From assembly GCA_963844255.1 (NCBI GenBank), contig CAWJNP010000018.1:14847-78846 (forward strand): a DNA stretch of 64,000 nucleotides, written 5' to 3'. Below, in pieces: positions 1 to 64,000 of this stretch. The translations under genes were made by a program, and so were the position numbers. Below the pieces are notes generated by a model. The model was not told the origin of the DNA, did no database searches, and saw only the letters and a list, made by a program, of their open reading frames with translations. This stretch comes from an uncultured beta proteobacterium (GTDB lineage: Bacteria > Pseudomonadota > Gammaproteobacteria > Burkholderiales > SG8-39). Position 1 is the stretch's first letter. Each line of letters starts with the position of its first letter.

Positions 1-219
1 GGCACGCAGGAGCTTGCGTTTGACGACGCCCGCTTTTTCCAGCTCCTTCAGCCGTTGCGACAGCAGCGTGGGCGACATCTTCGGAACGCCGCGCTGCAGG
101 TCGTTGAAGCGCGTCGATCCGGCGATCAGTTCGCGGATCAGGACCATGGTCCATCGGGTGCAGAGCACTTCGGTCGCCATGGCAAGGGGGCAGAACTGCT
201 TGTAGCTGGCCTGTGTCAT
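1..219 (-). CDS. HxlR-family winged-helix transcriptional regulator (3' end runs off the window)
   Basis: Reverse translation from ATG (complement of 217-219) gives MTQASYKQFCPLAMATEVLCTRWTMVLIRELIAGSTRFNDLQRGVPKMSPTLLSQRLKELEKAGVV... This carries the CP-x-A ... W ... IxR-L ... G..RF..L pattern of HxlR/DUF24 regulators. It is missing from the ORF track because there is no stop inside the window. Confidence 0.8.
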   Translation of the reverse strand, partial: MTQASYKQFCPLAMATEVLCTRWTMVLIRELIAGSTRFNDLQRGVPKMSPTLLSQRLKELEKAGVVKRKLLRA

Positions 220-404
220 TGCAATCGTCCTTTACGGTAGTCGTGCGAGCGTAGATCGTCGCCGGCACCCTGCCTAGTACTGTAACTGTAGTGAATGCTC
301 CACTCTCGTGACTGGAGGGCAGTCTCCCACCCCCGGATACTGCGGACGCGCTGGGCAGTCATGGCAGCGACGTGTACCAAAAACCTACCTTCTGGAGAAA
401 TGAA

Positions 405-732
405 ATGAGTGTGTTCCTCATCGCCGATATCAAGATCACCAACGATGCCTGGGTTCCTGAATATGCGGCCAATGTGCATAAATTCGTCGAAAAGCAGGGC
501 GGCAAATATCTGTCCCGCAGCGGCAACATCACGACGCTCGAAGGGCCGCAGATGGACAGCAGCCTGGTCGCGATCATGCAGTTTCCGTCGAAAAGCGCCC
601 TGGTGGCGTTCGTCAACGACAAGGAATACCAGCCCTATGTCAAGGCGCGCCAGGCGGGAAGCGTGAGCCGGTTCTTCATGATCGACGATACCGACCTCGC
701 GGGTACGGTTCCCTATCTCGAGCGCGGCGTAA
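405..732 (+). CDS. DUF1330-domain protein; stop codon apparently lost (as assembled the ORF reads through to 1052)
   Basis: MSVFLIADIKITNDAWVPEYAANVHKFVEKQGGKYLSRSGNITTLEG...VAIMQFPSKSALVAFVNDKEYQPYVKARQAGSVSRFFMID is a typical DUF1330 fold of about 100 aa. After ...PYLERG the ORF runs antisense through the BVMO gene. Removing one G near 729 creates TAA at 730-732. The ATG at 405 is preferred over the track start at 372. Confidence 0.6.
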
Positions 733-875
733 GCCGGTTCGGCTGCAAGCGACGGGTGCCTGCGGTTCTGCTGCAGGCACCCGCTGGATTGGGAACGGAG
801 ATCCGGAAAGTCGAAATAAATTATCCAAATTTACTTTATGACCACCGCTCTCAGACTGACTCCCCTGTCAATTTG

Positions 876-893
876 TGTATCGATATCGATACA
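876..893. repeat. Perfect 18-bp palindrome TGTATCGATATCGATACA in a convergent intergenic region (copy 1 of 2)
   Basis: Read directly. It is self-complementary over all 18 nt. The wider block GTCAATnnGTGTATCGnTATCGATACA (867-893) recurs at 40358-40384. Confidence 0.9.
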
Positions 894-918
894 TTGACCG
901 CACGTCGAAAGCCAGACT

Positions 919-2622
<1,704 letters not shown>

Positions 2623-2750
2623 TGTCTTTGTGTTATCTAGTCGTGCGCCGTTTCGCGTGCAAAGGATTCTACGCGCCGCCGCGAACACCGCGCGTCGCGC
2701 AGCACCGGGCACGTTGCCTGTTTCGAAAAATGACCGTGCTAGACTGAAAA

Positions 2751-3753
<1,003 letters not shown>

Positions 3754-3757
<4 letters not shown>

Positions 3758-4735
3758 GCGACGATTTCATCCTCGAGGTCGACAACCTCGTCAAGCATTT
3801 CGAAGTCGGCGGCGGGATGTTCGCCGGTCCCGCGGCCACGGTGCGCGCGGTCGACGGCGTGAGCTTCAAGATCTGCGCCGCGGCGAGACCCTGGGCCTGG
3901 TGGGCGAATCGGGCTGCGGCAAAACCACCACCGGCCGCTGCATCCTGCAGCTGGAGAAGGCGACGAGCGGCCGGATCCTGTTCGAGGGCGTCGACATGAC
4001 GACGCTCGATGCGGCAGCGCTGCGCGCCGTGCGCAGGCGCATCCAGGTGATCTTCCAGGACCCCTACTCCTCGCTCAACCCGCGCATGACCGTCGGCCAG
4101 ATGATCGACGAGCCGCTCCAGGTGCACGGCATCGTGCCAGAGAAGCGCGCGCGCGCGGAACGCGTGCGCGAGCTGCGTCGCGCAGGTCGGCCTGCTGCCG
4201 CAGCACGCGGATCGCTTTCCGCACCAGATGTCCGGCGGACAGCGCCAGCGCGTGGGCATTGCGCGCGCGCTGGCGATGGAACCGGTGCTGATCGTCTGCG
4301 ACGAACCGGTCTCGGCGCTCGACGTGTCGATCCAGGCGCAGATCATCAACCTGCTCGAGGACCTGCAGGCGCGCCTCGGGCCTGACCTACCTGTTCATCG
4401 CGCACGACCTGTCCGTGGTGCGCCACATCTCCGACCGCGTGGCGGTGATGTATCTCGGGCGCATCGCCGAGATCACCGACCGCACGGCGCTGTACGAAGA
4501 ACCCATGCACCCGTATACGCGCGCGCTGCTGTCGGCGGTGCCCATCCCGGATCCGGCACTCGAACTCAAGCGCGAGCGCGTTGTGCTGCGCGGCGAGGTT
4601 CCGAGCCCGCTCAATCCGCCCTCGGGCTGCTTTTTCAATCCGCGCTGTCCGGACGCAACCGAACGCTGCAGTGCGGAATCTCCGGCGCTGCGGGAAATCA
4701 AGCCGGAGCACTGGTCGGCCTGCCACTTTTCATGA
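3754..4735 (+). pseudogene. Peptide/nickel ABC transporter ATP-binding protein (DppF/OppF-like), frame broken three times as assembled
   Basis: Pieces in three frames: [16 protein letters not shown]...VDGVSFKI / [23 protein letters not shown]...[14 protein letters not shown] / ...[41 protein letters not shown] / [27 protein letters not shown]...[14 protein letters not shown]...GCFFNPRC. Breaks lie near 3874-3878, 4177 and 4379. Confidence 0.85.
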
Positions 4736-4849
4736 CTGCGTTCCTGACAGACTGCTGCAAGCTTGTTTTTACTGGGTTAGTATCGGCGCTGCGCTTTCCA
4801 CAGAGAGAGCCATCCACACGGGACACGTAGTTAATAGGAGGAGCATTCC

Positions 4850-6438
4850 ATGAGAAACATCGTTCGACTGATCGCGCTCGCCGCAGCCGCACTGTTGGCA
4901 TTGCCAACCCTGGCGCAAACGCCCAGAAACGGGGGCGAACTGATTTTCCCCGTACCTTCCGAGCCGCCCTCTTATGACGGCCACCGCGAGGAAACCTTCG
5001 GCCTGATCCACCCGATCGCGCCGTTCTACAACACGCTGTTGCGTGTCGACCCGACCGATCCGGGCGGAACCAAGCCGTATCCTTCGATCGCCGAGAGCTG
5101 GACGGTGTCGACCGACGGCAAGACCTACACCTTCAAGATCCGCACCGGGCGTCAAGTTCCACGACGGCAGCGCGATGACCTCGAAGGACGTCAAGGCCTC
5201 CTACGACAAGATCATCTTCCCGCCGGCCGGCGTGGGCTCCAGCCGCAAGGGACAGTACGCGGACGTCGTATCGGTCACTGCGCCGGACGCGACCACGGTG
5301 GTGTTCAAGCTCAAGCACCCTTCGGGCTCATTCATCGCATCGCTCCTTTCGCCCTACAACTTCATCTACAGCGCAGACAAGCTTGCCAAGGACCCGCATT
5401 GGTACGAGAAGAACATCATGGGCACGGGGCCATTCACCTTCGTCGAGCATGTCAAGGGCTCGCACGTGGTGGGCAAGAAGAACCCGAACTACTGGGACAA
5501 AGGTCTGCCGCATCTGGACGGTTTTCGCGCGATCTTCATCCGCAGCTCCTCTGCGCAGGTCGCAGCGGTCCGCGGCGAGCGCGCGCATATCCAGTTTCGC
5601 GGCTTCACTCCCGCCGACCGCGACAGCCTGAAGGCTGCGCTGGGCAACAAGATCACGGTGCAGGAAAGCCCCTGGGACTGCATCCTGATGGTGGCGTTCA
5701 ACCACGACAAGAAGCCGTTCGACGACAAGCGGGTGCGACGTGCGCTTTCGCTGGCGCTCGACCGGCACCAGGCCGCCGTCGCGCTGTCCAAGATCGCGAT
5801 CGTCAAGGAAGTCGCCGGCGTGCAGGTCCCGGGAACGCCGTTTGCCACGCCCACCGGCGGAGCTCAACAAGCTCGCCGGCTACAGTACCGACATCAACGC
5901 GTCGCGCGCCGAAGCCAAGCGCCTGCTCAAGGAAGCCGGAGCCGAGAACCTGTCCTTCACCTTCAAGAACCGCGGCACGCCGATGCCATACGAGCCGCTT
6001 GCGGTCTGGCTGATCGACCAGTGGCGCCAGGTCGGGGTGAACGTCAAGCAGGAAGTTGTCGAGCCGGCAGCCTACTACACGCCCCTGCGTGCCGGCGACT
6101 TTCAGGTCGCGATGGACTTCCAGTGCGGCTACATCGTCGAGCCGGACCTCGACATGTACAAGTTCCTGTCGGCCGACCGCAACCCGGCGAACTACGGTCG
6201 CTACACGGACCGGGTGCTGGACGATCTCTACGACAAGCAGAGCGGCGCAACGAATGTGGATGAGCGCAAGAAGTACATCCGCGCGTTCGAAAAGCGCCTG
6301 CTCGACGAGGAAGCGCACTACCTGATGACACTGCAGTGGCACCGCATCGTCCCGCACTCGTCCAAGGTCCACGGCTGGCAGATCACGCCCAGCCACTACC
6401 TTAATAACACGCTGGACACCGTCTGGCTCTCAGAGTAA
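4850..6438 (+). pseudogene. ABC transporter substrate-binding protein, family 5 (DppA/OppA/NikA-like), two +1 insertions as assembled
   Basis: Signal peptide MRNIVRLIALAAAALLALPTLAQ. SBP_bac_5-like blocks IAESWTVSTDGKTYTFKIRTG / VKFHDGSAMTSKDVKASYDKI...GTGPFTFVEH...NPNYWDKGLP. The protein continues in a third frame to ...HGWQITPSHYLNNTLDTVWLSE. Breaks lie near 5148 and 5853. RBS AGGAGGAG lies upstream. Confidence 0.85.
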
Positions 6439-6486
6439 CTCCGGCAACCCCCGGCAGGGCTTGCGCCCTGCCGGAATGAGCTTCCC

Positions 6487-7445
6487 ATGCTGAAATACAT
6501 CATCAAGCGCCTGCTGCTGATGATCCCGACCCTGTTCGGCGTCGCGGTCCTCATTTTCCTCCTGCTGCGCGTGGTTCCCGGCGACATCGTCGAGGCGCGC
6601 TACCTGAGCCAGGGCAGCCAGTTCCAGTCGCAGGACCTGATGGACCAGGAAAGGAAGAAGCTCGGCCTGGACCAGCCGGAGTGGAAGCAATTCGCCACCT
6701 GGATGTGGGGAGTCGCGCAACTCGACTTCGGGGTTTCGATGTGGACCGGGATCGCCGATCACCGAGGAGATCAAGCTGCGCTTTGCGCTGTCCCTGCGAG
6801 CTCGCGGTGATCGCGACGGTGGTGGCGACGCTGCTTGCGATTCCGCTCGGCATTCTTGCGGCCATCAAGCAGGACACCTGGATCGACTACGCAGTGCGGG
6901 TGTTTTCGATCGCGGGCCTCGCGATGCCCTCGTTCTGGCTCGGCATCGTGATGATCCTGATCATGCTGATCGTGTTCAAATGGCTGCCGCCGATGGTGTT
7001 CACGCCGTTCTGGGTGGATCCCTGGGAGAACCTCGCGCAGCTGATCTGGCCGGCGCTGGCCGTCGGCTACCGCTACTCGGCGGTGGCGACGCGCATGATG
7101 CGCTCGGCGATGCTGGAGGTCCTGCGCGAAGACTACATCCGCACGGCGCGCGCCAAGGGCCTTTGGCTGAAACTCATCCTTGTGCGCCACGCGATGAAGA
7201 ATGCAATGCTGCCGGTCATCACGGTGGTCGGGCTCGAATTCGCGTTCCTGCTGGGTGGACTGGTGGTCACCGAACAGGTGTTCAACCTGAACGGCCTGGG
7301 ACTGCTGTTCGTGGAGGCCATCTCGCATCGCGATTACACGCTGACCCAGGCGCTGGTGCTGATCGTGGCCGCTGTTGCGATCTTCGTGAATTTCGCCACC
7401 GACATCGCATACGCCTGGATCGACCCGCGGATCCGTTTCCGCTGA
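6487..7445 (+). pseudogene. ABC transporter permease (DppB/OppB-like), two +1 insertions as assembled
   Basis: MLKYIIKRLLLMIPTLFGVAVLIFLLLRVVPGD is the typical DppB N-terminus. An EAA-loop region MLEVLREDYIRTARAKGL is present. The frame shifts near 6750 and 6798: ...WTG / PITEEIKLRFALSL / LAVIATVVATLLAIPLG.... Confidence 0.85.
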
Positions 7446-7482
7446 CCCCGTTTCATTCCGCCGACCCTGTTTCACCGACCCC

Positions 7483-8382
7483 ATGGCCGTCACCAAAGAA
7501 ACCCTCGATTCGCTGTCCGTAGCAAAGCGCGTGCGTCCGCGCTGGCAGGAAGAGACTTTGAAGTTCATCCGCCAACGCCCGCTCGGCGCGATCGGCGCCG
7601 CAATCATCATCGTGATGACCGTGGTCGCGCTGGGTGCGGAGTGGTTTGCACCCTACGACGTACTCGCCACCGACTACGGCGCGATGCTCGCCGCACCCAG
7701 TGGCGCGCACTGGCTCGGCACCGATGCCTATGGCCGCGACGTACTCTCGCGCGTGATCTTCGGTTCCCGCACCGCGCTGATCGTGGGCCTGGGCGCTTCG
7801 GTGATCGGCGCCACGCTGGGCGCGCTGATCGGCGTCGCCAGCGCGTATTTCGGCGGCCGCATCGACCTCATCGTGCAGCGCCTGATGGACATCGTGATCT
7901 CGTTTCCGCTGATCATCCTTGCACTGGCCGTGGTCGCGATCCTCGGCACCGGACTGCAGAACGTGGTTCTTGCGATTGCGATCCCGATGATTCCACGCTG
8001 CGCCCGCGTCGTGCGCGCGAGCGCGCTCTCCGTGCGGGAGATGCCCTACGTGGATGCGGCGCGCGCCGCCGGCTTTACCGACACCCGCATCGTGCTGCGC
8101 CACATGCTGCCCAACGTCATGGCGCCCTACCTGATCATGCTCACCGCCTTCCTCGGCCAGGCCATACTGCTCGAAGCCTCGCTGTCGTTTCTCGGCCTGG
8201 GCGTGCAGGAACCGATCGCCGCCTGGGGCCTGATGCTGCGCGGCGCAGCCGTGGAGTTCGCCGAGTCCGCCCCATGGATGGCGTTGTTTCCCGGCCTGGC
8301 GATCAGCCTTGCGGTGTTCGGCTTCAACCTGTTCGGCGACTCGCTGCGCGACGCACTCGACCCTCGTCTGCGCACGCAGTAG
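7483..8382 (+). CDS. ABC transporter permease (DppC/OppC-like)
   Basis: Intact 299-aa ORF. N-terminal region ...PLGAIGAAIIIVMTVVALGAEWFAPYD, then GTDAYGRDVLSRVIFGSR and an EAA-loop-like PYVDAARAAGF. It is the last gene of the D-F-A-B-C operon. Confidence 0.9.
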   Translation: MAVTKETLDSLSVAKRVRPRWQEETLKFIRQRPLGAIGAAIIIVMTVVALGAEWFAPYDVLATDYGAMLAAPSGAHWLGTDAYGRDVLSRVIFGSRTALIVGLGASVIGATLGALIGVASAYFGGRIDLIVQRLMDIVISFPLIILALAVVAILGTGLQNVVLAIAIPMIPRCARVVRASALSVREMPYVDAARAAGFTDTRIVLRHMLPNVMAPYLIMLTAFLGQAILLEASLSFLGLGVQEPIAAWGLMLRGAAVEFAESAPWMALFPGLAISLAVFGFNLFGDSLRDALDPRLRTQ

Positions 8383-8456
8383 CGGGATAGGTGGGCTGGC
8401 GTACAGAGCGCCCGGCCCTTTCGGCTGACAATCGATCCATTCTCGAAGGATGGACC

Positions 8457-8837
8457 ATGAAAATCAGCATTCCGTTTCGAACCCTGTTGCTGTCTTCCCT
8501 GTTTGTCGTCGGCGCCGCGACCACGCCTGCTCATGCACAACTGAGCATCAACATCGGCATTGCGCCCCCGGCGCCGCATTACGAAGTCGTACCAGCCATG
8601 GCGCCCGGTTACTTGTGGGCACCCGGCTACTGGGCCTGGAGCGGCGATCGCCATATCTGGGTGCGCGGCCGGCCCATCATGCAACGCGCCGGCTATCGCT
8701 GGGAACCCGATCGTTGGGAGCAGCGCGGGGACCATTACTACCGGCACGAGGGTCGCTGGGAATACGACAAGCACGACAAGCCGAAAAAGCACAAGAAGGA
8801 GAAGAAGGAAAAACACGGAAACAAGCACGATCGCTGA
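8457..8837 (+). CDS. Secreted YXWGXW-repeat-type protein with Lys/His-rich C-terminal tail
   Basis: Start taken at MKISIPFRTLLLSSLFVVGAATTPAHA (signal peptide). Trp/Tyr/Arg-rich repeats follow: PGYLWAPGYWAWSGDRHIWVRGRP..GYRWEPDRWEQRGDHYYRHEGRWEYD. The tail is KHDKPKKHKKEKKEKHGNKHDR. Confidence 0.7.
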   Translation: MKISIPFRTLLLSSLFVVGAATTPAHAQLSINIGIAPPAPHYEVVPAMAPGYLWAPGYWAWSGDRHIWVRGRPIMQRAGYRWEPDRWEQRGDHYYRHEGRWEYDKHDKPKKHKKEKKEKHGNKHDR

Positions 8838-8896
8838 GTCCCGCTTCTGCGCGGGTTACGCGACACGACATTGCGACTCGGGCGCTCTCGTGTCGT

Positions 8897-9682
8897 CTAG
8901 CGAGGATCCAGAAACTCCAGAACCGCGGCATTGAACATGGCGGTTTGCTCAATGTTTGGAAGGTGGCCTGCGTTCCCGATAACCCGCAACTTTGAGTTCG
9001 CAATTCCGCGATGCAGGACTTCAGCCGCCGAGACTGGCGTTCCAATGTCCTGCTCGCCAACGACGATCAGCGCCGGGACCTTGATCCCGGCCAGGATGGG
9101 CAGCTGGTCCATGTCACGGATTGCGGCGGCCGAGCCCACCAATCCGTCGACCGAGGTGTTCGAAATCATCACGCCGAGTTTCGCCACGACTTCAGGATGC
9201 GCCGCGCGGTAACCGGCGGTAAGCCAGCGCTCGGTCATCAGCTGGACGAACGGGCCAGTGCCTTTTTCACGCGCAAGCGCGATGCGACCGTCCCAGACAG
9301 CAGGCGGCGGCATCTGACAGGCCGTATCGCTGAGGATCACTGAAGAGAGCCGGTCACCGTGCTTCGCGGCGAGCAGCTGGGCGATCATCCCGCCCTTCGA
9401 CAGGCCGAGGAAATGAAGTTTGTGGATGCCGAGCGCATCGATCAGTCCGATGACATCGGCGACCAGCAGTTCCATGGAGTAAGGACCGGGCGTGGCCTGG
9501 GTGCCACCGTGACCGCGCGAATCGTAACGAAGCAGGCGGTACTTCGCGGTGAATGCGGGCACCTGGGCATCCCACATGCCGTAGTCGGTCAGCAAGGAAT
9601 TGCTCAGCATCAGCACCGGGGCGTCTGCCGGGCCTTCGAGCTTGTAGTGGATGTCGATCCCGTTCGCCTTGATGCGGTTCAT
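8897..9682 (-). CDS. Alpha/beta-fold hydrolase, 3-oxoadipate enol-lactonase (PcaD)-like
   Basis: 261 aa. Nucleophile elbow GLSKGG, and LRYDSRGHGGT ... IGNAGHLPNIE, typical of the enol-lactonase/haloperoxidase branch. Confidence 0.85.
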   Translation of the reverse strand: MNRIKANGIDIHYKLEGPADAPVLMLSNSLLTDYGMWDAQVPAFTAKYRLLRYDSRGHGGTQATPGPYSMELLVADVIGLIDALGIHKLHFLGLSKGGMIAQLLAAKHGDRLSSVILSDTACQMPPPAVWDGRIALAREKGTGPFVQLMTERWLTAGYRAAHPEVVAKLGVMISNTSVDGLVGSAAAIRDMDQLPILAGIKVPALIVVGEQDIGTPVSAAEVLHRGIANSKLRVIGNAGHLPNIEQTAMFNAAVLEFLDPR

Positions 9683-9752
9683 CTCGTTTGCCTTTCGGAA
9701 GGTTCACTGGATGTGGAAACGCAACTGCCGTTGCGTTGTATACGTTCTGCTT

Positions 9753-10904
9753 TTACGGACGATGATTCCCCCACCGGCGTTGCAACACCCGGAACGTCAG
9801 CAGGGTCAGGGGAATCATCAACCACAAGCCCGTCGCGAACCACAGCGGCGCATCGTGATTCCGGGTGGCGTCGAGGATCCAGCCGGCCAGCGGCGGAATG
9901 ACCGACAGCCCGAGGAAGTACACGGTCGAGGACAGCCCGAAGCCCGCGTTGCGGCTGCCCGGCCGGAGCACCTCGGAGGGCAGCGCCATGATGCCGCCGG
10001 TGCAGGCGCCGCGCAGAAGACCGAATAACAGAATCCAGAAAAGCGCGTAGCCGCCCTGCGGCAGCATGAAACAGGCGAACGCCGCGCCAAGAGCACCCAG
10101 CGTGATGAAGACGTTGGGCTTTTTCGTGCGGTCGGTGAGGTAACCGCCCAGCGGCACCGACCCCAGCGCGACGATGGCGGACATGCTCACGAGAAAACCG
10201 GCTTGCGCCACACTCATCCCGCGGGAGATCAGCAGGACCGGCGCGAAGCTCATGAACAGCACATAGCCCGACACGAACCACATGCGCATCGCCGCGGCCA
10301 GCAGCGCGAGCACGAACTCATGCAGGCTGATCTGCAGGCCATGGCGGGACGCGCGCCCCGGACCGGACTTCGCCGCACCTGCAGATGCGGCTCCCGGTAC
10401 CGCCTTGTCGCGATAGACCACGAGCACGAGATACAGCGCCACGCCGATCAGCACGACGCTTGCGAGTACGGCTACCTGCCACGAACTCACGGCGGCGATC
10501 CCCGAGAGCAGACCAGTGGCCATGCCGATGCCGAGGCCGAAACTCGAGGCATTGATCGACATTGCGGTCGAGATTTCCCTGCCCGCAAACCAGTCCGTCA
10601 CCACCTTCAGTCCCTGGGTGGTGAGCACGGCCGTGCCGATGCCACCGACCAGTCGGGCAACGACCATCACGGTGTAAGAGTCGGTCGCGGCAAACAGCAG
10701 CGCGGCGACCAGCATCAGCGCCAGCGAGATCGCCATCGTGCGGCGGTCTCCGAGGCGCGCGGCGAGCATCCCGCCGGGAAGGGCGAAAAACACCCCGGGG
10801 AGCATGGCGAGGCCGGTGAGCACGCCAATCTCGGCGTAGGAGAGTCCGACGCGTTCGACGAGCACGGGGGCCAGCGCCTGCACGGTCTGCAACTGCATCG
10901 CCAC
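9753..10904 (-). CDS. MFS transporter; N-terminus unresolved
   Basis: About 12-TM hydrophobic profile. MFS motif A is GGMLAARLGDRR after TM2. The track ORF starts at GTG 10904, but an in-frame TM1-like peptide (..DEDRRWAALAILFLIGLSV) continues upstream with no ATG/GTG/TTG before the preceding gene's stop. Confidence 0.75.
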   Translation of the reverse strand: MAMQLQTVQALAPVLVERVGLSYAEIGVLTGLAMLPGVFFALPGGMLAARLGDRRTMAISLALMLVAALLFAATDSYTVMVVARLVGGIGTAVLTTQGLKVVTDWFAGREISTAMSINASSFGLGIGMATGLLSGIAAVSSWQVAVLASVVLIGVALYLVLVVYRDKAVPGAASAGAAKSGPGRASRHGLQISLHEFVLALLAAAMRMWFVSGYVLFMSFAPVLLISRGMSVAQAGFLVSMSAIVALGSVPLGGYLTDRTKKPNVFITLGALGAAFACFMLPQGGYALFWILLFGLLRGACTGGIMALPSEVLRPGSRNAGFGLSSTVYFLGLSVIPPLAGWILDATRNHDAPLWFATGLWLMIPLTLLTFRVLQRRWGNHRP

Positions 10905-11022
10905 CGACAGGCCGATCAGGAACAGGATGGCCAGAGCAGCCCAGCGTCTGTCCTCGTCGCCTGCCGCGCCCGACCGCGTCGCTGGTGTCCCGGTGCCGAT
11001 CGGTCTTCCTTCTCGCCCGGTG

Positions 11023-11349
11023 CTACAGGCGTTCGTCGGGCGGTGCGATTTCGGTGACGAGGTCGCGAATCAGGGACTTGTTGGGCAGAGGCTCGACCAG
11101 CATCTCTCGCGCTTCCAGTCGCGCGGTGCAGGCGTACACCGTCTTGCCGTCCACGCGCACCATGCATTCCTTGCAGGTGTTGGCGCTGGTGCAGGAATAG
11201 CGGATCGCGAGCGAGGGATCGCGGTGCGCGCGAATCCAGCGCAGCGCGTCGAGCACCGACTGGCCCGATTCGAAAGGCACCTCATGGGTTTCGTGCCGGG
11301 CGGGTTCGCCCGGCGCGCCACGCTTCACTTTCAGGGTCACGGTACTCAT
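11023..11349 (-). CDS. Stand-alone 2Fe-2S ferredoxin-like protein (SdhB/FrdB N-terminal-domain type)
   Basis: MSTVTLKVKRGAPGEPARHETHEVPFESGQSVLDALRWIRAHRDPSLAIRYSCTSANTCKECMVRVDGKTVYACTARL... has the C-x4-C-x2-C...C arrangement of the SdhB 2Fe-2S domain. The 4Fe-4S and 3Fe-4S half is absent. Its ATG overlaps the flavoprotein stop (ATGA). Confidence 0.75.
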   Translation of the reverse strand: MSTVTLKVKRGAPGEPARHETHEVPFESGQSVLDALRWIRAHRDPSLAIRYSCTSANTCKECMVRVDGKTVYACTARLEAREMLVEPLPNKSLIRDLVTEIAPPDERL

Positions 11350-12980
11350 GCAATCACCAGGTTTCTCTGCCATGCGGGATCCATCCCCGGGTAGTCCTCG
11401 CGTTGATGCGCGCCCCGGCTCTCGGTGCGCGTGAGCGCGGAACGCGCCACGTGCTCGGCCACCGCCAGCATGCTGCGCAGGTCGAACCAGTCGGTCAGCG
11501 CGCCGTCGAAGGATGCGCCGGCCGCCGGCTTGTGCTGCGGGAGTTCGCTTCGCATCGTCGTAATTCGCTGCAGCGCGCGTTCCAGACCCGCCGCGGTGCG
11601 GAATGGGCCCACATCTTTTTGCATCAGCGCCTGCAATTCCTCGATCCATGCGGCCGGATTGAAATCGGTTTTCGCGAGGCCCTGCTCCGCGTAGCTGCGC
11701 TCCTTGTCGAACGCCTGCGCATCCGCGCGCTGCGGACCGACCGTTGCCGCATGGCGCGCCGCGCTGCCGCCCGCCTTGCGTCCGAAGACCAGTGCCTCGG
11801 TGATCGCATTGCCCGAAAGGCGGTTCGCGCCGTTGGCGCCGCCGACCGCCTCGCCGGCCGCAAACAGGCCCGGCACGCGAGTGGCCATCGACACGTCCGC
11901 CCGGACGCCGCCCATGTGGTAGTGCGCGATCGGCGCGACTTCGACCGGCCTGCTTCCTGAGGTCGATGCCGTTCTTCGCCAGCCGGTCGATCACCGGTCC
12001 GCCCGCCGCACGCAGTTCGGCCTCGCTGCAATGCTCGAACGAGAGCCAGGCGCCGCCGTGCGGCGAGCCGCGCCCGGCCTCGACTTCCTTGATGATCGCG
12101 TAGGTTGCGAGGTCGCGCGTGGCGACATACTTTCCGCCGTCCACCGCGCCGTAGTTGTGGACGAATTCCTCGCGCGCGCCGTTCAGCAGGCGCCCGCCGA
12201 GCTTGTAGCGGAACGGGTCCCACATGATCGGGTCCATGCCGATCAGGCGCGGCGCGAGATGCCCGATCGGAAAGAACTGGACGAACTCCATGTCGATCAG
12301 CTCGGCGCCCGCGCGCGTGGCAGAGCGCGTAACCGTCCCCGCCCATGTTGAGCGAGGCGCTGTTGCGCGCGTACAGCCGCGTCAGTCCGCCGGTGGCGAC
12401 GATGGTGGCCGCCGCCGCAATGGTCACGGTCTTGCCGCTAGCGCAGGTGCAGGGCGACGGCGCCGATGCAGGCGCCATCGCGCACCACGAGGTCGGTGAC
12501 CAGCAGGTCGCCGACACGGCGGATTTCCGGCCTGCGGATCAACTGGGTGCGCAGGGTCTTCGCGACCGCCGGCCCGGTATTGAGGAAATCGACATAGACG
12601 CAGCGCGGCCGGTCGTGGCCCGGGCGCGAGCGCCTGCTTCATATGCCCGTCCTCCCGCGCCCAGCCGACGCCCCAGGCGTCCATCTCGCGGATGCACCTC
12701 GGGACCCTCCTCGCACAGCAGGCGCGAAAGCGCCGGGTCGCACAGGCCGCGCCCCGCGGCCAGCGTATCCGCGTAGTGGTGCTCCCAGGCGTCCGGCACC
12801 TGTTCGCCCACGCGCCACGGCGACCGTCATCTGCGCCATGATCGTCGCCCCGCCGCGCCCGATCAGGCTGCGGTCGGCAAGGATCACGCTCGCGCCCTGG
12901 CGCGAGGCTTCGACCGCCGCGTACATGCCGGCACCGCCGGCTCCGATGATCAGAACGTCTGTCGATAAATGCATGGTCAT
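11346..12980 (-). pseudogene. FAD flavoprotein of the succinate dehydrogenase/fumarate reductase/L-aspartate oxidase family, six +1 insertions as assembled
   Basis: Pieces in rotating frames: MTMHLSTDVLIIGAGGAGMYAAVEA... / GEQVPDAWEHHYADTLAAGRGLCD / RCIREMDAWGVGWARE / HDRPRCVYVDFLNTGPAV.. / GKTVTIAAAATIVATGGLTRLY.. / ELIDMEFVQFFPIGH... / PVEVAPIAHYHMGGVRAD...GLFAAGEAVGGANGANRL...ESRGAHQREDYP. Confidence 0.8.
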
Positions 12981-13085
12981 TTATGTGCAAACACAATTAG
13001 TTCATAACGCGATTTATACCCGTTTACCGCAGGTGCAGCATGGATATTACTTGCAAACGCATATATCGAGGCGTAGCGTTAACCC

Positions 13086-13547
13086 ATGTCCGATTTCGAT
13101 CTCGCCAGCCACAACTTCTTCTGGATGACGCAGGTCATCGCCAGCCGCGACCATCAACTCGCCATCGAACTGAAGAGCCATGACTTGAGAGTACCCGAAT
13201 GGCGGGCGCTTGCTTCGCTCCATGCACGTAAAACACTTTCGATGAGCGAACTGGCCGACCTCGCCTCGATCGACCGCTCCACGCTGACCCGCACGGCGGA
13301 TCGCATGCAGGAGGCAGGCTGGATGAAACGGGTCTCCGACGCCGACGACATGCGCGTCACGCGGCTCGCGCTAACCCGCGCCGGAGAGGCGTTGTTCGAG
13401 CGCGTCTGGCCGGCGGTCGAGCGCCTGAACGCGGTCGCGGCGGCGGGTCTGCCGGGTCCGGCCATGGACATGCTGCGCTGGACGCTAGAGCGCATGAAAT
13501 CGAATCTCGACGCGGACCTGGCTGCACAGCAGGCCCGCGCCGCCTGA
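13086..13547 (+). CDS. MarR-family transcriptional regulator
   Basis: 153 aa. Winged-HTH core LSMSELADLASIDRSTLTRTADRMQEAGWMKRVSDADDMRVTRLALTRAGE. It is divergent from the flavoprotein operon. Confidence 0.85.
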   Translation: MSDFDLASHNFFWMTQVIASRDHQLAIELKSHDLRVPEWRALASLHARKTLSMSELADLASIDRSTLTRTADRMQEAGWMKRVSDADDMRVTRLALTRAGEALFERVWPAVERLNAVAAAGLPGPAMDMLRWTLERMKSNLDADLAAQQARAA

Positions 13548-13579
13548 ACAACCCCACGGACCGAACCAGGAGGACCCCC

Positions 13580-14902
13580 ATGCTGCGAGAAAACATCCCC
13601 GAGATTTCGCGCCTGATCGAACCCGACCGCGTGCACAAGTCGGTCTACACCGACGAGCAGCTGTTCGAACTCGAGATGGAGCGGATCCACGAACGCGTCT
13701 GGATCTACTGCGGGCACGAATCGCAGGTGAAGAAGCCCGGCGACTACTACACGGTGCAGATCGGCCGCCAGCCCATGGTCATGGTGCGCGGCGCCGACGG
13801 CAAGGTGAACGTTCTTTACAACCGCTGCCCGCACCGCGGCGCGATGATCTGCGGCGACCGGCACGGCAATGCCGGCGACGCCTTCCGGTGCTCGTACCAC
13901 GCGTGGACGTTCCAGCTGAACGGCAAGCTCAAGAACATCCCGATGATGGAATCCGGCTACAAGGGCACGCGCTGGAACCGCGACAACCCCGACACGGACA
14001 TGAAGCCGGCGGCGCGCGTCGAGAACTACCGCGGCTTCGTGTTCGCGAGCCTCGCGGAAGACGGCCCGACCCTGCTCGAATTCCTCGGACCCTCGAAGAT
14101 CGCCTTCGACGACATCTGCGACCGCGCGCCCGAGGGTGAAGTCGAAGTCGTGCCGACGTGCTTCCGCGTGATCCAGAATTCCAACTGGAAGATCTTCCTC
14201 GAGAACCAGCTCGACGCCCTGCATCCCTCGGTCACCCACCAGTCCACCGGGCGCGCCGCGCGGGACGTGGAAGTCGAGCTCGAGAAGAAGACCGGCCACG
14301 CGCCGCTCGCCTATCACATGCTCTCGGCGTTCTCGACCGTGACGATCGACAAGTGGGACAACTTCCAGACGATCAACTACCCGAACGGCCACTGCATCCT
14401 CACCGGCTACATGGGCCTGCGCCCGCAGGACCCGGACACGCTGGCCTACGAGAAGACGCTGGTGAAGGCCTACGGCGAGAAGCGAAAGGAAGAGATCCTC
14501 TCGACCAACATCCACCATGTGCTTATCTATCCGGGACTGTCGGTTCAGTCGCCGCTGCAGCAGCTGCGCGCGGTGCGGCCGCTGGGCGTGAACAAGACGC
14601 TGACCGAGATCTGGCATTTCCGCCTCAAGGGCGCGCCCGAGCCGATCTATCGCCGGGCCCTTGCGTACTACAACCTCGTCAACTCCCCCGCCACGCTGAT
14701 CAATGCCGACGACCTGGAGAATTTCTGGAAGATCCAGGTGGGCCTGGGGTCGAACGGCGGCGACTGGGTCAGCTTCGCGCGCCACTACGGCCGCGACATC
14801 GAGAAGAATGGTGTGGTATCGACCGACGAAGGCATGGGGACATCTGAAGCGCCGATGCGCAACCAGATGAAGGCATGGGCCAAATTCATGGCCAAGGCGT
14901 AG
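13580..14902 (+). CDS. Rieske non-heme iron ring-hydroxylating oxygenase, alpha subunit
   Basis: Rieske motif CPHRGAMIC-x17-CSYHAW. Mononuclear-iron motif ENQLDALHPSVTH (E-x3-D-x2-H-x4-H). 440 aa, intact. Confidence 0.9.
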   Translation: MLRENIPEISRLIEPDRVHKSVYTDEQLFELEMERIHERVWIYCGHESQVKKPGDYYTVQIGRQPMVMVRGADGKVNVLYNRCPHRGAMICGDRHGNAGDAFRCSYHAWTFQLNGKLKNIPMMESGYKGTRWNRDNPDTDMKPAARVENYRGFVFASLAEDGPTLLEFLGPSKIAFDDICDRAPEGEVEVVPTCFRVIQNSNWKIFLENQLDALHPSVTHQSTGRAARDVEVELEKKTGHAPLAYHMLSAFSTVTIDKWDNFQTINYPNGHCILTGYMGLRPQDPDTLAYEKTLVKAYGEKRKEEILSTNIHHVLIYPGLSVQSPLQQLRAVRPLGVNKTLTEIWHFRLKGAPEPIYRRALAYYNLVNSPATLINADDLENFWKIQVGLGSNGGDWVSFARHYGRDIEKNGVVSTDEGMGTSEAPMRNQMKAWAKFMAKA

Positions 14903-14913
14903 GAGCGAAGAAC

Positions 14914-15552
14914 ATGGCAAAGAAGAACCTCAATAAGGCAGCAAAGAAATCCGCCGCGCGCAAGACTGTGGTGAAGAAGTCTGCGGCGAAGACGGCCACG
15001 GTGAAAAAGGCCGCGGTAAAGAAATCCCTGGTGAAGTCGCCAGTTCGCAAGCCCGCGGCCACAAAACCCAACGGCCACGCAACCCAGCACGCGGTCGAGC
15101 AGTTCCTCTACCGTCAGGCGGAGATCCTCGACGGCAAGCAGTGGCAGGACTACATCGATCTGTTCACCGCCGACGGCGTCTACTGGATGCCGGCCGATCC
15201 CGCAGACAAGCACTGGGATGGCATTCCCTCGATCTTCGCCGAGGACAGGAACCTCATGACGGTCAGGATGAAGCGCGTGCTGCATCCGGATGCCTGGTCG
15301 CAGCGCCCGCTCTGGGGCACCAACCACGTGGTCGGCAACGTGATCATCGAGAAGGAATCGCCCAGCGGCGACGTGCTCGTGCGCTCGCGCTTTCACATGA
15401 TGGAGCTGCGCCGCGACAACGTGCGGCATTTTGCCGGCAGCTATGTGCACCAGCTGAAGAAAACTGCCGGCGGTTACCGCATCAAGACGCAGCGCGTCGA
15501 CATGACCAACGCACAGGCAGCGTTCGACTACGTGCTGCAGGTCTGGGTCTAG
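14914..15552 (+). CDS. Ring-hydroxylating oxygenase beta subunit (NTF2/SnoaL-like) with Lys/Ala-rich N-terminal extension
   Basis: AGGAG RBS 8 nt before the ATG at 14914. Residues 1-55 (MAKKNLNKAAKKSAARKTVVKKSAAKTATVKKAAVKKSLVKSPVRKPAATKPNGH) precede a canonical beta-subunit core: VEQFLYRQAEILDGKQWQDYIDLFTADGVYWMP...RSRFHMMELRRD... Confidence 0.85.
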   Translation: MAKKNLNKAAKKSAARKTVVKKSAAKTATVKKAAVKKSLVKSPVRKPAATKPNGHATQHAVEQFLYRQAEILDGKQWQDYIDLFTADGVYWMPADPADKHWDGIPSIFAEDRNLMTVRMKRVLHPDAWSQRPLWGTNHVVGNVIIEKESPSGDVLVRSRFHMMELRRDNVRHFAGSYVHQLKKTAGGYRIKTQRVDMTNAQAAFDYVLQVWV

Positions 15553-15595
15553 CCGCGCCCTGCACCGACGGCGCCCTCGATCCACGCGGACACGC

Positions 15596-16312
15596 TCAGG
15601 CCCGGGTTCGCGCCACGTAGACCGTGTTCGCGGCCTCCCGGTTCTGCAGCGGGTTGTGGAAACGCACGACGTGCGCAACAGAGGTCTCGAACACCGCCGC
15701 GAGCTTCGCCTGGAAATCCTCGTCCGGCGGGTCGTTGGACCACAGCGCAAACACGCCGCCCGGATGCAGGTGGGCGGCGAGCCGCCGCAGGCCGGCGATT
15801 TCGTAGCACGCGGCGTTGCTCGCATGCAGCACGTCGCGCGGCGAATGATCGATATCGACCAGTATCGCGTGAAACCTTCTCGCCTGGTCGCGCGAATCGA
15901 TGCCCGGGAAATCCAGCAGCGCAAAGAAATCCGCGTTGAGCAGGGTGCAGCGCGGATCCGCGCTCAACGCGGCGCCCAGCGGGACCAACCCCCGCCGATG
16001 CCAGTCGATGACCGCCGCCAGCGCGTCGATGACCAGCAGAGAGCCGGTTCCGGGATGGTCGAGAACGGCCCGCGCGGTGTAGCCCAGGCCGAGCCCGCCC
16101 ACGACGACATCCAGCGGACCACCTCCCAGGTCTGCAAGGCCCAGATTGGCCAACGCGATCTCCCCTTCCGTAAACAGGCTCGACATCAGGAATTCGTCGC
16201 CGAGCTTGACCTCGAACACCTCCACGCCAAGCGGCAATTGCGTACGACGCCGCAGACTCAGTTCGCCGATCGGGGTCTCGCGGTAATCAAGTTCTTCAAA
16301 GTCGATCAGCAT
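15596..16312 (-). CDS. Spermidine-synthase-like SAM-dependent methyltransferase-fold protein
   Basis: 238 aa. Motif I-like VVVGGLGLGYTA, acidic loop ILVDIDHSP, ...GGVFALW. The function is not deducible beyond the fold class. Confidence 0.7.
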   Translation of the reverse strand: MLIDFEELDYRETPIGELSLRRRTQLPLGVEVFEVKLGDEFLMSSLFTEGEIALANLGLADLGGGPLDVVVGGLGLGYTARAVLDHPGTGSLLVIDALAAVIDWHRRGLVPLGAALSADPRCTLLNADFFALLDFPGIDSRDQARRFHAILVDIDHSPRDVLHASNAACYEIAGLRRLAAHLHPGGVFALWSNDPPDEDFQAKLAAVFETSVAHVVRFHNPLQNREAANTVYVARTRA

Positions 16313-16424
16313 CCGCGCTGCCTTCGGTTGGATTGAAAATCACTGCACCCCTTTTGATCCGGGTCAAACACCCAATCCGCGCGAAGTGGACACTGTGTTC
16401 CAGGTCCCTGCTGCTTCTGCGACT

Positions 16425-16757
16425 TTATGGCGTGGCCGGACAGAATATGCCGTAAAGAGTGTTCAGCAGCGCGGTGGCCTCGCTGCTCGCCAGGCGGTAG
16501 TAAATCCGCTTGCCGTCGCGACGCGTGTCGACCACGCCCTCGGTGCGCAGGACGCCTAGTTGCTGCGAGAGGGTCGGTTGATGAATGTCCAACAGTGCTT
16601 CGAGTTCGCTGACCGACTTCTCGCCATCGATCATCTGGCACAGCAGGAGCAGACGCTCCCGGTTTCCCAGGGTCTTCAACAGGGCGCATGCCGTGTCGGC
16701 CGCTTCCCGCATCGCATTGATTTGCTGAGGTTTCATTTGAGCGGGATCCAGAGCCAA
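16425..16757 (-). CDS. ArsR/SmtB-family repressor of the SqrR/BigR (persulfide-sensing) type
   Basis: 110 aa (TTG start in the track; the first ATG is at residue 8). HTH SVSELEALLDIHQPTLSQQLGVLRTEGVV. There are only three Cys, and two of them (C40 in LLLCQM and C106 in IFCP) sit where the sensing pair of SqrR/BigR lies (about C41/C107 and C42/C108, recalled from memory). No metal-site motifs (ELCVCDL-type) are present. Confidence 0.8.
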   Translation of the reverse strand: MALDPAQMKPQQINAMREAADTACALLKTLGNRERLLLLCQMIDGEKSVSELEALLDIHQPTLSQQLGVLRTEGVVDTRRDGKRIYYRLASSEATALLNTLYGIFCPATP

Positions 16758-16765
16758 ATAATATA

Positions 16766-16794
16766 TTGACTAATATAATGACAGATAATATTAT
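16766..16794 (+). promoter_or_regulatory. Candidate sigma-70 promoter of the trxC-sqr operon with an overlapping AT-rich palindrome (putative SqrR operator)
   Basis: TTGACT (16766-16771), a 17-nt spacer, then TATTAT (16789-16794). The perfect palindrome ATAATATTAT (16785-16794) overlaps the -10. A second AT palindrome AATATATT lies at 16759-16766. This is the only strongly AT-rich patch in a GC-rich neighbourhood. Confidence 0.4.
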
Positions 16795-16847
16795 ATCTTT
16801 ATTGAAAACGTAACAAGTCCCCATCGCCGGGACGAGGAGATGAGTCG

Positions 16848-17276
16848 ATGCTGATTGCCTGCAGCCAGTGTGGGACGAAAAACCGGATCGCCGCCGAGCG
16901 CGCGAACGACGCGCCCGTGTGTGGGCGCTGCAAGGCGCCTCTGTTGTCCGGCCATCCGGTCGAACTCGATCAAGAGAGCTTCGCCGCGCTGACCAGCGCG
17001 CTCGATACACCGGTGGTGGTGGATTTCTGGGCGCCCTGGTGCGGCCCCTGCCGCGCGTTTGCGCCCGCCTACGCCAACGTCGCCGGCGAGCTCGCCGGAC
17101 GCGCGGTGTTCGCGAAGGTCAACACCGAGGACGAAGAGGATCTCGCCCGGCGCCTGAACATCCGCAGCATCCCGACGCTCGCAGTGTTTCAGGGCGGGCG
17201 CGAAATCGCGCGCATGAGCGGCGCCCTCCCGGCACCTCAATTCCGCGCCTGGGTGGAAGGCCGTCTCGCCGCCTGA
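16848..17276 (+). CDS. trxC: Thioredoxin 2 (zinc-finger N-terminal extension)
   Basis: N-terminal CSQC-x16-CGRC zinc motif followed by WAPWCGPC. 142 aa. Confidence 0.85.
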   Translation: MLIACSQCGTKNRIAAERANDAPVCGRCKAPLLSGHPVELDQESFAALTSALDTPVVVDFWAPWCGPCRAFAPAYANVAGELAGRAVFAKVNTEDEEDLARRLNIRSIPTLAVFQGGREIARMSGALPAPQFRAWVEGRLAA

Positions 17277-17301
17277 GACCGACATTTAAGGATTCCATTC
17301 C

Positions 17302-18336
17302 ATGAAACTCCGAGGCGCACTTCTCGTAATTGCGGCGGCCCTGCTGCCGGCAGCGGCCTTTGCGCAGACGCTCAGGACTGCGGTCGTGGAATTCCGCGAG
17401 GTCGGACTGACCTACGCCGCGGACGGCGTCGTGGAAGCGATCCGCACCTCGACCATCGCGGCTCAGGTCGCGGGCCGGATCGTCGAACTGCACGTCAGTG
17501 CCGGAGACCGGGTCACGAAAGGCCAGGTGCTTGCGCGGATCGACCCGCGCGAAGCGGCGGAGAGCGTGGCGATGAATCAGGCACAGGTCGCGCGCACCAA
17601 GGCCGATCTGTCGAACGCCGCGGCGAACCTGGAGCGCACCCGCAAGCTGGTTGCGCAGAATTTTGTAAGCCACGCCGCGCTCGACAAGGCGCAGGCCGAC
17701 TTCGATTCGGCACGCGCCCAGCTTGCGGCCTCGCGCGCCTCCGAGTCGCAGGCGGTCACCGTCCAGGACCATACCCGGATCACCGCGCCGTTTGCAGGCG
17801 TGGTCTCCGAGCGCCTGGTGGAACTCGGGGAAATGGCTCAGCCCGGCCGGCCCCTGCTCACGCTGTTCGATCCGAAGGATCTGCGCGCAGTGGCCTACGT
17901 GCCGCAGGACCGCATGGCGGCGATCCGCGGCGATGGCAGCGTGGCAGTGGAAATCCTCGCCCTGAACCAACGGATCAAGGCGGCCCGGGTCACGATCCTG
18001 CCATCGGCCGATCCGCGCACCCACACCACGCAGGTGCGGGTGGACCTTCCGGACGCACTGCAAGGCGTATTTCCCGGCCAGTTCGCGCGGGTGCACTTCA
18101 CCATCGGCAACGCCAAGAAGCTGGTGATCCCGGCCGCGGCCGTGGTCCATCGCAGCGAGGTGGCCGGAGCCTACGTAGTCGGGACCGACGGCGCAATCAG
18201 TCTGCGCCAGTTGCGGCTGGGCGAGTCTGCCGGCGAGTCCGGCATCGAAGTGCTAGCGGGCATCCATCCCGGCGAAAAAGTGGCACTCGATCCGGTCGCG
18301 GCGCTGGCCGCGCTGAAGAGCGTTCGAACGAAATAA
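17302..18336 (+). CDS. RND efflux periplasmic adaptor (membrane fusion protein)
   Basis: Signal peptide MKLRGALLVIAAALLPAAAFAQ. Lipoyl and hairpin pattern (GRIVELHVSAGDRVTKGQVLARID ... coiled-coil ... ITAPFAGVVSER). 344 aa. Confidence 0.85.
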   Translation: MKLRGALLVIAAALLPAAAFAQTLRTAVVEFREVGLTYAADGVVEAIRTSTIAAQVAGRIVELHVSAGDRVTKGQVLARIDPREAAESVAMNQAQVARTKADLSNAAANLERTRKLVAQNFVSHAALDKAQADFDSARAQLAASRASESQAVTVQDHTRITAPFAGVVSERLVELGEMAQPGRPLLTLFDPKDLRAVAYVPQDRMAAIRGDGSVAVEILALNQRIKAARVTILPSADPRTHTTQVRVDLPDALQGVFPGQFARVHFTIGNAKKLVIPAAAVVHRSEVAGAYVVGTDGAISLRQLRLGESAGESGIEVLAGIHPGEKVALDPVAALAALKSVRTK

Positions 18337-18358
18337 GACCCATAACCAGGAGGCAGTC

Positions 18359-19636
18359 ATGGCACACGTGGTAGTGATTGGAGCGGGCATTGGTGGTATG
18401 CCGATGGCCTATGAACTGAAGGAAATGCTGCGTCCGCAGGACAGCATGACCGTGGTCGGCAACGGACCGAACTTCCACTTTGTTCCGTCGAATCCCTGGG
18501 CTGCGGTCAACTGGCGCGACCGGGAGGACATCGAGTTTCCGGTCGCCGGCTACCTTGCCAAAAAGGGGATCGCGTTCAATCCGGCCGGCGCACGGCGCGT
18601 GCATCCGGACAAGAACAGCATTGAACTCGGCGACGGCACGATGCTGTCCTATGACTACCTGGTGATCGCCACCGGCCCGAAGCTCGCATTCGACGAAATC
18701 GAAGGACTCGGTCCCGAAGGCCATACCCAGTCGGTGTGCAACATCGACCACGCCAGCAACGCCGGCAGGGCCTGGAACACCTTCGTCAAGGATCCGGGCC
18801 CGATCGTGGTCGGCGCGGTGCAGGGCGCGTCGTGCTTCGGCCCGGCCTATGAGTTCGCCTTCATCATGGAAACCGACCTGCGCAGGCGCAAGCTGCGCGA
18901 CCGGGTGCCGATGACCTTCGTCACCTCCGAGCCCTACATCGGCCATCTGGGCCTGGGCGGCGTGGGTGACTCCAAGACCATGCTCGAGTCGGCGATGCGG
19001 GACAAACATATCAAGTGGATCACCAACGCCAAGGTCACGAAGGTCGAAGCCGGAAAGATGTACGTCACCGAGCACGACGAGGACGGCAAGGAAAAGAAGC
19101 AGCACGAATTGCCGTTCAAGTACTCGATGATGCTGCCGGCGTTCAAGGGCATCGACGCGGTGTTCGGCATCGAGGGCCTGACCAATCCGCGCGGCTTCAT
19201 CCTGATCGACGCCCACCAGCGCAATCCGAAGTTTCCGAACATCTATGCGGTGGGTGTGTGCGTGGCCATCCCGCCCGTGGAAACGACGCCCGTGCCGACG
19301 GGTGCACCCAAGACCGGCTACATGATCGAGTCCATGGTCACCGCGACCGCACACAACATCCGCGACGCGATCGACGCCAGGGAGCCGAGCCACAAGGCCA
19401 CCTGGAACGCGGTGTGTCTCGCCGACCTCGGCGACACCGGCATCGCCTTCGTGGCGCTGCCGCAGATTCCGCCGCGCAACGTCAACTGGTTTGCCGAAGG
19501 CAAGTGGGTGCACCTGGCCAAGATCGCCTTCGAGAAGTACTTCCTGCGCAAGATGAAGAAAGGCACCTCCGAGCCGCTCTACGAGAAGTACGTGATGAAG
19601 GCTCTCGGCATCGTCAAGCTGAAGGACAAGGTCTAG
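18359..19636 (+). CDS. sqr: Sulfide:quinone oxidoreductase, type I
   Basis: MAHVVVIGAGIGGMP FAD fold. Catalytic Cys in the expected contexts: C127 (QSVCNIDH), C159 (GASCFGPAYE), C353 (NAVCLADLG). These correspond to C128/C160/C356 of Acidithiobacillus SQR (numbering recalled from memory). C-terminal amphipathic helices are present. 425 aa. Confidence 0.9.
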   Translation: MAHVVVIGAGIGGMPMAYELKEMLRPQDSMTVVGNGPNFHFVPSNPWAAVNWRDREDIEFPVAGYLAKKGIAFNPAGARRVHPDKNSIELGDGTMLSYDYLVIATGPKLAFDEIEGLGPEGHTQSVCNIDHASNAGRAWNTFVKDPGPIVVGAVQGASCFGPAYEFAFIMETDLRRRKLRDRVPMTFVTSEPYIGHLGLGGVGDSKTMLESAMRDKHIKWITNAKVTKVEAGKMYVTEHDEDGKEKKQHELPFKYSMMLPAFKGIDAVFGIEGLTNPRGFILIDAHQRNPKFPNIYAVGVCVAIPPVETTPVPTGAPKTGYMIESMVTATAHNIRDAIDAREPSHKATWNAVCLADLGDTGIAFVALPQIPPRNVNWFAEGKWVHLAKIAFEKYFLRKMKKGTSEPLYEKYVMKALGIVKLKDKV

Positions 19637-19642
19637 CAGGCC

Positions 19643-22600
19643 ATGGGCATCTCGGGCCGCATCAGCCGCTTCTTCGTCGCCTCCCAGCTGACCCCGCTGG
19701 TCGCGCTGGTCGCCGCCCTGCTCGGCATTTTTGCCGTGCTCGTGACGCCGCGCGAGGAGGAACCGCAGATCAACGTGGTGATGGCCAATGTGATGATTGC
19801 GTTTCCAGGCGCCTCGGCGAAGGACGTCGAATCTCTCGTGGCAATCCCGGCCGAGCAGGTTCTATCGCAGATCACCGGGATCGAGCACGTGTATTCCGTG
19901 TCCCGGCCCGGCAGCGCGATACTCACCGTGCAGTTCAAGGTCGGCGAAGATCGCACCCAGGCACTGGTGCGCCTCTACGACACGCTCTACTCCAACAAGG
20001 ACTGGATCTCGCCCAACCTCGGCGTCGGCGAGCCGATCATCAAGCCCATGGGCATCGACGACGTGCCGATCGTGGTCGCCACCCTGTGGACCGCAGACCC
20101 GGTGCGTGGGGCCTACGACCTGGAGCGCGTGGCGCACGCAGCGGAGGCCGAACTCAAGCGCGTCCCCGGCACCCGGGTCGTGCAGACCATCGGCGGGCCG
20201 CAGCGCAGCGTACGCATCCTTCTCGATCCGGAGCGCATGCAATCCTACGGGATTGCCGCGCAGGACATCCGTGCTGCACTGCTCGGCGCCAACCTCAACC
20301 TGTCGGCGGGCAGCCTCGTGCAAGGGAACAAGGAGACCCTGGTGGAAGCCGGAGGCTTCCTCGGCTCCGCAAGTGAAGTCGCCGGTCTGATCGTGGGCCG
20401 GCAGAGCGGCCGTCCGGTCACCATCAACGATATCGCACGGGTGACCGACGGTCCCGATCTGCCGAAGCGCTATGTCTGGCATGGCACGCAAGCCGGCGAG
20501 TATCCCGCCGTAAGCATTGCGATCTCGAAGAAGGCCGGAGAAAACGCGGTCGATGTCGCAGACAAGCTGATCCGCCGGATCGAGCAACTCAAGGGCAGCG
20601 TGGTCCCCGAAGGCGTCAACGTCAGCGTGACCCGCAACTACGGCCAGACCGCCAACGACAAGGCCATGAAGCTGATCCAAAAGCTGATCTTCGCCACGCT
20701 TTCGGTCATCGTGCTGGTCTGGATCGCGATCGGCCGGCGCGAAGCAGTGATCGTCGGGGTCGCGGTGCTGCTGACCCTCGCAGCGACCCTGTTCGCCTCC
20801 TGGGCCTGGGGATTCACCCTCAATCGGGTTTCGCTGTTCGCACTGATCTTCTCGATCGGCATCCTGGTGGACGACGCGATCGTGGTGGTCGAGAACATCC
20901 ATCGGCATCGCGCGCTGTCTTCCGAACCGCTGATGTCCCTGATTCCCCACGCGGTGGATGAAGTCGGCGGACCCACGATCCTCGCCACATTCACGGTCAT
21001 CGCGGCGCTGCTGCCGATGGCCTTCGTCTCCGGCCTGATGGGCCCGTACATGAGCCCGATCCCGATCAACGCATCGATGGGCATGCTGATCTCACTTGCA
21101 ATTGCGTTCGTGGTCACCCCCTGGCTGGCCGCGAGGTTGCTGCCTGCGCGTGTGGCGACGGCGCACGCAGACGGTGGAAGTCCGCGCCTTGCACGGCTCG
21201 CGCGGCGGTCGATCGGACCGTTCCTGCGCGGCAGGGACGGGCGCGGCGCACGCGGGGCGCTGCTCGGCGCGGTGCTGCTGCTCATCGTGTTCGCGGTGTC
21301 GCTCGCAGGACTCAAGCTCGTCGTGCTCAAGATGCTGCCTTTCGACAACAAGTCTGAGTTCCAGGTTGTGCTCGACATGCCGGTGGGCACGCCGCTGGAG
21401 GACACCTCGCGCGTACTGCACGAGATCGGGACCTATGTCGCCACCGTGCCCGAGGTGACCGATTACCAGGCCTATGCCGGCACCAGCGCGCCGATCAACT
21501 TCAACGGGCTGGTGCGCCAGTACTACCTGCGCGCGCTGCCGGAACTGGGCGACCTGCAGGTCAATCTCGTCGACAAGCACCATCGCGATCGCAAGAGCCA
21601 CGAAATCGCCGCCGCGGTGCGTCCGGCGATCGAAGCCATCGCGAAGCGCCATGGCGCGAGCGTCAAAGTGGTCGAAGTCCCGCCAGGCCCGCCGGTCCTG
21701 GCGCCGATCGTGGCCGAGGTCTACGGGCCGGACTATGCAGGCCAGCAGAAGGCCGCCGGCCAGCTGCGCGCCGTGTTCGGTGCAACGAAGGACATCGTCG
21801 ACATCGATTCGAGCGTCGAGGAAGCCGCGCCGCGCCTGCTGCTCTCCGTGGACCGCCAGAAGGCCTCATCGATGGGCGTCGCGCAAGCCGACGTGGTGCA
21901 GACCGTCCGCGCAGCGCTCGCGGGCGATGACGTGACGCCGCTGCACACCGGCAGCGCGAAGTACGAAATCCCTGTGCGGATCATGCTGCCGCCAGAAAAA
22001 CTCAGCGGGCTGGAAGCCATCATGAAGCTGCGGGTCCGTGCCGCCGACGGCACCCTGGTACCGCTTTCGGAAGTCGTTCGAATCACGCATTCGAATCGCG
22101 AACAGACGATCTATCACAAGGACCTGCTGCCGGTGGTGTACGTCGTCGGCGACATGGCCGGCGGCCTCGACAGCCCGCTGTACGGCATGTTCAACATGCG
22201 TTCCGAAATTTCCAAGCTCGCCGCGCCGCAGGGCAGCAAGTTCGGCGAATACTTCATCAATCAGCCCGGCGATCCGTATGCCGAATATGCGCTCAAGTGG
22301 GACGGCGAGTGGCAGGTGACCTACGAGACCTTTCGCGACATGGGCCTGGCCTATGCGGTCGGCCTGGTGCTCATCTACCTGCTGGTGGTCGCGCAGTTTC
22401 GCTCGTACGTCGTGCCGCTGGTGATCATGGCGCCGATCCCGCTGACCATCATCGGCGTGATGCCCGGGCACGCGCTGCTCGGCGCGCAGTTCACGGCCAC
22501 TTCGATGATCGGCATGATCGCCCTGGCCGGCATCATCGTGCGCAATTCGATCCTGCTGGTGGACTTCATCAAGCTCCAGGTCTCGCAGGGCATGGACCTG

Positions 22601-22867
22601 CAGGACGCAGTGATCAGTTCGGCGGCGACGCGCGCCAAGCCCATCGTGCTGACCGGACTCGCCGCCATGATCGGCGCCCTGTTCATCCTTGACGACCCGA
22701 TCTTCAACGGTCTCGCGATCTCGCTGATCTTCGGGATCATGGTTTCGACCCTGCTCACCCTGGTCGTGATCCCGGTCCTCTACTACGCCGTGTCCTGGCG
22801 CAAGGCACTGCCGGTGCAGCCGGAGGACACCGAACAACCCGATCCGCTACTCCAACCCCCGCACTGA
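19643..22867 (+). CDS. RND efflux transporter, inner-membrane permease subunit
   Basis: 1074 aa, intact, 12-TM/2-loop architecture. TM4 GILVDDAIVVVENIHRH has the AcrB-type proton-relay DD. The start lies 6 nt after the sqr stop. Confidence 0.9.
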   Translation: MGISGRISRFFVASQLTPLVALVAALLGIFAVLVTPREEEPQINVVMANVMIAFPGASAKDVESLVAIPAEQVLSQITGIEHVYSVSRPGSAILTVQFKVGEDRTQALVRLYDTLYSNKDWISPNLGVGEPIIKPMGIDDVPIVVATLWTADPVRGAYDLERVAHAAEAELKRVPGTRVVQTIGGPQRSVRILLDPERMQSYGIAAQDIRAALLGANLNLSAGSLVQGNKETLVEAGGFLGSASEVAGLIVGRQSGRPVTINDIARVTDGPDLPKRYVWHGTQAGEYPAVSIAISKKAGENAVDVADKLIRRIEQLKGSVVPEGVNVSVTRNYGQTANDKAMKLIQKLIFATLSVIVLVWIAIGRREAVIVGVAVLLTLAATLFASWAWGFTLNRVSLFALIFSIGILVDDAIVVVENIHRHRALSSEPLMSLIPHAVDEVGGPTILATFTVIAALLPMAFVSGLMGPYMSPIPINASMGMLISLAIAFVVTPWLAARLLPARVATAHADGGSPRLARLARRSIGPFLRGRDGRGARGALLGAVLLLIVFAVSLAGLKLVVLKMLPFDNKSEFQVVLDMPVGTPLEDTSRVLHEIGTYVATVPEVTDYQAYAGTSAPINFNGLVRQYYLRALPELGDLQVNLVDKHHRDRKSHEIAAAVRPAIEAIAKRHGASVKVVEVPPGPPVLAPIVAEVYGPDYAGQQKAAGQLRAVFGATKDIVDIDSSVEEAAPRLLLSVDRQKASSMGVAQADVVQTVRAALAGDDVTPLHTGSAKYEIPVRIMLPPEKLSGLEAIMKLRVRAADGTLVPLSEVVRITHSNREQTIYHKDLLPVVYVVGDMAGGLDSPLYGMFNMRSEISKLAAPQGSKFGEYFINQPGDPYAEYALKWDGEWQVTYETFRDMGLAYAVGLVLIYLLVVAQFRSYVVPLVIMAPIPLTIIGVMPGHALLGAQFTATSMIGMIALAGIIVRNSILLVDFIKLQVSQGMDLQDAVISSAATRAKPIVLTGLAAMIGALFILDDPIFNGLAISLIFGIMVSTLLTLVVIPVLYYAVSWRKALPVQPEDTEQPDPLLQPPH

Positions 22868-22878
22868 AAGGAAACACC

Positions 22879-23121
22879 ATGACCACCGAAAACGTCATCC
22901 GCATCTTCGCGGGCACAATGATCCTCGTCTCGCTCTCGCTGGGCGCGGACGCGAGCCCGCTGTTCCACAGCCGCCACTGGCTCTGGCTGACCACCTTCGT
23001 CGGCGCCAACCTGTTCCAGTTCGGCTTCAGCGGCGCCTGCCCGCTTGAGTTCGTGCTGAAAAAGCTCGGCGTGAAGACCTGCGCGCAGGCGACCGAAGCG
23101 CGGTTGCAGGCGCAGCACTGA
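22879..23121 (+). CDS. DUF2892 (YgaP C-terminal-like) small membrane protein
   Basis: 80 aa. Two hydrophobic helices and the ...FQFGFSGACPLEFVLKKLG motif characteristic of DUF2892. Confidence 0.75.
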   Translation: MTTENVIRIFAGTMILVSLSLGADASPLFHSRHWLWLTTFVGANLFQFGFSGACPLEFVLKKLGVKTCAQATEARLQAQH

Positions 23122-23130
23122 GCGACCGGT

Positions 23131-24561
23131 TCAGCTGCCAGGCTTTGGCTGGCTCGCCGCCTCCCAGCCGCCGCCCAGCGCCTTGATCAACTGAACGCTG
23201 GCGGTCATGCGGCGGCCGAGGATGTCGGCTGCCGAGCGCTGATTCGCCAACGCCGTGGCCTGCGCGCTCACGACCTGCAGGTAGGTGGTGATGCCGGCCT
23301 TGTACTGGTTCAGCGCATGGGTGAGGGACTGTTCCGCGGATTTCACGGCTTCATCCTGCAGCGCGGCTTCCTCCTCCAGTACGCGCAAGGCGACGAGATT
23401 GTCCTCCACCTCGCGAAAGCCGGTCAGTACGGTCGCGCGGTAGTTCGCGACGGTCGCGTCATACGCGGCCACCGCCTGATCGCTCGCCGCGCGCCTGCGC
23501 CCCCCGTCGAACAGCGTGAGGGCCAGCGCCGGACCGACCGACCAGAACCTGCTTGGCAGCGTGAACCAGTTTCCGGTCGTTGCACTCTGCACGCCGTATG
23601 CCGCGCTCAGCGTCGCGGCCGGATAGAACGCCGCAGCAGCCACGCCGATCTGCGCGTTGGCCGCAGCGACGCGGCGCTCGGCGGCGGCGACGTCGGGCCT
23701 GCGCTCCAGGAGGTCCGCAGGCAGCGCGACCGGAATCCGGGGGGGCGAACCGGTCAGTGGCGTAACCGCAATCGTGACCTCCGCAGGCGGCTTGCCGATC
23801 AGCACGGCGATCGCGTGTTCGAGCTGCGCCCGCGACACCGTCAGTTCAAGGGCCTGAACCTGCGTCGACTTGAGCTGCGTCTCTGCCTGCGCCACATCGG
23901 ACTTCGGCACCACGCCGACCCGGTAGCGGTTGCCGGTGAGTTCCAGCGACTTCGCGTAGGCCGCGATCGTCCGCTCCAGGAGCTGGCGCTGCGCGTCCAG
24001 TGCACGCAGCTGAAAATAGTTCTGAGCGAGCGTCGCCTGCACGCTCAGGCGCACGTTTTCGACGTCTGCTGCACTCGCCTGCGCGCCGGCCTCGCCGGCC
24101 TCTACGCTGCGCCCGACGCGGCCCCACAGGTCCGCCTCCCATGAAAGGTTCAGCGGCGCCGAATAGATCGTGCGCTTGCTGGTCGAGACGCCGACCACAG
24201 GCCCGGTCGTAGCCGAAGGCCGCGAACGCGTTTCGGACAATCCTCCGGTCATGTTCGGGAACCAGGCGGCGCGCGCGGACTGCATCAGCGCAGTCGCCTG
24301 GCGGAACTGCGCTTCCGACGCGAGCAGTGTCTGGTTGGATACGCTGACCTGCGCCATCAGCGCGTCGAGCTTCGCATCTGCGTATGCTGCCCACCAACTG
24401 CCGCGACGCACGTCGTCCTTCGGTTGTGCCCGTTGCCAGGCCGCGGCCTCCTTGTACGCGGCGGGGGCCTCGACCACCGGCCGCACATAGTCCGGTCCGG
24501 CGCTGCACCCCGCGAGCAGCATTGCTGCGAACCCCGTCCATCGAATCCCGCGCTTCGTCAT
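23131..24561 (-). CDS. Outer-membrane efflux lipoprotein, NodT/OprM family
   Basis: [25 protein letters not shown] (lipobox LAGC), then typical OMF repeats ([13 protein letters not shown]..., LIKALGGGW). The ATG (complement 24559-24561) overlaps the mdtC stop. The track ORF 23131..25632 is an out-of-frame upstream extension. Confidence 0.9.
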
Positions 24562-27500
24562 TCCTGTCCTCCGAGGGCCATGTGGCGCGCCGACCACGGC
24601 CAGCGCCGCGCCCCCCACAGCCTGAACCGGTCGAGATACAGATACACCACCGGCGTCGTATACAGCGTCAGGACTTGGCTGAACACCAGGCCACCCACGA
24701 TCGCGATGCCCAGGGGTCGACGCAGCTCGGCACCGTCGCCGAAGCCGATCGCCAGCGGCACGGCGCCAAGCAGCGCCGCCATCGTGGTCATCATGATCGG
24801 ACGGAACCGCAGGAGGCAGGCCTCGTGGATCGCCTTCTCCGGAGACAGTCCGCGGGTTCGTTCGGCATCGAGCGCGAAATCGACCATCATGATGGCGTTT
24901 TTCTTGACGATGCCAATCAGCAGGATCACGCCGATCAGCGCGATGATGCTGAACTCCGTATTGAACGCCAGCAGCGCGAGCAGGGCGCCGACGCCGGCCG
25001 AGGGCAGGGTCGACAGGATCGTGATCGGGTGCACCAGGCTTTCGTACAACATGCCGAGGACGATATATACGGTGATCAGGGCAGCAAGGATCAGCCATGG
25101 CTGGCTCTCGAGCGACGCCTGGAACGCGCGCGCCGTCCCCTGGAATGTCCCGTGCACCGTCGTCGGCACGCCGATCCGATCGAGCGCGACCTTGATCGCC
25201 GACGTGGCCTGCGAGAGCGATACCCCGACCGGCAGGTTGAACGAGATCGTCGAGGCGGCAAACTGCCCCTGGTGGTTCACGCCGAGGGGCGCGCTTCCCG
25301 GCCCGTAGGTCGCGAAAGCGGAGAGCGGCACCTGTGCTCCGCCCGGTGCGGACACGTAAACGTTCTTCAGCGCCTCGGGGCTCTGCCAGAATTCCGGCGC
25401 AGCTTCCATCACCACGCGGTACTGGTTCAGGGGATTGTAGATCGTCGAGATCACGCGCTGGCCGAACGCATCGTTGAGCGTCGCATCGATCATGCGCACG
25501 GAGATACCCAGCTGCGCCGCCCTGTCGCGGTCGATCTGCAGGGTCGTCTGCAGGCCCTTGTCCTCGCGGTCGGTGTTCACGTCGACGATTTCCGGCACGT
25601 CGCTCATCGCCTGGCGCACCTTCGGCTCCCACTCGCGCAGTTCATCCAGCTCGTCGGCCTGCAGCGTGTACTGGTACTGTGCGCTGGATGACCGGCCGCC
25701 GATGCGGATGTCCTGCACGGGTATGAGGAACAGGCTCGCGCCCGGCTCTTTGGCAAGCTTGCCGCGCAGCCGCCCGACGACCCGGTCGGCCGACAGGTTC
25801 CTCTCCGCGAGCGGCTTGAGCGTGACGAACATGAACGCGCTGTTCCTCTGTGCACCGCCGGTAAACGCGACGACCGTCTCCACGGCCGGATCGCTGCGCA
25901 CGATGTCGACGAACGCCGCGACCTTGTCGCGCATCGCCTGGAACGAGATGCTCTGGTCGGCCTGCACCCGCCCGACGATCCGGCCGGTATCCTGCTGCGG
26001 GAAGAATCCCTTGGGAACGATGGTGTACAGGTAGACATTCAGCCCGATGGTCGCGGCGAGCAGCACCATCATGAAGCGCCCGTGGCGCAGGGCCCATCCG
26101 AGCGTGACCTCGTAGGTGCGCAGCATCGCCGCAAAGCTCCGCTCGCTCGCACGATACAGGCGGCCGTGGACGTCCTCCTTCCTGTCGGCCCGCAACAGCC
26201 GCGCGCACATCATCGGCGTGGTGGTGAGCGACACCAGCAGCGATATCAGGATCGCCACCGACAGCACCACTGCAAACTCGCGGAAGAGCCGGCCCACGAT
26301 CCCGCCCATCAGCAGGATCGGGATGAACACCGCGATCAGCGACAGGCTCATGGACAGCACCGTGAAGCCCACTTCGCGCGAGCCCTGCAGGGCCGCCTGC
26401 ATCGGCGTCATGCCACCTTCGATGCGGCGCGAGATGTTCTCGAGCACCACGATGGCGTCGTCCACCACGAAGCCGGTGGAGATGGTCAGCGCCATCAGTG
26501 ACAGGTTGTCCACGCTGTAGCCGCACAGGTACATCACGCCGAAGGTGCCGATCAGGGACACCGGCACCGCAACGCTGGGAATCAGGGTGGCGCGCCAGTT
26601 GCGCAGGAACATGAAGACGACCATGATCACCAGCGCGATCGAAATGGCCAGTGCGCGCTCGACGTCGCGCAGGCTGGCCCGGATCGTCGGCGTGCGGTCC
26701 AGTGCCACCTCGACGTCGATGGCGCTCGAAATCGAGGCACGCAGCACCGGCAGGAGGTCGCGCACCCGGTCGACGGTATCGATGATGTTCGCGTTCGGCT
26801 GGCGGTAGAGGATGATGAGCACCGACTGCCGGCCGTTGGCCGAGCCCGAGTTGCGCAGGTCCTGCACCGAATCGACCACCTCGCCCACATCCGACAGGCG
26901 CACCGCCGCGCCATTCCGGTAGGCGACGATCAGCGGCATGTAGTCGGCCGCCCGCTTCGCCTGGTCGTTGGCGAGGATCTGCCAGTGGCGCGTGGCGTCC
27001 TCGACCGAACCCTTGGGCCGGTTCACGTTGGTCGACACGATCGCGGAACGCACCTCCTCCATGCCGATCCTGTACTTGTTCAGGGTCGCCGGATTCAGTT
27101 CCACGCGCACCGCCGGCAGCGAACTGCCGCCGACGGTCACCTCGCCGATGCCCTGCACCTGCGAAAGCTTCTGTGCGAGCACCGTGGAGGCCGCGTCATA
27201 GATCTGGCCCGGCGTCATGGTGTCGGAGGTCAGCGAGAGGATCATGATCGGCGCGTCGGCCGGGTTGACCTTGCGGTAGGTCGGGTTGTTCGGCAGCCCG
27301 CTGGGCAGCGAACTGCGCGCGGCGTTCAGCGCGGCCTGCACGTCGCGCGCCGCGCCGTCGATGCTGCGGCTGAGGTCGAACTGCAGCGTGATCCGCGTCG
27401 CACCGAGGGAACTCGAGGAGGTGATCTCGGTGATCCCGGCGATCCGGCCGAGCGCACGCTCCAGCGGCGTGGCGACAGTGGCCGCCATCGTCTCGGGACT

Positions 27501-27662
27501 CGCCCCGGGCAGCACCGCGCGCACCGAGATCGTCGGGTAGTCCACCTGCGGCAGCGGCGCGACCGGCAGCAGCTTGAACGCGATGGCCCCGGCCAGCGCG
27601 ATGCCCAGTGTCAGCAGAGTCGTGGCCACGGGCCGATCGATGAAGGGACGGCTGATGTTCAC
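24558..27662 (-). CDS. mdtC: Multidrug RND transporter permease, MdtC-like
   Basis: 1034 aa. N-terminus ...[81 protein letters not shown] closely follows E. coli MdtC as I recall it. Confidence 0.9.
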
Positions 27663-27669
27663 GCGACCC

Positions 27670-30600
27670 TCATCCTGCGACCCCGCGGGTGCGCCGCGCC
27701 AGCCGGTCGAACCACAGGTAGATCACCGGTGTGGTGAAGAGCGTCAGCACCTGGCTCACCAGCAGTCCGCCGACCATGGTGATACCCAGGGGGTTGCGCA
27801 GTTCGGAGCCGACTCCGCTGCCGAGCATCAGCGGCAGCGCGGCGAGCAGCGCCGCCAGCGTCGTCATCAGGATCGGACGAAAGCGCAGCAGGCAGGCCTG
27901 GCGGATCGCCTCATGCGGTGATCGGCCCTCCTTGCGCTCGGCCTCGAGCGCGAAGTCGATCATCATGATCGCGTTCTTCTTCACGATCCCGATCAGCAGG
28001 ATGATCCCGATGATCCCGATGATCCCCAGGTCGTTCTTCGACACGATGAGCGCAAGCAGCGCGCCGACGCCGGCCGATGGCAGCGTGGACAGTATGGTCA
28101 CTGGATGGATGTAGCTTTCATACAGCACGCCAAGCACGATATACATGGTGACGATCGCGGCGAGGATCAGCAGCAGCGTATTGTCGAGCGATGCCTGGAA
28201 TGCGAGCGCCGCGCCCTGGAAGCGCGTCTGCACCGAGAGCGGCAGCGCGATGTCCTTGCGGGCAGCGTGGATCGCGTCGACTGCATCGCCCAGGGACGCG
28301 CCCGGCGCCAGATTGAACGAGATCGTGGCCGAAGGAAACTGGCCGAGGTGGTTGATCACCAGCGGGGTGGGTTTTTCGATCACGCGGGCGAGCGCAGACA
28401 GGCGGACCTGCTCGCCGTTCGAGGAACTCACGTGGATGTCATCGAGCGCGGCCGGCCCGGTCCGGAACTCCGGCTTCACCTCGAGCACCACGCGGTACTG
28501 GCTGGTCTGCGTGAAGATGGTCGAGATCAGGCGCTGGCCGAACGCGTTGTAGAGCGCGTTGTCGATGGCCGCCGTCGTGACACCGAGGCGGCCCGCCGTC
28601 GCGCGGTCGATCTCGACATAGGCCTGCAGGCCCTGGTCCTGCAGGTCGCTCGCCACATCTGCCAGCTGCGGCAGGCCGCGCAGGCGCTCGACCAGCCGCG
28701 GCACCCAGAGGCTCAGCTCGGCCGGATCGGCATCCTCAACGCTGAACTGGTACTGGGTGCGGCTGACCCGGTCCTCGATGGTCAGGTCCTGCACCGGCTG
28801 CATGTAGAGCGCGATGCCCTCGACCTTCGCGACCCGGGACTGCAGGCGGCGTATGACTTCCGCCGCCTCGTCCTTGCGCTCGGCGTGCGGCTTCAGATTG
28901 ATCAGCAACCGGCCGCTGTTGAGCGTTGTATTGACGCCGTCCACGCCGATGAAGGACGAGAGGCTGGCAACGGCCGGGTCTTCCAGCACCACGCGCGCCA
29001 GCGCCTGCTGTCGTTCCGACATCGCGCCGAAGGAGATCGACTGCGGCGCTTCGGTGACGCCCTGGATCAGGCCGGTGTCCTGGATCGGAAAGAAGCCCTT
29101 GGGTATGAAGACGTAGAGAACGATCGTCAGCGCGAGCGTCCCGATCGCAACCAGCAGCGTGGCTGTCTGCCGCTCCAGCACCCAGTCGAGCATCACTGCA
29201 TAGCGCGCGATCACCGCGTCGAAGAAACGCCCGCTTGCGCGGTAGAACGCACCGCGTTCGGCCTCGGGCCGGTGGCGCAGCAGCTTGGCGCACATCATCG
29301 GCGTGAGCGTGAGCGAGACCAGCGCGGAGATCAGGATCGCCACCGCGAGGGTGATCGCGAATTCGCGAAACAGGCGGCCCACCACGTCACCCATGAACAG
29401 CAGCGGGATCAGCACCGCGATCAGCGATACCGTCAGCGAGATGATCGTGAACCCGATCTGCTCCGACCCCTTGAGCGCCGCCTCGAGCGGGGAAAGCGGC
29501 GGCGTATTTTCAGTGCCCTCGATGTAGCGCGACACGTTTTCGATCATCACGATCGCGTCGTCGACCACGAATCCGGTGCCGATGGTCAGCGCCATCAGGG
29601 TAAGGTTGTTGATGCTGAATCCGGCGAGGTACATCACCCCGAAGGTGCCGATCAGCGAGACCGGCACCGCAACGCTGGGGATCGCAGTCGCGGGGCCGTT
29701 GCGCAGGAAGAGGAAGATCACCAACACCACCAGCGCGACCGCGAGGGCGAGCTCCATCTTGACGTCCCGCACCGAGGCGCGGATGGTTGTCGTCCGGTCG
29801 GTGAGCAGCGCGACGTCGACCGAACCCGGCAGCGTCGAGCGCAACTGGGGCAGCAGCTTGTTGATGCTGTCGACCACTTCGATCACGTTCGCGCCGGGCT
29901 GGCGCTGGATGTTCACCAGTACCGCGGAAGATTCGTTGGCCCATGCCGCCAGCCGCACGTTCTCCGCGTCGTCCACCGCTTCGGCCACATCCGACAGCCG
30001 CACCGGCCGGCCGGCCTTGTAGGAAACGATCAGGTTGCGGTACTCGTCAGCCGAGCGCAGCTGGTCATTTGCATCGATGGTCGAGGCGCGCGCCGGGCCA
30101 TCGAAGCTCCCCTTTGCCTGGTTGACGTTGGCGGCAGCGATGGCGGTCCGCAGGTCATCGAGCGACAGGCCGTAGGCGGCGAGCACCTTGGGATTGGCCT
30201 GGATGCGCACTGCGGGCCGCTGCCCGCCGGCGAGGCTGACCAGTCCCACGCCGGCCAGCTGCGACAGCTTCTGCGCAACCCGCGTGTCGACGAGGTTCTG
30301 CAGGACGGGCAGAGACAATGTCTTCGAGGTGACCGCAAGCGTGATGATGGGCGTGTCGGCCGGATTGACCTTGGCGTAGATCGGCGGAACCGGGAGGTCG
30401 GACGGGAGCAGGTTGCCCGAGGCGTTGATCGCAGCCTGCACCTCCTGTTCGGCCACATCGAGGCTCAGCGCAAGGCTGAACTGCAGCGTGATCACCGAGG
30501 CACCGCCGGAGCTCGTCGAGGACATCTGGTTGAGGCCCGGCATCTGGCCGAACTGGCGTTCGAGCGGCGCGGTGATCGAGGAGGTCATCACGTCGGGGCT

Positions 30601-30762
30601 CGCGCCGGGGTAGAGCGTCACCACCTGGATGGTCGGGTAATCGACCTCGGGCAGCGCGGAGATCGGCATCACCCGGTAGGCGATGAGGCCGGCCAGCATG
30701 ATCGCGACCATGAACAACAAGGTCGCCACCGGCCGGAGGATGAAGATGCGCGAGGGATTCAC
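27670..30762 (-). CDS. mdtB: Multidrug RND transporter permease, MdtB-like
   Basis: 1030 aa. ...[86 protein letters not shown] is nearly identical in pattern to E. coli MdtB. Confidence 0.9.
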
Positions 30763-30772
30763 GCCCGGATGC

Positions 30773-32221
30773 TTACTGCGGGCCGCCGCCGGCTTCGCGC
30801 TGGCGGCGCAGTTCGCGCATGTACTTGATGCGATCCTCCTGCGACATTTTTTTCACTTCCTCGCCGAATTCGCCGCGCTCGATGCGCGCGTTGACCTCGG
30901 CCCAGCGCTTCGCCCGTGCCTCCGGCGAGAGCGCCGCGCCGCCGCCCGGTCCCGTCGTGCCGCCCTTGGCAGCGCCGCCCTTGCGCGGCGCGGTGGCCGC
31001 TGCGCGCGCCTCGGTGGTCGTCGCCTCGATCTTTGCGCCCTCGCGCAGCTTGTCGGCGCCGTCGACGACGACGCTCTCGCCGGCCGCAAGCCCCGATTCG
31101 ACCGCCACGGACTCGCCCTGCACCGGTCCGAGTTTCACCTTGCGCACGCTCACCGTGCTGTCGGGTTTGACGACGTAGACGTAGGTGCCCGGGGTACCAC
31201 GCTGTACCGCTGCGCCCGGAATCAGGACTGCATCGGGCTTCACATCGACCAGCATGCGCACGTTGGCGAACTGGCTGGGGAACAGCGCGTTGTCGGCGTT
31301 CGCAAACTGCGCCTTGAGCTTCACCGTGCCCGTGGCCGGGTCGATCTGGTTGTCGACCGTCAGCAGCGCGCCGCTCGCAAGCCTGACCTTGTCCGCGCGG
31401 TCGTAGGCATCCACCGGGAGTTTCGCGCCGGCGCGCAGTTTGGCCATGACCGGCGGCAGGCTGTCTTCCGGGATCGAGAACACCACGGCGATCGGCTGCA
31501 GCTGGGTGATGACGACCAGCCCGTTGGCGTCCCCTGCGCGCACCATGTTGCCGCTGTCCACCTGGCGCAGGCCGAGGCGCCCGCTGACCGGCGCGGTGAT
31601 CCGGCAGTAGGACAACTGCAGCCTTGCGGATTCGATGGCCGCCTGGTTGATCTTGACGGTACCCTCGTACTGGCGCACCAGGGCCTCCTGCGTGTCGACC
31701 TGCTGCTTCGCGATCGAATCCTGCTCCTGCAATGTGCGGTAGCGCTCGAGGTCGATGCGCGCGTTCTTCAGCAAGGCCTGGTCGCGCGCCATCTGCCCTT
31801 CAGCCGTGGCGAGCTGCACCTGGTAGGGACGGGGGTCGATCTCCGCGAGCAGGTCGCCCGCGCGCACCACCTGGCCCTCCTTGAAGGCGACGCGCATCAG
31901 TTGTCCGTCGATCCGGCTCTTTACGACCACAGTAGCCAGCGGCGTCACCGAACCGAGCCCGGCGAGAATGACATTGACCTCACCGGACTTCGCGGGCGCC
32001 GTAATCACCGGCGTCGCCAGCGACCCGGGACCGAAGCGCCCCTTGCCCTTGCCCGGACCCGGCTTTGCGGTGTCGCCGGCGGCAGGGTTCCCGCTCTGAA
32101 ATCCACCCTGCTGGTAGTAATACGCAGCCCCGGCGCCTGCGGCAATCAAGATGACCGCCACCGGCCAGATCCAGCGCCACCTGCGGTTTGAACGGGTTCC
32201 TGATGCGTTGGATTCGGGCAT
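30773..32221 (-). CDS. mdtA: RND adaptor (MdtA-like) with about 85-aa C-terminal extension
   Basis: Start chosen at [31 protein letters not shown] (TM anchor), complement 32219-32221. It has an MFP core. The tail ...[68 protein letters not shown] extends beyond the usual MFP end. Confidence 0.85.
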
Positions 32222-32451
32222 GGTCGGGACTTCCGGGTATCGCGCCGGCGGCGCGGGATGCTGATACGGCTTTATAGCGGTTCGCGCGGTTCGCGGGCAA
32301 TGCTTCCTTGTAACACTTTGTAGCACTTGCACGACCGCCTGCACCTGCGCCCGCCCACCAGGGCGCCGAATGGATAGAATGCGCGCATCAATTCCCGTGC
32401 CCGGAAACGAGGCCGCTGGATTCGATTCACACCATCATTCAAGGAACCCTC

Positions 32452-33126
32452 ATGAGAATTTTCCTGTCCGGCGTATCCGCCGTCCTGTGCGTCGGCCTCG
32501 CCGCTGCACCCGCGTTTGCTGCGGACCCCGCCAACGACACGCAGAAAACCCTGTATGCGCTCGGCGTCGCAATGAGCCAGTCGCTGGGCGACTTCTCGCT
32601 GACCGCGGCGGAGATCGAGTTCGTCAAGGCGGGCCTCGCCGACGGCGTGCTCAAGAACCCGCTGAAAGTGGAGATGCAGACCTACGGCCCGAAAATACAG
32701 CCCCTGGCCCAGGCGCGCGCCGAGGCGATTGCCAAGCAGGAGACGGCGAAGGGCGCAGGCTTTCTGACCAAGGCCGCCGCCGAGGCAGGCGCGAAGAAAA
32801 CCGCGTCCGGTGCGATCGTGAAGGTCATCAAGGAAGGCACGGGCAAGACGCCGACGGCCGCCGACACGGTCAAGGTTCACTACCACGGCACGCTGATCGA
32901 CGGCACGGTGTTCGACAGCTCGGTCAAGCGCGGCGAGCCGGCCACGTTTCCGCTGAGCGGCGTGATCAAGTGCTGGACCGAGGGCGTGCAGCAGATCAAG
33001 GTCGGCGGCAAGAGCCGGCTGGTCTGTCCGGCTGCGCTGGCGTACGGCGACCGTGGATCGCCGCCGGTGATCAAGCCAGGTGCGACGCTGGTGTTCGAGG
33101 TTGAATTGCTCGAAATCGTCAAATAG
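32452..33126 (+). CDS. Periplasmic FKBP-type peptidyl-prolyl cis-trans isomerase (FkpA/Mip-like)
   Basis: Signal peptide ...AAAPAFAADP. The FKBP core is VKVHYHGTLIDGTVFDSSVKRGEPATFPLSGVIKCWTEGVQQIKVGGKSRLVCPAALAYGDRG...PGATLVFEVELLEI. Confidence 0.9.
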   Translation: MRIFLSGVSAVLCVGLAAAPAFAADPANDTQKTLYALGVAMSQSLGDFSLTAAEIEFVKAGLADGVLKNPLKVEMQTYGPKIQPLAQARAEAIAKQETAKGAGFLTKAAAEAGAKKTASGAIVKVIKEGTGKTPTAADTVKVHYHGTLIDGTVFDSSVKRGEPATFPLSGVIKCWTEGVQQIKVGGKSRLVCPAALAYGDRGSPPVIKPGATLVFEVELLEIVK

Positions 33127-33256
33127 GAGAAGAGGGGGCTGCGCGCCCCCTCCTCAGACCTCCCCGCGAGGAGAAGAGGGGGCTGCGCGCCCCCTCCTCA
33201 GACCTCCACACTAGGAGAAGAGGGGGCTGTGGCCCCCTCCTCAGACCTCCCCCCGC
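33125..33256. repeat. Three tandem copies of a 44-bp GC-hairpin unit (REP/BIME-like)
   Basis: Units start at 33125, 33169 and 33213: AGGAGAAGAGGGGGCTGCGCGCCCCCTCCTCAGACCTCC + 5 nt. Each has an 8-bp stem GAGGGGGC/GCCCCCTC. Copy 3 has a loop variant (TGTG, 1 nt shorter). The array fills the convergent gap between the FKBP gene and the hydroxylase gene. Confidence 0.9.
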
Positions 33257-33276
33257 CCTACGCTTTAGGGGTCAGC

Positions 33277-34470
33277 CTATGCTTTGGGGATTGTGATGCC
33301 GTTGTAGAGCCAGGCCATGGCCTGGCCGGGCGGGCCGGCGGAAGGCTCGGCCAGCCACTGGTTGCGCAGTTCGCGCACCACGCCCGCAGCGTGGTAGATG
33401 TCGCCGTAATAGCGCGCCGTCATCTGCACGCGCCCGGTCCGGAGGTATCTCGCCTCCTGGTACTTGAGAAACGCACTGGCGAAGTCTCCTCCGGTGATTT
33501 CCGCGTACGCCGCAAGTACGACCGCATCCTCGATCGCCATGTTGGCGCCCTGCGCGAGGTACTGGAGCATCGGATGCGCGGCGTCACCGAGCAGGGTGAC
33601 CCGGCCCCTGGACCATTCGCGGTTCGGCTCCCGGTCGCACAGCACCCACATCTTCCATACGTTGATCTTGTCGAGCAGCCGCTTCACCTCGGGCTGCTCG
33701 TCGGCGAACTTGCGCTTAAGTTCGTCCGGGTCGCCGAACACGTCCCAGCCTTCCTCGTAACGATCGCTGTGGAACACCGCGACCAGGTTGTACAACTCGC
33801 CACGGCGCAGCGGGTAATGCACCAGATGCGTCTTCGGCCCGGCCCACAGGACGACGTTGTTCTGCCACAGGTCGTCCGGCACTTCCGAGCGCGGCAGCAC
33901 GGCCCGATACGCGATATGCCCCGACACCCGCGGCGCGCCGTCGCCGAGCATCTGCTGGCGGACCGCGGACCACAGTCCGTCGCAGCCGATCAGCGCGCAC
34001 CCCTCGATCGGTTCGTCGCCCTCGAGCTGCAGTTTCACGTGCGTGCCAAGATCCTCGTAGCGCAGCACCTTCCTCGAAACATGCAGCTCGACGTTCGGCT
34101 CGGCAGCACAGGCGTCGAGAAACACCTGGTGCAGGTCACCGCGATGGATCACGCCGTACATGTATCCGCCAAAGCGCTGCCGGTAGCCTTCCCCGCCCAC
34201 GGGCAGGCTGGCAACCTTCTCTCCGGTCAGGGCGTCCATCATCACCAGGTTCTCGGGGTGTGCCGACCAGCGCTCGATGGCGTCATGCAGGCCCAGTTCC
34301 TCGAACATCCGGTACACGTTCGGCCCGAGCTGGATGCCCGCGCCGATCTCCCTGAATTCGGCGCCTTGCTCGAAGACCTCGACCTTGAATCCCTTGCGCG
34401 CAAGCGCCAGCGCAGCCGCCAGACCACCGATGCCGCCACCGGCGACCAGTACGGGAAGCACTGCACTCAT
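33277..34470 (-). CDS. FAD-dependent aromatic monooxygenase, 3-hydroxybenzoate 6-hydroxylase-like
   Basis: 397 aa. VLVAGGGIGGLAAALALARKG, EIGAGIQLGPN, the DG motif CDGLWSAVR, and LLGDAAHPMLQYLAQGANMAIEDA. Confidence 0.8.
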   Translation of the reverse strand: MSAVLPVLVAGGGIGGLAAALALARKGFKVEVFEQGAEFREIGAGIQLGPNVYRMFEELGLHDAIERWSAHPENLVMMDALTGEKVASLPVGGEGYRQRFGGYMYGVIHRGDLHQVFLDACAAEPNVELHVSRKVLRYEDLGTHVKLQLEGDEPIEGCALIGCDGLWSAVRQQMLGDGAPRVSGHIAYRAVLPRSEVPDDLWQNNVVLWAGPKTHLVHYPLRRGELYNLVAVFHSDRYEEGWDVFGDPDELKRKFADEQPEVKRLLDKINVWKMWVLCDREPNREWSRGRVTLLGDAAHPMLQYLAQGANMAIEDAVVLAAYAEITGGDFASAFLKYQEARYLRTGRVQMTARYYGDIYHAAGVVRELRNQWLAEPSAGPPGQAMAWLYNGITIPKA

Positions 34471-35630
34471 GCCGCCTCTCCCGCGATCAGGCCGCGATCG
34501 ATTTCCGCGATCGTCCGGGCACCGCAGAGCTGCATGTTGCGCACCAGTTCATCTGCGAGGATCGCGAGCGCCCGCATCGCGCCCGGCTCACCGCCCGCGG
34601 ACGCGCCGTAGAGCGTCGGACGCCCGGCACATGCGGCCTGCGCGCCCAAGGCGCGCGCCTTGATCAGGTCGACCCCGCGACGCACGCCGCCATCGAGCAG
34701 CACCGGCACCCTGCCCCCGACCGCCCCGAGCACGGCCGGCAACGAATCGAGCGTGGCCAGGGCGGCATCCAGCTGGCGTCCGCCATGGTTGGAGATCCAG
34801 ATGCAATCGGCGCCCATCTCCACGATGCGGGCCGCGTCGTCAGCGCGCGACACGCCTTTCACGATCAGCTTTCCCTTCCACAGGTCGCGCAGGCGCCGCA
34901 GGCCGTTGTCGTCGAACGACGCGTCCAGGTTCTGCCCGACCGCGGAGGAAATAGACACCAAAGTCTCGGACTTCTTTGCAGTGAACCCGCGCAGATTCTC
35001 GAGCATCGGCAGGCCGCCGTTGGCGATCACCCGCAATGCCCAGTGCGGCTTTCCAAGCGCCTCCAGCATCTGCCAGGCACGCGGACGGAACGGCTGGGTA
35101 AAGCGATTGTAGGAATCGCGCTCGCGCTTGCCGCCCACCGGGAGGTCCACCGTGACCACCAGCGCCTCGTAGCCGGCGGCCCAGGCACGCTTCACCAGCT
35201 TGTCAGTGAAGTCCCGGTCGTAGAGCACATACAACTGGAACCAGCGCCGGCCATCGCCATTGGCTTCGGCAACGGCTTCAATGCTCGCCGTGGCCGTCGT
35301 CGACAGGGTGAACGGGACGCCATAGTGCGCTGCGGCGCGGGCGATGGCCAGGTCGGCGCCGGGCCAGGCGATGCCGATGCCCCCGGTGGGTGCGATCACC
35401 AGCGGCAGCCTGGACGGGCCGCCGAGGATCTCGCAGGAAGTGTCGATCTTCGAGACGTCGCGCAGCACGCGCGGCGCAATGCGCACCCGCTCGTACGCGG
35501 CGCGGTTGTCGCGCAGTGCGACTTCGTCCTCGGCGCCGCCGTCGAAGAAATCAAAGATGGCGCGCGGCAGGCGACGCTTCGCGCTCTTTCGCAAATCGCC
35601 GATATTTACCGCGTCGGAAAAATGAGGCAT
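34467..35630 (-). CDS. FMN-dependent alpha-hydroxy-acid dehydrogenase/oxidase (LldD/mandelate dehydrogenase family)
   Basis: MPHFSDAVNIGDLRKSAKRRLPRAIFDFFDGGAEDE..., ...SNHGGRQLD..., ...DGGVRRGVDLIKARALGA. The ATG at complement 35628-35630 is preferred over the upstream extension. The stop overlaps the hydroxylase ATG. Confidence 0.85.
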   Translation of the reverse strand: MPHFSDAVNIGDLRKSAKRRLPRAIFDFFDGGAEDEVALRDNRAAYERVRIAPRVLRDVSKIDTSCEILGGPSRLPLVIAPTGGIGIAWPGADLAIARAAAHYGVPFTLSTTATASIEAVAEANGDGRRWFQLYVLYDRDFTDKLVKRAWAAGYEALVVTVDLPVGGKRERDSYNRFTQPFRPRAWQMLEALGKPHWALRVIANGGLPMLENLRGFTAKKSETLVSISSAVGQNLDASFDDNGLRRLRDLWKGKLIVKGVSRADDAARIVEMGADCIWISNHGGRQLDAALATLDSLPAVLGAVGGRVPVLLDGGVRRGVDLIKARALGAQAACAGRPTLYGASAGGEPGAMRALAILADELVRNMQLCGARTIAEIDRGLIAGEAA

Positions 35631-35755
35631 ACGGGCTTCCATGGCAGAGGCAGGGGACTTCAGCGCGAAGTTTACCCCGCGGCGAAACGGAGTTTCGCCA
35701 GCCCTCCGGCTGCGGGCATAATTGCGCCTTCGTTCCCGAAGGAAAACCCATTCCC

Positions 35756-36676
35756 ATGGCCGCAACCCAGCGCATCACCGGCGTGCTCTCGCCGGTCGTC
35801 ACCCCGTTCCGCAAGGATCTTTCGCCCGATGTCGACCGTTTTGTCCGCCACTGCAAGTGGCTCATGAAAAACGGCTGCTCGGGACTCGCGGTGTTCGGCA
35901 CCAATAGCGAAGCGAACTCGATGTCGGTGGACGAAAAGCTCGAACTGCTCGAAGCACTGGTCAAGGGCGGCGTGCCGGCCGCAGCGCTGATGCCGGGAAC
36001 CGGCGCCTGCGCGCTGACTGATTCGGTCAAACTCACTTCTGCCGCGGTCAAGCTCGGCTGTGGCGGTGTGCTGATGCTGCCGCCGTTCTACTACAAGGGT
36101 GTGTCCGACGAGGGCCTGTACCGGAACTTCGCCGAAATCATCGAGCGCGTCGGAGACGATCGCCTGCGCCTGTACCTGTACCACATCCCCCCGGTGTCGG
36201 CCGTGCCGATCACGATGGCGCTGATCGAGCGGCTGCTGGGCAAGTACCCGGGCATCGTCGCAGGAGCGAAGGATTCCTCCGGCGACTGGTCGAACACCAA
36301 GGCCATGCTCGACAACTTCGCCAAGGCCGGCTTCGACGTGTTCGCGGGCAGCGAGGTATTCCTTCTCGACAACCTGCGCAACGGCGGCAAGGGCTGCATC
36401 ACCGCCACCGGGAACGTGAACCCGGGGCCGATCGACAACGTCTACCGCAACTGGCGCGGGCCGGATGCCGACAAGCTGCAGGCGGGCATCACCGCAACGC
36501 GCAACATCGTGCAGAAGGTGCCGATGATCCCCGCGCTCAAGGCCATCATTGCGCATTTCGGCAACGACCCGCAGTGGAAGACCGTGCGCCCGCCGCTGAC
36601 CGAACTGTCCGCCGAACACGAGAAGCAGGTGATCACCGAGTTGAGGGGCGCCGGCTTCACGATGCCAGGCCTGTGA
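35756..36676 (+). CDS. Dihydrodipicolinate synthase/N-acetylneuraminate lyase family (class I aldolase/dehydratase)
   Basis: MAATQRITGVLSPVVTPF..., GLAVFGTNSEANSMS, LYHIPPVSAV, GAKDSSGD (Schiff-base Lys region). 306 aa. Confidence 0.85.
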   Translation: MAATQRITGVLSPVVTPFRKDLSPDVDRFVRHCKWLMKNGCSGLAVFGTNSEANSMSVDEKLELLEALVKGGVPAAALMPGTGACALTDSVKLTSAAVKLGCGGVLMLPPFYYKGVSDEGLYRNFAEIIERVGDDRLRLYLYHIPPVSAVPITMALIERLLGKYPGIVAGAKDSSGDWSNTKAMLDNFAKAGFDVFAGSEVFLLDNLRNGGKGCITATGNVNPGPIDNVYRNWRGPDADKLQAGITATRNIVQKVPMIPALKAIIAHFGNDPQWKTVRPPLTELSAEHEKQVITELRGAGFTMPGL

Positions 36677-36686
36677 GCCGGCGCGC

Positions 36687-37380
36687 GTGCGCACCGCACT
36701 GATCACGGGCGCCGGTCGCGGCATCGGCCTGGCCACCACGCGCGCGTTCCTTGGCGCCGGCTGGCGGGTCCTCGCGCTCGACAAGGACTTCTCGAACTTC
36801 GACGCGACCGGCGAAGTGCAGCGCATCGAGTACGACCTGACCAACATCGCGGGCATCGCGGCGATGGCTGCGACTCTGGGCGAAGTCGACACCCTGGTGA
36901 ACAACGCCGGGCGTGCTCTATTGCGAGCCCTACGACGCCATTCCCGATGCCCACAAGCGCGAGATCATCGCCGTCAACCTCGAGGCCCCGGTGGCATTGA
37001 TCGCTGCGCTTTCGCCGCAGATGGTGGCGCGCAAGCGGGGGCGGATCGTGAACGTGGGATCGGTGGCAGCCTTCACCGGCCATCCCGACCTCTGGTACGG
37101 GATCACCAAGGCCGGGCTGCTCAATCTCACCAAGAGCTGGGCCACGCAACTCGGTCGTCACGGCGTGCTGGTCAATGCGGTTGCGCCCGGCCCGACCCAC
37201 ACCGACATGTACGAGCAGCTGCCGCAGTCGCGAAAGGACATGGTCGAGCGTAGCGTCTATTCGGCCCGTGCCGCACGGCCCTCTGAAGTCGCCGAGGCGA
37301 TCCTGTGGCTGGGCTCGGCCTCGCCCGAGTACGTCAACGGCACCACGCTGGACTGCAACAACGGCTCCTACCCGCGCTGA
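36687..37380 (+). pseudogene. Short-chain dehydrogenase/reductase (SDR), one +1 insertion as assembled
   Basis: (GTG)RTALITGAGRGIGLATTRAF...VNNAG / VLYCEPYD...NVGSVAAFTGHPDLWYGITKAGLLNLTKS...NAVAPGPTHTDM. TGxxxGIG, NNAG and YxxxK are all present. The frame shifts at the GGG run 36909-36911. Confidence 0.8.
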
Positions 37381-37444
37381 TCCGGCGCGCCGCTAGAATG
37401 CTCCGGATCCAACCAGGAGACACATCCATGAAAGGAAGCCGCCG

Positions 37445-38308
37445 ATGAACAGCCTGCGCAGCATGCTCGCCGCGCGCGAATTCATCACCGCCCCCGGCGT
37501 GTTCGAGATGTTCTCCGCCAAGATCGCCGACCGGATGGATTTCAAGGCCCTGTACATGACGGGCTATGGCGTCTCGGTCTCGCACCTTGGCGTGGCGGAC
37601 GCGGGCCTGGTCACCTACCGCGACATGGTCGAACGCGCCCGCACGATCGCCGGCGGCATCACCCGGCCGCTGATCGCGGACGCGGACACCGGCTTCGGCG
37701 GCCTGATCAACATCCGCGAAACCGTGCGCGGCTACGAAGCCGCCGGCGTGCAGGCGATCCAGATCGAGGACCAGGAGATGCCGAAGAAGTGCGGGCATAC
37801 GCCGAACCGCCGGGTGGTGCCGCTGAAGGACATGCAAAAGCGCATCGAAGTTGCGGTCGAGGCACGGCGCAGCACGGATTTCCTCGTCATCGCGCGCACC
37901 GACGCGCGCACTTCGCACGGCATCGACGAGGCAATCGCGCGCGGCAAGGCGTTTGCCGCAGCTGGTGCGGACGTCGTATTCGTCGAATCGCCGGAAACGG
38001 CGCTGGAGTTCGAGAAGGTCGGCACTGAGCTGGCCGGCGACGCGTGGCTTCTGGCCAATATGGTGCCGAGCGGTCGCTCGCCGGAAATCGCGCGCGAAAA
38101 ATTGATCGCGTGGGGCTATTCGATCGCGATCTATCCCAGCGTCGGCATGGCCGCCGCCTGCGCGGCCCTCGAGTCGGCCTACACGTACCTCGCGCAGCAC
38201 GGCAGCACGATCGGAAGCCCGGTGCCGTCCTTCAGCATGGACAGGATGCACGATCTGGCCGGATTCCCGGATGTCTGGGCGTTCGAGAAAAAGCACGCGG
38301 AGAGCTGA
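37445..38308 (+). CDS. Isocitrate lyase/PEP mutase superfamily enzyme (methylisocitrate-lyase / oxaloacetate-decarboxylase-like)
   Basis: 287 aa. ...APGVFEMFSAKIADRMDFKALYMTGYG..., ADADTGFGG, IQIEDQEMPKKCGH (the K-x-C-G-H catalytic loop of this superfamily). Confidence 0.85.
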   Translation: MNSLRSMLAAREFITAPGVFEMFSAKIADRMDFKALYMTGYGVSVSHLGVADAGLVTYRDMVERARTIAGGITRPLIADADTGFGGLINIRETVRGYEAAGVQAIQIEDQEMPKKCGHTPNRRVVPLKDMQKRIEVAVEARRSTDFLVIARTDARTSHGIDEAIARGKAFAAAGADVVFVESPETALEFEKVGTELAGDAWLLANMVPSGRSPEIAREKLIAWGYSIAIYPSVGMAAACAALESAYTYLAQHGSTIGSPVPSFSMDRMHDLAGFPDVWAFEKKHAES

Positions 38309-38310
38309 AC

Positions 38311-39693
38311 ATGGGCCGGACCCTGCTGGACAAGATCTGGGACGAACACGTGGTCGCCGACCTCGGCAGCGGCGTGTCACTGCTGCATGTGGACCGGCAC
38401 TACCTGCACGAACTGGCGGTGAGCCGCGGTTTTCCGACGCTTCGCGCGCACGGCACGCCCGTGCGAAACCCCGAGCTCAATTTCGCCACCGCGGACCACG
38501 TGATCTCCACCGCGCCCGGCCGCACCGGTGGCGCGTTTCCGTGGTCGGTCAAGGTCATGGACACCTTGCGTATCGAGACCGCGCAGGCGGGGATCCGTCT
38601 GTTCGACATCGGCCAGGACGGCCAGGGCATCCTGCACGTCATCGGCCCGGAACTCGGCCTCACCCTGCCGGGCACGACGGTGATCTGTGGCGACAGCCAC
38701 ACCTGCACCAACGGCGCGCTCGGCGCGCTGGCATTCGGTATCGGGATCAGCGAGGTGGTGCACATCCTCGCCACCCAGACCATCGTGCAGAAGAAGCCCC
38801 GGACCATGCGCGCCAGCCTCGAGGGCATGCTGCCCCGCGGGGTCTACGCGAAGGATCTGATCCTCGCGCTGATCGGCAAGATCGGCGCAGCGGGTGGGGC
38901 CGGATACGCGGTGGAATACGCGGGCAGCGCCGTACGCGCGCTCGACATCGAAGCGCGCATGACGCTGTGCAATCTGTCGATCGAACTGGGGGCCAAGATC
39001 GGCATGGTGGCGCCTGACGAGAAGACCTACGCGTACGTGCAGGGCCGCCGCTTTGCACCGGCCGGAGCGCAGTACGAAGCCGCCGTCGCCCACTGGAAGA
39101 CGCTCGCGACCGACACAGATGCGAAGTTCGATGCCGAGGTATTGCTCGATGTCTCCGCACTCGCACCGCAGATCACCTGGGGGACGAGCCCGGAGGACGT
39201 GATCGGCATCGACGCCAGGATTCCCGAGCCCGGGCACGTATCCAAGTCCGATGCGCTCGCCTACATGGGGCTTGCCGCCGGGGACCGGATCGCGGGAACC
39301 AAGGTCGACCGCGTGTTCGTCGGCTCATGCACCAACTCGCGCGTGTCCGACCTGCGTATCGCAGCCGGGGTCGTGCGCGGGCGCAAGGTCGCAAAGCATG
39401 TCGAGGCCTGGATCGTGCCCGGGTCGGTGGGGGTCAAACGCGAGGCAGAGGCCGAAGGCCTCGATCAGGTGTTCCTCGACGCCGGGTTCCAGTGGCGCGA
39501 GCCCGGCTGCTCCATGTGCGTGGGCGTCAACGAGGAATGGGCGGCACCGAAGGCGCGCTGCGTGTCGACCTCGAACCGCAATTTCGTCGGCCGGCAGGGA
39601 CCCGAGGTGCGCACACACCTCGCCAGCCCGGCCATGGCCGCAGCCGCCGCGATTGCCGGCGAGATCACCGACGTACGCGAATTTCTGGACTGA
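38311..39693 (+). CDS. Aconitase-family hydro-lyase large subunit (LeuC-like)
   Basis: 460 aa. MGRTLLDKIWDEHVV..., Fe-S cluster Cys contexts CGDSHT, GSCTNSR, CSMCVG. Confidence 0.9.
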   Translation: MGRTLLDKIWDEHVVADLGSGVSLLHVDRHYLHELAVSRGFPTLRAHGTPVRNPELNFATADHVISTAPGRTGGAFPWSVKVMDTLRIETAQAGIRLFDIGQDGQGILHVIGPELGLTLPGTTVICGDSHTCTNGALGALAFGIGISEVVHILATQTIVQKKPRTMRASLEGMLPRGVYAKDLILALIGKIGAAGGAGYAVEYAGSAVRALDIEARMTLCNLSIELGAKIGMVAPDEKTYAYVQGRRFAPAGAQYEAAVAHWKTLATDTDAKFDAEVLLDVSALAPQITWGTSPEDVIGIDARIPEPGHVSKSDALAYMGLAAGDRIAGTKVDRVFVGSCTNSRVSDLRIAAGVVRGRKVAKHVEAWIVPGSVGVKREAEAEGLDQVFLDAGFQWREPGCSMCVGVNEEWAAPKARCVSTSNRNFVGRQGPEVRTHLASPAMAAAAAIAGEITDVREFLD

Positions 39694-39695
39694 AC

Positions 39696-40310
39696 ATGGA
39701 AAAATTCACCACGCTCACCGCAATCGCCGCCTGGTACCCGAGGGACAACGTCGACACGGACCTCATCATCCGCGTCGAGCGCTGTGCCAAAGTGGAGAAG
39801 GAAGACCTCGGGCCGTATGCGTTCGAGATGGCGCGCTTCCTCCCGGACGGCAGCGACAATCCCGAGTTCCCGCTCAACCAGGGACCGTTCCGCCAGGCGC
39901 AGATCCTTGTCGGCAGCATCAATTTCGGTTGTGGCAGTTCGCGCGAAATGGCCGTGTGGGCGATTGCCGGGATGGGCATTCGCTGCGTGATCGCACCCTC
40001 GTTCGGCGAAATCTTCTTCGCGAACTGTTTTCAGAACGGGTTGCTGCCCGTGATCCTGCCGAACGACGTGGTGCAAGTACTTGGCGCGACACTGGCCGCA
40101 GACCCCGCGAACGCGCGCCTCACCGTGGACCTCGAACGGCAGGTGGTCGTCGCCCCGGATGGCGGGGAGCATGCGTTCGCGATCGAACCGCGCCGCAAGA
40201 AGGCGCTGCTCGAGGGCCTGGACGGCATCGCGCTGACCCAGCTTCACGAGTCCGACATCGCCGCCTTCCAGCAGAGAGACCGTCTCAAGCGGCCCTGGGT
40301 GTACGTCTGA
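39696..40310 (+). CDS. Aconitase-family hydro-lyase small subunit (LeuD-like)
   Basis: 204 aa. NVDTDLIIR..., NFGCGSSREMAVWA..., IAPSFGEIFFANCFQNGLLPV. It starts 2 nt after the large-subunit stop. Confidence 0.9.
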   Translation: MEKFTTLTAIAAWYPRDNVDTDLIIRVERCAKVEKEDLGPYAFEMARFLPDGSDNPEFPLNQGPFRQAQILVGSINFGCGSSREMAVWAIAGMGIRCVIAPSFGEIFFANCFQNGLLPVILPNDVVQVLGATLAADPANARLTVDLERQVVVAPDGGEHAFAIEPRRKKALLEGLDGIALTQLHESDIAAFQQRDRLKRPWVYV

Positions 40311-40366
40311 TTCTGTAACTTTTAAAAATAAAGACCAGCTCCAGGAGCCGGCCTTCGGTCAATCCG

Positions 40367-40384
40367 TGTATCGGTATCGATACA
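40367..40384. repeat. Near-perfect 18-bp palindrome TGTATCGGTATCGATACA (copy 2 of 2)
   Basis: 17/18 identical to 876-893. The shared left flank GTCAATnnG is present. This copy also sits in a convergent intergenic gap. Confidence 0.85.
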
Positions 40385-40412
40385 ACCCCGTCACCGGATG
40401 AGTTCGAACCAA

Positions 40413-41484
40413 TCAGGCTTTTGCCTTGCGGTTGAGTTCCAGGCGCGCATCGACAATGCCCACCAGTTCGTCGAGCACCGCGGAGCGCATGCCTTTCTGC
40501 GCCGCCACGGTCTGCACCAGGCGGTCGACCCGCTCGATGTTGGGCGCCCCGCCGAACAAGGCGCGCGCGGCTGACGAGGGGTTGGCGAGCCCCTGCGCGG
40601 CGGCGGCGTACTTCTCGAACGGCACGAGGTCCTTCTCGTTCGCGCCCAGCGACACGCACGAGCTTCACGACCCAGTTGAAGACCTCGCGCGAGGCCGCGA
40701 GATCGGAGTGCACGGCGTCCTTGATCGGACGCATCGCGTCCTTCTGTACGCAGCGATAGTTGCCGGCGATCAGCATCGCCCACTTGGCCAGCGGCACGAA
40801 CACCGACTCGTGCACCTTCAGCTTGACCGGCAGTTCGATCATTCCGGATCCGGTGTCGAAGCGCACCGCCTCGATGTCCGCCTCCAGTTCGCGCAGCATC
40901 GCGGTGTGCGCATCCGACGCGAAGCGCGCCGACTTGAAGTTGGTCGGCAGGCGCACCTGCAGCACGTTGACCTTTTCCTCCGGCGGACGAAACGCCTGCG
41001 GATCCGGGCTGCACAGCGTCATCAGCGTCGGATCGAAGCTGTCCCACACCTCGGGATCCTTGTAGCAGCTGCGGCAGGCCTTCACGTCGATGCCGGGGAT
41101 ACGCGCGAGATAGGTCAGCGGCGGCATGTTCATGATCGACATGCAGGGCACCTTCGCCTTCGCCACGGCGTCCAGCAGTTCGCGCACGCCGGGCGAGCGG
41201 TACTGCGGCTCCTGCATCGCGAGCACGACCAGATCGTAATCGGCGGGATTGGCCGACTGCGGACCGCCCGCGGACAGTTTCCCGGAGAGCTTCCTCGACT
41301 CGATCTCCACCAGGCCTTCGCGGCCCTTGATCGGCATGCGCACGATGGCGCCTTCGGAATTGAATAGATCCGCTTCGGCGGGCAGGCAGATCAGCTTCAC
41401 CGTATGGCCGGCATGCAGCAGCTTGATTGCCAGCAGCGAGCCATAGGAGGCGCCCATGATCAGGATCTTGCGCATTGTGCTCAT
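40413..41484 (-). pseudogene. NAD(P)-binding Rossmann-fold oxidoreductase of unclear family (ketopantoate-reductase-like layout), one +1 insertion as assembled
   Basis: MSTMRKILIMGASYGSLLAIKLLHAGHTVKLI (GxxxG dinucleotide fold) ... FNWVVKLV / LSLGANEKDLVPFEKYAAAAQGLANPSSAARALFGG... The frame shifts near 40655. The start at complement 41482-41484 is preferred over the upstream extension. Confidence 0.6.
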
Positions 41485-41689
41485 TGGATTTTTTTCTCCG
41501 GCCATCTGAAATTTGTATCCGCATGCTATGCATTGCACCGGAACAGCGCAATGAGGAATCCGCATGGACGAACGGTCGCGATCAACTGCTGCACCGCAAC
41601 CTTGGCGCTTGACCAGAGTTTCCGGGGTCGCCATCCTGCTTGCGCTTGCGAAGACGCCCTCCCCTGCGCTCAACCTCTTCTGACATCAC

Positions 41690-42496
41690 TTGAAAATCCG
41701 CCGCAACGATCCCGGAATGCCGGATCCGGACCGTCAGTTCGCCGCCACCCTGTCGCGCGGACTGCAGGTGCTCGCCTGCTTCAGTGCCGCCGAACCCTTC
41801 CTCACGAACCGGGACATTGCTGCACGCACCGGCCTGCCGCGGCCCACGGTGTCGCGTCTGGCGTACACGCTCACGCGCCTGGGCTACCTGCAGCACCATC
41901 CACATCTGGGCAAGTACGGAAAGTACGAGCTGGGCTCGGCGGTGCTCTCCCTTGCGCATCCACTCCTTGCCAACCTCGGCGTGCGCCAGGTCGCGCGCCT
42001 GCCGATGAAGGAACTGGCGGATCATGCGCGGGGCTGGGTATCGCTCGGGATCCGCGAGCGACTCAACATGGTCTACATCGAAACCGCGCGCTCCGAGGGC
42101 AGCCGCGCGGTCAAACCCGATATCGGCCAGACCTTCCCGATCGTCGTCTCGGCAATGGGCAGGGCCTACCTCGCCGCATTGCCCGCGCACGAGCGCACCG
42201 CAATGATCAACCAGTTGCAAGTCAAGACGCCCGCGCTCTGGAACGCCCACGCCGTGCAGGTCGAGCGCGGGCTGAACGACTACATCGAACGCGGCTTCTG
42301 TCTGGGTCAGGGTGACTACGACCCGCACACGCACACGGTCGCCGTGCCGATCCGCCCGCCAGGCAACGCGCAGGTGATGGTGTTCAACTGCGCAGTCAGG
42401 GTCGAGAACCTGGCGCCCGGCGCGCTGGAGAACGACCTGGGTCCGCGGCTGGCGCAGATGGCGCGCTCGATCGAAAGCGCCCTGGACGCCGCCTGA
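41690..42496 (+). CDS. IclR-family transcriptional regulator
   Basis: HTH LTNRDIAARTGLPRPTVSRLAYTLTRLGYL plus an IclR effector domain (...MVYIETARS...GQTFPIVVSAMGRAYLAAL...). The start could be TTG 41690 or ATG 41717. Confidence 0.85.
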   Translation: MKIRRNDPGMPDPDRQFAATLSRGLQVLACFSAAEPFLTNRDIAARTGLPRPTVSRLAYTLTRLGYLQHHPHLGKYGKYELGSAVLSLAHPLLANLGVRQVARLPMKELADHARGWVSLGIRERLNMVYIETARSEGSRAVKPDIGQTFPIVVSAMGRAYLAALPAHERTAMINQLQVKTPALWNAHAVQVERGLNDYIERGFCLGQGDYDPHTHTVAVPIRPPGNAQVMVFNCAVRVENLAPGALENDLGPRLAQMARSIESALDAA

Positions 42497-42515
42497 ATCG
42501 CGGCATTGCGCGCTT

Positions 42516-43715
42516 TCAGGCGGCGCGCGCCGCCCCGCTTTCGATCATCGCCTCGACCGCGTCCGCGTCGAACCCGGCCTCGAGCAGCACCTCGCGCGTA
42601 TGCTCGCCGAGCAACGGGGCATGCCGCCGGTACCCGGGCGCCGACTCGGACCACTCGGAGGGAACGGCCATCGTACGTATCGTGCCTTCAGTCGGATGCT
42701 CGCGCAGGGTGAAATAGCCGATTGCCGCGAGGTGCTCGTCGGCGATGATGTCCTCGAGGTCGTTCATGCGCTGCGCAGGGATGTCGGCCTGGGCGAACGC
42801 CTCCACCCACTCGGCGGTGGTGCGCCTGGCGATTTCCGCGGCCAGCAGCGCATTGGTGGCGCCATAGTTGCGGCTGCGCGAATCGGCATTCGCGAAGCGC
42901 GCATCCTCATCCATCAGCGCGGGTTTTCCGATCAGTCCGAAGAACGCGCGCCACTGCTTGTCGTTGTAGATCAGGATGCAGATGTAGCCATCGCTGGTCC
43001 GGAAAGGGCGCCGCTCCTTCGAGAGGATGCGCGCATAACCGGGCGCATCGATGCGCGGCTCGAATCCGGCGCCGCCCAGGTGCTCCCCGAGGACCAGCGC
43101 CAGCATGTGCTCGAACATCGGGATGTCGATGCGTTGCCCCTTGCCGGTCTTTTCGCGATAGTAGAGCGCGGCGCCGACGGCGCTCGCGATCTGCTGGCCG
43201 ACGGCCCTGTCCACCAGATTGATCGGCGCGTAATGGGGTTCCTCCGCACCCTGCACCTGGAAAAGCGCGGGCAGGCCGATCGCACCCTGGATCAGGTCTT
43301 CGTAGGCCGGCCGCGCCGCATACGGACCGCGCTGGCTGTAGCCGAACGCCCCCACATAGATGATGCGCGGATTTGCGGCGCTCACCTCCTCGTACGACAG
43401 GCGCAGGCGCGCCATCGCCTGTGGGCGGATGTTGTAGACCAGAACGTCAGCGCCGGCAGCCAGCGCAAGCACCGCGTCACGCGCCTCGGCCCGCTTCAGA
43501 TCCAGCACGACCGAGCGCTTGTTGCGGTTGACGTTCATGAAAAAATGGCTCATCCCGCGGTTGCGGTACGGCCACAGCTGGCGGGTCACGTCACCGTCCG
43601 GGGATTCGACCTTGATCACCTCGGCACCCATGTCGCCGAGTATCTGGGTCGCAAACGGTCCCATCAGCACCGTCGAAAGGTCGATGACGCGTACGCCCTC
43701 GAGCGGGCCGCTCAT
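42516..43715 (-). CDS. Family III CoA-transferase (CaiB/BaiF/Frc type)
   Basis: 399 aa. MSGPLEGVRVIDLSTVLMGPFATQILGDMGAEVIKVE..., ...NKRSVVLDLK.... Confidence 0.9.
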   Translation of the reverse strand: MSGPLEGVRVIDLSTVLMGPFATQILGDMGAEVIKVESPDGDVTRQLWPYRNRGMSHFFMNVNRNKRSVVLDLKRAEARDAVLALAAGADVLVYNIRPQAMARLRLSYEEVSAANPRIIYVGAFGYSQRGPYAARPAYEDLIQGAIGLPALFQVQGAEEPHYAPINLVDRAVGQQIASAVGAALYYREKTGKGQRIDIPMFEHMLALVLGEHLGGAGFEPRIDAPGYARILSKERRPFRTSDGYICILIYNDKQWRAFFGLIGKPALMDEDARFANADSRSRNYGATNALLAAEIARRTTAEWVEAFAQADIPAQRMNDLEDIIADEHLAAIGYFTLREHPTEGTIRTMAVPSEWSESAPGYRRHAPLLGEHTREVLLEAGFDADAVEAMIESGAARAA

Positions 43716-43957
43716 GCGATGCCCAGCACCTTTGCAAGGACCTCGGGCGTCAGTTGCACGCCCGAATAGAATTTACCGTCGACTTCAAGCACCGGCGAGG
43801 AGCGGATGCCGAGATCCTCGATCTTCTCGGCCGCCTCCTCGTCCATCATGAGGTCCCTGGCCTCGAAGGCCACACTGTGCGTCCTGAGGTAGAGCTTCAG
43901 GCGCTCGCAGGGCGCGCACAGTGGCGTCGAATACACGGTCACGCTCGCGGCCGCCAT
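43712..43957 (-). CDS. Glutaredoxin/NrdH-like small redox protein
   Basis: 81 aa. VTVYSTPLCAPCERLKLYL...SSPVLEVDGKFYSG has a CxxC and a cis-Pro-type motif. Its ATG shares one base with the upstream gene's stop (TGATG), and its stop overlaps the CoA-transferase ATG. Confidence 0.8.
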   Translation of the reverse strand: MAAASVTVYSTPLCAPCERLKLYLRTHSVAFEARDLMMDEEAAEKIEDLGIRSSPVLEVDGKFYSGVQLTPEVLAKVLGIA

Positions 43958-44841
43958 CAGACCTTCCCTTCGGCCTTGAGCTTCTTGTAGATCTCCTTCT
44001 TCTTCAGCCAGTCGGCTTCGACTTCGCCGGATTTCCACGGCTGCTCGGGCGTGAACACGCGCTCTTTCCATTCATCACCATGGCTCCAGCGGAACGGGGT
44101 CTGCAGGGTGGTGCGCGGCGCGAAGGCGCTCTCGAGGAGCTTGAAGCCCATCTCGAGGATCGCGCGCTGCTGCTCCGGGTTGTGCGGCTCGCCGCAGGGA
44201 CTGCCGAGCGGGAAGTCGGTGTGTACCACGCGCGCAAGGCCGACGTGCTCGACGATGTCCCGCGCCGCGGCCAGCACCACAGTCGGAATTCCGTTGGCCT
44301 CCAGGTGGCGCGCGACCAGGCTGATGGTCTGGTGGCACACCGGGCAGACCGGCACCAGCACGGCGACATCGGCACCATCCTCCCGGCAGCGCTCGAGCAC
44401 GGCCGGCGCATCGCGTTCGCGCGTGCGGCGCTGGCTGTAGGCATTGAACACGCCGTGAAAGCGCGCGGTCAGCCCGCCGATGCGGCCGGCGGCCAGCGCC
44501 TCGTGCAGGCGCGTGGTCGGAAAGAACGCGTCCACGTCCTCCAGCGTCGTGGCGGCCTGGTCGAAGCTGTGCGAGGGGCTGTAGAGCTGCGCTGCGGGCA
44601 GATCCGAGGGGATCGTGTAGGTCCCGCCGACGATGCCCATCTGCGTTTCATCCTCGACCTGTTCCCCGCCGCGGATCGAGATCTCGCTGGTCGAGATTAG
44701 CGTCACGCGACACTTCGACAGCGGCTTCGTCATGGGCGTGAACGGCACCTCGTCGAAGTGCGCCCACTGGTAGGGTTTGTCGTAGCCCTGCGACAGGTAG
44801 TAGTCGCGGGTCTTGTCGATGTAGCGGACGTAGCTGGTCAT
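43957..44841 (-). CDS. Glycine/sarcosine/betaine/D-proline reductase component-B-like protein (GrdB/PrdB family, Cys-type)
   Basis: MTSYVRYIDKTRDYYLSQGYDKPYQWAHFDEVPFTPMTKPLSKCRVTLISTSEI... and ...VAVLVPVCPVCHQTISLVARHLEANGIPTV match my recollection of proteobacterial GRDB-family proteins. This is a family call from memory and needs an HMM check. GGAGGA RBS lies 7 nt upstream. There is no in-frame TGA. Confidence 0.55.
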   Translation of the reverse strand: MTSYVRYIDKTRDYYLSQGYDKPYQWAHFDEVPFTPMTKPLSKCRVTLISTSEISIRGGEQVEDETQMGIVGGTYTIPSDLPAAQLYSPSHSFDQAATTLEDVDAFFPTTRLHEALAAGRIGGLTARFHGVFNAYSQRRTRERDAPAVLERCREDGADVAVLVPVCPVCHQTISLVARHLEANGIPTVVLAAARDIVEHVGLARVVHTDFPLGSPCGEPHNPEQQRAILEMGFKLLESAFAPRTTLQTPFRWSHGDEWKERVFTPEQPWKSGEVEADWLKKKEIYKKLKAEGKV

Positions 44842-45084
44842 GGCGGATCCTCCGGAGGGTACGGACGGATCATCGATAACCGCTGCCAGCCCTGTCAACA
44901 CATCGATCCGAGCGTTCGCGTATTGAAACGTAACATGACTTACCGCAGTGCGAAAAACGGTTTCTATATTTCAATCTGCGAAATATATCGCCGATATGCC
45001 AGATCGGGCGTTGCGCAGGCGGAGCCCCATGACGAATACTCCTTCCATGCTGGTGCTTCCCCGAACCTTCAGAGGGTATTCAAG

Positions 45085-45711
45085 ATGACTGCATCGCCAC
45101 AGCCAGAATCGATCAGCGATGTTGTCGCCGAGCGCATGCAGCTCGTGCGCGCGATGCTGGTACGCGTGCGCAGCCTCGCCGAACCCGGTGTCGACCGAGC
45201 GGTCCTTGCCCGTATCGAGACCGAGTTGAAGTCACTCGCGGCACGACGCGATCTGTTTCCGGTCGAGGAGTTCCCGCCGCTTGAAGGCGGCAATTCGAGC
45301 ATGTACCGGCTGTCGGAAGATCCCGACCATCGCTACGCACTCTACGTCGTTGCGCCCGCACCCGGCGGCTTCGCTCCGCCGCACGATCATTCCACCTGGG
45401 CGGTGATTGCGGGCGTACACGGTCGCGAGAACAACAAGCTCTACACGCGCACCGACGACCGCTCGCAGCCGGGCGTGGCGCATATCGAGCAATCCGGTGA
45501 AATCGACATCGTGGCCGGGACGGCGGTCGCACTGATGCCGGAGGACATCCATTCGATTCACCTGGGCGCCGACGGTCCGCACTGCAACCTGCACCTCTAC
45601 GGCATGAGCGTCGAGCACTGCCCCGAGCGCAGGATGTACAGCCGCTCCAAGGGCACCTTCAAGAACTTCCCGGCAGCGACCGGGATACGGCCGGCCCGTG
45701 GGGCCGATTGA
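45085..45711 (+). CDS. Cupin of the cysteine-dioxygenase type I (thiol dioxygenase) family
   Basis: 208 aa. N-terminal helical region then GGFAPPHDHSTWAVIAGVHG (G-x5-H-x-H with no Glu, as in CDO homologues). The third His is in PEDIHSIH and a Tyr in NLHLYG. Confidence 0.65.
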   Translation: MTASPQPESISDVVAERMQLVRAMLVRVRSLAEPGVDRAVLARIETELKSLAARRDLFPVEEFPPLEGGNSSMYRLSEDPDHRYALYVVAPAPGGFAPPHDHSTWAVIAGVHGRENNKLYTRTDDRSQPGVAHIEQSGEIDIVAGTAVALMPEDIHSIHLGADGPHCNLHLYGMSVEHCPERRMYSRSKGTFKNFPAATGIRPARGAD

Positions 45712-45732
45712 GTCAACCACGCTGGAGACCGA

Positions 45733-46701
45733 ATGAAACGCCTGATCCGAATCGCCGTCACGCTGGCCGCCGCCTGCATCCCGTTTACCGCCCCCGCCCA
45801 GGGCTATCCTGCCAAGCAGGTGAAGATGATCGTGCCCTTTCCCCCGGGAGGAACCACCGACATCATGGCGCGCGTGATCGCCGAACGCCTGCAGTCGAGC
45901 CTCGGACAGGCCTTCGTGGTCGAGAACCGCAGCGGTGCCGGCGGGGTCATCGGGACCGACGCCGCTGCAAAGGCCACGCCTGACGGTTACACCATACTGC
46001 TGTCCTCGTCGGCGCCGCTCGCCGTGGGCCTCAAGCTTTACCAGAAAGTCCCCTATTCAGTGCAGCACGACCTGGCGCCGGTCTCGATGGTTGGCGACGT
46101 GTCCATGGTGCTGGTGGCAGGCAGCGCGTTCAAGGCCAAAGGTGTAAAGGAGACGATCGCCTATGCGAAGGAAAATCCGGGCAAGCTCACAATTGCACTG
46201 AACGCGCTGGGGTCCCAGGGCCACCTGCTGACCGAACTGTTTCGCCTGCGCACCGGCACCTCGATCAACATCATCCCGTACAAGGGCTCGGGCCCTGCGG
46301 TGATCGATCTGATCGCGGGCGTGGTGGACGCGGACTTTGAAAATCTGCCCGCCGTGATCGAGCACATCAAGGCTGGCAGGCTGCGCGCACTGGCCGTCCT
46401 TTCCGCCAAGCGCTCCGAGCTCCTGCCCGACGTGCCGACCTTCGTCGAGCTCGGCATGCCGGAATTCGTCGCTTCGCCCTGGTTCGCGATCGTGGCCCCG
46501 GCGGGAACCCCGCGCGAGGTCATCACCACGCTCAACCGGGAGATCAACAAGGTGCTAGGCTCACCCTCGGTCAGAACGGTGTTCTCCAAACAGGGCGCCA
46601 ACCCCCTGATCGCCACACCCGAGGAAACCGGAAAATTCATCCGCGAGGAGATAGAAAAGTGGGCCAAAATCGTCGCGGAGACCGGCGCCAAGCTCCAGTA
46701 G
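45733..46701 (+). CDS. Bug-family (TctC-like) tripartite tricarboxylate transporter substrate-binding protein
   Basis: Signal peptide, YPAKQVKMIVPFPPGGTTDIMARVIAERL..., ...IPYKGSGPAVIDLIAGVVDA.... 322 aa. No tctA or tctB lies nearby. Confidence 0.9.
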   Translation: MKRLIRIAVTLAAACIPFTAPAQGYPAKQVKMIVPFPPGGTTDIMARVIAERLQSSLGQAFVVENRSGAGGVIGTDAAAKATPDGYTILLSSSAPLAVGLKLYQKVPYSVQHDLAPVSMVGDVSMVLVAGSAFKAKGVKETIAYAKENPGKLTIALNALGSQGHLLTELFRLRTGTSINIIPYKGSGPAVIDLIAGVVDADFENLPAVIEHIKAGRLRALAVLSAKRSELLPDVPTFVELGMPEFVASPWFAIVAPAGTPREVITTLNREINKVLGSPSVRTVFSKQGANPLIATPEETGKFIREEIEKWAKIVAETGAKLQ

Positions 46702-46714
46702 ACATGCGGGCCGC

Positions 46715-49048
46715 ATGAGCACGCCCCTGCTCACCTCGATGCACTGGGGTATCTACGAAGTCGAGCGCGAAGCCGGCCGGGTCACAGGACTGCGCCCCTT
46801 TGCGCACGACCCCGATCCGTCCCCCATCGGCAGCGCGGTCGCAGCAGCCGTCACCGGACCCACCCGGGTGCGCCGACCGGCCGTGCGACGCAGCCTGATC
46901 GAGCACGGACCCGGCGCCGCGCCGGAACGCCGCGGCATCGACCCTTTCGTCGAGGTTTCCTGGGACGAAGCACTCGACCTGGTCGCAGGCGAAATTGCAC
47001 GCGTGCGTACAACGCACGGCAACGCGGCGATCTTTGCCGGTTCCTATGGCTGGTCGAGCGCGGGACGCTTTCATCACGCGCAAAGCCAGGTGCACCGCTT
47101 CATGAACTGCGCCGGTGGCTACACCGGGCATGTGGGCACCTACAGCCTCGGTGCCGCGCGCACCCTGATGCCGCGGATCCTCATGTCGATGGACGACATC
47201 ATCGGGCGCATGACGTCCTGGCCGGTGCTGGAAGCGCATTGCGAATTGTTCGTCGCTTTCGGCGGCCTGCCGGGGAAGAACGCGCAGGTCGGCACCGGGG
47301 GGGCCTCGCAACACTGGCTGCGCGGCGGGCTGGCCCGTCTGGCAGCGGCTGGCTGCACGATCGTGAATATCAGCCCGGCGCGCACCGACCTGGACTGCGG
47401 CGCCGACGGATGCGTCGAGTGGCTGCCGATCCGTCCAAATACCGATGTCGCGCTGATGCTCGCGCTCGCGCACGAACTGCACAGGCACCGGCGACACGAC
47501 CGCAGCTTCCTTGATACCCACTGCGCCGGCTATCCGGAGTTCGAACGCTACCTGACCGGGGACGCCGACGGCCAGCCCAAGGATGCGCGCTGGGCGTCGG
47601 ACATCACCGGCATCGCACCCGAACGAATCTCGCAGCTCGCCGGGCGCATGGCGGCAAAGCGAACCATGCTGAACGCAAGCTGGTCGCTGCAGCGGGCCGA
47701 CCACGGGGAACAGCCTTTCTGGATGCTCGTGACGCTGGCCGCCATGCTGGGGCAGATCGGCCTGCCCGGCGGCGGCTTCGGCCTGGGCTATGCGGCAATC
47801 AACAACGCTGGCGCGAACGGCGCCGCCTTCTCCGGGCCAGTGCTGCCACAGGGCGCCAACGCAGTGAAGACCCAGATCCCGGTGGCGCGGATCGCCGACA
47901 TGCTGCTCGACCCCGGCGGGCGACTGGAATTCAACGGCGACACGCTCGTCTATCCCGACATCCGGCTGATCTACTGGGCAGGCGGAAACCCGTTTCATCA
48001 TCACCAGGACATCAACCGGCTGATCGCCGCCTGGCGTCGGCCCGAGACCATCGTTGTCAACGAGCAGTACTGGACTGCGAGTGCAAAGATGGCCGACGTG
48101 GTGCTGCCTGCCACCACCATGCTCGAGCGTGACGACATCGGCAGCGCCACGCGCGACCGCTACATGGTCGCAATGAAACGCGCAATCGAACCGGTGGGCG
48201 AAGCGCGCGACGACTATGCGATTTTCAGCGCGCTCTCCGCGCGCCTCGGCTCGCACACGGCCTATACCGAAGGGCGCGACCCCATGCAGTGGCTGCGCGA
48301 ACTGTACGCGCGCTCGCGCGTGCGCGCGCGCGACTTCGACATCGACCTGCCGGACTTCGACCTGTTCTGGTCGCGCGGCCTGCTCGAAATGCCGGCGCCG
48401 GCGCGGCCCGCGGTGTTCCTCGATGCGTTTCGCGCCGACCCGCAGGCCAATCCCCTGCCCACCCCCACCGGTCGAATCGAGATTCATTCGCACACCATCG
48501 CCGCGTTCGGCTATGCCGACTGTCCCGGCCACCCGGTCTGGCTGGAGCCCGCGGAATGGCTGGGAAGCCGGCAGCCTGGCGATCTGCGCCTGCACCTGCT
48601 GTCAAACCAGCCTTCCACCAAACTGCACAGCCAGTACGACCATGGTGCGCTCAGCCGGGCAAACAAGATCCGTGACCGCGAACCCGTGCTCCTGAATCCG
48701 GACGACGCGGCGGAGCGCGGCATCTCGGCTGGCGACGTCGTGCGCGTATTCAACGAACGCGGCGCCTGCCTTGCCGGCGCCCGCCTCGATGCGGGCCTGC
48801 GCCGCGGCGTGGCGATGATGGCCACGGGCGCCTGGTACGACCCGCTCGATCCAGCCGAGGACGGCACACTCGACAAGCACGGCAACCCCAATGTACTGAC
48901 GCGCGACCGGGGCACGTCCCGGCTCACGCAAGGCTGCAGCGCACATACCGCACTGGTCGATATCGAACGCTACGATGGCGCGCTGCCGCCGATCACGGCC
49001 TTCGATCCGCCAGCCTTTGCATCCCGACAACTCAAGGAACACGAATGA
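46715..49048 (+). CDS. Cytoplasmic molybdopterin oxidoreductase of the DMSO-reductase family, BisC/TorZ (S-/N-oxide reductase) type
   Basis: 777 aa with no signal or TAT motif and no N-terminal Fe-S Cys cluster. ...TSMHWGIYEVE..., GSYGWSSAGRFHHAQSQVHRF..., NPFHHHQD, and a C-terminal ...TLDKHGNPNVLTRDRGTSRLTQG barrel. Confidence 0.85.
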   Translation: MSTPLLTSMHWGIYEVEREAGRVTGLRPFAHDPDPSPIGSAVAAAVTGPTRVRRPAVRRSLIEHGPGAAPERRGIDPFVEVSWDEALDLVAGEIARVRTTHGNAAIFAGSYGWSSAGRFHHAQSQVHRFMNCAGGYTGHVGTYSLGAARTLMPRILMSMDDIIGRMTSWPVLEAHCELFVAFGGLPGKNAQVGTGGASQHWLRGGLARLAAAGCTIVNISPARTDLDCGADGCVEWLPIRPNTDVALMLALAHELHRHRRHDRSFLDTHCAGYPEFERYLTGDADGQPKDARWASDITGIAPERISQLAGRMAAKRTMLNASWSLQRADHGEQPFWMLVTLAAMLGQIGLPGGGFGLGYAAINNAGANGAAFSGPVLPQGANAVKTQIPVARIADMLLDPGGRLEFNGDTLVYPDIRLIYWAGGNPFHHHQDINRLIAAWRRPETIVVNEQYWTASAKMADVVLPATTMLERDDIGSATRDRYMVAMKRAIEPVGEARDDYAIFSALSARLGSHTAYTEGRDPMQWLRELYARSRVRARDFDIDLPDFDLFWSRGLLEMPAPARPAVFLDAFRADPQANPLPTPTGRIEIHSHTIAAFGYADCPGHPVWLEPAEWLGSRQPGDLRLHLLSNQPSTKLHSQYDHGALSRANKIRDREPVLLNPDDAAERGISAGDVVRVFNERGACLAGARLDAGLRRGVAMMATGAWYDPLDPAEDGTLDKHGNPNVLTRDRGTSRLTQGCSAHTALVDIERYDGALPPITAFDPPAFASRQLKEHE

Positions 49049-50268
49049 ATGCAGCAGGAGTAGAGGCAAGGGGCGCGAATGCGCTGCCCCTCGACGGGAT
49101 CCGCGTCGTCGACTTCTCTCGTGTGCTGGCCGGCCCCATCTGCGGCGCGATGCTCGGCGACATGGGCGCCGATGTGGTCAAGATCGAGGATGTGCGCGGC
49201 GGCGACGAGTCGCGCACCTGGCCGCCGCAGCGCGGCGGCGAATCGGGCGCCTATATCGTCAACAACCGCAACAAGCGCGCGATCGCCCTCGACCTGAAGC
49301 AGCCCGAGGCGGCACAGATCGCGCTGGAGCTCGCAAGCCGCGCGGATGTGCTGATCGAGAATTTCCGCACCGGCACGATGGAATCGTTCGGGCTCGGCTG
49401 GGACGTGCTCGCCGCCCGCAACCCCCGCCTGATCTACTGTGCGGTGTCGGCGTTCGGGCGCACCGGTCCGCGCGCGGCCGAAGCCGGGTACGAGGCGCTG
49501 ATGCAGGCGTTCAGCGGCGTAATGTCGATCACCGGCGAACCGGACTCGGCGCCCGTGCGTTGCGGGGTATCGGTGCTGGACATCATGACCGGCACGCTGT
49601 GCAGCTTCGGGATCGTGAACGCGATCCTCCAGCGCCAGAAGACGGGCGTCGGCCAGCGCATCGACGGCTCGCTGTTCGATACCTCCATCGGCCTGATGAA
49701 CTTCCAGGCCCAGAACTACCTGCTCACGGGTACGGTGCCGAAGGCGCTCGGTTCCGCCCACCCGTCGCTGGTGCCCTACAGGAACTTCCGCTGTGCCGAC
49801 GATCTGTGGATATTCGTCGCCGGCGGCAACGACCGCCTGTGGCAGCGGGTGGCACGCGCGCTCGGGCTGGAAGCGATGATCGAGGATCCGCGTTACGCCA
49901 CCAACATGGCCCGGGTTGCGAACCGCGCGGATGTCGAAGGCGCGGTTACAAGAGCGATCGCGCAGCACGCGCGTGCGCCCTTGCTCGAATTGCTCGAGCG
50001 CGCGGGCGTGCCGGCCACGCCGGTCAATACGATCGACCAGGCGCTGGGCGACCCGCAGGCGGCCGACCGGCCATCGCTCAGGGAGATGGCCCATCCAACG
50101 CTCGGAAACATCGATGTCGTCGGCATGCCGCTGGGATTCTCCGCAATGCAGCCGGAGATCAGGCGACACGCGCCGATGCATGGCGAGCACACCGACGAGG
50201 TGCTCGGTGAACTCGGCTATACGTCCGCGCAGATCGCGGACCTGCGCTCGCGCGGCCTGATCGCCTGA
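49045..50268 (+). CDS. Family III CoA-transferase (second copy)
   Basis: 407 aa. LDGIRVVDFSRVLAGPICGAMLGDMGADVVKIE...NKRAIALDLK. The ATG overlaps the molybdoenzyme stop (ATGA). Confidence 0.9.
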   Translation: MNAAGVEARGANALPLDGIRVVDFSRVLAGPICGAMLGDMGADVVKIEDVRGGDESRTWPPQRGGESGAYIVNNRNKRAIALDLKQPEAAQIALELASRADVLIENFRTGTMESFGLGWDVLAARNPRLIYCAVSAFGRTGPRAAEAGYEALMQAFSGVMSITGEPDSAPVRCGVSVLDIMTGTLCSFGIVNAILQRQKTGVGQRIDGSLFDTSIGLMNFQAQNYLLTGTVPKALGSAHPSLVPYRNFRCADDLWIFVAGGNDRLWQRVARALGLEAMIEDPRYATNMARVANRADVEGAVTRAIAQHARAPLLELLERAGVPATPVNTIDQALGDPQAADRPSLREMAHPTLGNIDVVGMPLGFSAMQPEIRRHAPMHGEHTDEVLGELGYTSAQIADLRSRGLIA

Positions 50269-50319
50269 GATCGGACGCGGGCGTCTCGATGACGGCGCCC
50301 GCACGCCGGCCGACGCACC

Positions 50320-50817
50320 CTACTGGATGCGATAGATCTCCTCGGCGAAATTGCCACGCGAGACCGACAGCGAACCGTTCTTGCCCGTCGAAAGCGCCGA
50401 AAGGCGCGCGGTGTCCCTGCCCTGCTCCCAGAGGATCTTGAACACCTCGCGCTCTTCCTTGTTCTTGCGGATGATCTTCTCGCGCGCCTCGGAAAGCGGC
50501 TTGCCGTAGCGGCCGCGCAGGAACACGGCCACGCTATCAACGTTGGCCATGTCGAAACGCACGTCGAACCCCTGGACCGCGTCGGCTTTCAGATAGAAGG
50601 TGACGCGCGACTCGATCCCCGCGAAGGGCACCTTCGCATCGTCGCAGCGCCGGTCGGCGGCAGCCGACTTCCATTCGAGCGGTTTGCAGCGGATGCCGGG
50701 GAAAGACTTCTTGATCGCGAGCTCGGTGTCTCCGAGCCGCACGCCGTTGACGTCGAATCCCGCGCCGCTCGCGAGCAGCGGCATTGAAAGAAACATGAGA
50801 AACACGAACCGCTTCAT
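50320..50817 (-). CDS. Hypothetical exported protein
   Basis: MKRFVFLMFLSMPLLASGAG is a signal peptide. I recognise no family. Its ATG overlaps the tag stop, so it is probably co-transcribed with tag. Confidence 0.55.
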   Translation of the reverse strand: MKRFVFLMFLSMPLLASGAGFDVNGVRLGDTELAIKKSFPGIRCKPLEWKSAAADRRCDDAKVPFAGIESRVTFYLKADAVQGFDVRFDMANVDSVAVFLRGRYGKPLSEAREKIIRKNKEEREVFKILWEQGRDTARLSALSTGKNGSLSVSRGNFAEEIYRIQ

Positions 50818-51392
50818 CTGCCGATTTCCTTGTAACGAAAGCACTGTGCCGTGTGATCGTTGACCATGCCGGTCGCCTGCATGAAGGCATACATGATGGT
50901 GGACCCCACGAACTTGAACCCGCGCGCCTTGAGATCCTTGGACAGCGCATCCGACTGTTCGGTTCGCGCGGGAATGTCTGCGGCACTTTTTCTCCTGCCC
51001 TGCACCGGCTTTCCATCGACAAACGACCAGACATAAGCCGAAAAGCTGCCGAACTCCTTCTGAACGGCCAGGAATGCCTGCGCGTTGACCACAGCCGACT
51101 CGATTTTTGCGCGATTCCTGATGATCCCGGCATCCTGCATCAGTGCCGCCTTTTTCACCGCGGTGTAGCGCGCGACCTTGGCGGGGTCAAAGCCATCGAA
51201 GACTTCCCGGTATCGATCGCGCTTCTTCAGCACCGTGTCCCATGAAAGGCCGGCCTGCGCGCCCTCGAGGATCAGGAACTCGAACAGCACCCGGTCGTCG
51301 TGCACCGGCACGCCCCACTCGCGGTCGTGATACTCGACCGCCAGCGGATTGCCCGGCCAGGCACAGCGCTTCTTTTCAGGCAGCAGGGCCAT
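50814..51392 (-). CDS. tag: DNA-3-methyladenine glycosylase I
   Basis: RCAWPGNPLAVEYHDREWGVPVHDDRVLFEFLILEGAQAGLSWDTVLKKR...GSTIMYAFMQATGMVNDH is a textbook Tag sequence. 192 aa. Confidence 0.9.
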   Translation of the reverse strand: MALLPEKKRCAWPGNPLAVEYHDREWGVPVHDDRVLFEFLILEGAQAGLSWDTVLKKRDRYREVFDGFDPAKVARYTAVKKAALMQDAGIIRNRAKIESAVVNAQAFLAVQKEFGSFSAYVWSFVDGKPVQGRRKSAADIPARTEQSDALSKDLKARGFKFVGSTIMYAFMQATGMVNDHTAQCFRYKEIGR

Positions 51393-51615
51393 ATCCGCCT
51401 CGACCTTCGGGTTCCTCGAACGTGATCATGCAGACCAGTCGCTTTTTCATCGGGAAGAATCGCCATTTTAACCGCCAGCTCCTTGCATTCGCAGTCAGTG
51501 GTCTGTCGCACATACATTCGCGACAGCAGAATTCAGAATGCAGCGGGGACTGTTCGTCGCATCCGCTTGTCAGGCACCGAGATCCGGTTTTCGAACGAAA
51601 AGGGGAAATGCAGAA

Positions 51616-52944
51616 GTGAGCGAACCCACGGTATTCATGGTGTGGTGCATCGTGGTCGGCGTATTGCTGATCGCCATGACCATGGGAAGTTCCTTTGTGG
51701 CGCGGCTTCCCCTCAGTTCGGCCATGCTGTATCTGGCGGTGGGCTTTGGCATCGGGCCGGCAGGGCTCGGTCTGCTGGACGTGGATTCGCTCCGCGATTC
51801 AACGCTGCTCGAGCGCATGACCGAGGTCGCCGTGCTGATCTCGCTGTTCACGGTCGGCATGAAACTGGAACTGCCCCTGGACGACCGGCGCTGGCGCATT
51901 CCCGTCCAGCTGGCTTCAGTCTCCATGCTGATCACAGTCGCCTGCATTGCCGCCATCGGCGTCTATCTGATGGATCTGTCGCTCGGTGCGGCAATACTGC
52001 TGGGCGGCATTCTTGCGCCCACCGACCCGGTACTCGCTTCCGACGTTCAGGTCGCCAAGGGGAGCGGACGCGACCGGCTGCGCTTCGGACTGACCGGCGA
52101 AGGCGGCCTCAATGACGGGACTGCATTCCCGTTCGTCATGCTGGGGCTGGGCCTGCTTTCGCTCCACAATCTTGGTGAATTCGGTTGGCGCTGGGTGGCG
52201 ATTGACGTGCTCTGGGCAGTCGCGGGCGGGCTGGCGATCGGCTACACGCTCGGCACGCTGGTAGGCCACGCTGTCATCTACCTGCGCCGGCGCCATCGCG
52301 AAGCCCTGGGATCGGACGAGTTCATCGCGTTCGGCCTGATCGCGCTCGCCTACGGCGTGGCGCTGCTGTGCGCGACGTATGGATTCCTCGCCGTCTTCGC
52401 GGCAGGGCTCGCACTGCGCCGCATTGACGACCGATCCTCGAACGGGGCCGCGATCGCACCAATGCCGCGCGACCTGACCACAGAAACCACGTCGACCCGA
52501 CTTCCGGACTCCCCTGCCAACATGATGCAGGCAGTGGCGCGCTTCAACGCGCAACTCGAACGATTCGCGGAAGTGGCGATCGTGCTTGTGGTCGGTGCCC
52601 TGCTGGCGACGGTCGATTTTCGCGCCGAGGTGCTCTGGTTCATCCCCGTGCTGTTTGCAATCATTCGTCCGCTGGCGGTGTATCTCGGACTGATCGGCAC
52701 CGGCGTGACCGGACCGCAGCGCACCCTGATGGCCTGGTTTGGAATACGCGGTATCGGCTCGATCTACTACCTGATGTACGCCATCAGCCACGGCATCGAA
52801 CCCGGGCTCGCCGGGCAGCTGCTGTCGATCACGACGGCCGTCGTCGTCGCTTCGGCCGTGGTGCACGGCGTGTCCGTGACGCCCCTGATGAAGCGATACT
52901 CGGAAAGCGCGGCACCGAAGTTGCTGGGGCGGCTCCCGAGCTGA
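51616..52944 (+). CDS. Cation:proton antiporter (CPA1, Na+/H+ exchanger family)
   Basis: Polytopic. ...LAPTDPVLASDVQV... and ...GEGGLNDGTAFPF are NhaP-type motifs. The start is uncertain (GTG 51616 after an AAGGGGA RBS, or ATG 51637). The track start at 51538 is unlikely. Confidence 0.85.
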   Translation: MSEPTVFMVWCIVVGVLLIAMTMGSSFVARLPLSSAMLYLAVGFGIGPAGLGLLDVDSLRDSTLLERMTEVAVLISLFTVGMKLELPLDDRRWRIPVQLASVSMLITVACIAAIGVYLMDLSLGAAILLGGILAPTDPVLASDVQVAKGSGRDRLRFGLTGEGGLNDGTAFPFVMLGLGLLSLHNLGEFGWRWVAIDVLWAVAGGLAIGYTLGTLVGHAVIYLRRRHREALGSDEFIAFGLIALAYGVALLCATYGFLAVFAAGLALRRIDDRSSNGAAIAPMPRDLTTETTSTRLPDSPANMMQAVARFNAQLERFAEVAIVLVVGALLATVDFRAEVLWFIPVLFAIIRPLAVYLGLIGTGVTGPQRTLMAWFGIRGIGSIYYLMYAISHGIEPGLAGQLLSITTAVVVASAVVHGVSVTPLMKRYSESAAPKLLGRLPS

Positions 52945-52989
52945 ACACGGCCCGGGCGCGGTCCGGACGCCCCCGCCCTCCCGCGCTGG

Positions 52990-53016
52990 TGTCGCCTGCC
53001 GGCGACAGAACTTTTC
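52990..53016 (+). terminator. Candidate rho-independent terminator after the antiporter gene
   Basis: TGTCGCC-TGCC-GGCGACA hairpin (52990-53007) followed by GAACTTTTCC. It lies 46 nt after the stop. The T-tract is short. Confidence 0.45.
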
Positions 53017-53299
53017 CCTTCGAATCAGCCGGTTTCACGGAGTGCGCCGAAACGCGTCGTCACACGGCGACAGTCCGGGCCCGGTCCGTTCCAGCCTTCA
53101 GGACGCAATGTCCTGATACTTCTGGAAAAAGCTGCTCTGGCACGCTCGTTGCAAGCCGTCCGCTACCGGTCTGATTTCGATCCGGGTCTGGCGATGTGGC
53201 GCAAGGAACTACAACGATGAACAGCACGCACCAGTCAGTCACGTTGCGCACCGCGCCGGGCGGCAACACCCTTTGTCCATCCTAAAAAAAGGAAAACCC

Positions 53300-53737
53300 A
53301 TGAAACCGTCCATCCACACGATGCGTCACCCGCTCCGACGCGGCATCGCGCGCATCCTGATCGCCAGCACAGCCGTACTTGGCATGCCGCTGCCGGCGGC
53401 GCACGCCGAACTGATTTCCACCGAGCAGGCAGTCGCGCATGCGGACATCGCGAGCGCGGCTCAGTCGCGCCGTGGGCGCCTCGCGGCCCTGCTCGCGCGC
53501 GCCGAGGTGCGCGCCGAACTGGCGCGCCAGGGGGTCGATCCGGACGAGGCCGCCGCGCGCGCAGCTGCGCTCTCGGATGCGCAGATCGATGCGATGGCCG
53601 GCCGGATCGATGCGCTGCCGGCCGGCGGCGACTTCGGCGGCATCATCGGCGCCGCGGTGTTCGTGTTCCTTGTGCTGCTGGTCACCGACGTGCTCGGACT
53701 CACCAAGGTGTTCAGCTTCACCCGCCCGATCAAGTGA
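53300..53737 (+). CDS. PA2779-family protein (signal peptide plus C-terminal TM helix)
   Basis: MKPSIHTMRHPLRRGIARILIASTAVLGMPLPAAHAELISTEQ..., Ala/Arg-rich helical middle, and C-terminal GGIIGAAVFVFLVLLVTDVLGL. It is paired with the peptidase gene below. AAGGA RBS lies before ATG 53300. Confidence 0.65.
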   Translation: MKPSIHTMRHPLRRGIARILIASTAVLGMPLPAAHAELISTEQAVAHADIASAAQSRRGRLAALLARAEVRAELARQGVDPDEAAARAAALSDAQIDAMAGRIDALPAGGDFGGIIGAAVFVFLVLLVTDVLGLTKVFSFTRPIK

Positions 53738-54696
53738 TCCTCCCCACTTGCCCGGGTCGGGGCACGCCCTGCCGCCTTCTGGCGGCAGGGCTTCTTCTGC
53801 TCGCCCTCGCCGGCTGCGCAAGCCCGCAGCTTCGTGAGCTCGAACAGCATCCTCCGCAGGGCCTCGCGCAGCGCGCCGAGGTGCGCGGCGTACCTTTCTT
53901 CGCACAGGAGAAATACCAGTGCGGTCCTGCGACGCTGGCGATGGTGCTTAACGCGGGAGGAGCCGCAGTGACACCCGGAGAACTGGTGGCGCAGGTCTGG
54001 CTGCCCGAACGCCATGGCAGTCTGCAACCCGAGATGCTCGCGACGGCGCGGCGGCACGGATTCCTCGCGCTGACGCTTGCGCCGCGCCTCGCCGACCTGC
54101 TCGCCGAGCTCGACGCCGGCCACCCGGTGATCGTGCTCGAAAACCGGGGCCTCGACTGGTTTCCGATCTGGCACTACGCGGTGGCCATCGGTTACGACCT
54201 CGGCCGGGACGAGATCGTGCTGCGCTCCGGCAACCAGCCGCGCGAGACGCTGTCGCTGTCCACCTTCGAACGTCTCTGGGCGCGCTCGGGCCACTGGGCG
54301 ATGCTCGCGCTGCCGGTCGGCACGCTGCCGGCCGGCACCGATCCGACCCCCTATCTCGATGCCGCCATGGGCCTCGAGCGCGCCGGACGCGTACCGGAGG
54401 CGCGCACCGCCTATGTTGCAGCGGTAGCACGCTGGCCCGACAGCGCCACAGCGTTCATCGGGCTGGGCAACACGGCCTACGCCGAAGGAGACCTCGTCGC
54501 AGCCGAGCAGGAATACCGGCGCGCGATCGCGCTCGAACCCCGCTCGGTGGCAGCGCTTAACAACCTGGCGCAGACCCTGCACGACCGCGGTTCGCGCGCA
54601 GAGGCGCTCGAATTCGCGCGCCGCGCGGCGCGCATCCAGGGTCCGCTGCAACCGGCGGCCCAACGTACGCTGGATTCGATTGCCGCGACGCGCTGA
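53734..54696 (+). CDS. PA2778-family (C39-like) cysteine peptidase lipoprotein with C-terminal TPR repeats
   Basis: Lipobox LALAGCA. VPFFAQEKYQCGPATLAMVLN (catalytic Cys context of C39-like peptidases) ... WHYAVAIGYD (His). TPR-like repeats ...GLGNTAYAEGDLVAAEQEYRRAIALEP...NNLAQTL. The GTG start overlaps the preceding stop. Confidence 0.7.
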   Translation: MILPTCPGRGTPCRLLAAGLLLLALAGCASPQLRELEQHPPQGLAQRAEVRGVPFFAQEKYQCGPATLAMVLNAGGAAVTPGELVAQVWLPERHGSLQPEMLATARRHGFLALTLAPRLADLLAELDAGHPVIVLENRGLDWFPIWHYAVAIGYDLGRDEIVLRSGNQPRETLSLSTFERLWARSGHWAMLALPVGTLPAGTDPTPYLDAAMGLERAGRVPEARTAYVAAVARWPDSATAFIGLGNTAYAEGDLVAAEQEYRRAIALEPRSVAALNNLAQTLHDRGSRAEALEFARRAARIQGPLQPAAQRTLDSIAATR

Positions 54697-54793
54697 GAGG
54701 CGCCCGGGCCCCACCCCGGGAACAGTGTGGTTCCGACAGCCGCGCGCCACGTCCGCGCAACATGCCTTGCGCTTTCAATCCGAGGGGTCGTAC

Positions 54794-55708
54794 ATGCATT
54801 CGATTGCTCCATCCCGCCACTTCATCGGCAGCCTGAGGCAGATCTTCACTCACGGCCTGATCACCCTGCTCGCGGTGCTGATCGCGTTCGCACTGCCCAG
54901 CGCGGCCAGCTACATCCTGTTCGACTGGTGGCCGCAAGTCGAACGCGACCCGAACCTGCTGCTGGCGAGCGAGGTCCTGCTCGCCTCGTTTCTGGTGCTG
55001 CTGTGCAATTTCGCCAAGATCGCCTGGGATACGCGCCACAAGACCGCGATCGCCGCGCTGGCCTCGCTGGTGTACGCGCGCAACTCCAGGGAGGGCTGGG
55101 TCGCGCGCTGGCGCGAGCGCAAACTGATCCGCCAGCTGCCCGCGACGCGCGACGCCTGCATCCTGACCCAGACCGGCTACGAGACGCTGGTCGAGCCCGA
55201 CAGTCCGCTGCGCGCCGTACTGGAGGGCGCCTACGAGATCCGTGTGATGATGGTCAATCCGACCGGCGATGGTTTGCGCCGGCACGTCGACTCGCTGCCC
55301 GAGGACGTAACACTGCTCTCGTTCCACAGCGAAATCGAGTCGAGCATCGCCTTCCTTGCCGACCTGCGCCGGCAGGGCAAGAAGGTCACGCTGAAGTTCT
55401 ACGACGAGACGCCGTTCTGGAAGCTCGTGGTGCTCGGCGACCATGTCTGGGTGCAGCACTGCCATTCGGGGTTCGGGATGCGCGAGCAGCCGGAATACGT
55501 GTTCTCCCTGCAGCACGACAATCCGCGCCTGGGCCTGTTCGTGCCCTTCTACACGCATTTCCTGAACTGCTGGGGTGAGGCGCGCCATCCGGAATACGAC
55601 TTCGACAACGACGAGCTGATCTACCGGGACGGCGCCGGCAACGAGACGGCACGCGCCCCGCTCGGCGTGGCGGTCAAGCCCGCGCTCGCGGAGGCGACTC
55701 TGCACTGA
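54794..55708 (+). CDS. Hypothetical membrane-anchored protein (2 TM plus soluble C-terminal domain of about 200 aa)
   Basis: TM helices LITLLAVLIAFALPSAASYILF and LLLASEVLLASFLVLLCNFAKIAW. The C-terminal domain has EIRVMMVNP...VTLKFYDETPFWKLVVLGDHVWVQHCHSG, vaguely reminiscent of PLD-like/DUF5919-type domains (weak recall only). Confidence 0.55.
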   Translation: MHSIAPSRHFIGSLRQIFTHGLITLLAVLIAFALPSAASYILFDWWPQVERDPNLLLASEVLLASFLVLLCNFAKIAWDTRHKTAIAALASLVYARNSREGWVARWRERKLIRQLPATRDACILTQTGYETLVEPDSPLRAVLEGAYEIRVMMVNPTGDGLRRHVDSLPEDVTLLSFHSEIESSIAFLADLRRQGKKVTLKFYDETPFWKLVVLGDHVWVQHCHSGFGMREQPEYVFSLQHDNPRLGLFVPFYTHFLNCWGEARHPEYDFDNDELIYRDGAGNETARAPLGVAVKPALAEATLH

Positions 55709-55712
55709 ACAC

Positions 55713-56426
55713 TCAGTTGCTCTGCTTCTTCCAGGCTGCGTAACGCGCGCGGGTCTCCTCGTTCGGGGGATAGGTCCCGGGCAGCGGCCGGCCTGATGCG
55801 ATCTCTTCCTGCACGAAGCGCTCGAGCATCTCCTGTTCGAAGGTGAGTGGCGCGATCTCGTCGGCCAGGTGGCGCGGGATCACCACCACACCCTCCGCGT
55901 CGCCGATGATCACGTCGCCCGGATACACCGCCACCCCGCCGCAGGCGATCGGCACGTTCGACTCGACCGCGTGCTGGTGGGTCAGGCTGATCGGCGCCGA
56001 AGGCGCCTGGCAGTAGACCGGGAACGCGCGCGCGGCGATGTCGGGGCTGTCGCGCAGGCCGCCGTCGGTCACCATGCCCGCAACCCCGCGCACCTCGAGC
56101 CGGCGCACGAGGATCCCCCCGGCGGAGGCGCAGCGCGCATCGCCACGGCAGTCGATCACCAGCACGCACCCCTTAGGCGTAATCTCGATCGCCTTGCGCT
56201 GCGGATGCTCCGGATTGTCGAGGATCCCGGTGTGATCGAGATCCTCGCGCGCTGGAATGTTGCGCAGCGTGAAGGCCTCGCCCACCAAGGTCGGCGCCTC
56301 GGGCGTCAGGCGCGACACGCCCTGCATCACCTGATTGCGCAGTCCGCGCTTGAACAACTGCGTCGCCAGCGTCGCGCTCGTGCAGGAAGCGAGCAGCGTG
56401 CGGGTTTCTGTGGAAAGTCTGTTCAT
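55713..56426 (-). CDS. RraA-family protein (4-hydroxy-4-methyl-2-oxoglutarate aldolase / oxaloacetate decarboxylase-like)
   Basis: ...LVGEAFTLRNIPARED..., VLVIDCRGDARCASAGGILVRRLEVRGVAGMVTDGGLRD, GDVIIGDAEGVVVIP. 237 aa. Confidence 0.8.
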   Translation of the reverse strand: MNRLSTETRTLLASCTSATLATQLFKRGLRNQVMQGVSRLTPEAPTLVGEAFTLRNIPAREDLDHTGILDNPEHPQRKAIEITPKGCVLVIDCRGDARCASAGGILVRRLEVRGVAGMVTDGGLRDSPDIAARAFPVYCQAPSAPISLTHQHAVESNVPIACGGVAVYPGDVIIGDAEGVVVIPRHLADEIAPLTFEQEMLERFVQEEIASGRPLPGTYPPNEETRARYAAWKKQSN

Positions 56427-56458
56427 GGCGATTGTCGGCTCCGCTTGCGCCCGGGATT

Positions 56459-58833
<2,375 letters not shown>

Positions 58834-58836
<3 letters not shown>

Positions 58837-59244
58837 TCCGGCCGCTCCATCGGGAACGACGGCCGTGGCTTCGATCTCGAGTCGCGCCGCATCCTCCACC
58901 AGCGCGCCCACCTGGACGACAGCCATCACCGGATAGTTCCGGCCCATCAATTCGCGGTAGGCCGCGCCGACTTCCGCGATCGCGGCGAGGTACTCCTGCT
59001 TGTCCACGACATACCAGGTGAGCCGCACGAGATGCTCTGGTCCACCGCCCGCTTCTGCGAGCACGGCAAGGATGTTCTTCATCGCCTGCCGGAACTGCCC
59101 GGCGAAGCCTGTTTCGGTAAATTCGCATTTCTCGTTCCAGCCGATCTGGCCGGCAATGAACACCAGTTTCCCGCCGCGGGTGGCAAGCCCGTTCGAATAG
59201 CCCCTCGGCCTGGCCCAGCCCGGTGGTTGGAGAACCTGCATCAT
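58834..59244 (-). CDS. RidA/YjgF-family protein (enamine/imine deaminase fold)
   Basis: ...[23 protein letters not shown]...[23 protein letters not shown]...[25 protein letters not shown]. Confidence 0.85.
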
Positions 59245-60881
59245 GGTGTCGCCCTCAGTCGGAAGCGCTGCAATTTGCCGGTTTCGGTGCGCGGCAGAGT
59301 CTCTGCGAATTCGACCGCGCGGGGATACTTGTAGGGCGCAATCGTGTTCTTTACGTGGTCCTGGAGCATCGCGGCGACAGCCGCGTTGCCCTGGTAGCCG
59401 GGCTTGAGCACGACGTAGGCCTTGACGATCTGGCCGCGCGCCTCGTCCGGCACGCCTACGACGCCGCATTCGGCCACCGCCTCATGCGCGAGCAGTGCGC
59501 CCTCGACCTCCGGACCGGCGATGTTGTAACCCGCGGAGACAATCATGTCGTCGGTGCGCGCCTGGTAGAAGAAGTAGCCATCCCCGTCCATCGCATAGGC
59601 GTCTCCCGTGACGTTCCAGCCGTTCTGCACATATACAGACTGCCGCTCGTCGGCAATGTAGCGGCAGCCCGTCGGTCCCTTGACCGCAAGCCGCCCGACA
59701 ACCCCGGCACGGCACGGCACGCCATTGTCGTCGAGCACCGTCGCCGTGTAGCCGGGAATCGCATATCCGGTCGCGCCCCGCCGCGCCGCCTCGGGGGTGT
59801 GGGAAATGAAGATGTGGATCATCTCGGTCGCGCCGATGCCGTCGATGATTTCGATTCCCGTGGCATTGCGAAACAGCTGACGGGTCGCATCCGGCAGCGC
59901 CTCTCCCGCAGAAACGCATTTGGCGAGGCTCTTCAGGTTGTGATTCTTCGCAATCGGCGCCATCTGCCGGTAGAAAGTCGGTGCCGTAAAGCAGATCGTT
60001 GCCCTGAACTTGTCGACGGCTTCCAGCAGGCCGTCGGGGGAGAGCCGCTCGAGCAGCACCGTGGAGGCCCCGAACCGTAGCGGAAAACAGAGCAGGCCGC
60101 CCAGGCCGAAGGTGAAGGCCAGCGGGGGCGTTCCGCAGAAGATGTCGTCCTTCGACGGTTTCAGGCAGGAGCGCGGAAAGCAGTCACACATCGCGATGAC
60201 ATCGCGATGGAAGTGCACCGTTCCCTTGGGCTTTCCGGTGGTGCCGGACGTGAACGCAATCAAGGCTGGATCCTCGGCCGAGGTATCGACATTGTCGAAG
60301 CGGCCGGACTTCCCGGCGCAGAGCCGGTCGAGCGATCCGGGCGCATCGTCGTACCAGTAGCGGACGTTTTCCAGCGTCGGGCATGCGCGCTGCGCCGCCC
60401 CGAGTTCGTCCGCCAACCGCTTGTCGCAGAGCGCGTGCGTGATCTGCGCCTTCTCGATGATCTCGGTCAGTTCCTTTGCGCGCAGCAGCGGCATGGTCCC
60501 CACCACGATGCCACCGGCCTTGAAGACGCCGAACCAGCAGGCCGCCATCATCGGGTTGTTCGGACCGCGCAGCAGCACGCGGTTGCCCGGTACCAGGCCC
60601 ATGTCTTCGACCAGCACGCGTGCGATGCGGTTGGCCTGTGCAAGCAGTTCCCCGTAGGTGCACTGACCGTCGGCCGCGCGGATCGCGACCCGGTCCCCCC
60701 AGCCGCGCTCGAGCGCCCGGTCGAGCAGCTCGGCCGCGCAGTTCATGCGCGCCGGATACTTGAGCTCCGGGAGTTCAAACCGCATTTCCGGCCAGGCCTC
60801 GCGCGGCGGCAGGTTGTCGCGCGCGAACGTGTCGATATGCGCAGTGTTGCGTGATCGATCGTATTGCGCGAATCGATCCAT
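59241..60881 (-). CDS. Aryl-carboxylate--CoA ligase (benzoate/2-aminobenzoate-CoA ligase family)
   Basis: [32 protein letters not shown]... is the N-terminus typical of aminobenzoate-CoA ligases. AMP motif [11 protein letters not shown], ...[29 protein letters not shown].... The start at complement 60879-60881 has a GAGGGAG RBS. Confidence 0.85.
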
Positions 60882-60906
60882 GCGCCGGCGCTCCCTCGAT
60901 TTTCCT

Positions 60907-61434
60907 TCAGGCAAGGTCGTGTTCTCTGACCGCATCCAGGGCGCCCAGCTTGACCTTGGCCAGCAGGCCGAGCAGGTCCTGGTGTTCCCGCTTCGTCAGA
61001 CCGGAAAGCAGGCCGACCACCCACGTTTCGTGTTCGTGCGCCATTTCAGCGAACACCTTTTCGCCGGCGCGCGTCAGCCGGATCCTGTACGAGCGCCGGT
61101 CCGAGGGCTGCTCGACACGTTCGACCAGTCCCTCCTTCACGAGCTGGTCGGTAATGCCGGTGACGTTCCCTCCAGTGACCATCATCCTGCGCGAGAGCTC
61201 GTTCATCTTCAGCCCCTCCGGATGGCGCTCGAGCTGGGACATCAAATCGAAGCGCGGCAGGGTCGTGGAAAAGCGCATGCGCAATTCGTTGCGAATGCGC
61301 CTCTCGATCAGCTGGGTGCAGGTGAGCAGTCGCAGCCAAAGTCGCAGCGCCCGATGATCGTCCGGTCGGGCGGCGGTCTCCCGGTCCGAAGCGCTGGCGG
61401 GACGGCGACGACTGAGTGGCGTGGAAGCGAGCAT
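60907..61434 (-). CDS. MarR-family transcriptional regulator (first gene of the aryl-CoA operon)
   Basis: ...LPRFDLMSQLERHPEGLKMNELSRRMMVTGGNVTGITDQLVKEGLVERVEQPSDRRSYRIRLTRAGE.... Confidence 0.85.
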   Translation of the reverse strand: MLASTPLSRRRPASASDRETAARPDDHRALRLWLRLLTCTQLIERRIRNELRMRFSTTLPRFDLMSQLERHPEGLKMNELSRRMMVTGGNVTGITDQLVKEGLVERVEQPSDRRSYRIRLTRAGEKVFAEMAHEHETWVVGLLSGLTKREHQDLLGLLAKVKLGALDAVREHDLA

Positions 61435-61582
61435 GGAAATGTATGTACCTGAATAGAATAGACCTAAAGTATTCTAGGGTAGTGTCGGCAAACCTGTCAC
61501 GCTGCGTCGCACAGTTCCTGCGGCGCCATTGCTGACGCCCGCTGTCCGCCATCAGGTGCTGCGGTGCGCTATAGTCTCGGCC

Positions 61583-62206
61583 ATGAAAAAGCCCACCTGC
61601 CGCAAACACTCCGTACACTCCGCCGTGGCGCTTGGACTGCTGCTCGTCTGCGGCATTGCGAACGCGCAACTCAAAATCCCGTCAGACCCCAAACCCGGCG
61701 GTGGGCTGGGAGGGGGCCTGCACGCACCGGCGGCGAATGAGTCTGCCGCCCCCGCGCCCGCCCCGGGGGCCACGCCGGCCGCGCCGGGCACCGCTTCGGC
61801 TGCGCCGGGCGCAGCGCCGGCCGAAGAGGAGCGCTCACCTGACTCAGTGATCCAGGAAATTGCGAATTGCGTGCTCGAAGGCCTGCCACAAGATTGGAAA
61901 TTTGCGCGCGTCAAGGTGGTCGAACTCAGCCATGACGGGCGTGAGCGCGAGTTTGAAGCGAAGTACACCTATGTCGGTCCCGACGGCGCGGAAAAGCGCT
62001 TCACGCCCTGCGACCTGCGCCTGCCGGGCTTCTATCTGTACAAGCTCAACGGCGCGCTGGAGCCTGACAAGCGCAACTGGAAGCGCGCAACGCTCGTGTT
62101 TTCCAGTGAAGGAAAATTCGACCTGAACTACGAGTACGACAAGCCGGCGACACCCGCTGCGGCGACGAAACCCAAGCCCGCGAAGAAGGACGTCAAGAAG
62201 AAGTAA
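61583..62206 (+). CDS. Hypothetical exported protein with Pro/Ala/Gly-rich linker and Lys-rich tail
   Basis: MKKPTCRKHSVHSAVALGLLLVCGIANAQ is a signal peptide. A low-complexity stretch of about 60 aa (PGGGLGGGLHAPAANESAAPAPAPGATPAAPG...) is followed by a globular domain of about 100 aa. The tail is KPATPAAATKPKPAKKDVKKK. Confidence 0.55.
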   Translation: MKKPTCRKHSVHSAVALGLLLVCGIANAQLKIPSDPKPGGGLGGGLHAPAANESAAPAPAPGATPAAPGTASAAPGAAPAEEERSPDSVIQEIANCVLEGLPQDWKFARVKVVELSHDGREREFEAKYTYVGPDGAEKRFTPCDLRLPGFYLYKLNGALEPDKRNWKRATLVFSSEGKFDLNYEYDKPATPAAATKPKPAKKDVKKK

Positions 62207-62224
62207 GTCCGGTGCGACCCGGGC

Positions 62225-63955
62225 CTAGGCCTTGCGCAGGAAGTCGAAGTCGCAGCCGTGCTCGGCCTGCAGCACGTGGTCCATGTACAGCTTTGCATAA
62301 CCGCGCACCGGCATCTCCACCGGAGGCTTCCAGGCCGAACGTCGCCTGGTAAGTTCCTCCTCCGCCACCAGCAGTTCGATACGCCGCTCGCGAACGGACA
62401 GCCTGATCCGGTCGCCGTTTCTGACCAGCCCCAGCGGACCACCGATCGCGGCTTCAGGTGACACATGCAGCACGATGGTGCCGAAAGCCGTGCCGCTCAT
62501 GCGTGCGTCCGAGATCCGCACCATGTCCTTCAGGCCCGCCCGCGCGAGCTTCTGCGGGATCGGCAGATACCCCGACTCGGGCATGGCGTAGCCGCTCTTC
62601 GGCCCCGCGTTCTGCAACACCATGAAGTCATCGGGCTTCACGTCGAGGTCGGCGCTGTCGATCCTCGCCGCAAGGTCATCCAGTGACGTGAATACGACAG
62701 CCCTGCCTTCACGCTCGAACAGGGTCGGATCGGCAGCCGATCGCTTGAGGATCGCGCCGTTCGGCGCGAGCGAACCGAACAGCGCAACGAGTCCGCCCTC
62801 CTTCTGATAGGGATCCGCGAACGTGCGCACCACGGAACGATCCACCCAGCCAGGCTCGTTCGCCAGCCGCTCGCCGATCGTCTCGCCCGTGACCGTCATG
62901 CAATCAAGATGCAGCAGTGGCTTGAGTTCACGCAATACCGCACCAAGTCCGCCGGCAGCAAACAGGTCGGACATGTAGTGCTGGCCAGTCGGCTTCAAGT
63001 CGACCAGGACTGGCGTTGTATCTGAGAGTTCGTTGAGTCGATTCAGGTCGATCTTTACGCCGACCCGGCCCGCGATGGCCGTCAGGTGCACGATCGCATT
63101 CGTCGAGCCCCCAATCGCGAGGAGCACGCGCAGCGCGTTTTCGATCGACTTTTCGGTGATGATCTGCGACGGACGGATCGGATTCTTCGCCAGTTCCACG
63201 GCGCGCCGCCCGCTCGCTTCCGCAGCCCGCAGCCGGTCGGAATGCACCGCGGGGATCGCTGCGGTACCGGGCAGGGCCATGCCCAATGCCTCTGCAATCG
63301 AGGCCATCGTCGAAGCCGTGCCCATCACCGCACACGAGCCTGCCGTGGCCGCGAGGTTTCCCTCGATCTCGTCGATTCCCTCCTTGTCCACCTTGCCGGC
63401 ACGGTGCATGCCCCAGAAGCGGCGGCAATCGGTGCAGGCACCGAGGCGTTCGCCATGGAACATGTTCGGCATCATCGGCCCCACGATCTGCTGTATCGCC
63501 GGCACATCCGCCGAAGCCGCACCCATCAACTGCGCGGGGATGGTCTTGTCGCAGCCGCCGACGAGGACCACCGCATCCATGGGCTGTGCGCGGATCATCT
63601 CCTCGGTGTCCATCGCCATCATGTTGCGGAACATCATCGATGTCGGGCTCAGGAACACCTCACCCAGGGACACCGTGGGGAACGCAAGTGGCAGGCCGCC
63701 GGCGGCAAGAACCCCGCGCTTGATCGCCTCGATCTGCTCCGGCACGTTGCGGTGGCAGTTGTTGAAGCCGCTCGAGGTGTCGGCGATACCGATCACGGGA
63801 CGCGCAAGCATCTCACCCGAATAGCCCATGCTCTTGGCAAACGAGCGTCGCAGATACAGCGAAAAATCGGCGTCGCCGTAGTTGGTCAGGCCGCGTGCCA
63901 GTCCGTGAACCGCTACGGGCTTGCCCTTTGCTCCGCCTTTGATTTCGTCAGTCAT
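62225..63955 (-). CDS. IlvD/Edd-family dehydratase (dihydroxy-acid / sugar-acid dehydratase)
   Basis: 576 aa. ...PVIGIADTSSGFNNCHRN..., VLVGGCDKTIPAQLM, ...ATAGSCAVMGTASTM..., ...RISDARMSGTAFG.... The start is at complement 63953-63955. Confidence 0.9.
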   Translation of the reverse strand: MTDEIKGGAKGKPVAVHGLARGLTNYGDADFSLYLRRSFAKSMGYSGEMLARPVIGIADTSSGFNNCHRNVPEQIEAIKRGVLAAGGLPLAFPTVSLGEVFLSPTSMMFRNMMAMDTEEMIRAQPMDAVVLVGGCDKTIPAQLMGAASADVPAIQQIVGPMMPNMFHGERLGACTDCRRFWGMHRAGKVDKEGIDEIEGNLAATAGSCAVMGTASTMASIAEALGMALPGTAAIPAVHSDRLRAAEASGRRAVELAKNPIRPSQIITEKSIENALRVLLAIGGSTNAIVHLTAIAGRVGVKIDLNRLNELSDTTPVLVDLKPTGQHYMSDLFAAGGLGAVLRELKPLLHLDCMTVTGETIGERLANEPGWVDRSVVRTFADPYQKEGGLVALFGSLAPNGAILKRSAADPTLFEREGRAVVFTSLDDLAARIDSADLDVKPDDFMVLQNAGPKSGYAMPESGYLPIPQKLARAGLKDMVRISDARMSGTAFGTIVLHVSPEAAIGGPLGLVRNGDRIRLSVRERRIELLVAEEELTRRRSAWKPPVEMPVRGYAKLYMDHVLQAEHGCDFDFLRKA

Positions 63956-64000
63956 TTCGAGTCCTGTCCCCAGATCCGCGCCGCGGCCTCGACGCACAGG

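Follow-up and report, generated by a model that had tools for sequence, protein, structure and literature searches.

An RND efflux operon with an embedded sulfide:quinone oxidoreductase gene: a candidate route for the export of sulfane sulfur

Background

Why should the gene of a type I sulfide:quinone oxidoreductase (SQR) lie between the genes for the periplasmic adaptor (MFP) and the permease of an RND efflux pump? The question is raised by a 64-kb stretch of DNA from an uncultured beta proteobacterium (the window, below), in which trxC, MFP, sqr, RND and DUF2892 genes follow one another, divergent from the gene of an ArsR-type repressor. RND/MFP/OMF systems are known to act on amphiphilic or hydrophobic compounds, or on metal ions, and we know of no RND pump that carries inorganic sulfur. 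Cells with type I SQR do form extracellular sulfur, by a route that is stated to be unknown (PMC9995734).

The initial annotation of this locus knew of no described SQR inside an MFP-RND pair. This claim to novelty was overstated, since Mehta-Kolte et al. (mBio, 2017; PMC5358917) had already published such an operon from Azospira suillum PS (Dsui_3440-3443, hypothetical/RND/SQR/MFP). All four of its genes are induced by H2S, from log2 values of about 1-4 to 8.6-10.6, and the operon was flagged by Bar-seq. Deletion of sqr or of the whole operon left the rate of perchlorate-dependent sulfide oxidation unchanged, and the authors proposed that sulfide-induced RND pumps export metal sulfides. From the identical gene order and the presence of Rhodocyclales members in our sample, we infer that the Azospira pump and the one described here are orthologous. 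The pairing of SQR with a pump is widespread, as we report below, and with one appearance in print this type of operon is barely studied.

Genes and regulatory sites of the operon

All six genes called by the initial annotation proved to be intact open reading frames, and the gaps of 25, 22, 6 and 11 nt separating trxC, MFP, sqr, RND and DUF2892 are exact. A purine-rich ribosome-binding site precedes every start codon and GC3 lies between 0.81 and 0.93, as expected for real genes; a scan of the + strand gave no terminator-like site inside the operon. The sole promoter-like site on either strand within 16300-23400 is a sigma-70-like sequence, TTGACT-17 nt-TATTAT (16766..16794, + strand), predicted to drive the genes from trxC to DUF2892. 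Its -35 hexamer is overlapped by a palindrome, AATATATT-GACT-AATATAAT (16760..16779), which we regard as a candidate operator with the consensus ATTATATT-N4-AATATAAT, and its -10 by a second palindrome, ATAATATTAT (16786-16795). At up to two mismatches the candidate operator has a single match in the window, and none of 100 shuffles gave any. Only three other matches were found in 2.3 Mb of related loci (L052, L069 and L083), all immediately 5' of a BigR-type ArsR gene and directed towards the leading gene of the divergently transcribed pump operon. As far as sequence can tell, the motif is specific to the BigR-type promoters of the SQR-pump module.

The repressor itself (16425..16757, - strand; 110 aa; Pfam HTH_5) is BigR/SqrR-like: its best NCBIfam model is BigR, at 115.8 bits under the equivalog cut-off of 155, and among solved structures it comes closest to BigR 3pqj (E 3e-26), followed by the ArsR-family regulator in entries 6o8k-6o8o (E 2e-20). 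The sensing pair that had been proposed, Cys40 and Cys106, indeed aligns with both cysteines of these two proteins, and both residues are kept in the BigR-type homologues that adjoin orthologous pumps. The first gene of the operon, trxC (16848..17276, + strand; 142 aa), encodes thioredoxin 2 (NCBIfam TrxC equivalog, 160 bits, cut-off 125; Pfam Zn_ribbon_Thio2 and Thioredoxin), with two zinc-ribbon CxxC motifs (Cys 5/8/25/28) and a WCGPC site. The adaptor (17302..18336, + strand; 344 aa) scores 208 bits with TIGR01730 RND_mfp (cut-off 94.9), matches Pfam HlyD_D23 and HlyD_3, has a signal peptide without a lipobox Cys and is Cys-free. The sqr product (18359..19636, + strand; 425 aa) matches the sulfide-quinone reductase of 3sz0 over residues 2-423 (563 bits, E 3e-168); Cys127, Cys159 and Cys353 align with the three cysteines of that enzyme in identical contexts.

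The permease (19643..22867, + strand; 1074 aa) is a full-length match to Pfam ACR_tran (517 bits) and HAE1-like. It reaches the cut-off of no NCBIfam subfamily or equivalog model and gives only 190-250 bits against any solved RND protein. Its TM4 motif of HAE1 type, GILVDDAIVVVEN, is invariant across 78 orthologues, as are the relay residues Asp410/Asp411, Arg997 and Thr1004. The AcrB-like proton relay that had been read from the sequence is there in these positions but not in TM10, where Arg967 stands at the position of AcrB Lys940; AcrB and MexB have Lys (seen against MexB), whereas MexK shares the Arg. The protein contains no Cys, and 62 of the 78 orthologues are likewise Cys-free. These comparisons place the pump in an RND clade that is uncharacterised and for the most part lacks Cys.

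The last gene (22879..23121, + strand; 80 aa) encodes a two-helix membrane protein of the DUF2892/YgaP-like_TM type (Pfam PF11127, 44 bits, cut-off 25.3) with a conserved Cys54 in an xCP/L motif and a Cys68 in its tail. The Cys is kept in 29/29 aligned homologues, many of which have Cys-rich C-terminal tails. The charge distribution weakly suggests that the cysteines lie on the cytoplasmic side, which would fit poorly with simple capture of a periplasmic substrate. Persulfide dioxygenase and rhodanese had been described as absent, and a homology search of the whole 64-kb window found neither a Blh-type persulfide dioxygenase nor a rhodanese, TehA, CsoR or OsmC.

Conservation of the link between SQR and the pump

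Does the arrangement extend beyond one strain? This test had been set beforehand, and the answer is positive. Among the metagenomic loci with the 80 closest relatives of the SQR, 24 have an MFP and/or RND gene of the pump clade directly beside sqr, and the order MFP-SQR-RND occurs in 15 of the 44 of these loci that are well flanked (at least 1.3 kb on each side). The same sandwich is found in Gallionella, Polaromonas and other genomes. Starting from the pump instead, we compared 61 well-flanked species-level genome loci with an orthologous RND: a type I SQR lies within 10 kb in 14 of them, where chance would give less than one (binomial P ~1e-18 at p=0.006). The most frequent neighbour of the orthologous pump is DUF2892, present in 42/61 loci and directly 3' in 30. 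The MFP gene stands 5' of the pump in 76/84 loci, and Trx2 is linked with it in 12/84.

Around orthologous pumps the gene set turns up in shuffled orders, in many members of the Beta-, Gamma- and Alphaproteobacteria. Besides Trx2, recurring neighbours are a two-Cys ArsR (30 loci), an OMF (10), a two-Cys CsoR-family repressor (9), TehA/SLAC1 (6), OsmC, Bcp peroxidase, YeeE/YedE and a Blh-type dioxygenase. Two-Cys ArsR regulators are often encoded beside RND pumps according to the survey of Li et al. 2025 (PMC12423496). In 10 relatives the operon itself includes an OMF gene, which implies that the exported product crosses the outer membrane. The initial annotation had proposed efflux in place of oxidation to sulfite; the Blh-type dioxygenase in the same operon as the pump in L069 and L058 implies that efflux and dioxygenation can coexist.

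The position of sqr differs among three pump subclades, each having one slot: MFP|SQR|RND, RND|SQR|DUF2892 or DUF2892-(Trx2)-(OMF)-SQR. Within the subclades its presence is patchy, some members having sqr and others being without it. The three different slots point to independent recruitment of sqr to pump operons. Even where pump identity falls to about 44%, on plasmids of Alphaproteobacteria, the link with sulfur is kept. In pISP1, a conjugative plasmid of Sphingomonas MM-1, TolC-DUF2892-SQR is divergent from rhodanese-MFP-RND-ArsR, with cydAB nearby, and the SQR is 64% identical to that of the window; plasmid 1 of P. denitrificans PD1222 carries MBL, DUF2892, YeeE, sulfurtransferase, ArsR, DUF2892, MFP and RND genes. 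In most of the clade's gammaproteobacterial members, the pump has no SQR and no DUF2892 gene nearby, so its core role may be broader.

Presentation of the hypothesis

The identities of the genes, their operon-like layout and conserved linkage, and the motif of the candidate operator are directly established, and H2S induction is known from the published Azospira relative. With the recurring gene set and the conserved palindrome, they favour the earlier proposal that the six genes act as a unit with a link to sulfide or sulfane sulfur; in our opinion it is very probable that trxC-MFP-sqr-RND-DUF2892 and the repressor respond to sulfide together. On our reading, the whole is a module that sulfide or sulfane sulfur switches on and that serves both to detoxify sulfide and to keep sulfane sulfur in balance; we give this reading a probability of about one half. 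Of the readings of the pump, export of sulfane sulfur made by SQR has the best support, although sulfane sulfur as its substrate, suggested by gene association, is a tentative assignment that we hold at somewhat less than even odds.

The module might work as follows. The repressor would sit on the palindrome 16760-16779, covering the -35 of the divergent promoter. As sulfane sulfur rises, Cys40 and Cys106 would become bridged (characterised relatives form a tetrasulfide here) and the repressor would leave the DNA, allowing a single transcript for TrxC, adaptor, SQR, permease and DUF2892. SQR, as its strong homology suggests, would act at the membrane, oxidising H2S to polysulfide, S8 or thiol persulfides as forms of zero-valent sulfur and passing the electrons to quinone. 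The adaptor and permease, with an outer-membrane channel encoded elsewhere, would then clear a sulfide-derived product from the membrane or periplasm, most probably the sulfane sulfur made by SQR. DUF2892, small and Cys-bearing, may be a partner in the inner membrane that deals with sulfur species there. TrxC may reduce cytoplasmic persulfides and reset the sensor; thioredoxins do reduce polysulfides and persulfides (PMC9995734). If so, the SQR-pump operon may be a route by which many bacteria expel sulfur that they have made themselves.

Alternative explanations

The pump may instead serve general stress or xenobiotic efflux (hydrophobic electrophiles, solvents, antibiotics) and merely be co-regulated by reactive sulfur species, as pumps under the control of MexR, MarR or OhrR are. 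SQR and pump would then share a regulator with no substrate-product relation; these MarR-family repressors of multidrug-resistance genes are reportedly targets of sulfane sulfur (PMC9495516). The HAE1-type motif and the overall multidrug-pump architecture of the permease agree with this, as do the OsmC-like and Bcp peroxidase genes nearby, the many clade members without SQR and the unchanged sulfide oxidation in the Azospira deletion. However, co-regulation by itself gives no reason for the three slots of sqr in three subclades, nor for the commonest neighbour being DUF2892, a family otherwise found with sulfur genes (YeeE, MBL dioxygenase, rhodanese). The pump is also remote from all characterised multidrug pumps. 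We consider general efflux rather unlikely.

Export of thiophilic metal ions, or of metal-sulfide complexes formed on sulfide entry, is the suggestion of the Azospira authors. It could draw on the nine loci where repressors of the CsoR/RcnR family, a family of metal sensors, adjoin the pump, and on the second-best model of the adaptor, CzcB/NccB, under its cut-off. Yet six of these nine CsoR-family proteins have, in the alignment, two Cys and no His near the second, and they score 36-45 bits against a cut-off of 175 for the Cu-sensor model, while the regulator of the window is a two-Cys rather than a metal-site ArsR. Heavy-metal RND pumps are known for a TM4 signature that differs from the HAE1 motif invariant here. 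Further, the permease gives 270 bits with the CusA/CzcA model (cut-off 701), and its Met conservation is at background (11/28 vs 39% overall), so that a Met relay is not indicated. Metal export is improbable in our judgement.

Slightly less probable again is that the pump and DUF2892 move other small soluble sulfur compounds (e.g. sulfite, thiosulfate, thiocyanate), or that they assemble or place SQR at the periplasmic face. TehA/SLAC1-type anion channels and YeeE/YedE recur nearby, but these dedicated anion carriers accompany the pump and do not replace it; there is no SQR to assemble at most pump loci; and we know of no RND/MFP/OMF system that transports small oxyanions or positions proteins. 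Periplasmic placement has a precedent in that some type I SQRs are reportedly periplasmic despite having no signal peptide (Schutz 1999, cited in PMC9995734).

Finally, sqr might have landed by chance, without functional meaning, in a pump operon of the source lineage to which it has no relation. The insertion is indeed not fixed, as L081, a close relative with 84% identity in the pump, has a Trx2-MFP-RND-DUF2892 operon without sqr. Chance is nevertheless effectively refuted by the sandwich recurring in unrelated metagenomes and in the genomes named above, by the repetition of the linkage in other gene orders and classes, by the binomial P given above and by the published H2S co-induction of the same gene order. 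In the same L081, the RND and DUF2892 genes share a 4-nt stop/start overlap.

The operon of the window contains no OMF gene. Convergent to it lies an Mdt-like RND operon, whose OMF gene (23131..24630, - strand; Pfam OEP, E 1e-51) could possibly supply a channel for the pump in trans; two further RND genes lie at 24558-27662 and 27670-30762 on the - strand. The close relative L083 shows the same layout.

Composition of the operon

The six open reading frames of the module (16425-23121) were found exactly where the initial annotation had placed them, and each identity that it proposed is upheld by family scans and by comparison with solved structures. The intergenic gaps, claimed to be 25, 22, 6 and 11 nt, are likewise exact. 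A purine-rich ribosome-binding site stands ahead of every start codon, and GC3 in the module genes is 0.81-0.93. A single sigma-70-like site (TTGACT-17-TATTAT, 16766-16794) lies in the interval 16300-23400, on whose plus strand no terminator-like site was found.

The regulator is an ArsR-family protein of 110 aa encoded on the minus strand (Pfam HTH_5, E 3e-10; NCBIfam HTH_metalloreg, 74.5 bits against a cut-off of 55). Its best NCBIfam model is BigR (NF040642), which it matches with 115.8 bits, under the equivalog cut-off of 155; judged by these scores, it is BigR-like and not a BigR equivalog. Its closest solved relatives are BigR itself (3pqj, E 3e-26) and the ArsR-family regulator of 6o8k-6o8o (E 2e-20). 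Cys40 (in LLLCQ) and Cys106 (in IFCP) align with both Cys of these proteins, which in BigR are Cys42 and Cys108, and both are kept in the BigR-type homologues that adjoin orthologous pumps.

The remaining five genes are on the plus strand. TrxC, thioredoxin 2, satisfies the equivalog model NF008229 (160 bits, cut-off 125; also PF21352), with an N-terminal Zn-ribbon (Cys 5/8/25/28) and a WCGPC active site (Cys 65/68). It is followed by the periplasmic adaptor, or MFP (TIGR01730, 208 bits, cut-off 94.9). The sulfide:quinone oxidoreductase (SQR) matches the sulfide-quinone reductase of 3sz0 with 563 bits (E 3e-168, residues 2-423) over its full length, including the C-terminal membrane-binding region, and the enzyme of 3hyv with 362 bits; both of these enzymes are type I. 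All three catalytic Cys are indeed present, as Cys127, Cys159 and Cys353 align with those of 3sz0 in the same sequence contexts. An exact-sequence look-up of this SQR returned no record. The RND permease (19643-22867) matches ACR_tran (PF00873) with 517 bits over residues 8-1050, and the last gene (22879-23121) encodes a DUF2892/YgaP-like_TM protein (PF11127, 44.3 bits, cut-off 25.3).

The absence of a Blh-type persulfide dioxygenase and of a rhodanese, which the initial annotation had pointed out, holds for the entire 64-kb window, where queries with both found nothing. Queries with TehA, CsoR and OsmC gave no match in the window either, and no sulfurtransferase is present in it.

A distinct clade of RND permeases

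When the permease was compared with the models of named multidrug subfamilies (NCBIfam RND_permease_1/2, MdtB/C, AcrB etc.), the best score was 450 bits to RND_permease_2, against a cut-off of 1250. It stays far under every cut-off of the NCBIfam equivalog models and reaches only 190-250 bits with any solved pump. On its sequence, then, the clade to which it belongs is a distinct and uncharacterised one.

For the proposed AcrB-like proton relay the picture is mixed. Asp410/Asp411 in TM4 and Arg997 and Thr1004 in TM11 are invariant across 78 orthologues, but the TM10 Lys of AcrB and MexB is replaced by Arg967, which is also invariant in the 78 and is Arg in MexK as well. A further peculiarity is that 62 of the 78 orthologues lack Cys altogether, as do most of their adaptors; the two neighbouring Mdt-like pumps of the window have 2-3 Cys. 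A Cys-free pump weakly suggests a machine exposed to reactive sulfur.

Conservation of the arrangement

A scan with the permease, restricted to one genome per species, gave at least 600 matches, of which the best 80 loci (59-72% identity) were taken. These 80 belong to Beta- and Gammaproteobacteria, and a large number of the organisms oxidise sulfur or iron. We mapped the six window proteins onto the best pump loci and clustered all neighbouring ORFs; the counts that follow hold among the matches listed. MFP-RND forms the core: 76 of 84 loci have the adaptor gene upstream of that for the permease. DUF2892 is near the pump in 42 of the 61 loci with good flanks and directly downstream of it in 30 of them. 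A type I SQR is encoded within 10 kb in 14 of the same 61, where less than one would be expected (binomial P ~1e-18). Other recurrent neighbours are two-Cys ArsR proteins (30 loci), thioredoxin 2 (12), the outer-membrane factor, or OMF (10), two-Cys CsoR-family repressors (9) and TehA/SLAC1 channels (6), and OsmC recurs too.

The reciprocal scan of metagenomes with SQR leads to the same picture. Among the 80 closest relatives of the SQR, 24 are directly flanked by the MFP and/or RND gene of the pump clade, and the MFP-SQR-RND sandwich is found in 15 of the 44 metagenomic SQR loci that have at least 1.3 kb on both sides. A neighbourhood search for sqr flanked by MFP and RND genes thus finds the arrangement widely conserved, in these metagenomic loci and in several genomes. 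The module is genuine, well delimited and widely conserved.

Two related pump loci from other genomes show how the module changes at short distance. L083, whose pump is 88% identical, shows synteny with the window, while L081 (84%) has the ArsR gene divergent from Trx2-MFP-RND-DUF2892, without sqr. The sqr insertion is therefore labile among close relatives. In two other loci a Blh-type persulfide dioxygenase domain is encoded inside the pump operon (L069, 7864-8724; L058, 13868-14713; 399 bits to the Blh model, model positions 142-423), which means that a single operon can combine efflux with dioxygenation. In L069 the dioxygenase gene is the first one past the BigR-type repressor and its perfect palindrome. 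A rhodanese was considered as a core partner and rejected: the recurring gene sits in a gpmI-rhodanese-grxC-secB-gpsA cluster of Gallionella-type genomes, which looks like housekeeping synteny.

Independent recruitment of sqr

We ordered the 78 pumps by a neighbour-joining tree. Its gammaproteobacterial branch consists mostly of bare MFP-RND pairs, sometimes followed by LysR-PerM and Bcp genes. In the betaproteobacterial branch DUF2892 is almost always present, and sqr occupies three different slots across three subclades: between MFP and RND (the window, L083, L005, L016), between RND and DUF2892 (L063, L069, L070, L079), and at the end of MFP-RND-DUF2892-(Trx2)-(OMF) (L024, L032, L048, L072). 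Since the same genes appear in shuffled orders and come and go inside subclades, the comparison provides strong evidence that sqr and pump are functionally linked and that their association is probably not a single inherited accident.

On plasmids and chromids the association still holds where pump identity is down to 42-58%. On pISP1, a conjugative plasmid of Sphingomonas sp. MM-1 (L166), TolC-DUF2892-SQR is divergent from rhodanese-MFP-RND-ArsR, with cydAB nearby, and the SQR is 64% identical to that of the window. Plasmid 1 of P. denitrificans PD1222 carries genes for an MBL hydrolase, DUF2892, YeeE, DUF6691, a sulfurtransferase, ArsR, two cytochromes, DUF2892, MFP and RND; on a Vibrio replicon DUF2892 is divergent from MFP-RND.

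A variant in gammaproteobacterial sulfur oxidisers (L014, L017, L026, L027, L050, L053) consists of MFP-RND-LysR, a protein of about 130 aa and a PerM-type permease. The small protein has no Pfam match, and a Bcp peroxiredoxin gene lies on the opposite strand. Neither DUF2892 nor SQR is present in the variant.

Candidate operator and alternative regulators

Alignment of the divergent intergenic regions of BigR-type loci brought out a common palindrome, ATTATATT-N4-AATATAAT. In the window the candidate operator that matches it, AATATATTGACTAATATAAT (16760-16779), overlaps the -35 element. It is the sole match with at most two mismatches in 64 kb, and none of 100 shuffles yielded one. Related loci totalling 2.3 Mb contain just three further matches (L052, L069, L083); each is immediately upstream of a BigR-type ArsR gene and faces the pump operon that diverges from that gene. 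The -10 element of the window promoter is overlapped by a second palindrome, ATAATATTAT. The reported SqrR site, ATTC-N8-GAAT, differs from the window palindrome.

Other subclades of the pump have different regulators, each with two conserved Cys. The Gallionella-type ArsR is encoded in the same direction as the pump and has its Cys at the BigR positions; the Comamonadaceae-type ArsR has a C-terminal CDLVC motif. In nine Comamonadaceae-type loci (L037, L044, L045, L063, L070, L073, L076, L077, L079) a CsoR/RcnR-family repressor with two conserved Cys, encoded after DUF2892, replaces or joins the ArsR. Six of the nine have no His near the second Cys, and this neighbour may be a CstR-like sulfane-sulfur sensor. 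An assignment to CstR proper was given up, as the scores are far under every curated cut-off and the second Cys, by manual count, is off the canonical position.

DUF2892 and the outer-membrane channel

DUF2892 has two hydrophobic helices, and the Cys of an xCP/L motif after helix 2 is kept in 29 of 29 aligned homologues. A weak positive-inside signal weakly suggests that its Cys residues face the cytoplasm. Many of the DUF2892 partners (L001-L083) also have short C-terminal tails containing Cys, such as GSCCG, GGCC, SCSTC or SCCDDKASCCSK; in the window this is Cys68. The tail Cys suggests a second thiol site that would bind sulfur or metal. DUF2892 genes are also found beside YeeE and MBL genes where there is no pump, and the protein looks more like a sulfur-handling protein than like a pump-specific subunit.

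The window operon contains no OMF gene, while ten related loci (among the matches listed) and pISP1 have one in the operon. A candidate for a channel acting in trans is the OMF gene at 23131-24630 on the minus strand, whose stop codon is 9 nt from that of DUF2892; the reason to consider it is that the same layout recurs in L083. It belongs to a convergent Mdt-like operon (23131-32344), all of it on the minus strand, which also encodes two RND permeases (24558-27662; 27670-30762) and a probable adaptor (30773-32344).

Relation to described systems

The initial annotation was not aware of a described SQR within an MFP-RND pair, but such a case is in print. Mehta-Kolte et al. (mBio 2017; PMC5358917) reported Dsui_3440-3443 of Azospira suillum PS, which encode a hypothetical protein, a cation/multidrug efflux pump, an SQR and an RND MFP, and Li et al. 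(Mol Microbiol 2025; PMC12423496) found two-Cys ArsR regulators encoded beside RND transporters and suggested transport of sulfur compounds. The latter work is a survey with no pump experiments, and neither sqr inside the pump operon nor DUF2892 is mentioned in its text or supplements. The operon type to which the window module belongs has thus been reported once already and noted in one survey, so that the arrangement itself is not new. Our literature search found no other paper connecting SQR, RND and DUF2892; the papers that came up on Thiohalobacter, on P. putida and selenite, on Allochromatium and pyrite and on C. metallidurans turned out to be unrelated to the module.

The Azospira operon shares with the window the order of MFP, SQR, RND and small protein, and its host, like that of the window and of most DUF2892-linked clade members, is a betaproteobacterium; trxC and a divergent ArsR gene, however, are not mentioned for it. 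From the identical gene order and the presence of Rhodocyclales members in our sample we infer that the Azospira pump belongs to the same RND clade. The four genes are singled out by Bar-seq fitness (PMC5358917). Without sulfide their RNA-seq log2 values are about 1-4; with sulfide all four rise to 8.6-10.6, and a separate DUF2892 gene, Dsui_0042, is among the most induced transcripts of the same experiment. Deletion of sqr or of the whole operon left the rate of perchlorate-dependent sulfide oxidation unchanged, which argues against a role in oxidation rate. The authors guessed at metal-sulfide export, the pump itself not being their subject (PMC5358917).

As to regulation, the window resembles the BigR-Blh operon of Xylella and Agrobacterium and the SqrR regulon of Rhodobacter capsulatus in having a two-Cys ArsR, a divergent AT-rich palindromic candidate operator and an sqr target; it differs in its output, which is SQR, RND pump, DUF2892 and TrxC, with neither persulfide dioxygenase nor rhodanese. 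The S. aureus cst operon (CstR, TauE, CstA, CstB, SQR) also combines a persulfide sensor, an SQR and a membrane exporter, but the exporter in the window is an RND system and not TauE, and the window has no persulfide dioxygenase or sulfurtransferase. With E. coli ygaVP there is a double likeness: YgaV is a solved relative of the window regulator (3cuo, E 4e-14), and the window DUF2892 matches the Pfam family named for the YgaP membrane domain, although it stands alone, without the rhodanese domain of YgaP.

The pump shares with AcrAB-TolC, MexAB-OprM and MexJK a full-length ACR_tran domain, the Asp-Asp pair in TM4, Arg and Thr in TM11 and an adaptor, as well as the OMF in the operons of ten relatives; a mostly Cys-free sequence and the TM10 Arg, the latter as in MexK, set its clade apart from AcrB and MexB. 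A small membrane protein encoded right after the permease recalls pumps with small accessory proteins such as AcrZ. DUF2892, however, has two helices and a conserved Cys and no relation to AcrZ.

Possible function of the pump

Sulfide is toxic, and its oxidation yields reactive sulfane sulfur that also needs managing. The described bacterial routes are further oxidation (persulfide dioxygenase, Sox, sHdr) or movement of small anions (TauE, YeeE/PmpAB). The module could act in a different way. Sulfane sulfur would bridge Cys40 and Cys106 of the regulator and lift repression; SQR would oxidise H2S to zero-valent sulfur at the membrane, and the pump would remove this product. DUF2892 might handle sulfur at the inner membrane, and TrxC might reduce persulfides and reset the sensor.

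Removal of the SQR product by the pump, as the initial annotation proposed, is in our opinion the best reading available, and we give it a probability of roughly 0.3-0.4. It is favoured because sqr has been recruited repeatedly into the pump operon. It is in the periplasm or the outer leaflet that RND pumps take up their substrates, and the product of SQR would appear there. The OMF genes in the operons of ten relatives (among the matches listed) point to export across the outer membrane. Some type I SQR are reported to be periplasmic (PMC9995734), which also counts in favour of the link, and the route of zero-valent sulfur out of type I SQR cells is declared unknown in the same paper. The scarcity of Cys in pumps and adaptors fits as well, as weak evidence. 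Against the link count the many gammaproteobacterial clade members without SQR and DUF2892 nearby, the lack of an OMF gene in the window operon, the unchanged oxidation rate of the Azospira deletions, and two features of DUF2892: its Cys residues probably face the cytoplasm, and it is found at loci that have no pump. In a more specific version the mostly Cys-free RND clade would be a dedicated exporter of the zero-valent sulfur of type I SQR (polysulfide, S8, thiol polysulfides), working with its adaptor, the Cys-bearing DUF2892 and a channel of the TolC type. It would then be the first known transporter of elemental sulfur and would supply the missing path for sulfur deposition outside the cell in many sulfide-oxidising and sulfide-tolerant Proteobacteria; we regard this version as less likely than not.

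The main rival is that this is a general stress pump, merely co-regulated by reactive sulfur species. We consider this somewhat improbable, as it leaves the three independent sqr insertions and the link to DUF2892 unexplained. The export of metals or metal sulfides, at which the Azospira authors guessed, seems to us distinctly unlikely. The TM4 motif is of the HAE1 type, the score to the heavy-metal RND model TIGR00914 (CusA/CzcA) is 270 bits against a cut-off of 701, and the regulators are of the two-Cys kind. A CusA-type methionine relay was dropped because Met is conserved at the background rate (11/28 against 39% overall). Still less can be said for the transport of small anions or a role in placing the SQR, both of which are without known precedent for RND systems. 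Chance adjacency of sqr and pump is excluded by the recurrence across genomes, the metagenomic sandwich loci and the three slots in the pump tree.

Possible consequences for sulfide handling

The interest of these findings lies in the role of a large RND clade and of DUF2892 in the handling of sulfide and sulfane sulfur. The pump family is very large (at least 600 species-level genomes) and has never been studied before, yet it is tied repeatedly and independently to SQR, candidate sulfane-sulfur sensors, thioredoxin 2 and DUF2892, including on a conjugative plasmid. Should the pump export sulfane sulfur, the RND transporters would gain a substrate class that is new for them. DUF2892 would be assigned a function, and there would be a genetic handle on the formation of extracellular sulfur, with relevance for sulfur cycling, souring control and H2S-linked antibiotic tolerance. 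Should it not, the module would still appear to be a clear example of efflux that a persulfide sensor controls. Several carriers are in culture, among them Azospira suillum PS (for which there is an RB-TnSeq library), Paraburkholderia kururiensis, Ideonella aquatica, Limnohabitans sp. 2KL-1 and Sphingomonas sp. MM-1, and the function of the pump is therefore directly testable.

Genes flanking the module

The gene that follows the repressor on the same strand varies. In L083 it is cydAB (4479-7086), and cytochrome bd oxidase resists sulfide; in L081 it is a split YeeE/YedE, PmpAB-like (7156-8385). In the window (15596-16312) it encodes a spermidine-synthase-like protein of 238 aa, which we considered as a seventh member and placed outside the module: the fold match to spermidine synthase is weak, and none of the 163 related loci has a homologue. 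Upstream of the module, at 13580-15552 on the plus strand, a Rieske-type ring-hydroxylating oxygenase is encoded, with an alpha subunit of 440 aa and a beta subunit of 225 aa. Both genes keep the same position in L083, where Pfam families are recorded for them, and they appear unrelated to the sulfide module. The ORF of the beta subunit has a Lys/Ala-rich N-terminal extension, which may reflect the call of an upstream start codon.

Follow-up and report, generated by a model that had tools for sequence, protein, structure and literature searches.

The locus raises the question of which substrate would call for a thiol dioxygenase, a cytoplasmic molybdoenzyme, two family III CoA-transferases, a periplasmic solute-binding protein and a PrdB-like reductase encoded side by side. 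A preliminary description had proposed a module for the catabolism of an organosulfur acid. This interpretation was partly supported: a conserved organosulfur unit was recovered, but Mdo as the model, the pocket types considered for the dioxygenase and the GrdB label of the reductase were not upheld.

Gene Content and Organization

All eight genes and the overlaps previously reported were found in the window (the whole stretch of 64,000 nucleotides analysed) at their coordinates, as two divergent operons and a neighbouring IclR gene. The minus-strand operon comprised genes for a PrdB-like reductase (43957–44841), a glutaredoxin/NrdH-like redoxin (Grx; 43712–43957) and, last, CoA-transferase A (42516–43715); the stop of the first and the start of the second overlapped as TGATG, and the second and third were joined by an ATGA overlap. 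The plus-strand operon comprised genes for the dioxygenase (45085–45711), a Bug/TctC periplasmic solute-binding protein (45733–46701), the molybdoenzyme (46715–49048) and CoA-transferase B (49045–50268), with gaps of 21 nt between the first two and 13 nt between the second and third, and an ATGA overlap between the last two.

The gene for an IclR-family regulator (PcaR/PobR-like; 41690–42496, plus strand; HTH_IclR E 2.6e-17, IclR_C E 4e-16; 122 bits against TIGR02431, under the cut-off) was convergent with that for CoA-transferase A across a 19-nt gap. Its orthologue (61–84% identity) adjoined the cluster in loci of relatives (L001–L004, L008–L010 and L012–L014), and this regulator probably controls the locus. 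The Bug/TctC protein matched PF03401 (E 3.5e-72) and had a signal peptide; its nearest solved structures bind terephthalate, glutamate and adipate, and its gene was directly 3' of the dioxygenase gene in relatives too.

Conservation and the Divergent Region

The cluster is real and is kept across Burkholderiales, including Bordetella. At least seven Burkholderiales loci shared the full gene set, which recurred in L001–L003, L008, L009 and L014; L011 had part of it, with reduced sets in Lacisediminimonas (without the second CoA-transferase) and in Verticiella and Bordetella (without the molybdoenzyme). The dioxygenase and PrdB-like operons were co-located in at least 10 species-level genomes, in two architectures. 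Gene order in Bordetella was rearranged relative to the other loci and the linkage was kept, which argues for selection on linkage.

A rhodanese of about 530 aa adjoined this dioxygenase family in 77 of 95 loci, a near-universal neighbour in keeping with the organosulfur signature claimed earlier. In the window, the divergent promoter/operator region (44842–45084) aligned with the stretch between the PrdB-like and rhodanese genes in L001, L002, L008 and L009, with ATCATCGATA, TGTCAA and AGCGTTCGCGnAnTGAAA as conserved blocks; one conserved regulatory region was common to both operons. It contained the first ~19 codons of a rhodanese gene, with an ATG at 45029 and a stop overlapping the dioxygenase ATG, and the relic MTNTPSM matched MPNTRPM at the rhodanese start of relatives. 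By this alignment the ~530-aa rhodanese gene was deleted in the window, leaving the 19-codon relic; it was also lost in L001 and L014/L103. Together with the loss of the molybdoenzyme in Bordetella and Verticiella, the loss of the rhodanese indicates that the module is plastic.

Thiol Dioxygenase

The cupin (208 aa) had zero Pfam or NCBIfam matches even at E = 10, and its identity was taken from the match to mercaptosuccinate dioxygenase (MSDO; PDB 8VNI, E 2.5e-36, 35% identity), its closest solved relative. Its AF2 model (pLDDT 93.6) superposed on 8VNI with TM 0.84/0.90 at 2.2 Å. Matches to MDO/CDO were at about E 1e-6, with 21–23% identity to the MDO type. By homology the protein is a true member of the thiol dioxygenase family, as its earlier placement among CDO-type cupins implied, but its closest characterised relative was Msdo of Variovorax paradoxus B4 and not Mdo.

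The 3-His iron site (H100, H102 and H156), whose loss would have spoken against the organosulfur proposal, was intact on alignment, and these residues, the H170/Y172 pair and R182 were invariant across the clade. R182 was the equivalent of the proximal-carboxylate R175 of MSDO, which forms a salt bridge to the iron-bound carboxylate (bioRxiv 10.64898/2026.05.19.726356). The pocket was neither of the Arg type nor of the Gln type between which the preliminary description had asked for a choice: Met (M73) was at the canonical position and Arg (R75) at +2, with the proximal MDO/MSDO Arg kept. The distal-carboxylate residues Q64, R66 and N82 of MSDO, and its H161, were replaced by S71, M73, V89 and N168, so that the substrate is probably an alpha-mercapto acid other than mercaptosuccinate. 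Specificity may vary between members, since the Bordetella dioxygenase had Cys where the clade has Arg75.

The window dioxygenase shared the cupin fold, 3-His Fe site, His/Tyr pair and carboxylate Arg with Msdo/MSDO of V. paradoxus B4 and Advenella mimigardefordensis DPN7, and each family pairs with a rhodanese/sulfurtransferase of ~530–570 aa. Gene contexts differed: LysR, cystathionine beta-lyase and an ABC transporter for amino acids make up the surroundings of canonical MSDO, whereas the window cluster had IclR, TctC, a BisC-type molybdoenzyme, two CoA-transferases and the PrdB-like/Grx pair.

PrdB-Like Reductase and Glutaredoxin

The minus-strand reductase had been labelled GrdB-like; the relation to the PrdB/GrdB family was borne out, but the closer match was PrdB (TIGR04483, residues 34–252, E 3.7e-31, 108 bits, far under the cut-off of 300); GrdB matched at E 7e-9 and Pfam GRDB at just E 0.011. 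Homology to PrdB and GrdB/F/H extended across the whole PrdB core, with the redox motif at the PrdB UxxC position and just 24–32% identity to true PrdB. The motif CPxCHQT (C166 and C169) was invariant. An in-frame TGA (UGA) occupied the C166 position in 67 of 80 metagenomic homologues, and these Sec-form genes had a conserved SECIS-like hairpin 3' of the UGA, with its loop CGUGA invariant in all 42 unique sequences. The window protein thus represents, in its Cys form, a family of [U/C]PxCHQT selenoproteins. It was the most conserved protein of the cluster (82–91% identity in relatives), and a fold search of the PDB with its AF2 model (pLDDT 87.9) returned zero relatives.

Environmental surveys had recorded a PrdB UxxC selenoprotein with Cys homologues (42 Sargasso Sea genes; in GOS, 235 Sec and 110 Cys forms; PMC1088965, PMC2398784). 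This 'proline reductase PrdB (UxxC)' family of Zhang, Gladyshev and colleagues is homologous to PrdB, abundant in oxic metagenomes and matched by the Sec-form loci found here; the two are probably the same set. The surveys give the family a D-proline reductase function by name only (PMC1088965, PMC2398784), and its Grx partner and gene context are not described in the portions available.

The Grx (YruB/NrdH-like; PF00462 E 5e-13; CAPC motif) had its true start at 43957, giving 81 aa. Of the 67 eligible metagenome loci, 47 had a Grx homologue as the next gene downstream of the PrdB-like one, as did 11 of 11 Cys-form loci; the motif of the redoxin was CxxC, never Sec, in the 52 homologues in which it was readable. 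PrdA/GrdE (the pyruvoyl partner), GrdA and GrdC were absent from annotated loci and recurrent neighbour clusters. Compared with PrdB/GrdB systems, the window lacked genes for PrdA/GrdE, PrdC, GrdA and GrdC, and its PrdB-like protein had a Grx of its own, was extended at both the N- and the C-terminus, occurred in hosts that are aerobic proteobacteria and had a CoA-ester context.

Among 35 loci with a length of at least 7 kb, 15 encoded CoA-ester enzymes no more than 8 kb from the PrdB-like gene. Among loci without the dioxygenase, four (L096, L097, L115 and L116) had the order CoA-transferase, rhodanese, PrdB-like, Grx, CoA-transferase, with a single-domain rhodanese immediately 5' of the PrdB-like gene, and L093 had a beta-oxidation cluster and TauE. 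A glutathione-reductase-like flavoprotein was ~200 bp or less from the PrdB-like gene in most of seven loci. In the related dioxygenase loci L090/L091, two GSTs took the place of the PrdB-like/Grx pair, a further pointer to thiol-dependent chemistry.

Molybdoenzyme and CoA-Transferases

The molybdoenzyme (777 aa) scored 992.6 bits against TIGR00509 bisC_fam (cut-off 1017.55) and aligned with the R. sphaeroides DMSO reductase from mature residue 8 (E 2.4e-216). Neither a Tat signal nor an Fe-S domain was found in it, and S144, Y111 and W113 corresponded to S147, Y114 and W116 of DorA, which agrees with the signal-less S-/N-oxide-reductase type initially assigned. It shared with BisC/DorA (type III DMSO-reductase family) a single-subunit bis-MGD organization, the Ser ligand and the Tyr114 and Trp116 equivalents, and with BisC the lack of a signal peptide; it differed in that its gene sat in an operon between TctC and CoA-transferase genes. 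The TctC-molybdoenzyme pair adjoined the dioxygenase in L005–L007, and an MSDO-type homologue in L092, without a PrdB-like gene, so that the role of the molybdoenzyme there cannot need PrdB-like thioether cleavage.

CoA-transferase A (CoA_transf_3 full length, E 1.9e-108; 69–88% identity in relatives) matched no equivalog, with SUGCT, Frc and Rv3272 as nearest solved structures (about E 1e-52). CoA-transferase B (CoA_transf_3 E 9.5e-128), of the SUGCT/YfdE-like dicarboxylate type, had 355 bits against the succinate-glutarate CoA-transferase model NF052585 (cut-off 750), and matched PDB 4ED9 and 9BR7 at about E 1e-85 and CaiB merely at E 1e-24. Both enzymes were SUGCT/YfdE/Frc-like and not CaiB-like. 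None of the orthologous clusters among the loci compared was tied to carnitine or betaine genes, a link that would have spoken against the organosulfur proposal.

Proposed Pathway and Alternatives

The locus may be an IclR-linked catabolic or salvage island for an imported carboxylate whose sulfur sits at the alpha-carbon or close to it, as a thioether or thiol or an oxidised form of either, a tentative reading that falls somewhat short of an even chance. The acid would be captured in the periplasm by Bug/TctC, and a sulfoxide, if this were the substrate, would be reduced to the thioether by the cytoplasmic molybdoenzyme, an accessory step given the missing gene in Bordetella and Verticiella, where the enzyme is dispensable. 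CoA-transferase A would form the CoA thioester. By analogy with D-proline and glycine reductase, and with the thioester replacing the missing pyruvoyl subunit PrdA, Cys166 of the PrdB-like protein (Sec in most homologues) would attack the activated alpha-carbon and Cys169 resolve the adduct, yielding acyl-CoA and a free mercapto-acid by reductive cleavage of the alpha-C-S bond; the co-translated CxPC glutaredoxin would re-reduce the disulfide. The MSDO-like Fe(II) dioxygenase would turn the alpha-mercapto-acid into a sulfinate, the best-supported step given the 35% identity to MSDO and the conserved iron and proximal-carboxylate ligands. CoA-transferase B would activate the sulfinate or the desulfinated acid, with release of sulfite, and in most relatives the multi-domain rhodanese, deleted in the window, would handle sulfur by-products. 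Gene identities, active-site residues, conserved linkage and the Sec/Cys relationship come directly from the data, whereas the class of substrate, the sequence of steps and the chemistry of the PrdB-like protein and of the molybdoenzyme are inferred.

The LigF/LigG beta-etherase offers a mechanistic analogy only, that of two-step thiol-dependent reductive cleavage alpha to a carbonyl: first a thiolate takes the place of the leaving group, then a second thiol attacks the sulfur, giving an enolate and a disulfide. LigF/LigG are unrelated, have the GST fold and break C-O bonds; a pair of GSTs does flank the related dioxygenase of L090/L091. The 3-mercaptopropionate/3-sulfinopropionate pathway of V. 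paradoxus TBEA6 and A. mimigardefordensis (Mdo, Act or SucCD, AcdA) has in common the logic of thiol dioxygenase, family III CoA-transferase and sulfite release, and TctC-type proteins, also present here, are implicated in its uptake. The window differs in its added reductive components and in the lack, noted at the outset, of an acyl-CoA-dehydrogenase-type desulfinase anywhere in its 64 kb. None of the enzymes of the cluster was assigned to desulfination, which counts against the salvage reading. So do the heterogeneous settings of the PrdB-like/Grx pair: in over half of the long metagenome loci with this pair, the queries used detected no CoA enzyme. We know of no precedent for a Cys, rather than Sec, nucleophile breaking a C-S bond without a pyruvoyl partner, a further point against it. 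Full-text searching of the literature on this gene combination and on candidate substrates yielded no characterised pathway, as the preliminary description had stated.

Alternatively, the imported substrate might be a mercapto-acid disulfide, mixed disulfide or persulfide from which the PrdB-like/Grx pair recovers the free thiol on which the dioxygenase acts, while the CoA-transferases would do no more than feed the desulfurised carbon skeleton to central metabolism. This is unlikely. In its favour, a UxxC/CxxC motif that has its own Grx makes a classic thiol-disulfide relay, rhodanese often neighbours both the dioxygenase and the PrdB-like protein (as in L096, L115 and L116), and GSTs stand in for the pair in L090/L091. 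In Advenella, the disulfide DTDP is first cleaved by a reductase. Its catabolism there runs via its thiol, 3-mercaptopropionate, and Mdo (PMC5373536). However, the homology of the PrdB-like protein, which spans all of PrdB, is to enzymes that break a C-N bond at the alpha-carbon and not to disulfide reductases, and its gene was translationally coupled via Grx to that for a CoA-transferase and elsewhere lay in beta-oxidation or CoA-transferase operons; a simple disulfide reductase would not need such coupling.

An oxidative molybdoenzyme, converting sulfite to sulfate or sulfinate to sulfonate in place of sulfoxide reduction, is improbable and is compatible with the salvage reading of the other genes. 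Characterised BisC/DorA-type members are, to our knowledge, reductases. Adjacency of the TctC-molybdoenzyme pair to the dioxygenase even without PrdB-like (L005–L007 and L092) is consistent with oxidation, as is the link between growth of V. paradoxus B4 on mercaptosuccinate and a molybdopterin enzyme proposed as a sulfite oxidiser (PMC5373536). The published description of the B4 enzyme, however, is of a SoeABC type that has Fe-S subunits (PMC6370202), whereas the window enzyme was single-subunit, had no Fe-S domain and kept the Tyr/Trp/Ser of S-oxide reductases.

It is doubtful that PrdB-like/Grx reductively strips sulfide or rhodanese-bound persulfide from an alpha-mercapto- or alpha-sulfo-acyl-CoA, as an O2-independent alternative to the dioxygenase on the same substrate. 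The rhodanese between CoA-transferases, TauE nearby in L093/L131 and the adjoining TauD-family genes in L151, L154 and L175 would fit such desulfurisation, but it would have to expel hydrosulfide, which leaves poorly, and would give a single regulon two redundant routes for the same substrate, and we know of no precedent for it.

A similarly slim chance is given to a non-sulfur substrate, with PrdB-like reductively cleaving the C-N bond of an acid of the amino, N-methyl or betaine kind, free or as its CoA ester, and with the dioxygenase a mere neighbour. The characterised relatives PrdB, GrdB, GrdF and GrdH all cleave C-N bonds (PMC13188914), and one Grx-less Sec clade neighbours glutamine-synthetase-like genes; however, the PrdA/GrdE, GrdA and GrdC partners were missing from the annotated loci and recurrent neighbour clusters, the CoA-transferases were not CaiB-like, and the dioxygenase linkage survived the Bordetella rearrangement, with one regulatory region for both operons. 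Two unrelated operons back to back by chance are highly improbable, as the same gene set recurred independently at many loci, with one version rearranged, and the operons lay together in at least 10 species-level genomes, in two architectures and with a conserved divergent promoter region in common, although the modules also occur apart (dioxygenase and rhodanese in Alphaproteobacteria, PrdB-like/Grx alone in many metagenome loci).

The cluster supplies a testable biochemical context for a widespread, uncharacterised selenoprotein reductase, present here in its Cys form.

Gene Organization and Conservation of the Cluster

In the window (G+C about 65%), ORFs called in six frames, filtered by GC3 and searched against profiles confirmed the eight genes at the coordinates assigned to them in the preliminary description. 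The minus strand carried CoA-transferase A (CoAT_A; 42516-43715), a glutaredoxin-like protein with the motif CAPC (Grx; 43712-43957) and a 294-aa PrdB/GrdB-like protein (PrdB-like; 43957-44841). The plus strand carried an IclR gene (41690-42496), a cupin (45085-45711), a Bug/TctC protein with a signal peptide (TctC; 45733-46701), a 777-aa molybdoenzyme (Mo; 46715-49048) and CoA-transferase B (CoAT_B; 49045-50268). The gene overlaps also held, with ATGA at the Mo/CoAT_B and Grx/CoAT_A junctions and TGATG at the PrdB-like/Grx junction.

The upstream flank encoded an SDR, a PEP-mutase/ICL-family protein and both subunits, large and small, of an aconitase-type enzyme, together with a 399-aa ORF left unassigned, and the downstream flank a small secreted protein, a Tag glycosylase and a Na+/H+ exchanger. 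As these flanks are unrelated to the module, its end was placed at 50268. The 399-aa ORF (40285-41484, minus strand) had a Rossmann-like N-terminus and no Pfam match, was divergent from the IclR gene, and shared part of its length with another long ORF read in a different frame. In relatives the ORF was missing, and its position was taken by an ECH gene plus a small HTH gene. Searches of the window for Rfam families and tRNA genes gave no match.

Outside the module, an 889-aa ORF (56459-59128, minus strand) had an unusual architecture, an FAD_binding_3 aromatic-hydroxylase domain fused to an Old-Yellow-Enzyme (Oxidored_FMN) domain, by which an assignment to MutS was ruled out; a synteny test against Lacisediminimonas with this ORF found nothing. 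Of two RND efflux loci (17302-22867, plus strand, and 24558-32344, minus strand), one was MdtABC-like, with two AcrB-type genes and a membrane-fusion protein, and the other had a Pyr_redox_2 flavoprotein gene between its membrane-fusion and AcrB-type genes.

Homologues of the dioxygenase (the cupin) with 64-93% identity came nearly all from uncultured Betaproteobacteria/Burkholderiales, plus Lacisediminimonas profundi. Among the related loci compared (numbered with the prefix L), the full eight-gene set was present in L001-L003, L008, L009 and L014, and in part in L011. The set was without CoAT_B in Lacisediminimonas, without exactly the molybdoenzyme gene in Verticiella, and rearranged and without the molybdoenzyme gene in Bordetella bronchiseptica (IclR-rhodanese-dioxygenase-CoAT_B-TctC, with CoAT_A-Grx-PrdB-like on the other strand). 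In a clade at 64% identity (L005-L007), IclR, dioxygenase, TctC and Mo were followed by PrdD-like, SDR, ACAD, CoA-ligase and CoA-transferase genes, and L092, a true MSDO-type (mercaptosuccinate dioxygenase) locus, had a divergent Mo-TctC pair. Of all proteins in the set, PrdB-like was conserved best (82-91% identity). Linkage of the cluster genes is conserved, and the regulatory region is common to both operons.

Of 95 loci of the dioxygenase family, 77 also had a multi-domain rhodanese of about 530 aa, which in most close relatives lay between PrdB-like and the dioxygenase; no rhodanese was found anywhere in the window. The 243-bp divergent region of the window aligned with the PrdB-like/rhodanese promoter region of relatives, with conserved blocks ATCATCGATA, TGTCAA and AGCGTTCGCGnAnTGAAA. 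Positions 45029-45088 were a relic of the first 19 or so rhodanese codons (MTNTPSMLVLPRTFRGYSR and stop), with its ATG at 45029 and its stop overlapping the dioxygenase ATG: the rhodanese gene was cleanly deleted. Locus L001 had an independent and different rhodanese deletion with both gene ends kept, and L014 and L103 had a 129-bp gap in place of the gene.

Thiol Dioxygenase

The 208-aa cupin gave no Pfam or NCBIfam match even at E = 10, and was identified through PDB sequence and fold searches only. Its best PDB sequence match was MSDO (8VNI, E 2.5e-36), followed by 3-mercaptopropionate dioxygenase (MDO) and the Arg-type CDO (about E 1e-6); identity to MDO structures was 21-23%. The AlphaFold model (pLDDT 93.6) superposed on 8VNI with TM 0.84/0.90 and rmsd 2.2 Å, and fitted MDOs (TM about 0.7-0.8) and CDOs (about 0.6) less well. 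The cupin fold with its 3-His Fe(II) site was present: aligned with MSDO the site was intact, H100, H102 and H156 corresponding to MSDO H93, H95 and H149, and these ligands were invariant in 24 homologues. The outer-sphere His-Tyr pair of the SHY motif was kept (H170/Y172, MSDO H163/Y165) and invariant in homologues, and the third SHY position was N168, where MSDO has His (H161) and CDO/MDO have Ser.

R182, invariant across homologues, corresponded to MSDO Arg175, which salt-bridges the iron-bound C1 carboxylate (bioRxiv 10.64898/2026.05.19.726356). In MSDO the distal (C4) carboxylate of mercaptosuccinate is bound by Gln64, Arg66 and Asn82 (same source); in the window cupin these were replaced by S71, M73 and V89. 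The clade motif was SSMYRLSED, compared with HQARYLIAED in MSDO and P0107, and the clade Arg sat two residues past the canonical one, both lying in one predicted beta-strand (E73-77 of the model). The Arg-type features of CDO were absent, with Met73 at the Arg60/Arg66 position and Ala106 at that of Cys93 (Cys93-Tyr157 crosslink), and so was the Gln-type pair of MDO, with Met instead of Gln and only the Arg168/Arg175 equivalent there. The choice between an Arg-type and a Gln-type pocket, raised in the preliminary description, was answered by neither, with Met at the canonical position and Arg at +2.

By sequence, the cupin is a thiol dioxygenase of the MSDO clade with a changed distal pocket. 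Since the distal-carboxylate residues are replaced and the iron and proximal ligands kept, the simplest reading is that its substrate would be a thiol-carboxylate that chelates iron like mercaptosuccinate and differs in its distal part.

The B. bronchiseptica dioxygenase (L013, 10001-10624) had Cys (YCL) in place of the clade Arg75 (YRL), and the locus was without the molybdoenzyme; a shift of specificity in the classical bordetellae is possible. The B. pertussis CDOs BP2871 and BP3011 (bioRxiv 10.64898/2026.04.22.720190) were ruled out as orthologues, having the Cys93-type cysteine versus the clade Ala. A related dioxygenase (56% identity) occurred in L090 (7380-11853) and L091 in the order GST-dioxygenase-rhodanese-GST-TctC, with two glutathione transferases where the window clade has PrdB-like/Grx.

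PrdB-like Reductase and its Selenoprotein Family

The top profile of PrdB-like was PrdB (TIGR04483, E 3.7e-31, residues 34-252), at 108.4 bits far short of the equivalog cut-off of 300, and identity to true or annotated prdB genes was 24-32%. Grd models (GrdB/F/H) matched through their C-terminal half only (positions about 200-425, E 1e-8 to 1e-10). Protein B of glycine/sarcosine/betaine reductase has about 430 aa and two domains, unlike the 294-aa window protein, which was without GrdE, GrdA and GrdC partners. The pyruvoyl subunit PrdA and PrdC/D/E were absent beside PrdB-like in the window, where all neighbours were otherwise identified, and PrdA/GrdE, GrdA and GrdC genes occurred neither in the annotated related loci nor among the recurrent neighbour clusters. 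Neither sequence search nor Foldseek with a confident model (pLDDT 87.9) found a structural relative in the PDB (best E 0.04, TM ≤ 0.31).

The UxxC/CxxC redox motif was present as C166-P-V-C169, and CP[VI]CHQT was invariant in 20 aligned homologues, with Met at the third position in a few Sec forms. A metagenome scan with the subfamily alignment recovered 80 PrdB-like loci (56-97% identity), in 67 of which the C166 codon was TGA, with a conserved reading frame continuing past it; the other 13 had TGC or TGT. A hairpin, CCAGAC-CGUGA-GUCUGG, lay 13 nt past the UGA of Sec forms. Of 42 unique sequences, 39 had all seven stem pairs and all 42 had the same loop; synonymous codons were fixed, and one sequence had a compensatory change. 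The hairpin was degraded in Cys forms, including that of the window. From the TGA and the hairpin in homologues it follows that the family is a true selenoprotein family and that the window PrdB-like is its Cys form, with C166 at the position of the predicted catalytic nucleophile. Sec-form homologues were found in L107-L178 (e.g., L140, 8001-8882), where gene callers cut them into pieces of about 165 and 120 aa. An exhaustive search of representatives gave 1529 PrdB-like clusters at E ≤ 1e-3, many of them fragments of 160-170 aa and about 120 aa, as expected from gene callers splitting Sec genes.

This subfamily probably belongs to the same family as the "PrdB" of the Sargasso Sea and GOS surveys, where "proline reductase PrdB (UxxC)" ranks third in selenoprotein abundance (Sargasso Sea) and was tallied in GOS at 235 Sec and 110 Cys members (PMC1088965, PMC2398784). 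In the accessible text of those surveys its function was assigned by name only, and likewise in a 2026 review (PMC13188914).

Genomic Partners of the Reductase

Neighbours were counted by targeted tblastn, de novo ORF clustering being noisy from split Sec genes and intruding antisense ORFs. A CxPC glutaredoxin/NrdH-like gene directly followed PrdB-like in 47 of 67 loci with enough downstream sequence, and in 11/11 Cys forms; its motif was CxxC, never Sec, in 52 homologues with a readable motif. The Sec clade at 69-72% identity (L107-L120) had no Grx neighbour, and its flanks, by sequence inspection only, resembled glutamine synthetase, a peroxiredoxin-domain protein and MtnA (methylthioribose-1-phosphate isomerase).

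In most of 7 loci a glutathione-reductase-like flavoprotein was encoded no more than about 200 bp away from PrdB-like, and it may serve the pair as electron donor. Such a pyridine-nucleotide disulfide oxidoreductase was seen within about 200 bp of PrdB-like(Sec) in L137, L139, L153, L163, L170 and L171. As a rival to carbon-sulfur bond cleavage, PrdB-like/Grx might be a disulfide or persulfide reductase; the pair might also be a reductive desulfurase.

Among the 35 loci with a length of 7 kb or more, 15 had CoA-ester enzymes within 8 kb of PrdB-like, a suggestive and not universal context. In L093/L131 the gene was surrounded by two acyl-CoA dehydrogenases, FadB, thiolase, ECH and TauE. Loci L096, L097, L115 and L116 had CoA-transferase, single-domain rhodanese, PrdB-like, Grx and CoA-transferase, plus ACAD and TctC genes. 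TauD-family genes adjoined PrdB-like in L151, L154 and L175. The recurring neighbours of the family were CoA-ester and sulfur enzymes.

A tight operon in L127 (2921-9160; also in L167 and L132) comprised a distant cupin, a CoxL-CoxG fusion, CoxM, CoxS, PrdB-like(Sec) and Grx, and an enoyl-CoA hydratase gene faced it in convergent orientation; here a molybdoenzyme is paired with PrdB-like for a second time. The operon was ruled out as a second co-occurrence of the cupin dioxygenase with PrdB-like(Sec)-Grx, as its cupin was 28% identical, without the His/Tyr pair, and in a CoxLMS-type operon.

Molybdoenzyme, CoA-transferases and Binding Protein

The molybdoenzyme scored 992.6 bits on TIGR00509 (bisC_fam; cut-off 1017.55) over profile positions 2-769 of 772, and its alignment with the mature DMSO reductase of Rhodobacter (E 2.4e-216) ran over the full length, from mature DorA residue 8. 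It had a Ser Mo ligand (S144) and Y111/W113 as equivalents of Tyr114/Trp116, was without Tat leader and Fe-S domain, and matched only Molybdopterin_N, Molybdopterin and Molydop_binding in Pfam. These features identify a predicted cytoplasmic molybdoenzyme of the S-oxide-reductase type; an oxidative role is the rival reading. The "molybdopterin oxidoreductase" of V. paradoxus B4, described as SoeABC-type and not BisC-type (PMC6370202), was ruled out as a counterpart.

Both CoA-transferases had a full-length CoA_transf_3 domain (profile positions 1-366 of 366), CoAT_B being SUGCT/YfdE-like and CoAT_A more divergent. They scored 123-130 bits on the CaiB model against a cut-off of 413, and in the PDB comparison of CoAT_B, CaiB structures matched at about E 1e-24 versus about E 1e-85 for SUGCT-like ones. 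As judged from these profiles, they are not CaiB-type. A non-sulfur C-N compound would be the rival substrate for the cluster. The nearest solved relatives of TctC bind terephthalate, glutamate and adipate.

Comparison with Known Systems and Proposed Pathway

The cluster belongs to a known kind of system, the organosulfur acid cluster centred on a thiol dioxygenase, of which the Msdo and Mdo pathways are examples. In Variovorax, the canonical MSDO locus has the order sulfurtransferase, amino-acid ABC transporter, dioxygenase, metC and is without the additional genes of the window cluster, the molybdoenzyme gene included. The 3-sulfinopropionate pathway (Mdo-Act-AcdA) has an acyl-CoA-dehydrogenase-like desulfinase, whereas the window cluster is without one, as had been noticed earlier: four ACAD queries by tblastn gave no match in the 64-kb window at E ≤ 1e-3. 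The gene combination of the window was not found in the searchable literature; searches for PrdB with glutaredoxin and acyl-CoA, for selenoprotein B with CoA-transferase, and for thiodiglycolate or mercaptoacetate pathways returned nothing useful. A functional separation of the PrdB-like/Grx pair from clostridial D-proline reductase is likewise absent from the searchable literature.

A tentative general reading, quite possible and still short of probable, is that the cluster catabolises an imported alpha-thio-substituted carboxylate. The incoming sulfoxide, if the substrate is one, would be reduced by the molybdoenzyme, and the acid would be activated to its CoA ester. PrdB-like/Grx would then cleave it reductively at the alpha-carbon into acyl-CoA and a mercapto-acid. 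The mercapto-acid would be dioxygenated to a sulfinate, from which sulfite would be lost, possibly after CoA activation. Sulfinosuccinate has been reported to decompose spontaneously (PMC5373536), so that a dedicated desulfinase would in principle be unnecessary. A more specific and rather unlikely proposal, by analogy, is that PrdB-like/Grx is a PrdA-independent selenol/thiol reductase cleaving alpha-carbon-sulfur bonds of acyl-CoA thioesters, which would be glycine-reductase-type chemistry applied to thioethers.

Proteins of aerobic Proteobacteria that databases name "D-proline reductase PrdB" or "reductase" form a PrdA-less, mostly selenoprotein family with its own glutaredoxin, probably the one that selenoproteome surveys have counted as abundant for two decades with no function given in their accessible text. 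The Cys-form cluster is found in B. bronchiseptica, which is cultivable and genetically tractable, and B. pertussis and B. parapertussis have the reductase as well, so that hypotheses on the family are testable by knockouts and in vitro assays without selenoprotein expression. In an enzyme family of five members, the distinct MSDO-like subclade with its rebuilt distal pocket offers a direct target for finding substrates. Confirmation of the reductase chemistry would add substantially to the interest of the locus. If true, the proposal would explain what the "PrdB" selenoprotein does, whose family is one of the most abundant of all selenoprotein families in metagenomes of the oxic ocean. The Burkholderiales/Bordetella cluster would then represent a complete route by which thioether or sulfoxide carboxylates are mineralised, from reduction of the sulfoxide through C-S cleavage and dioxygenation of the thiol to the release of sulfite.
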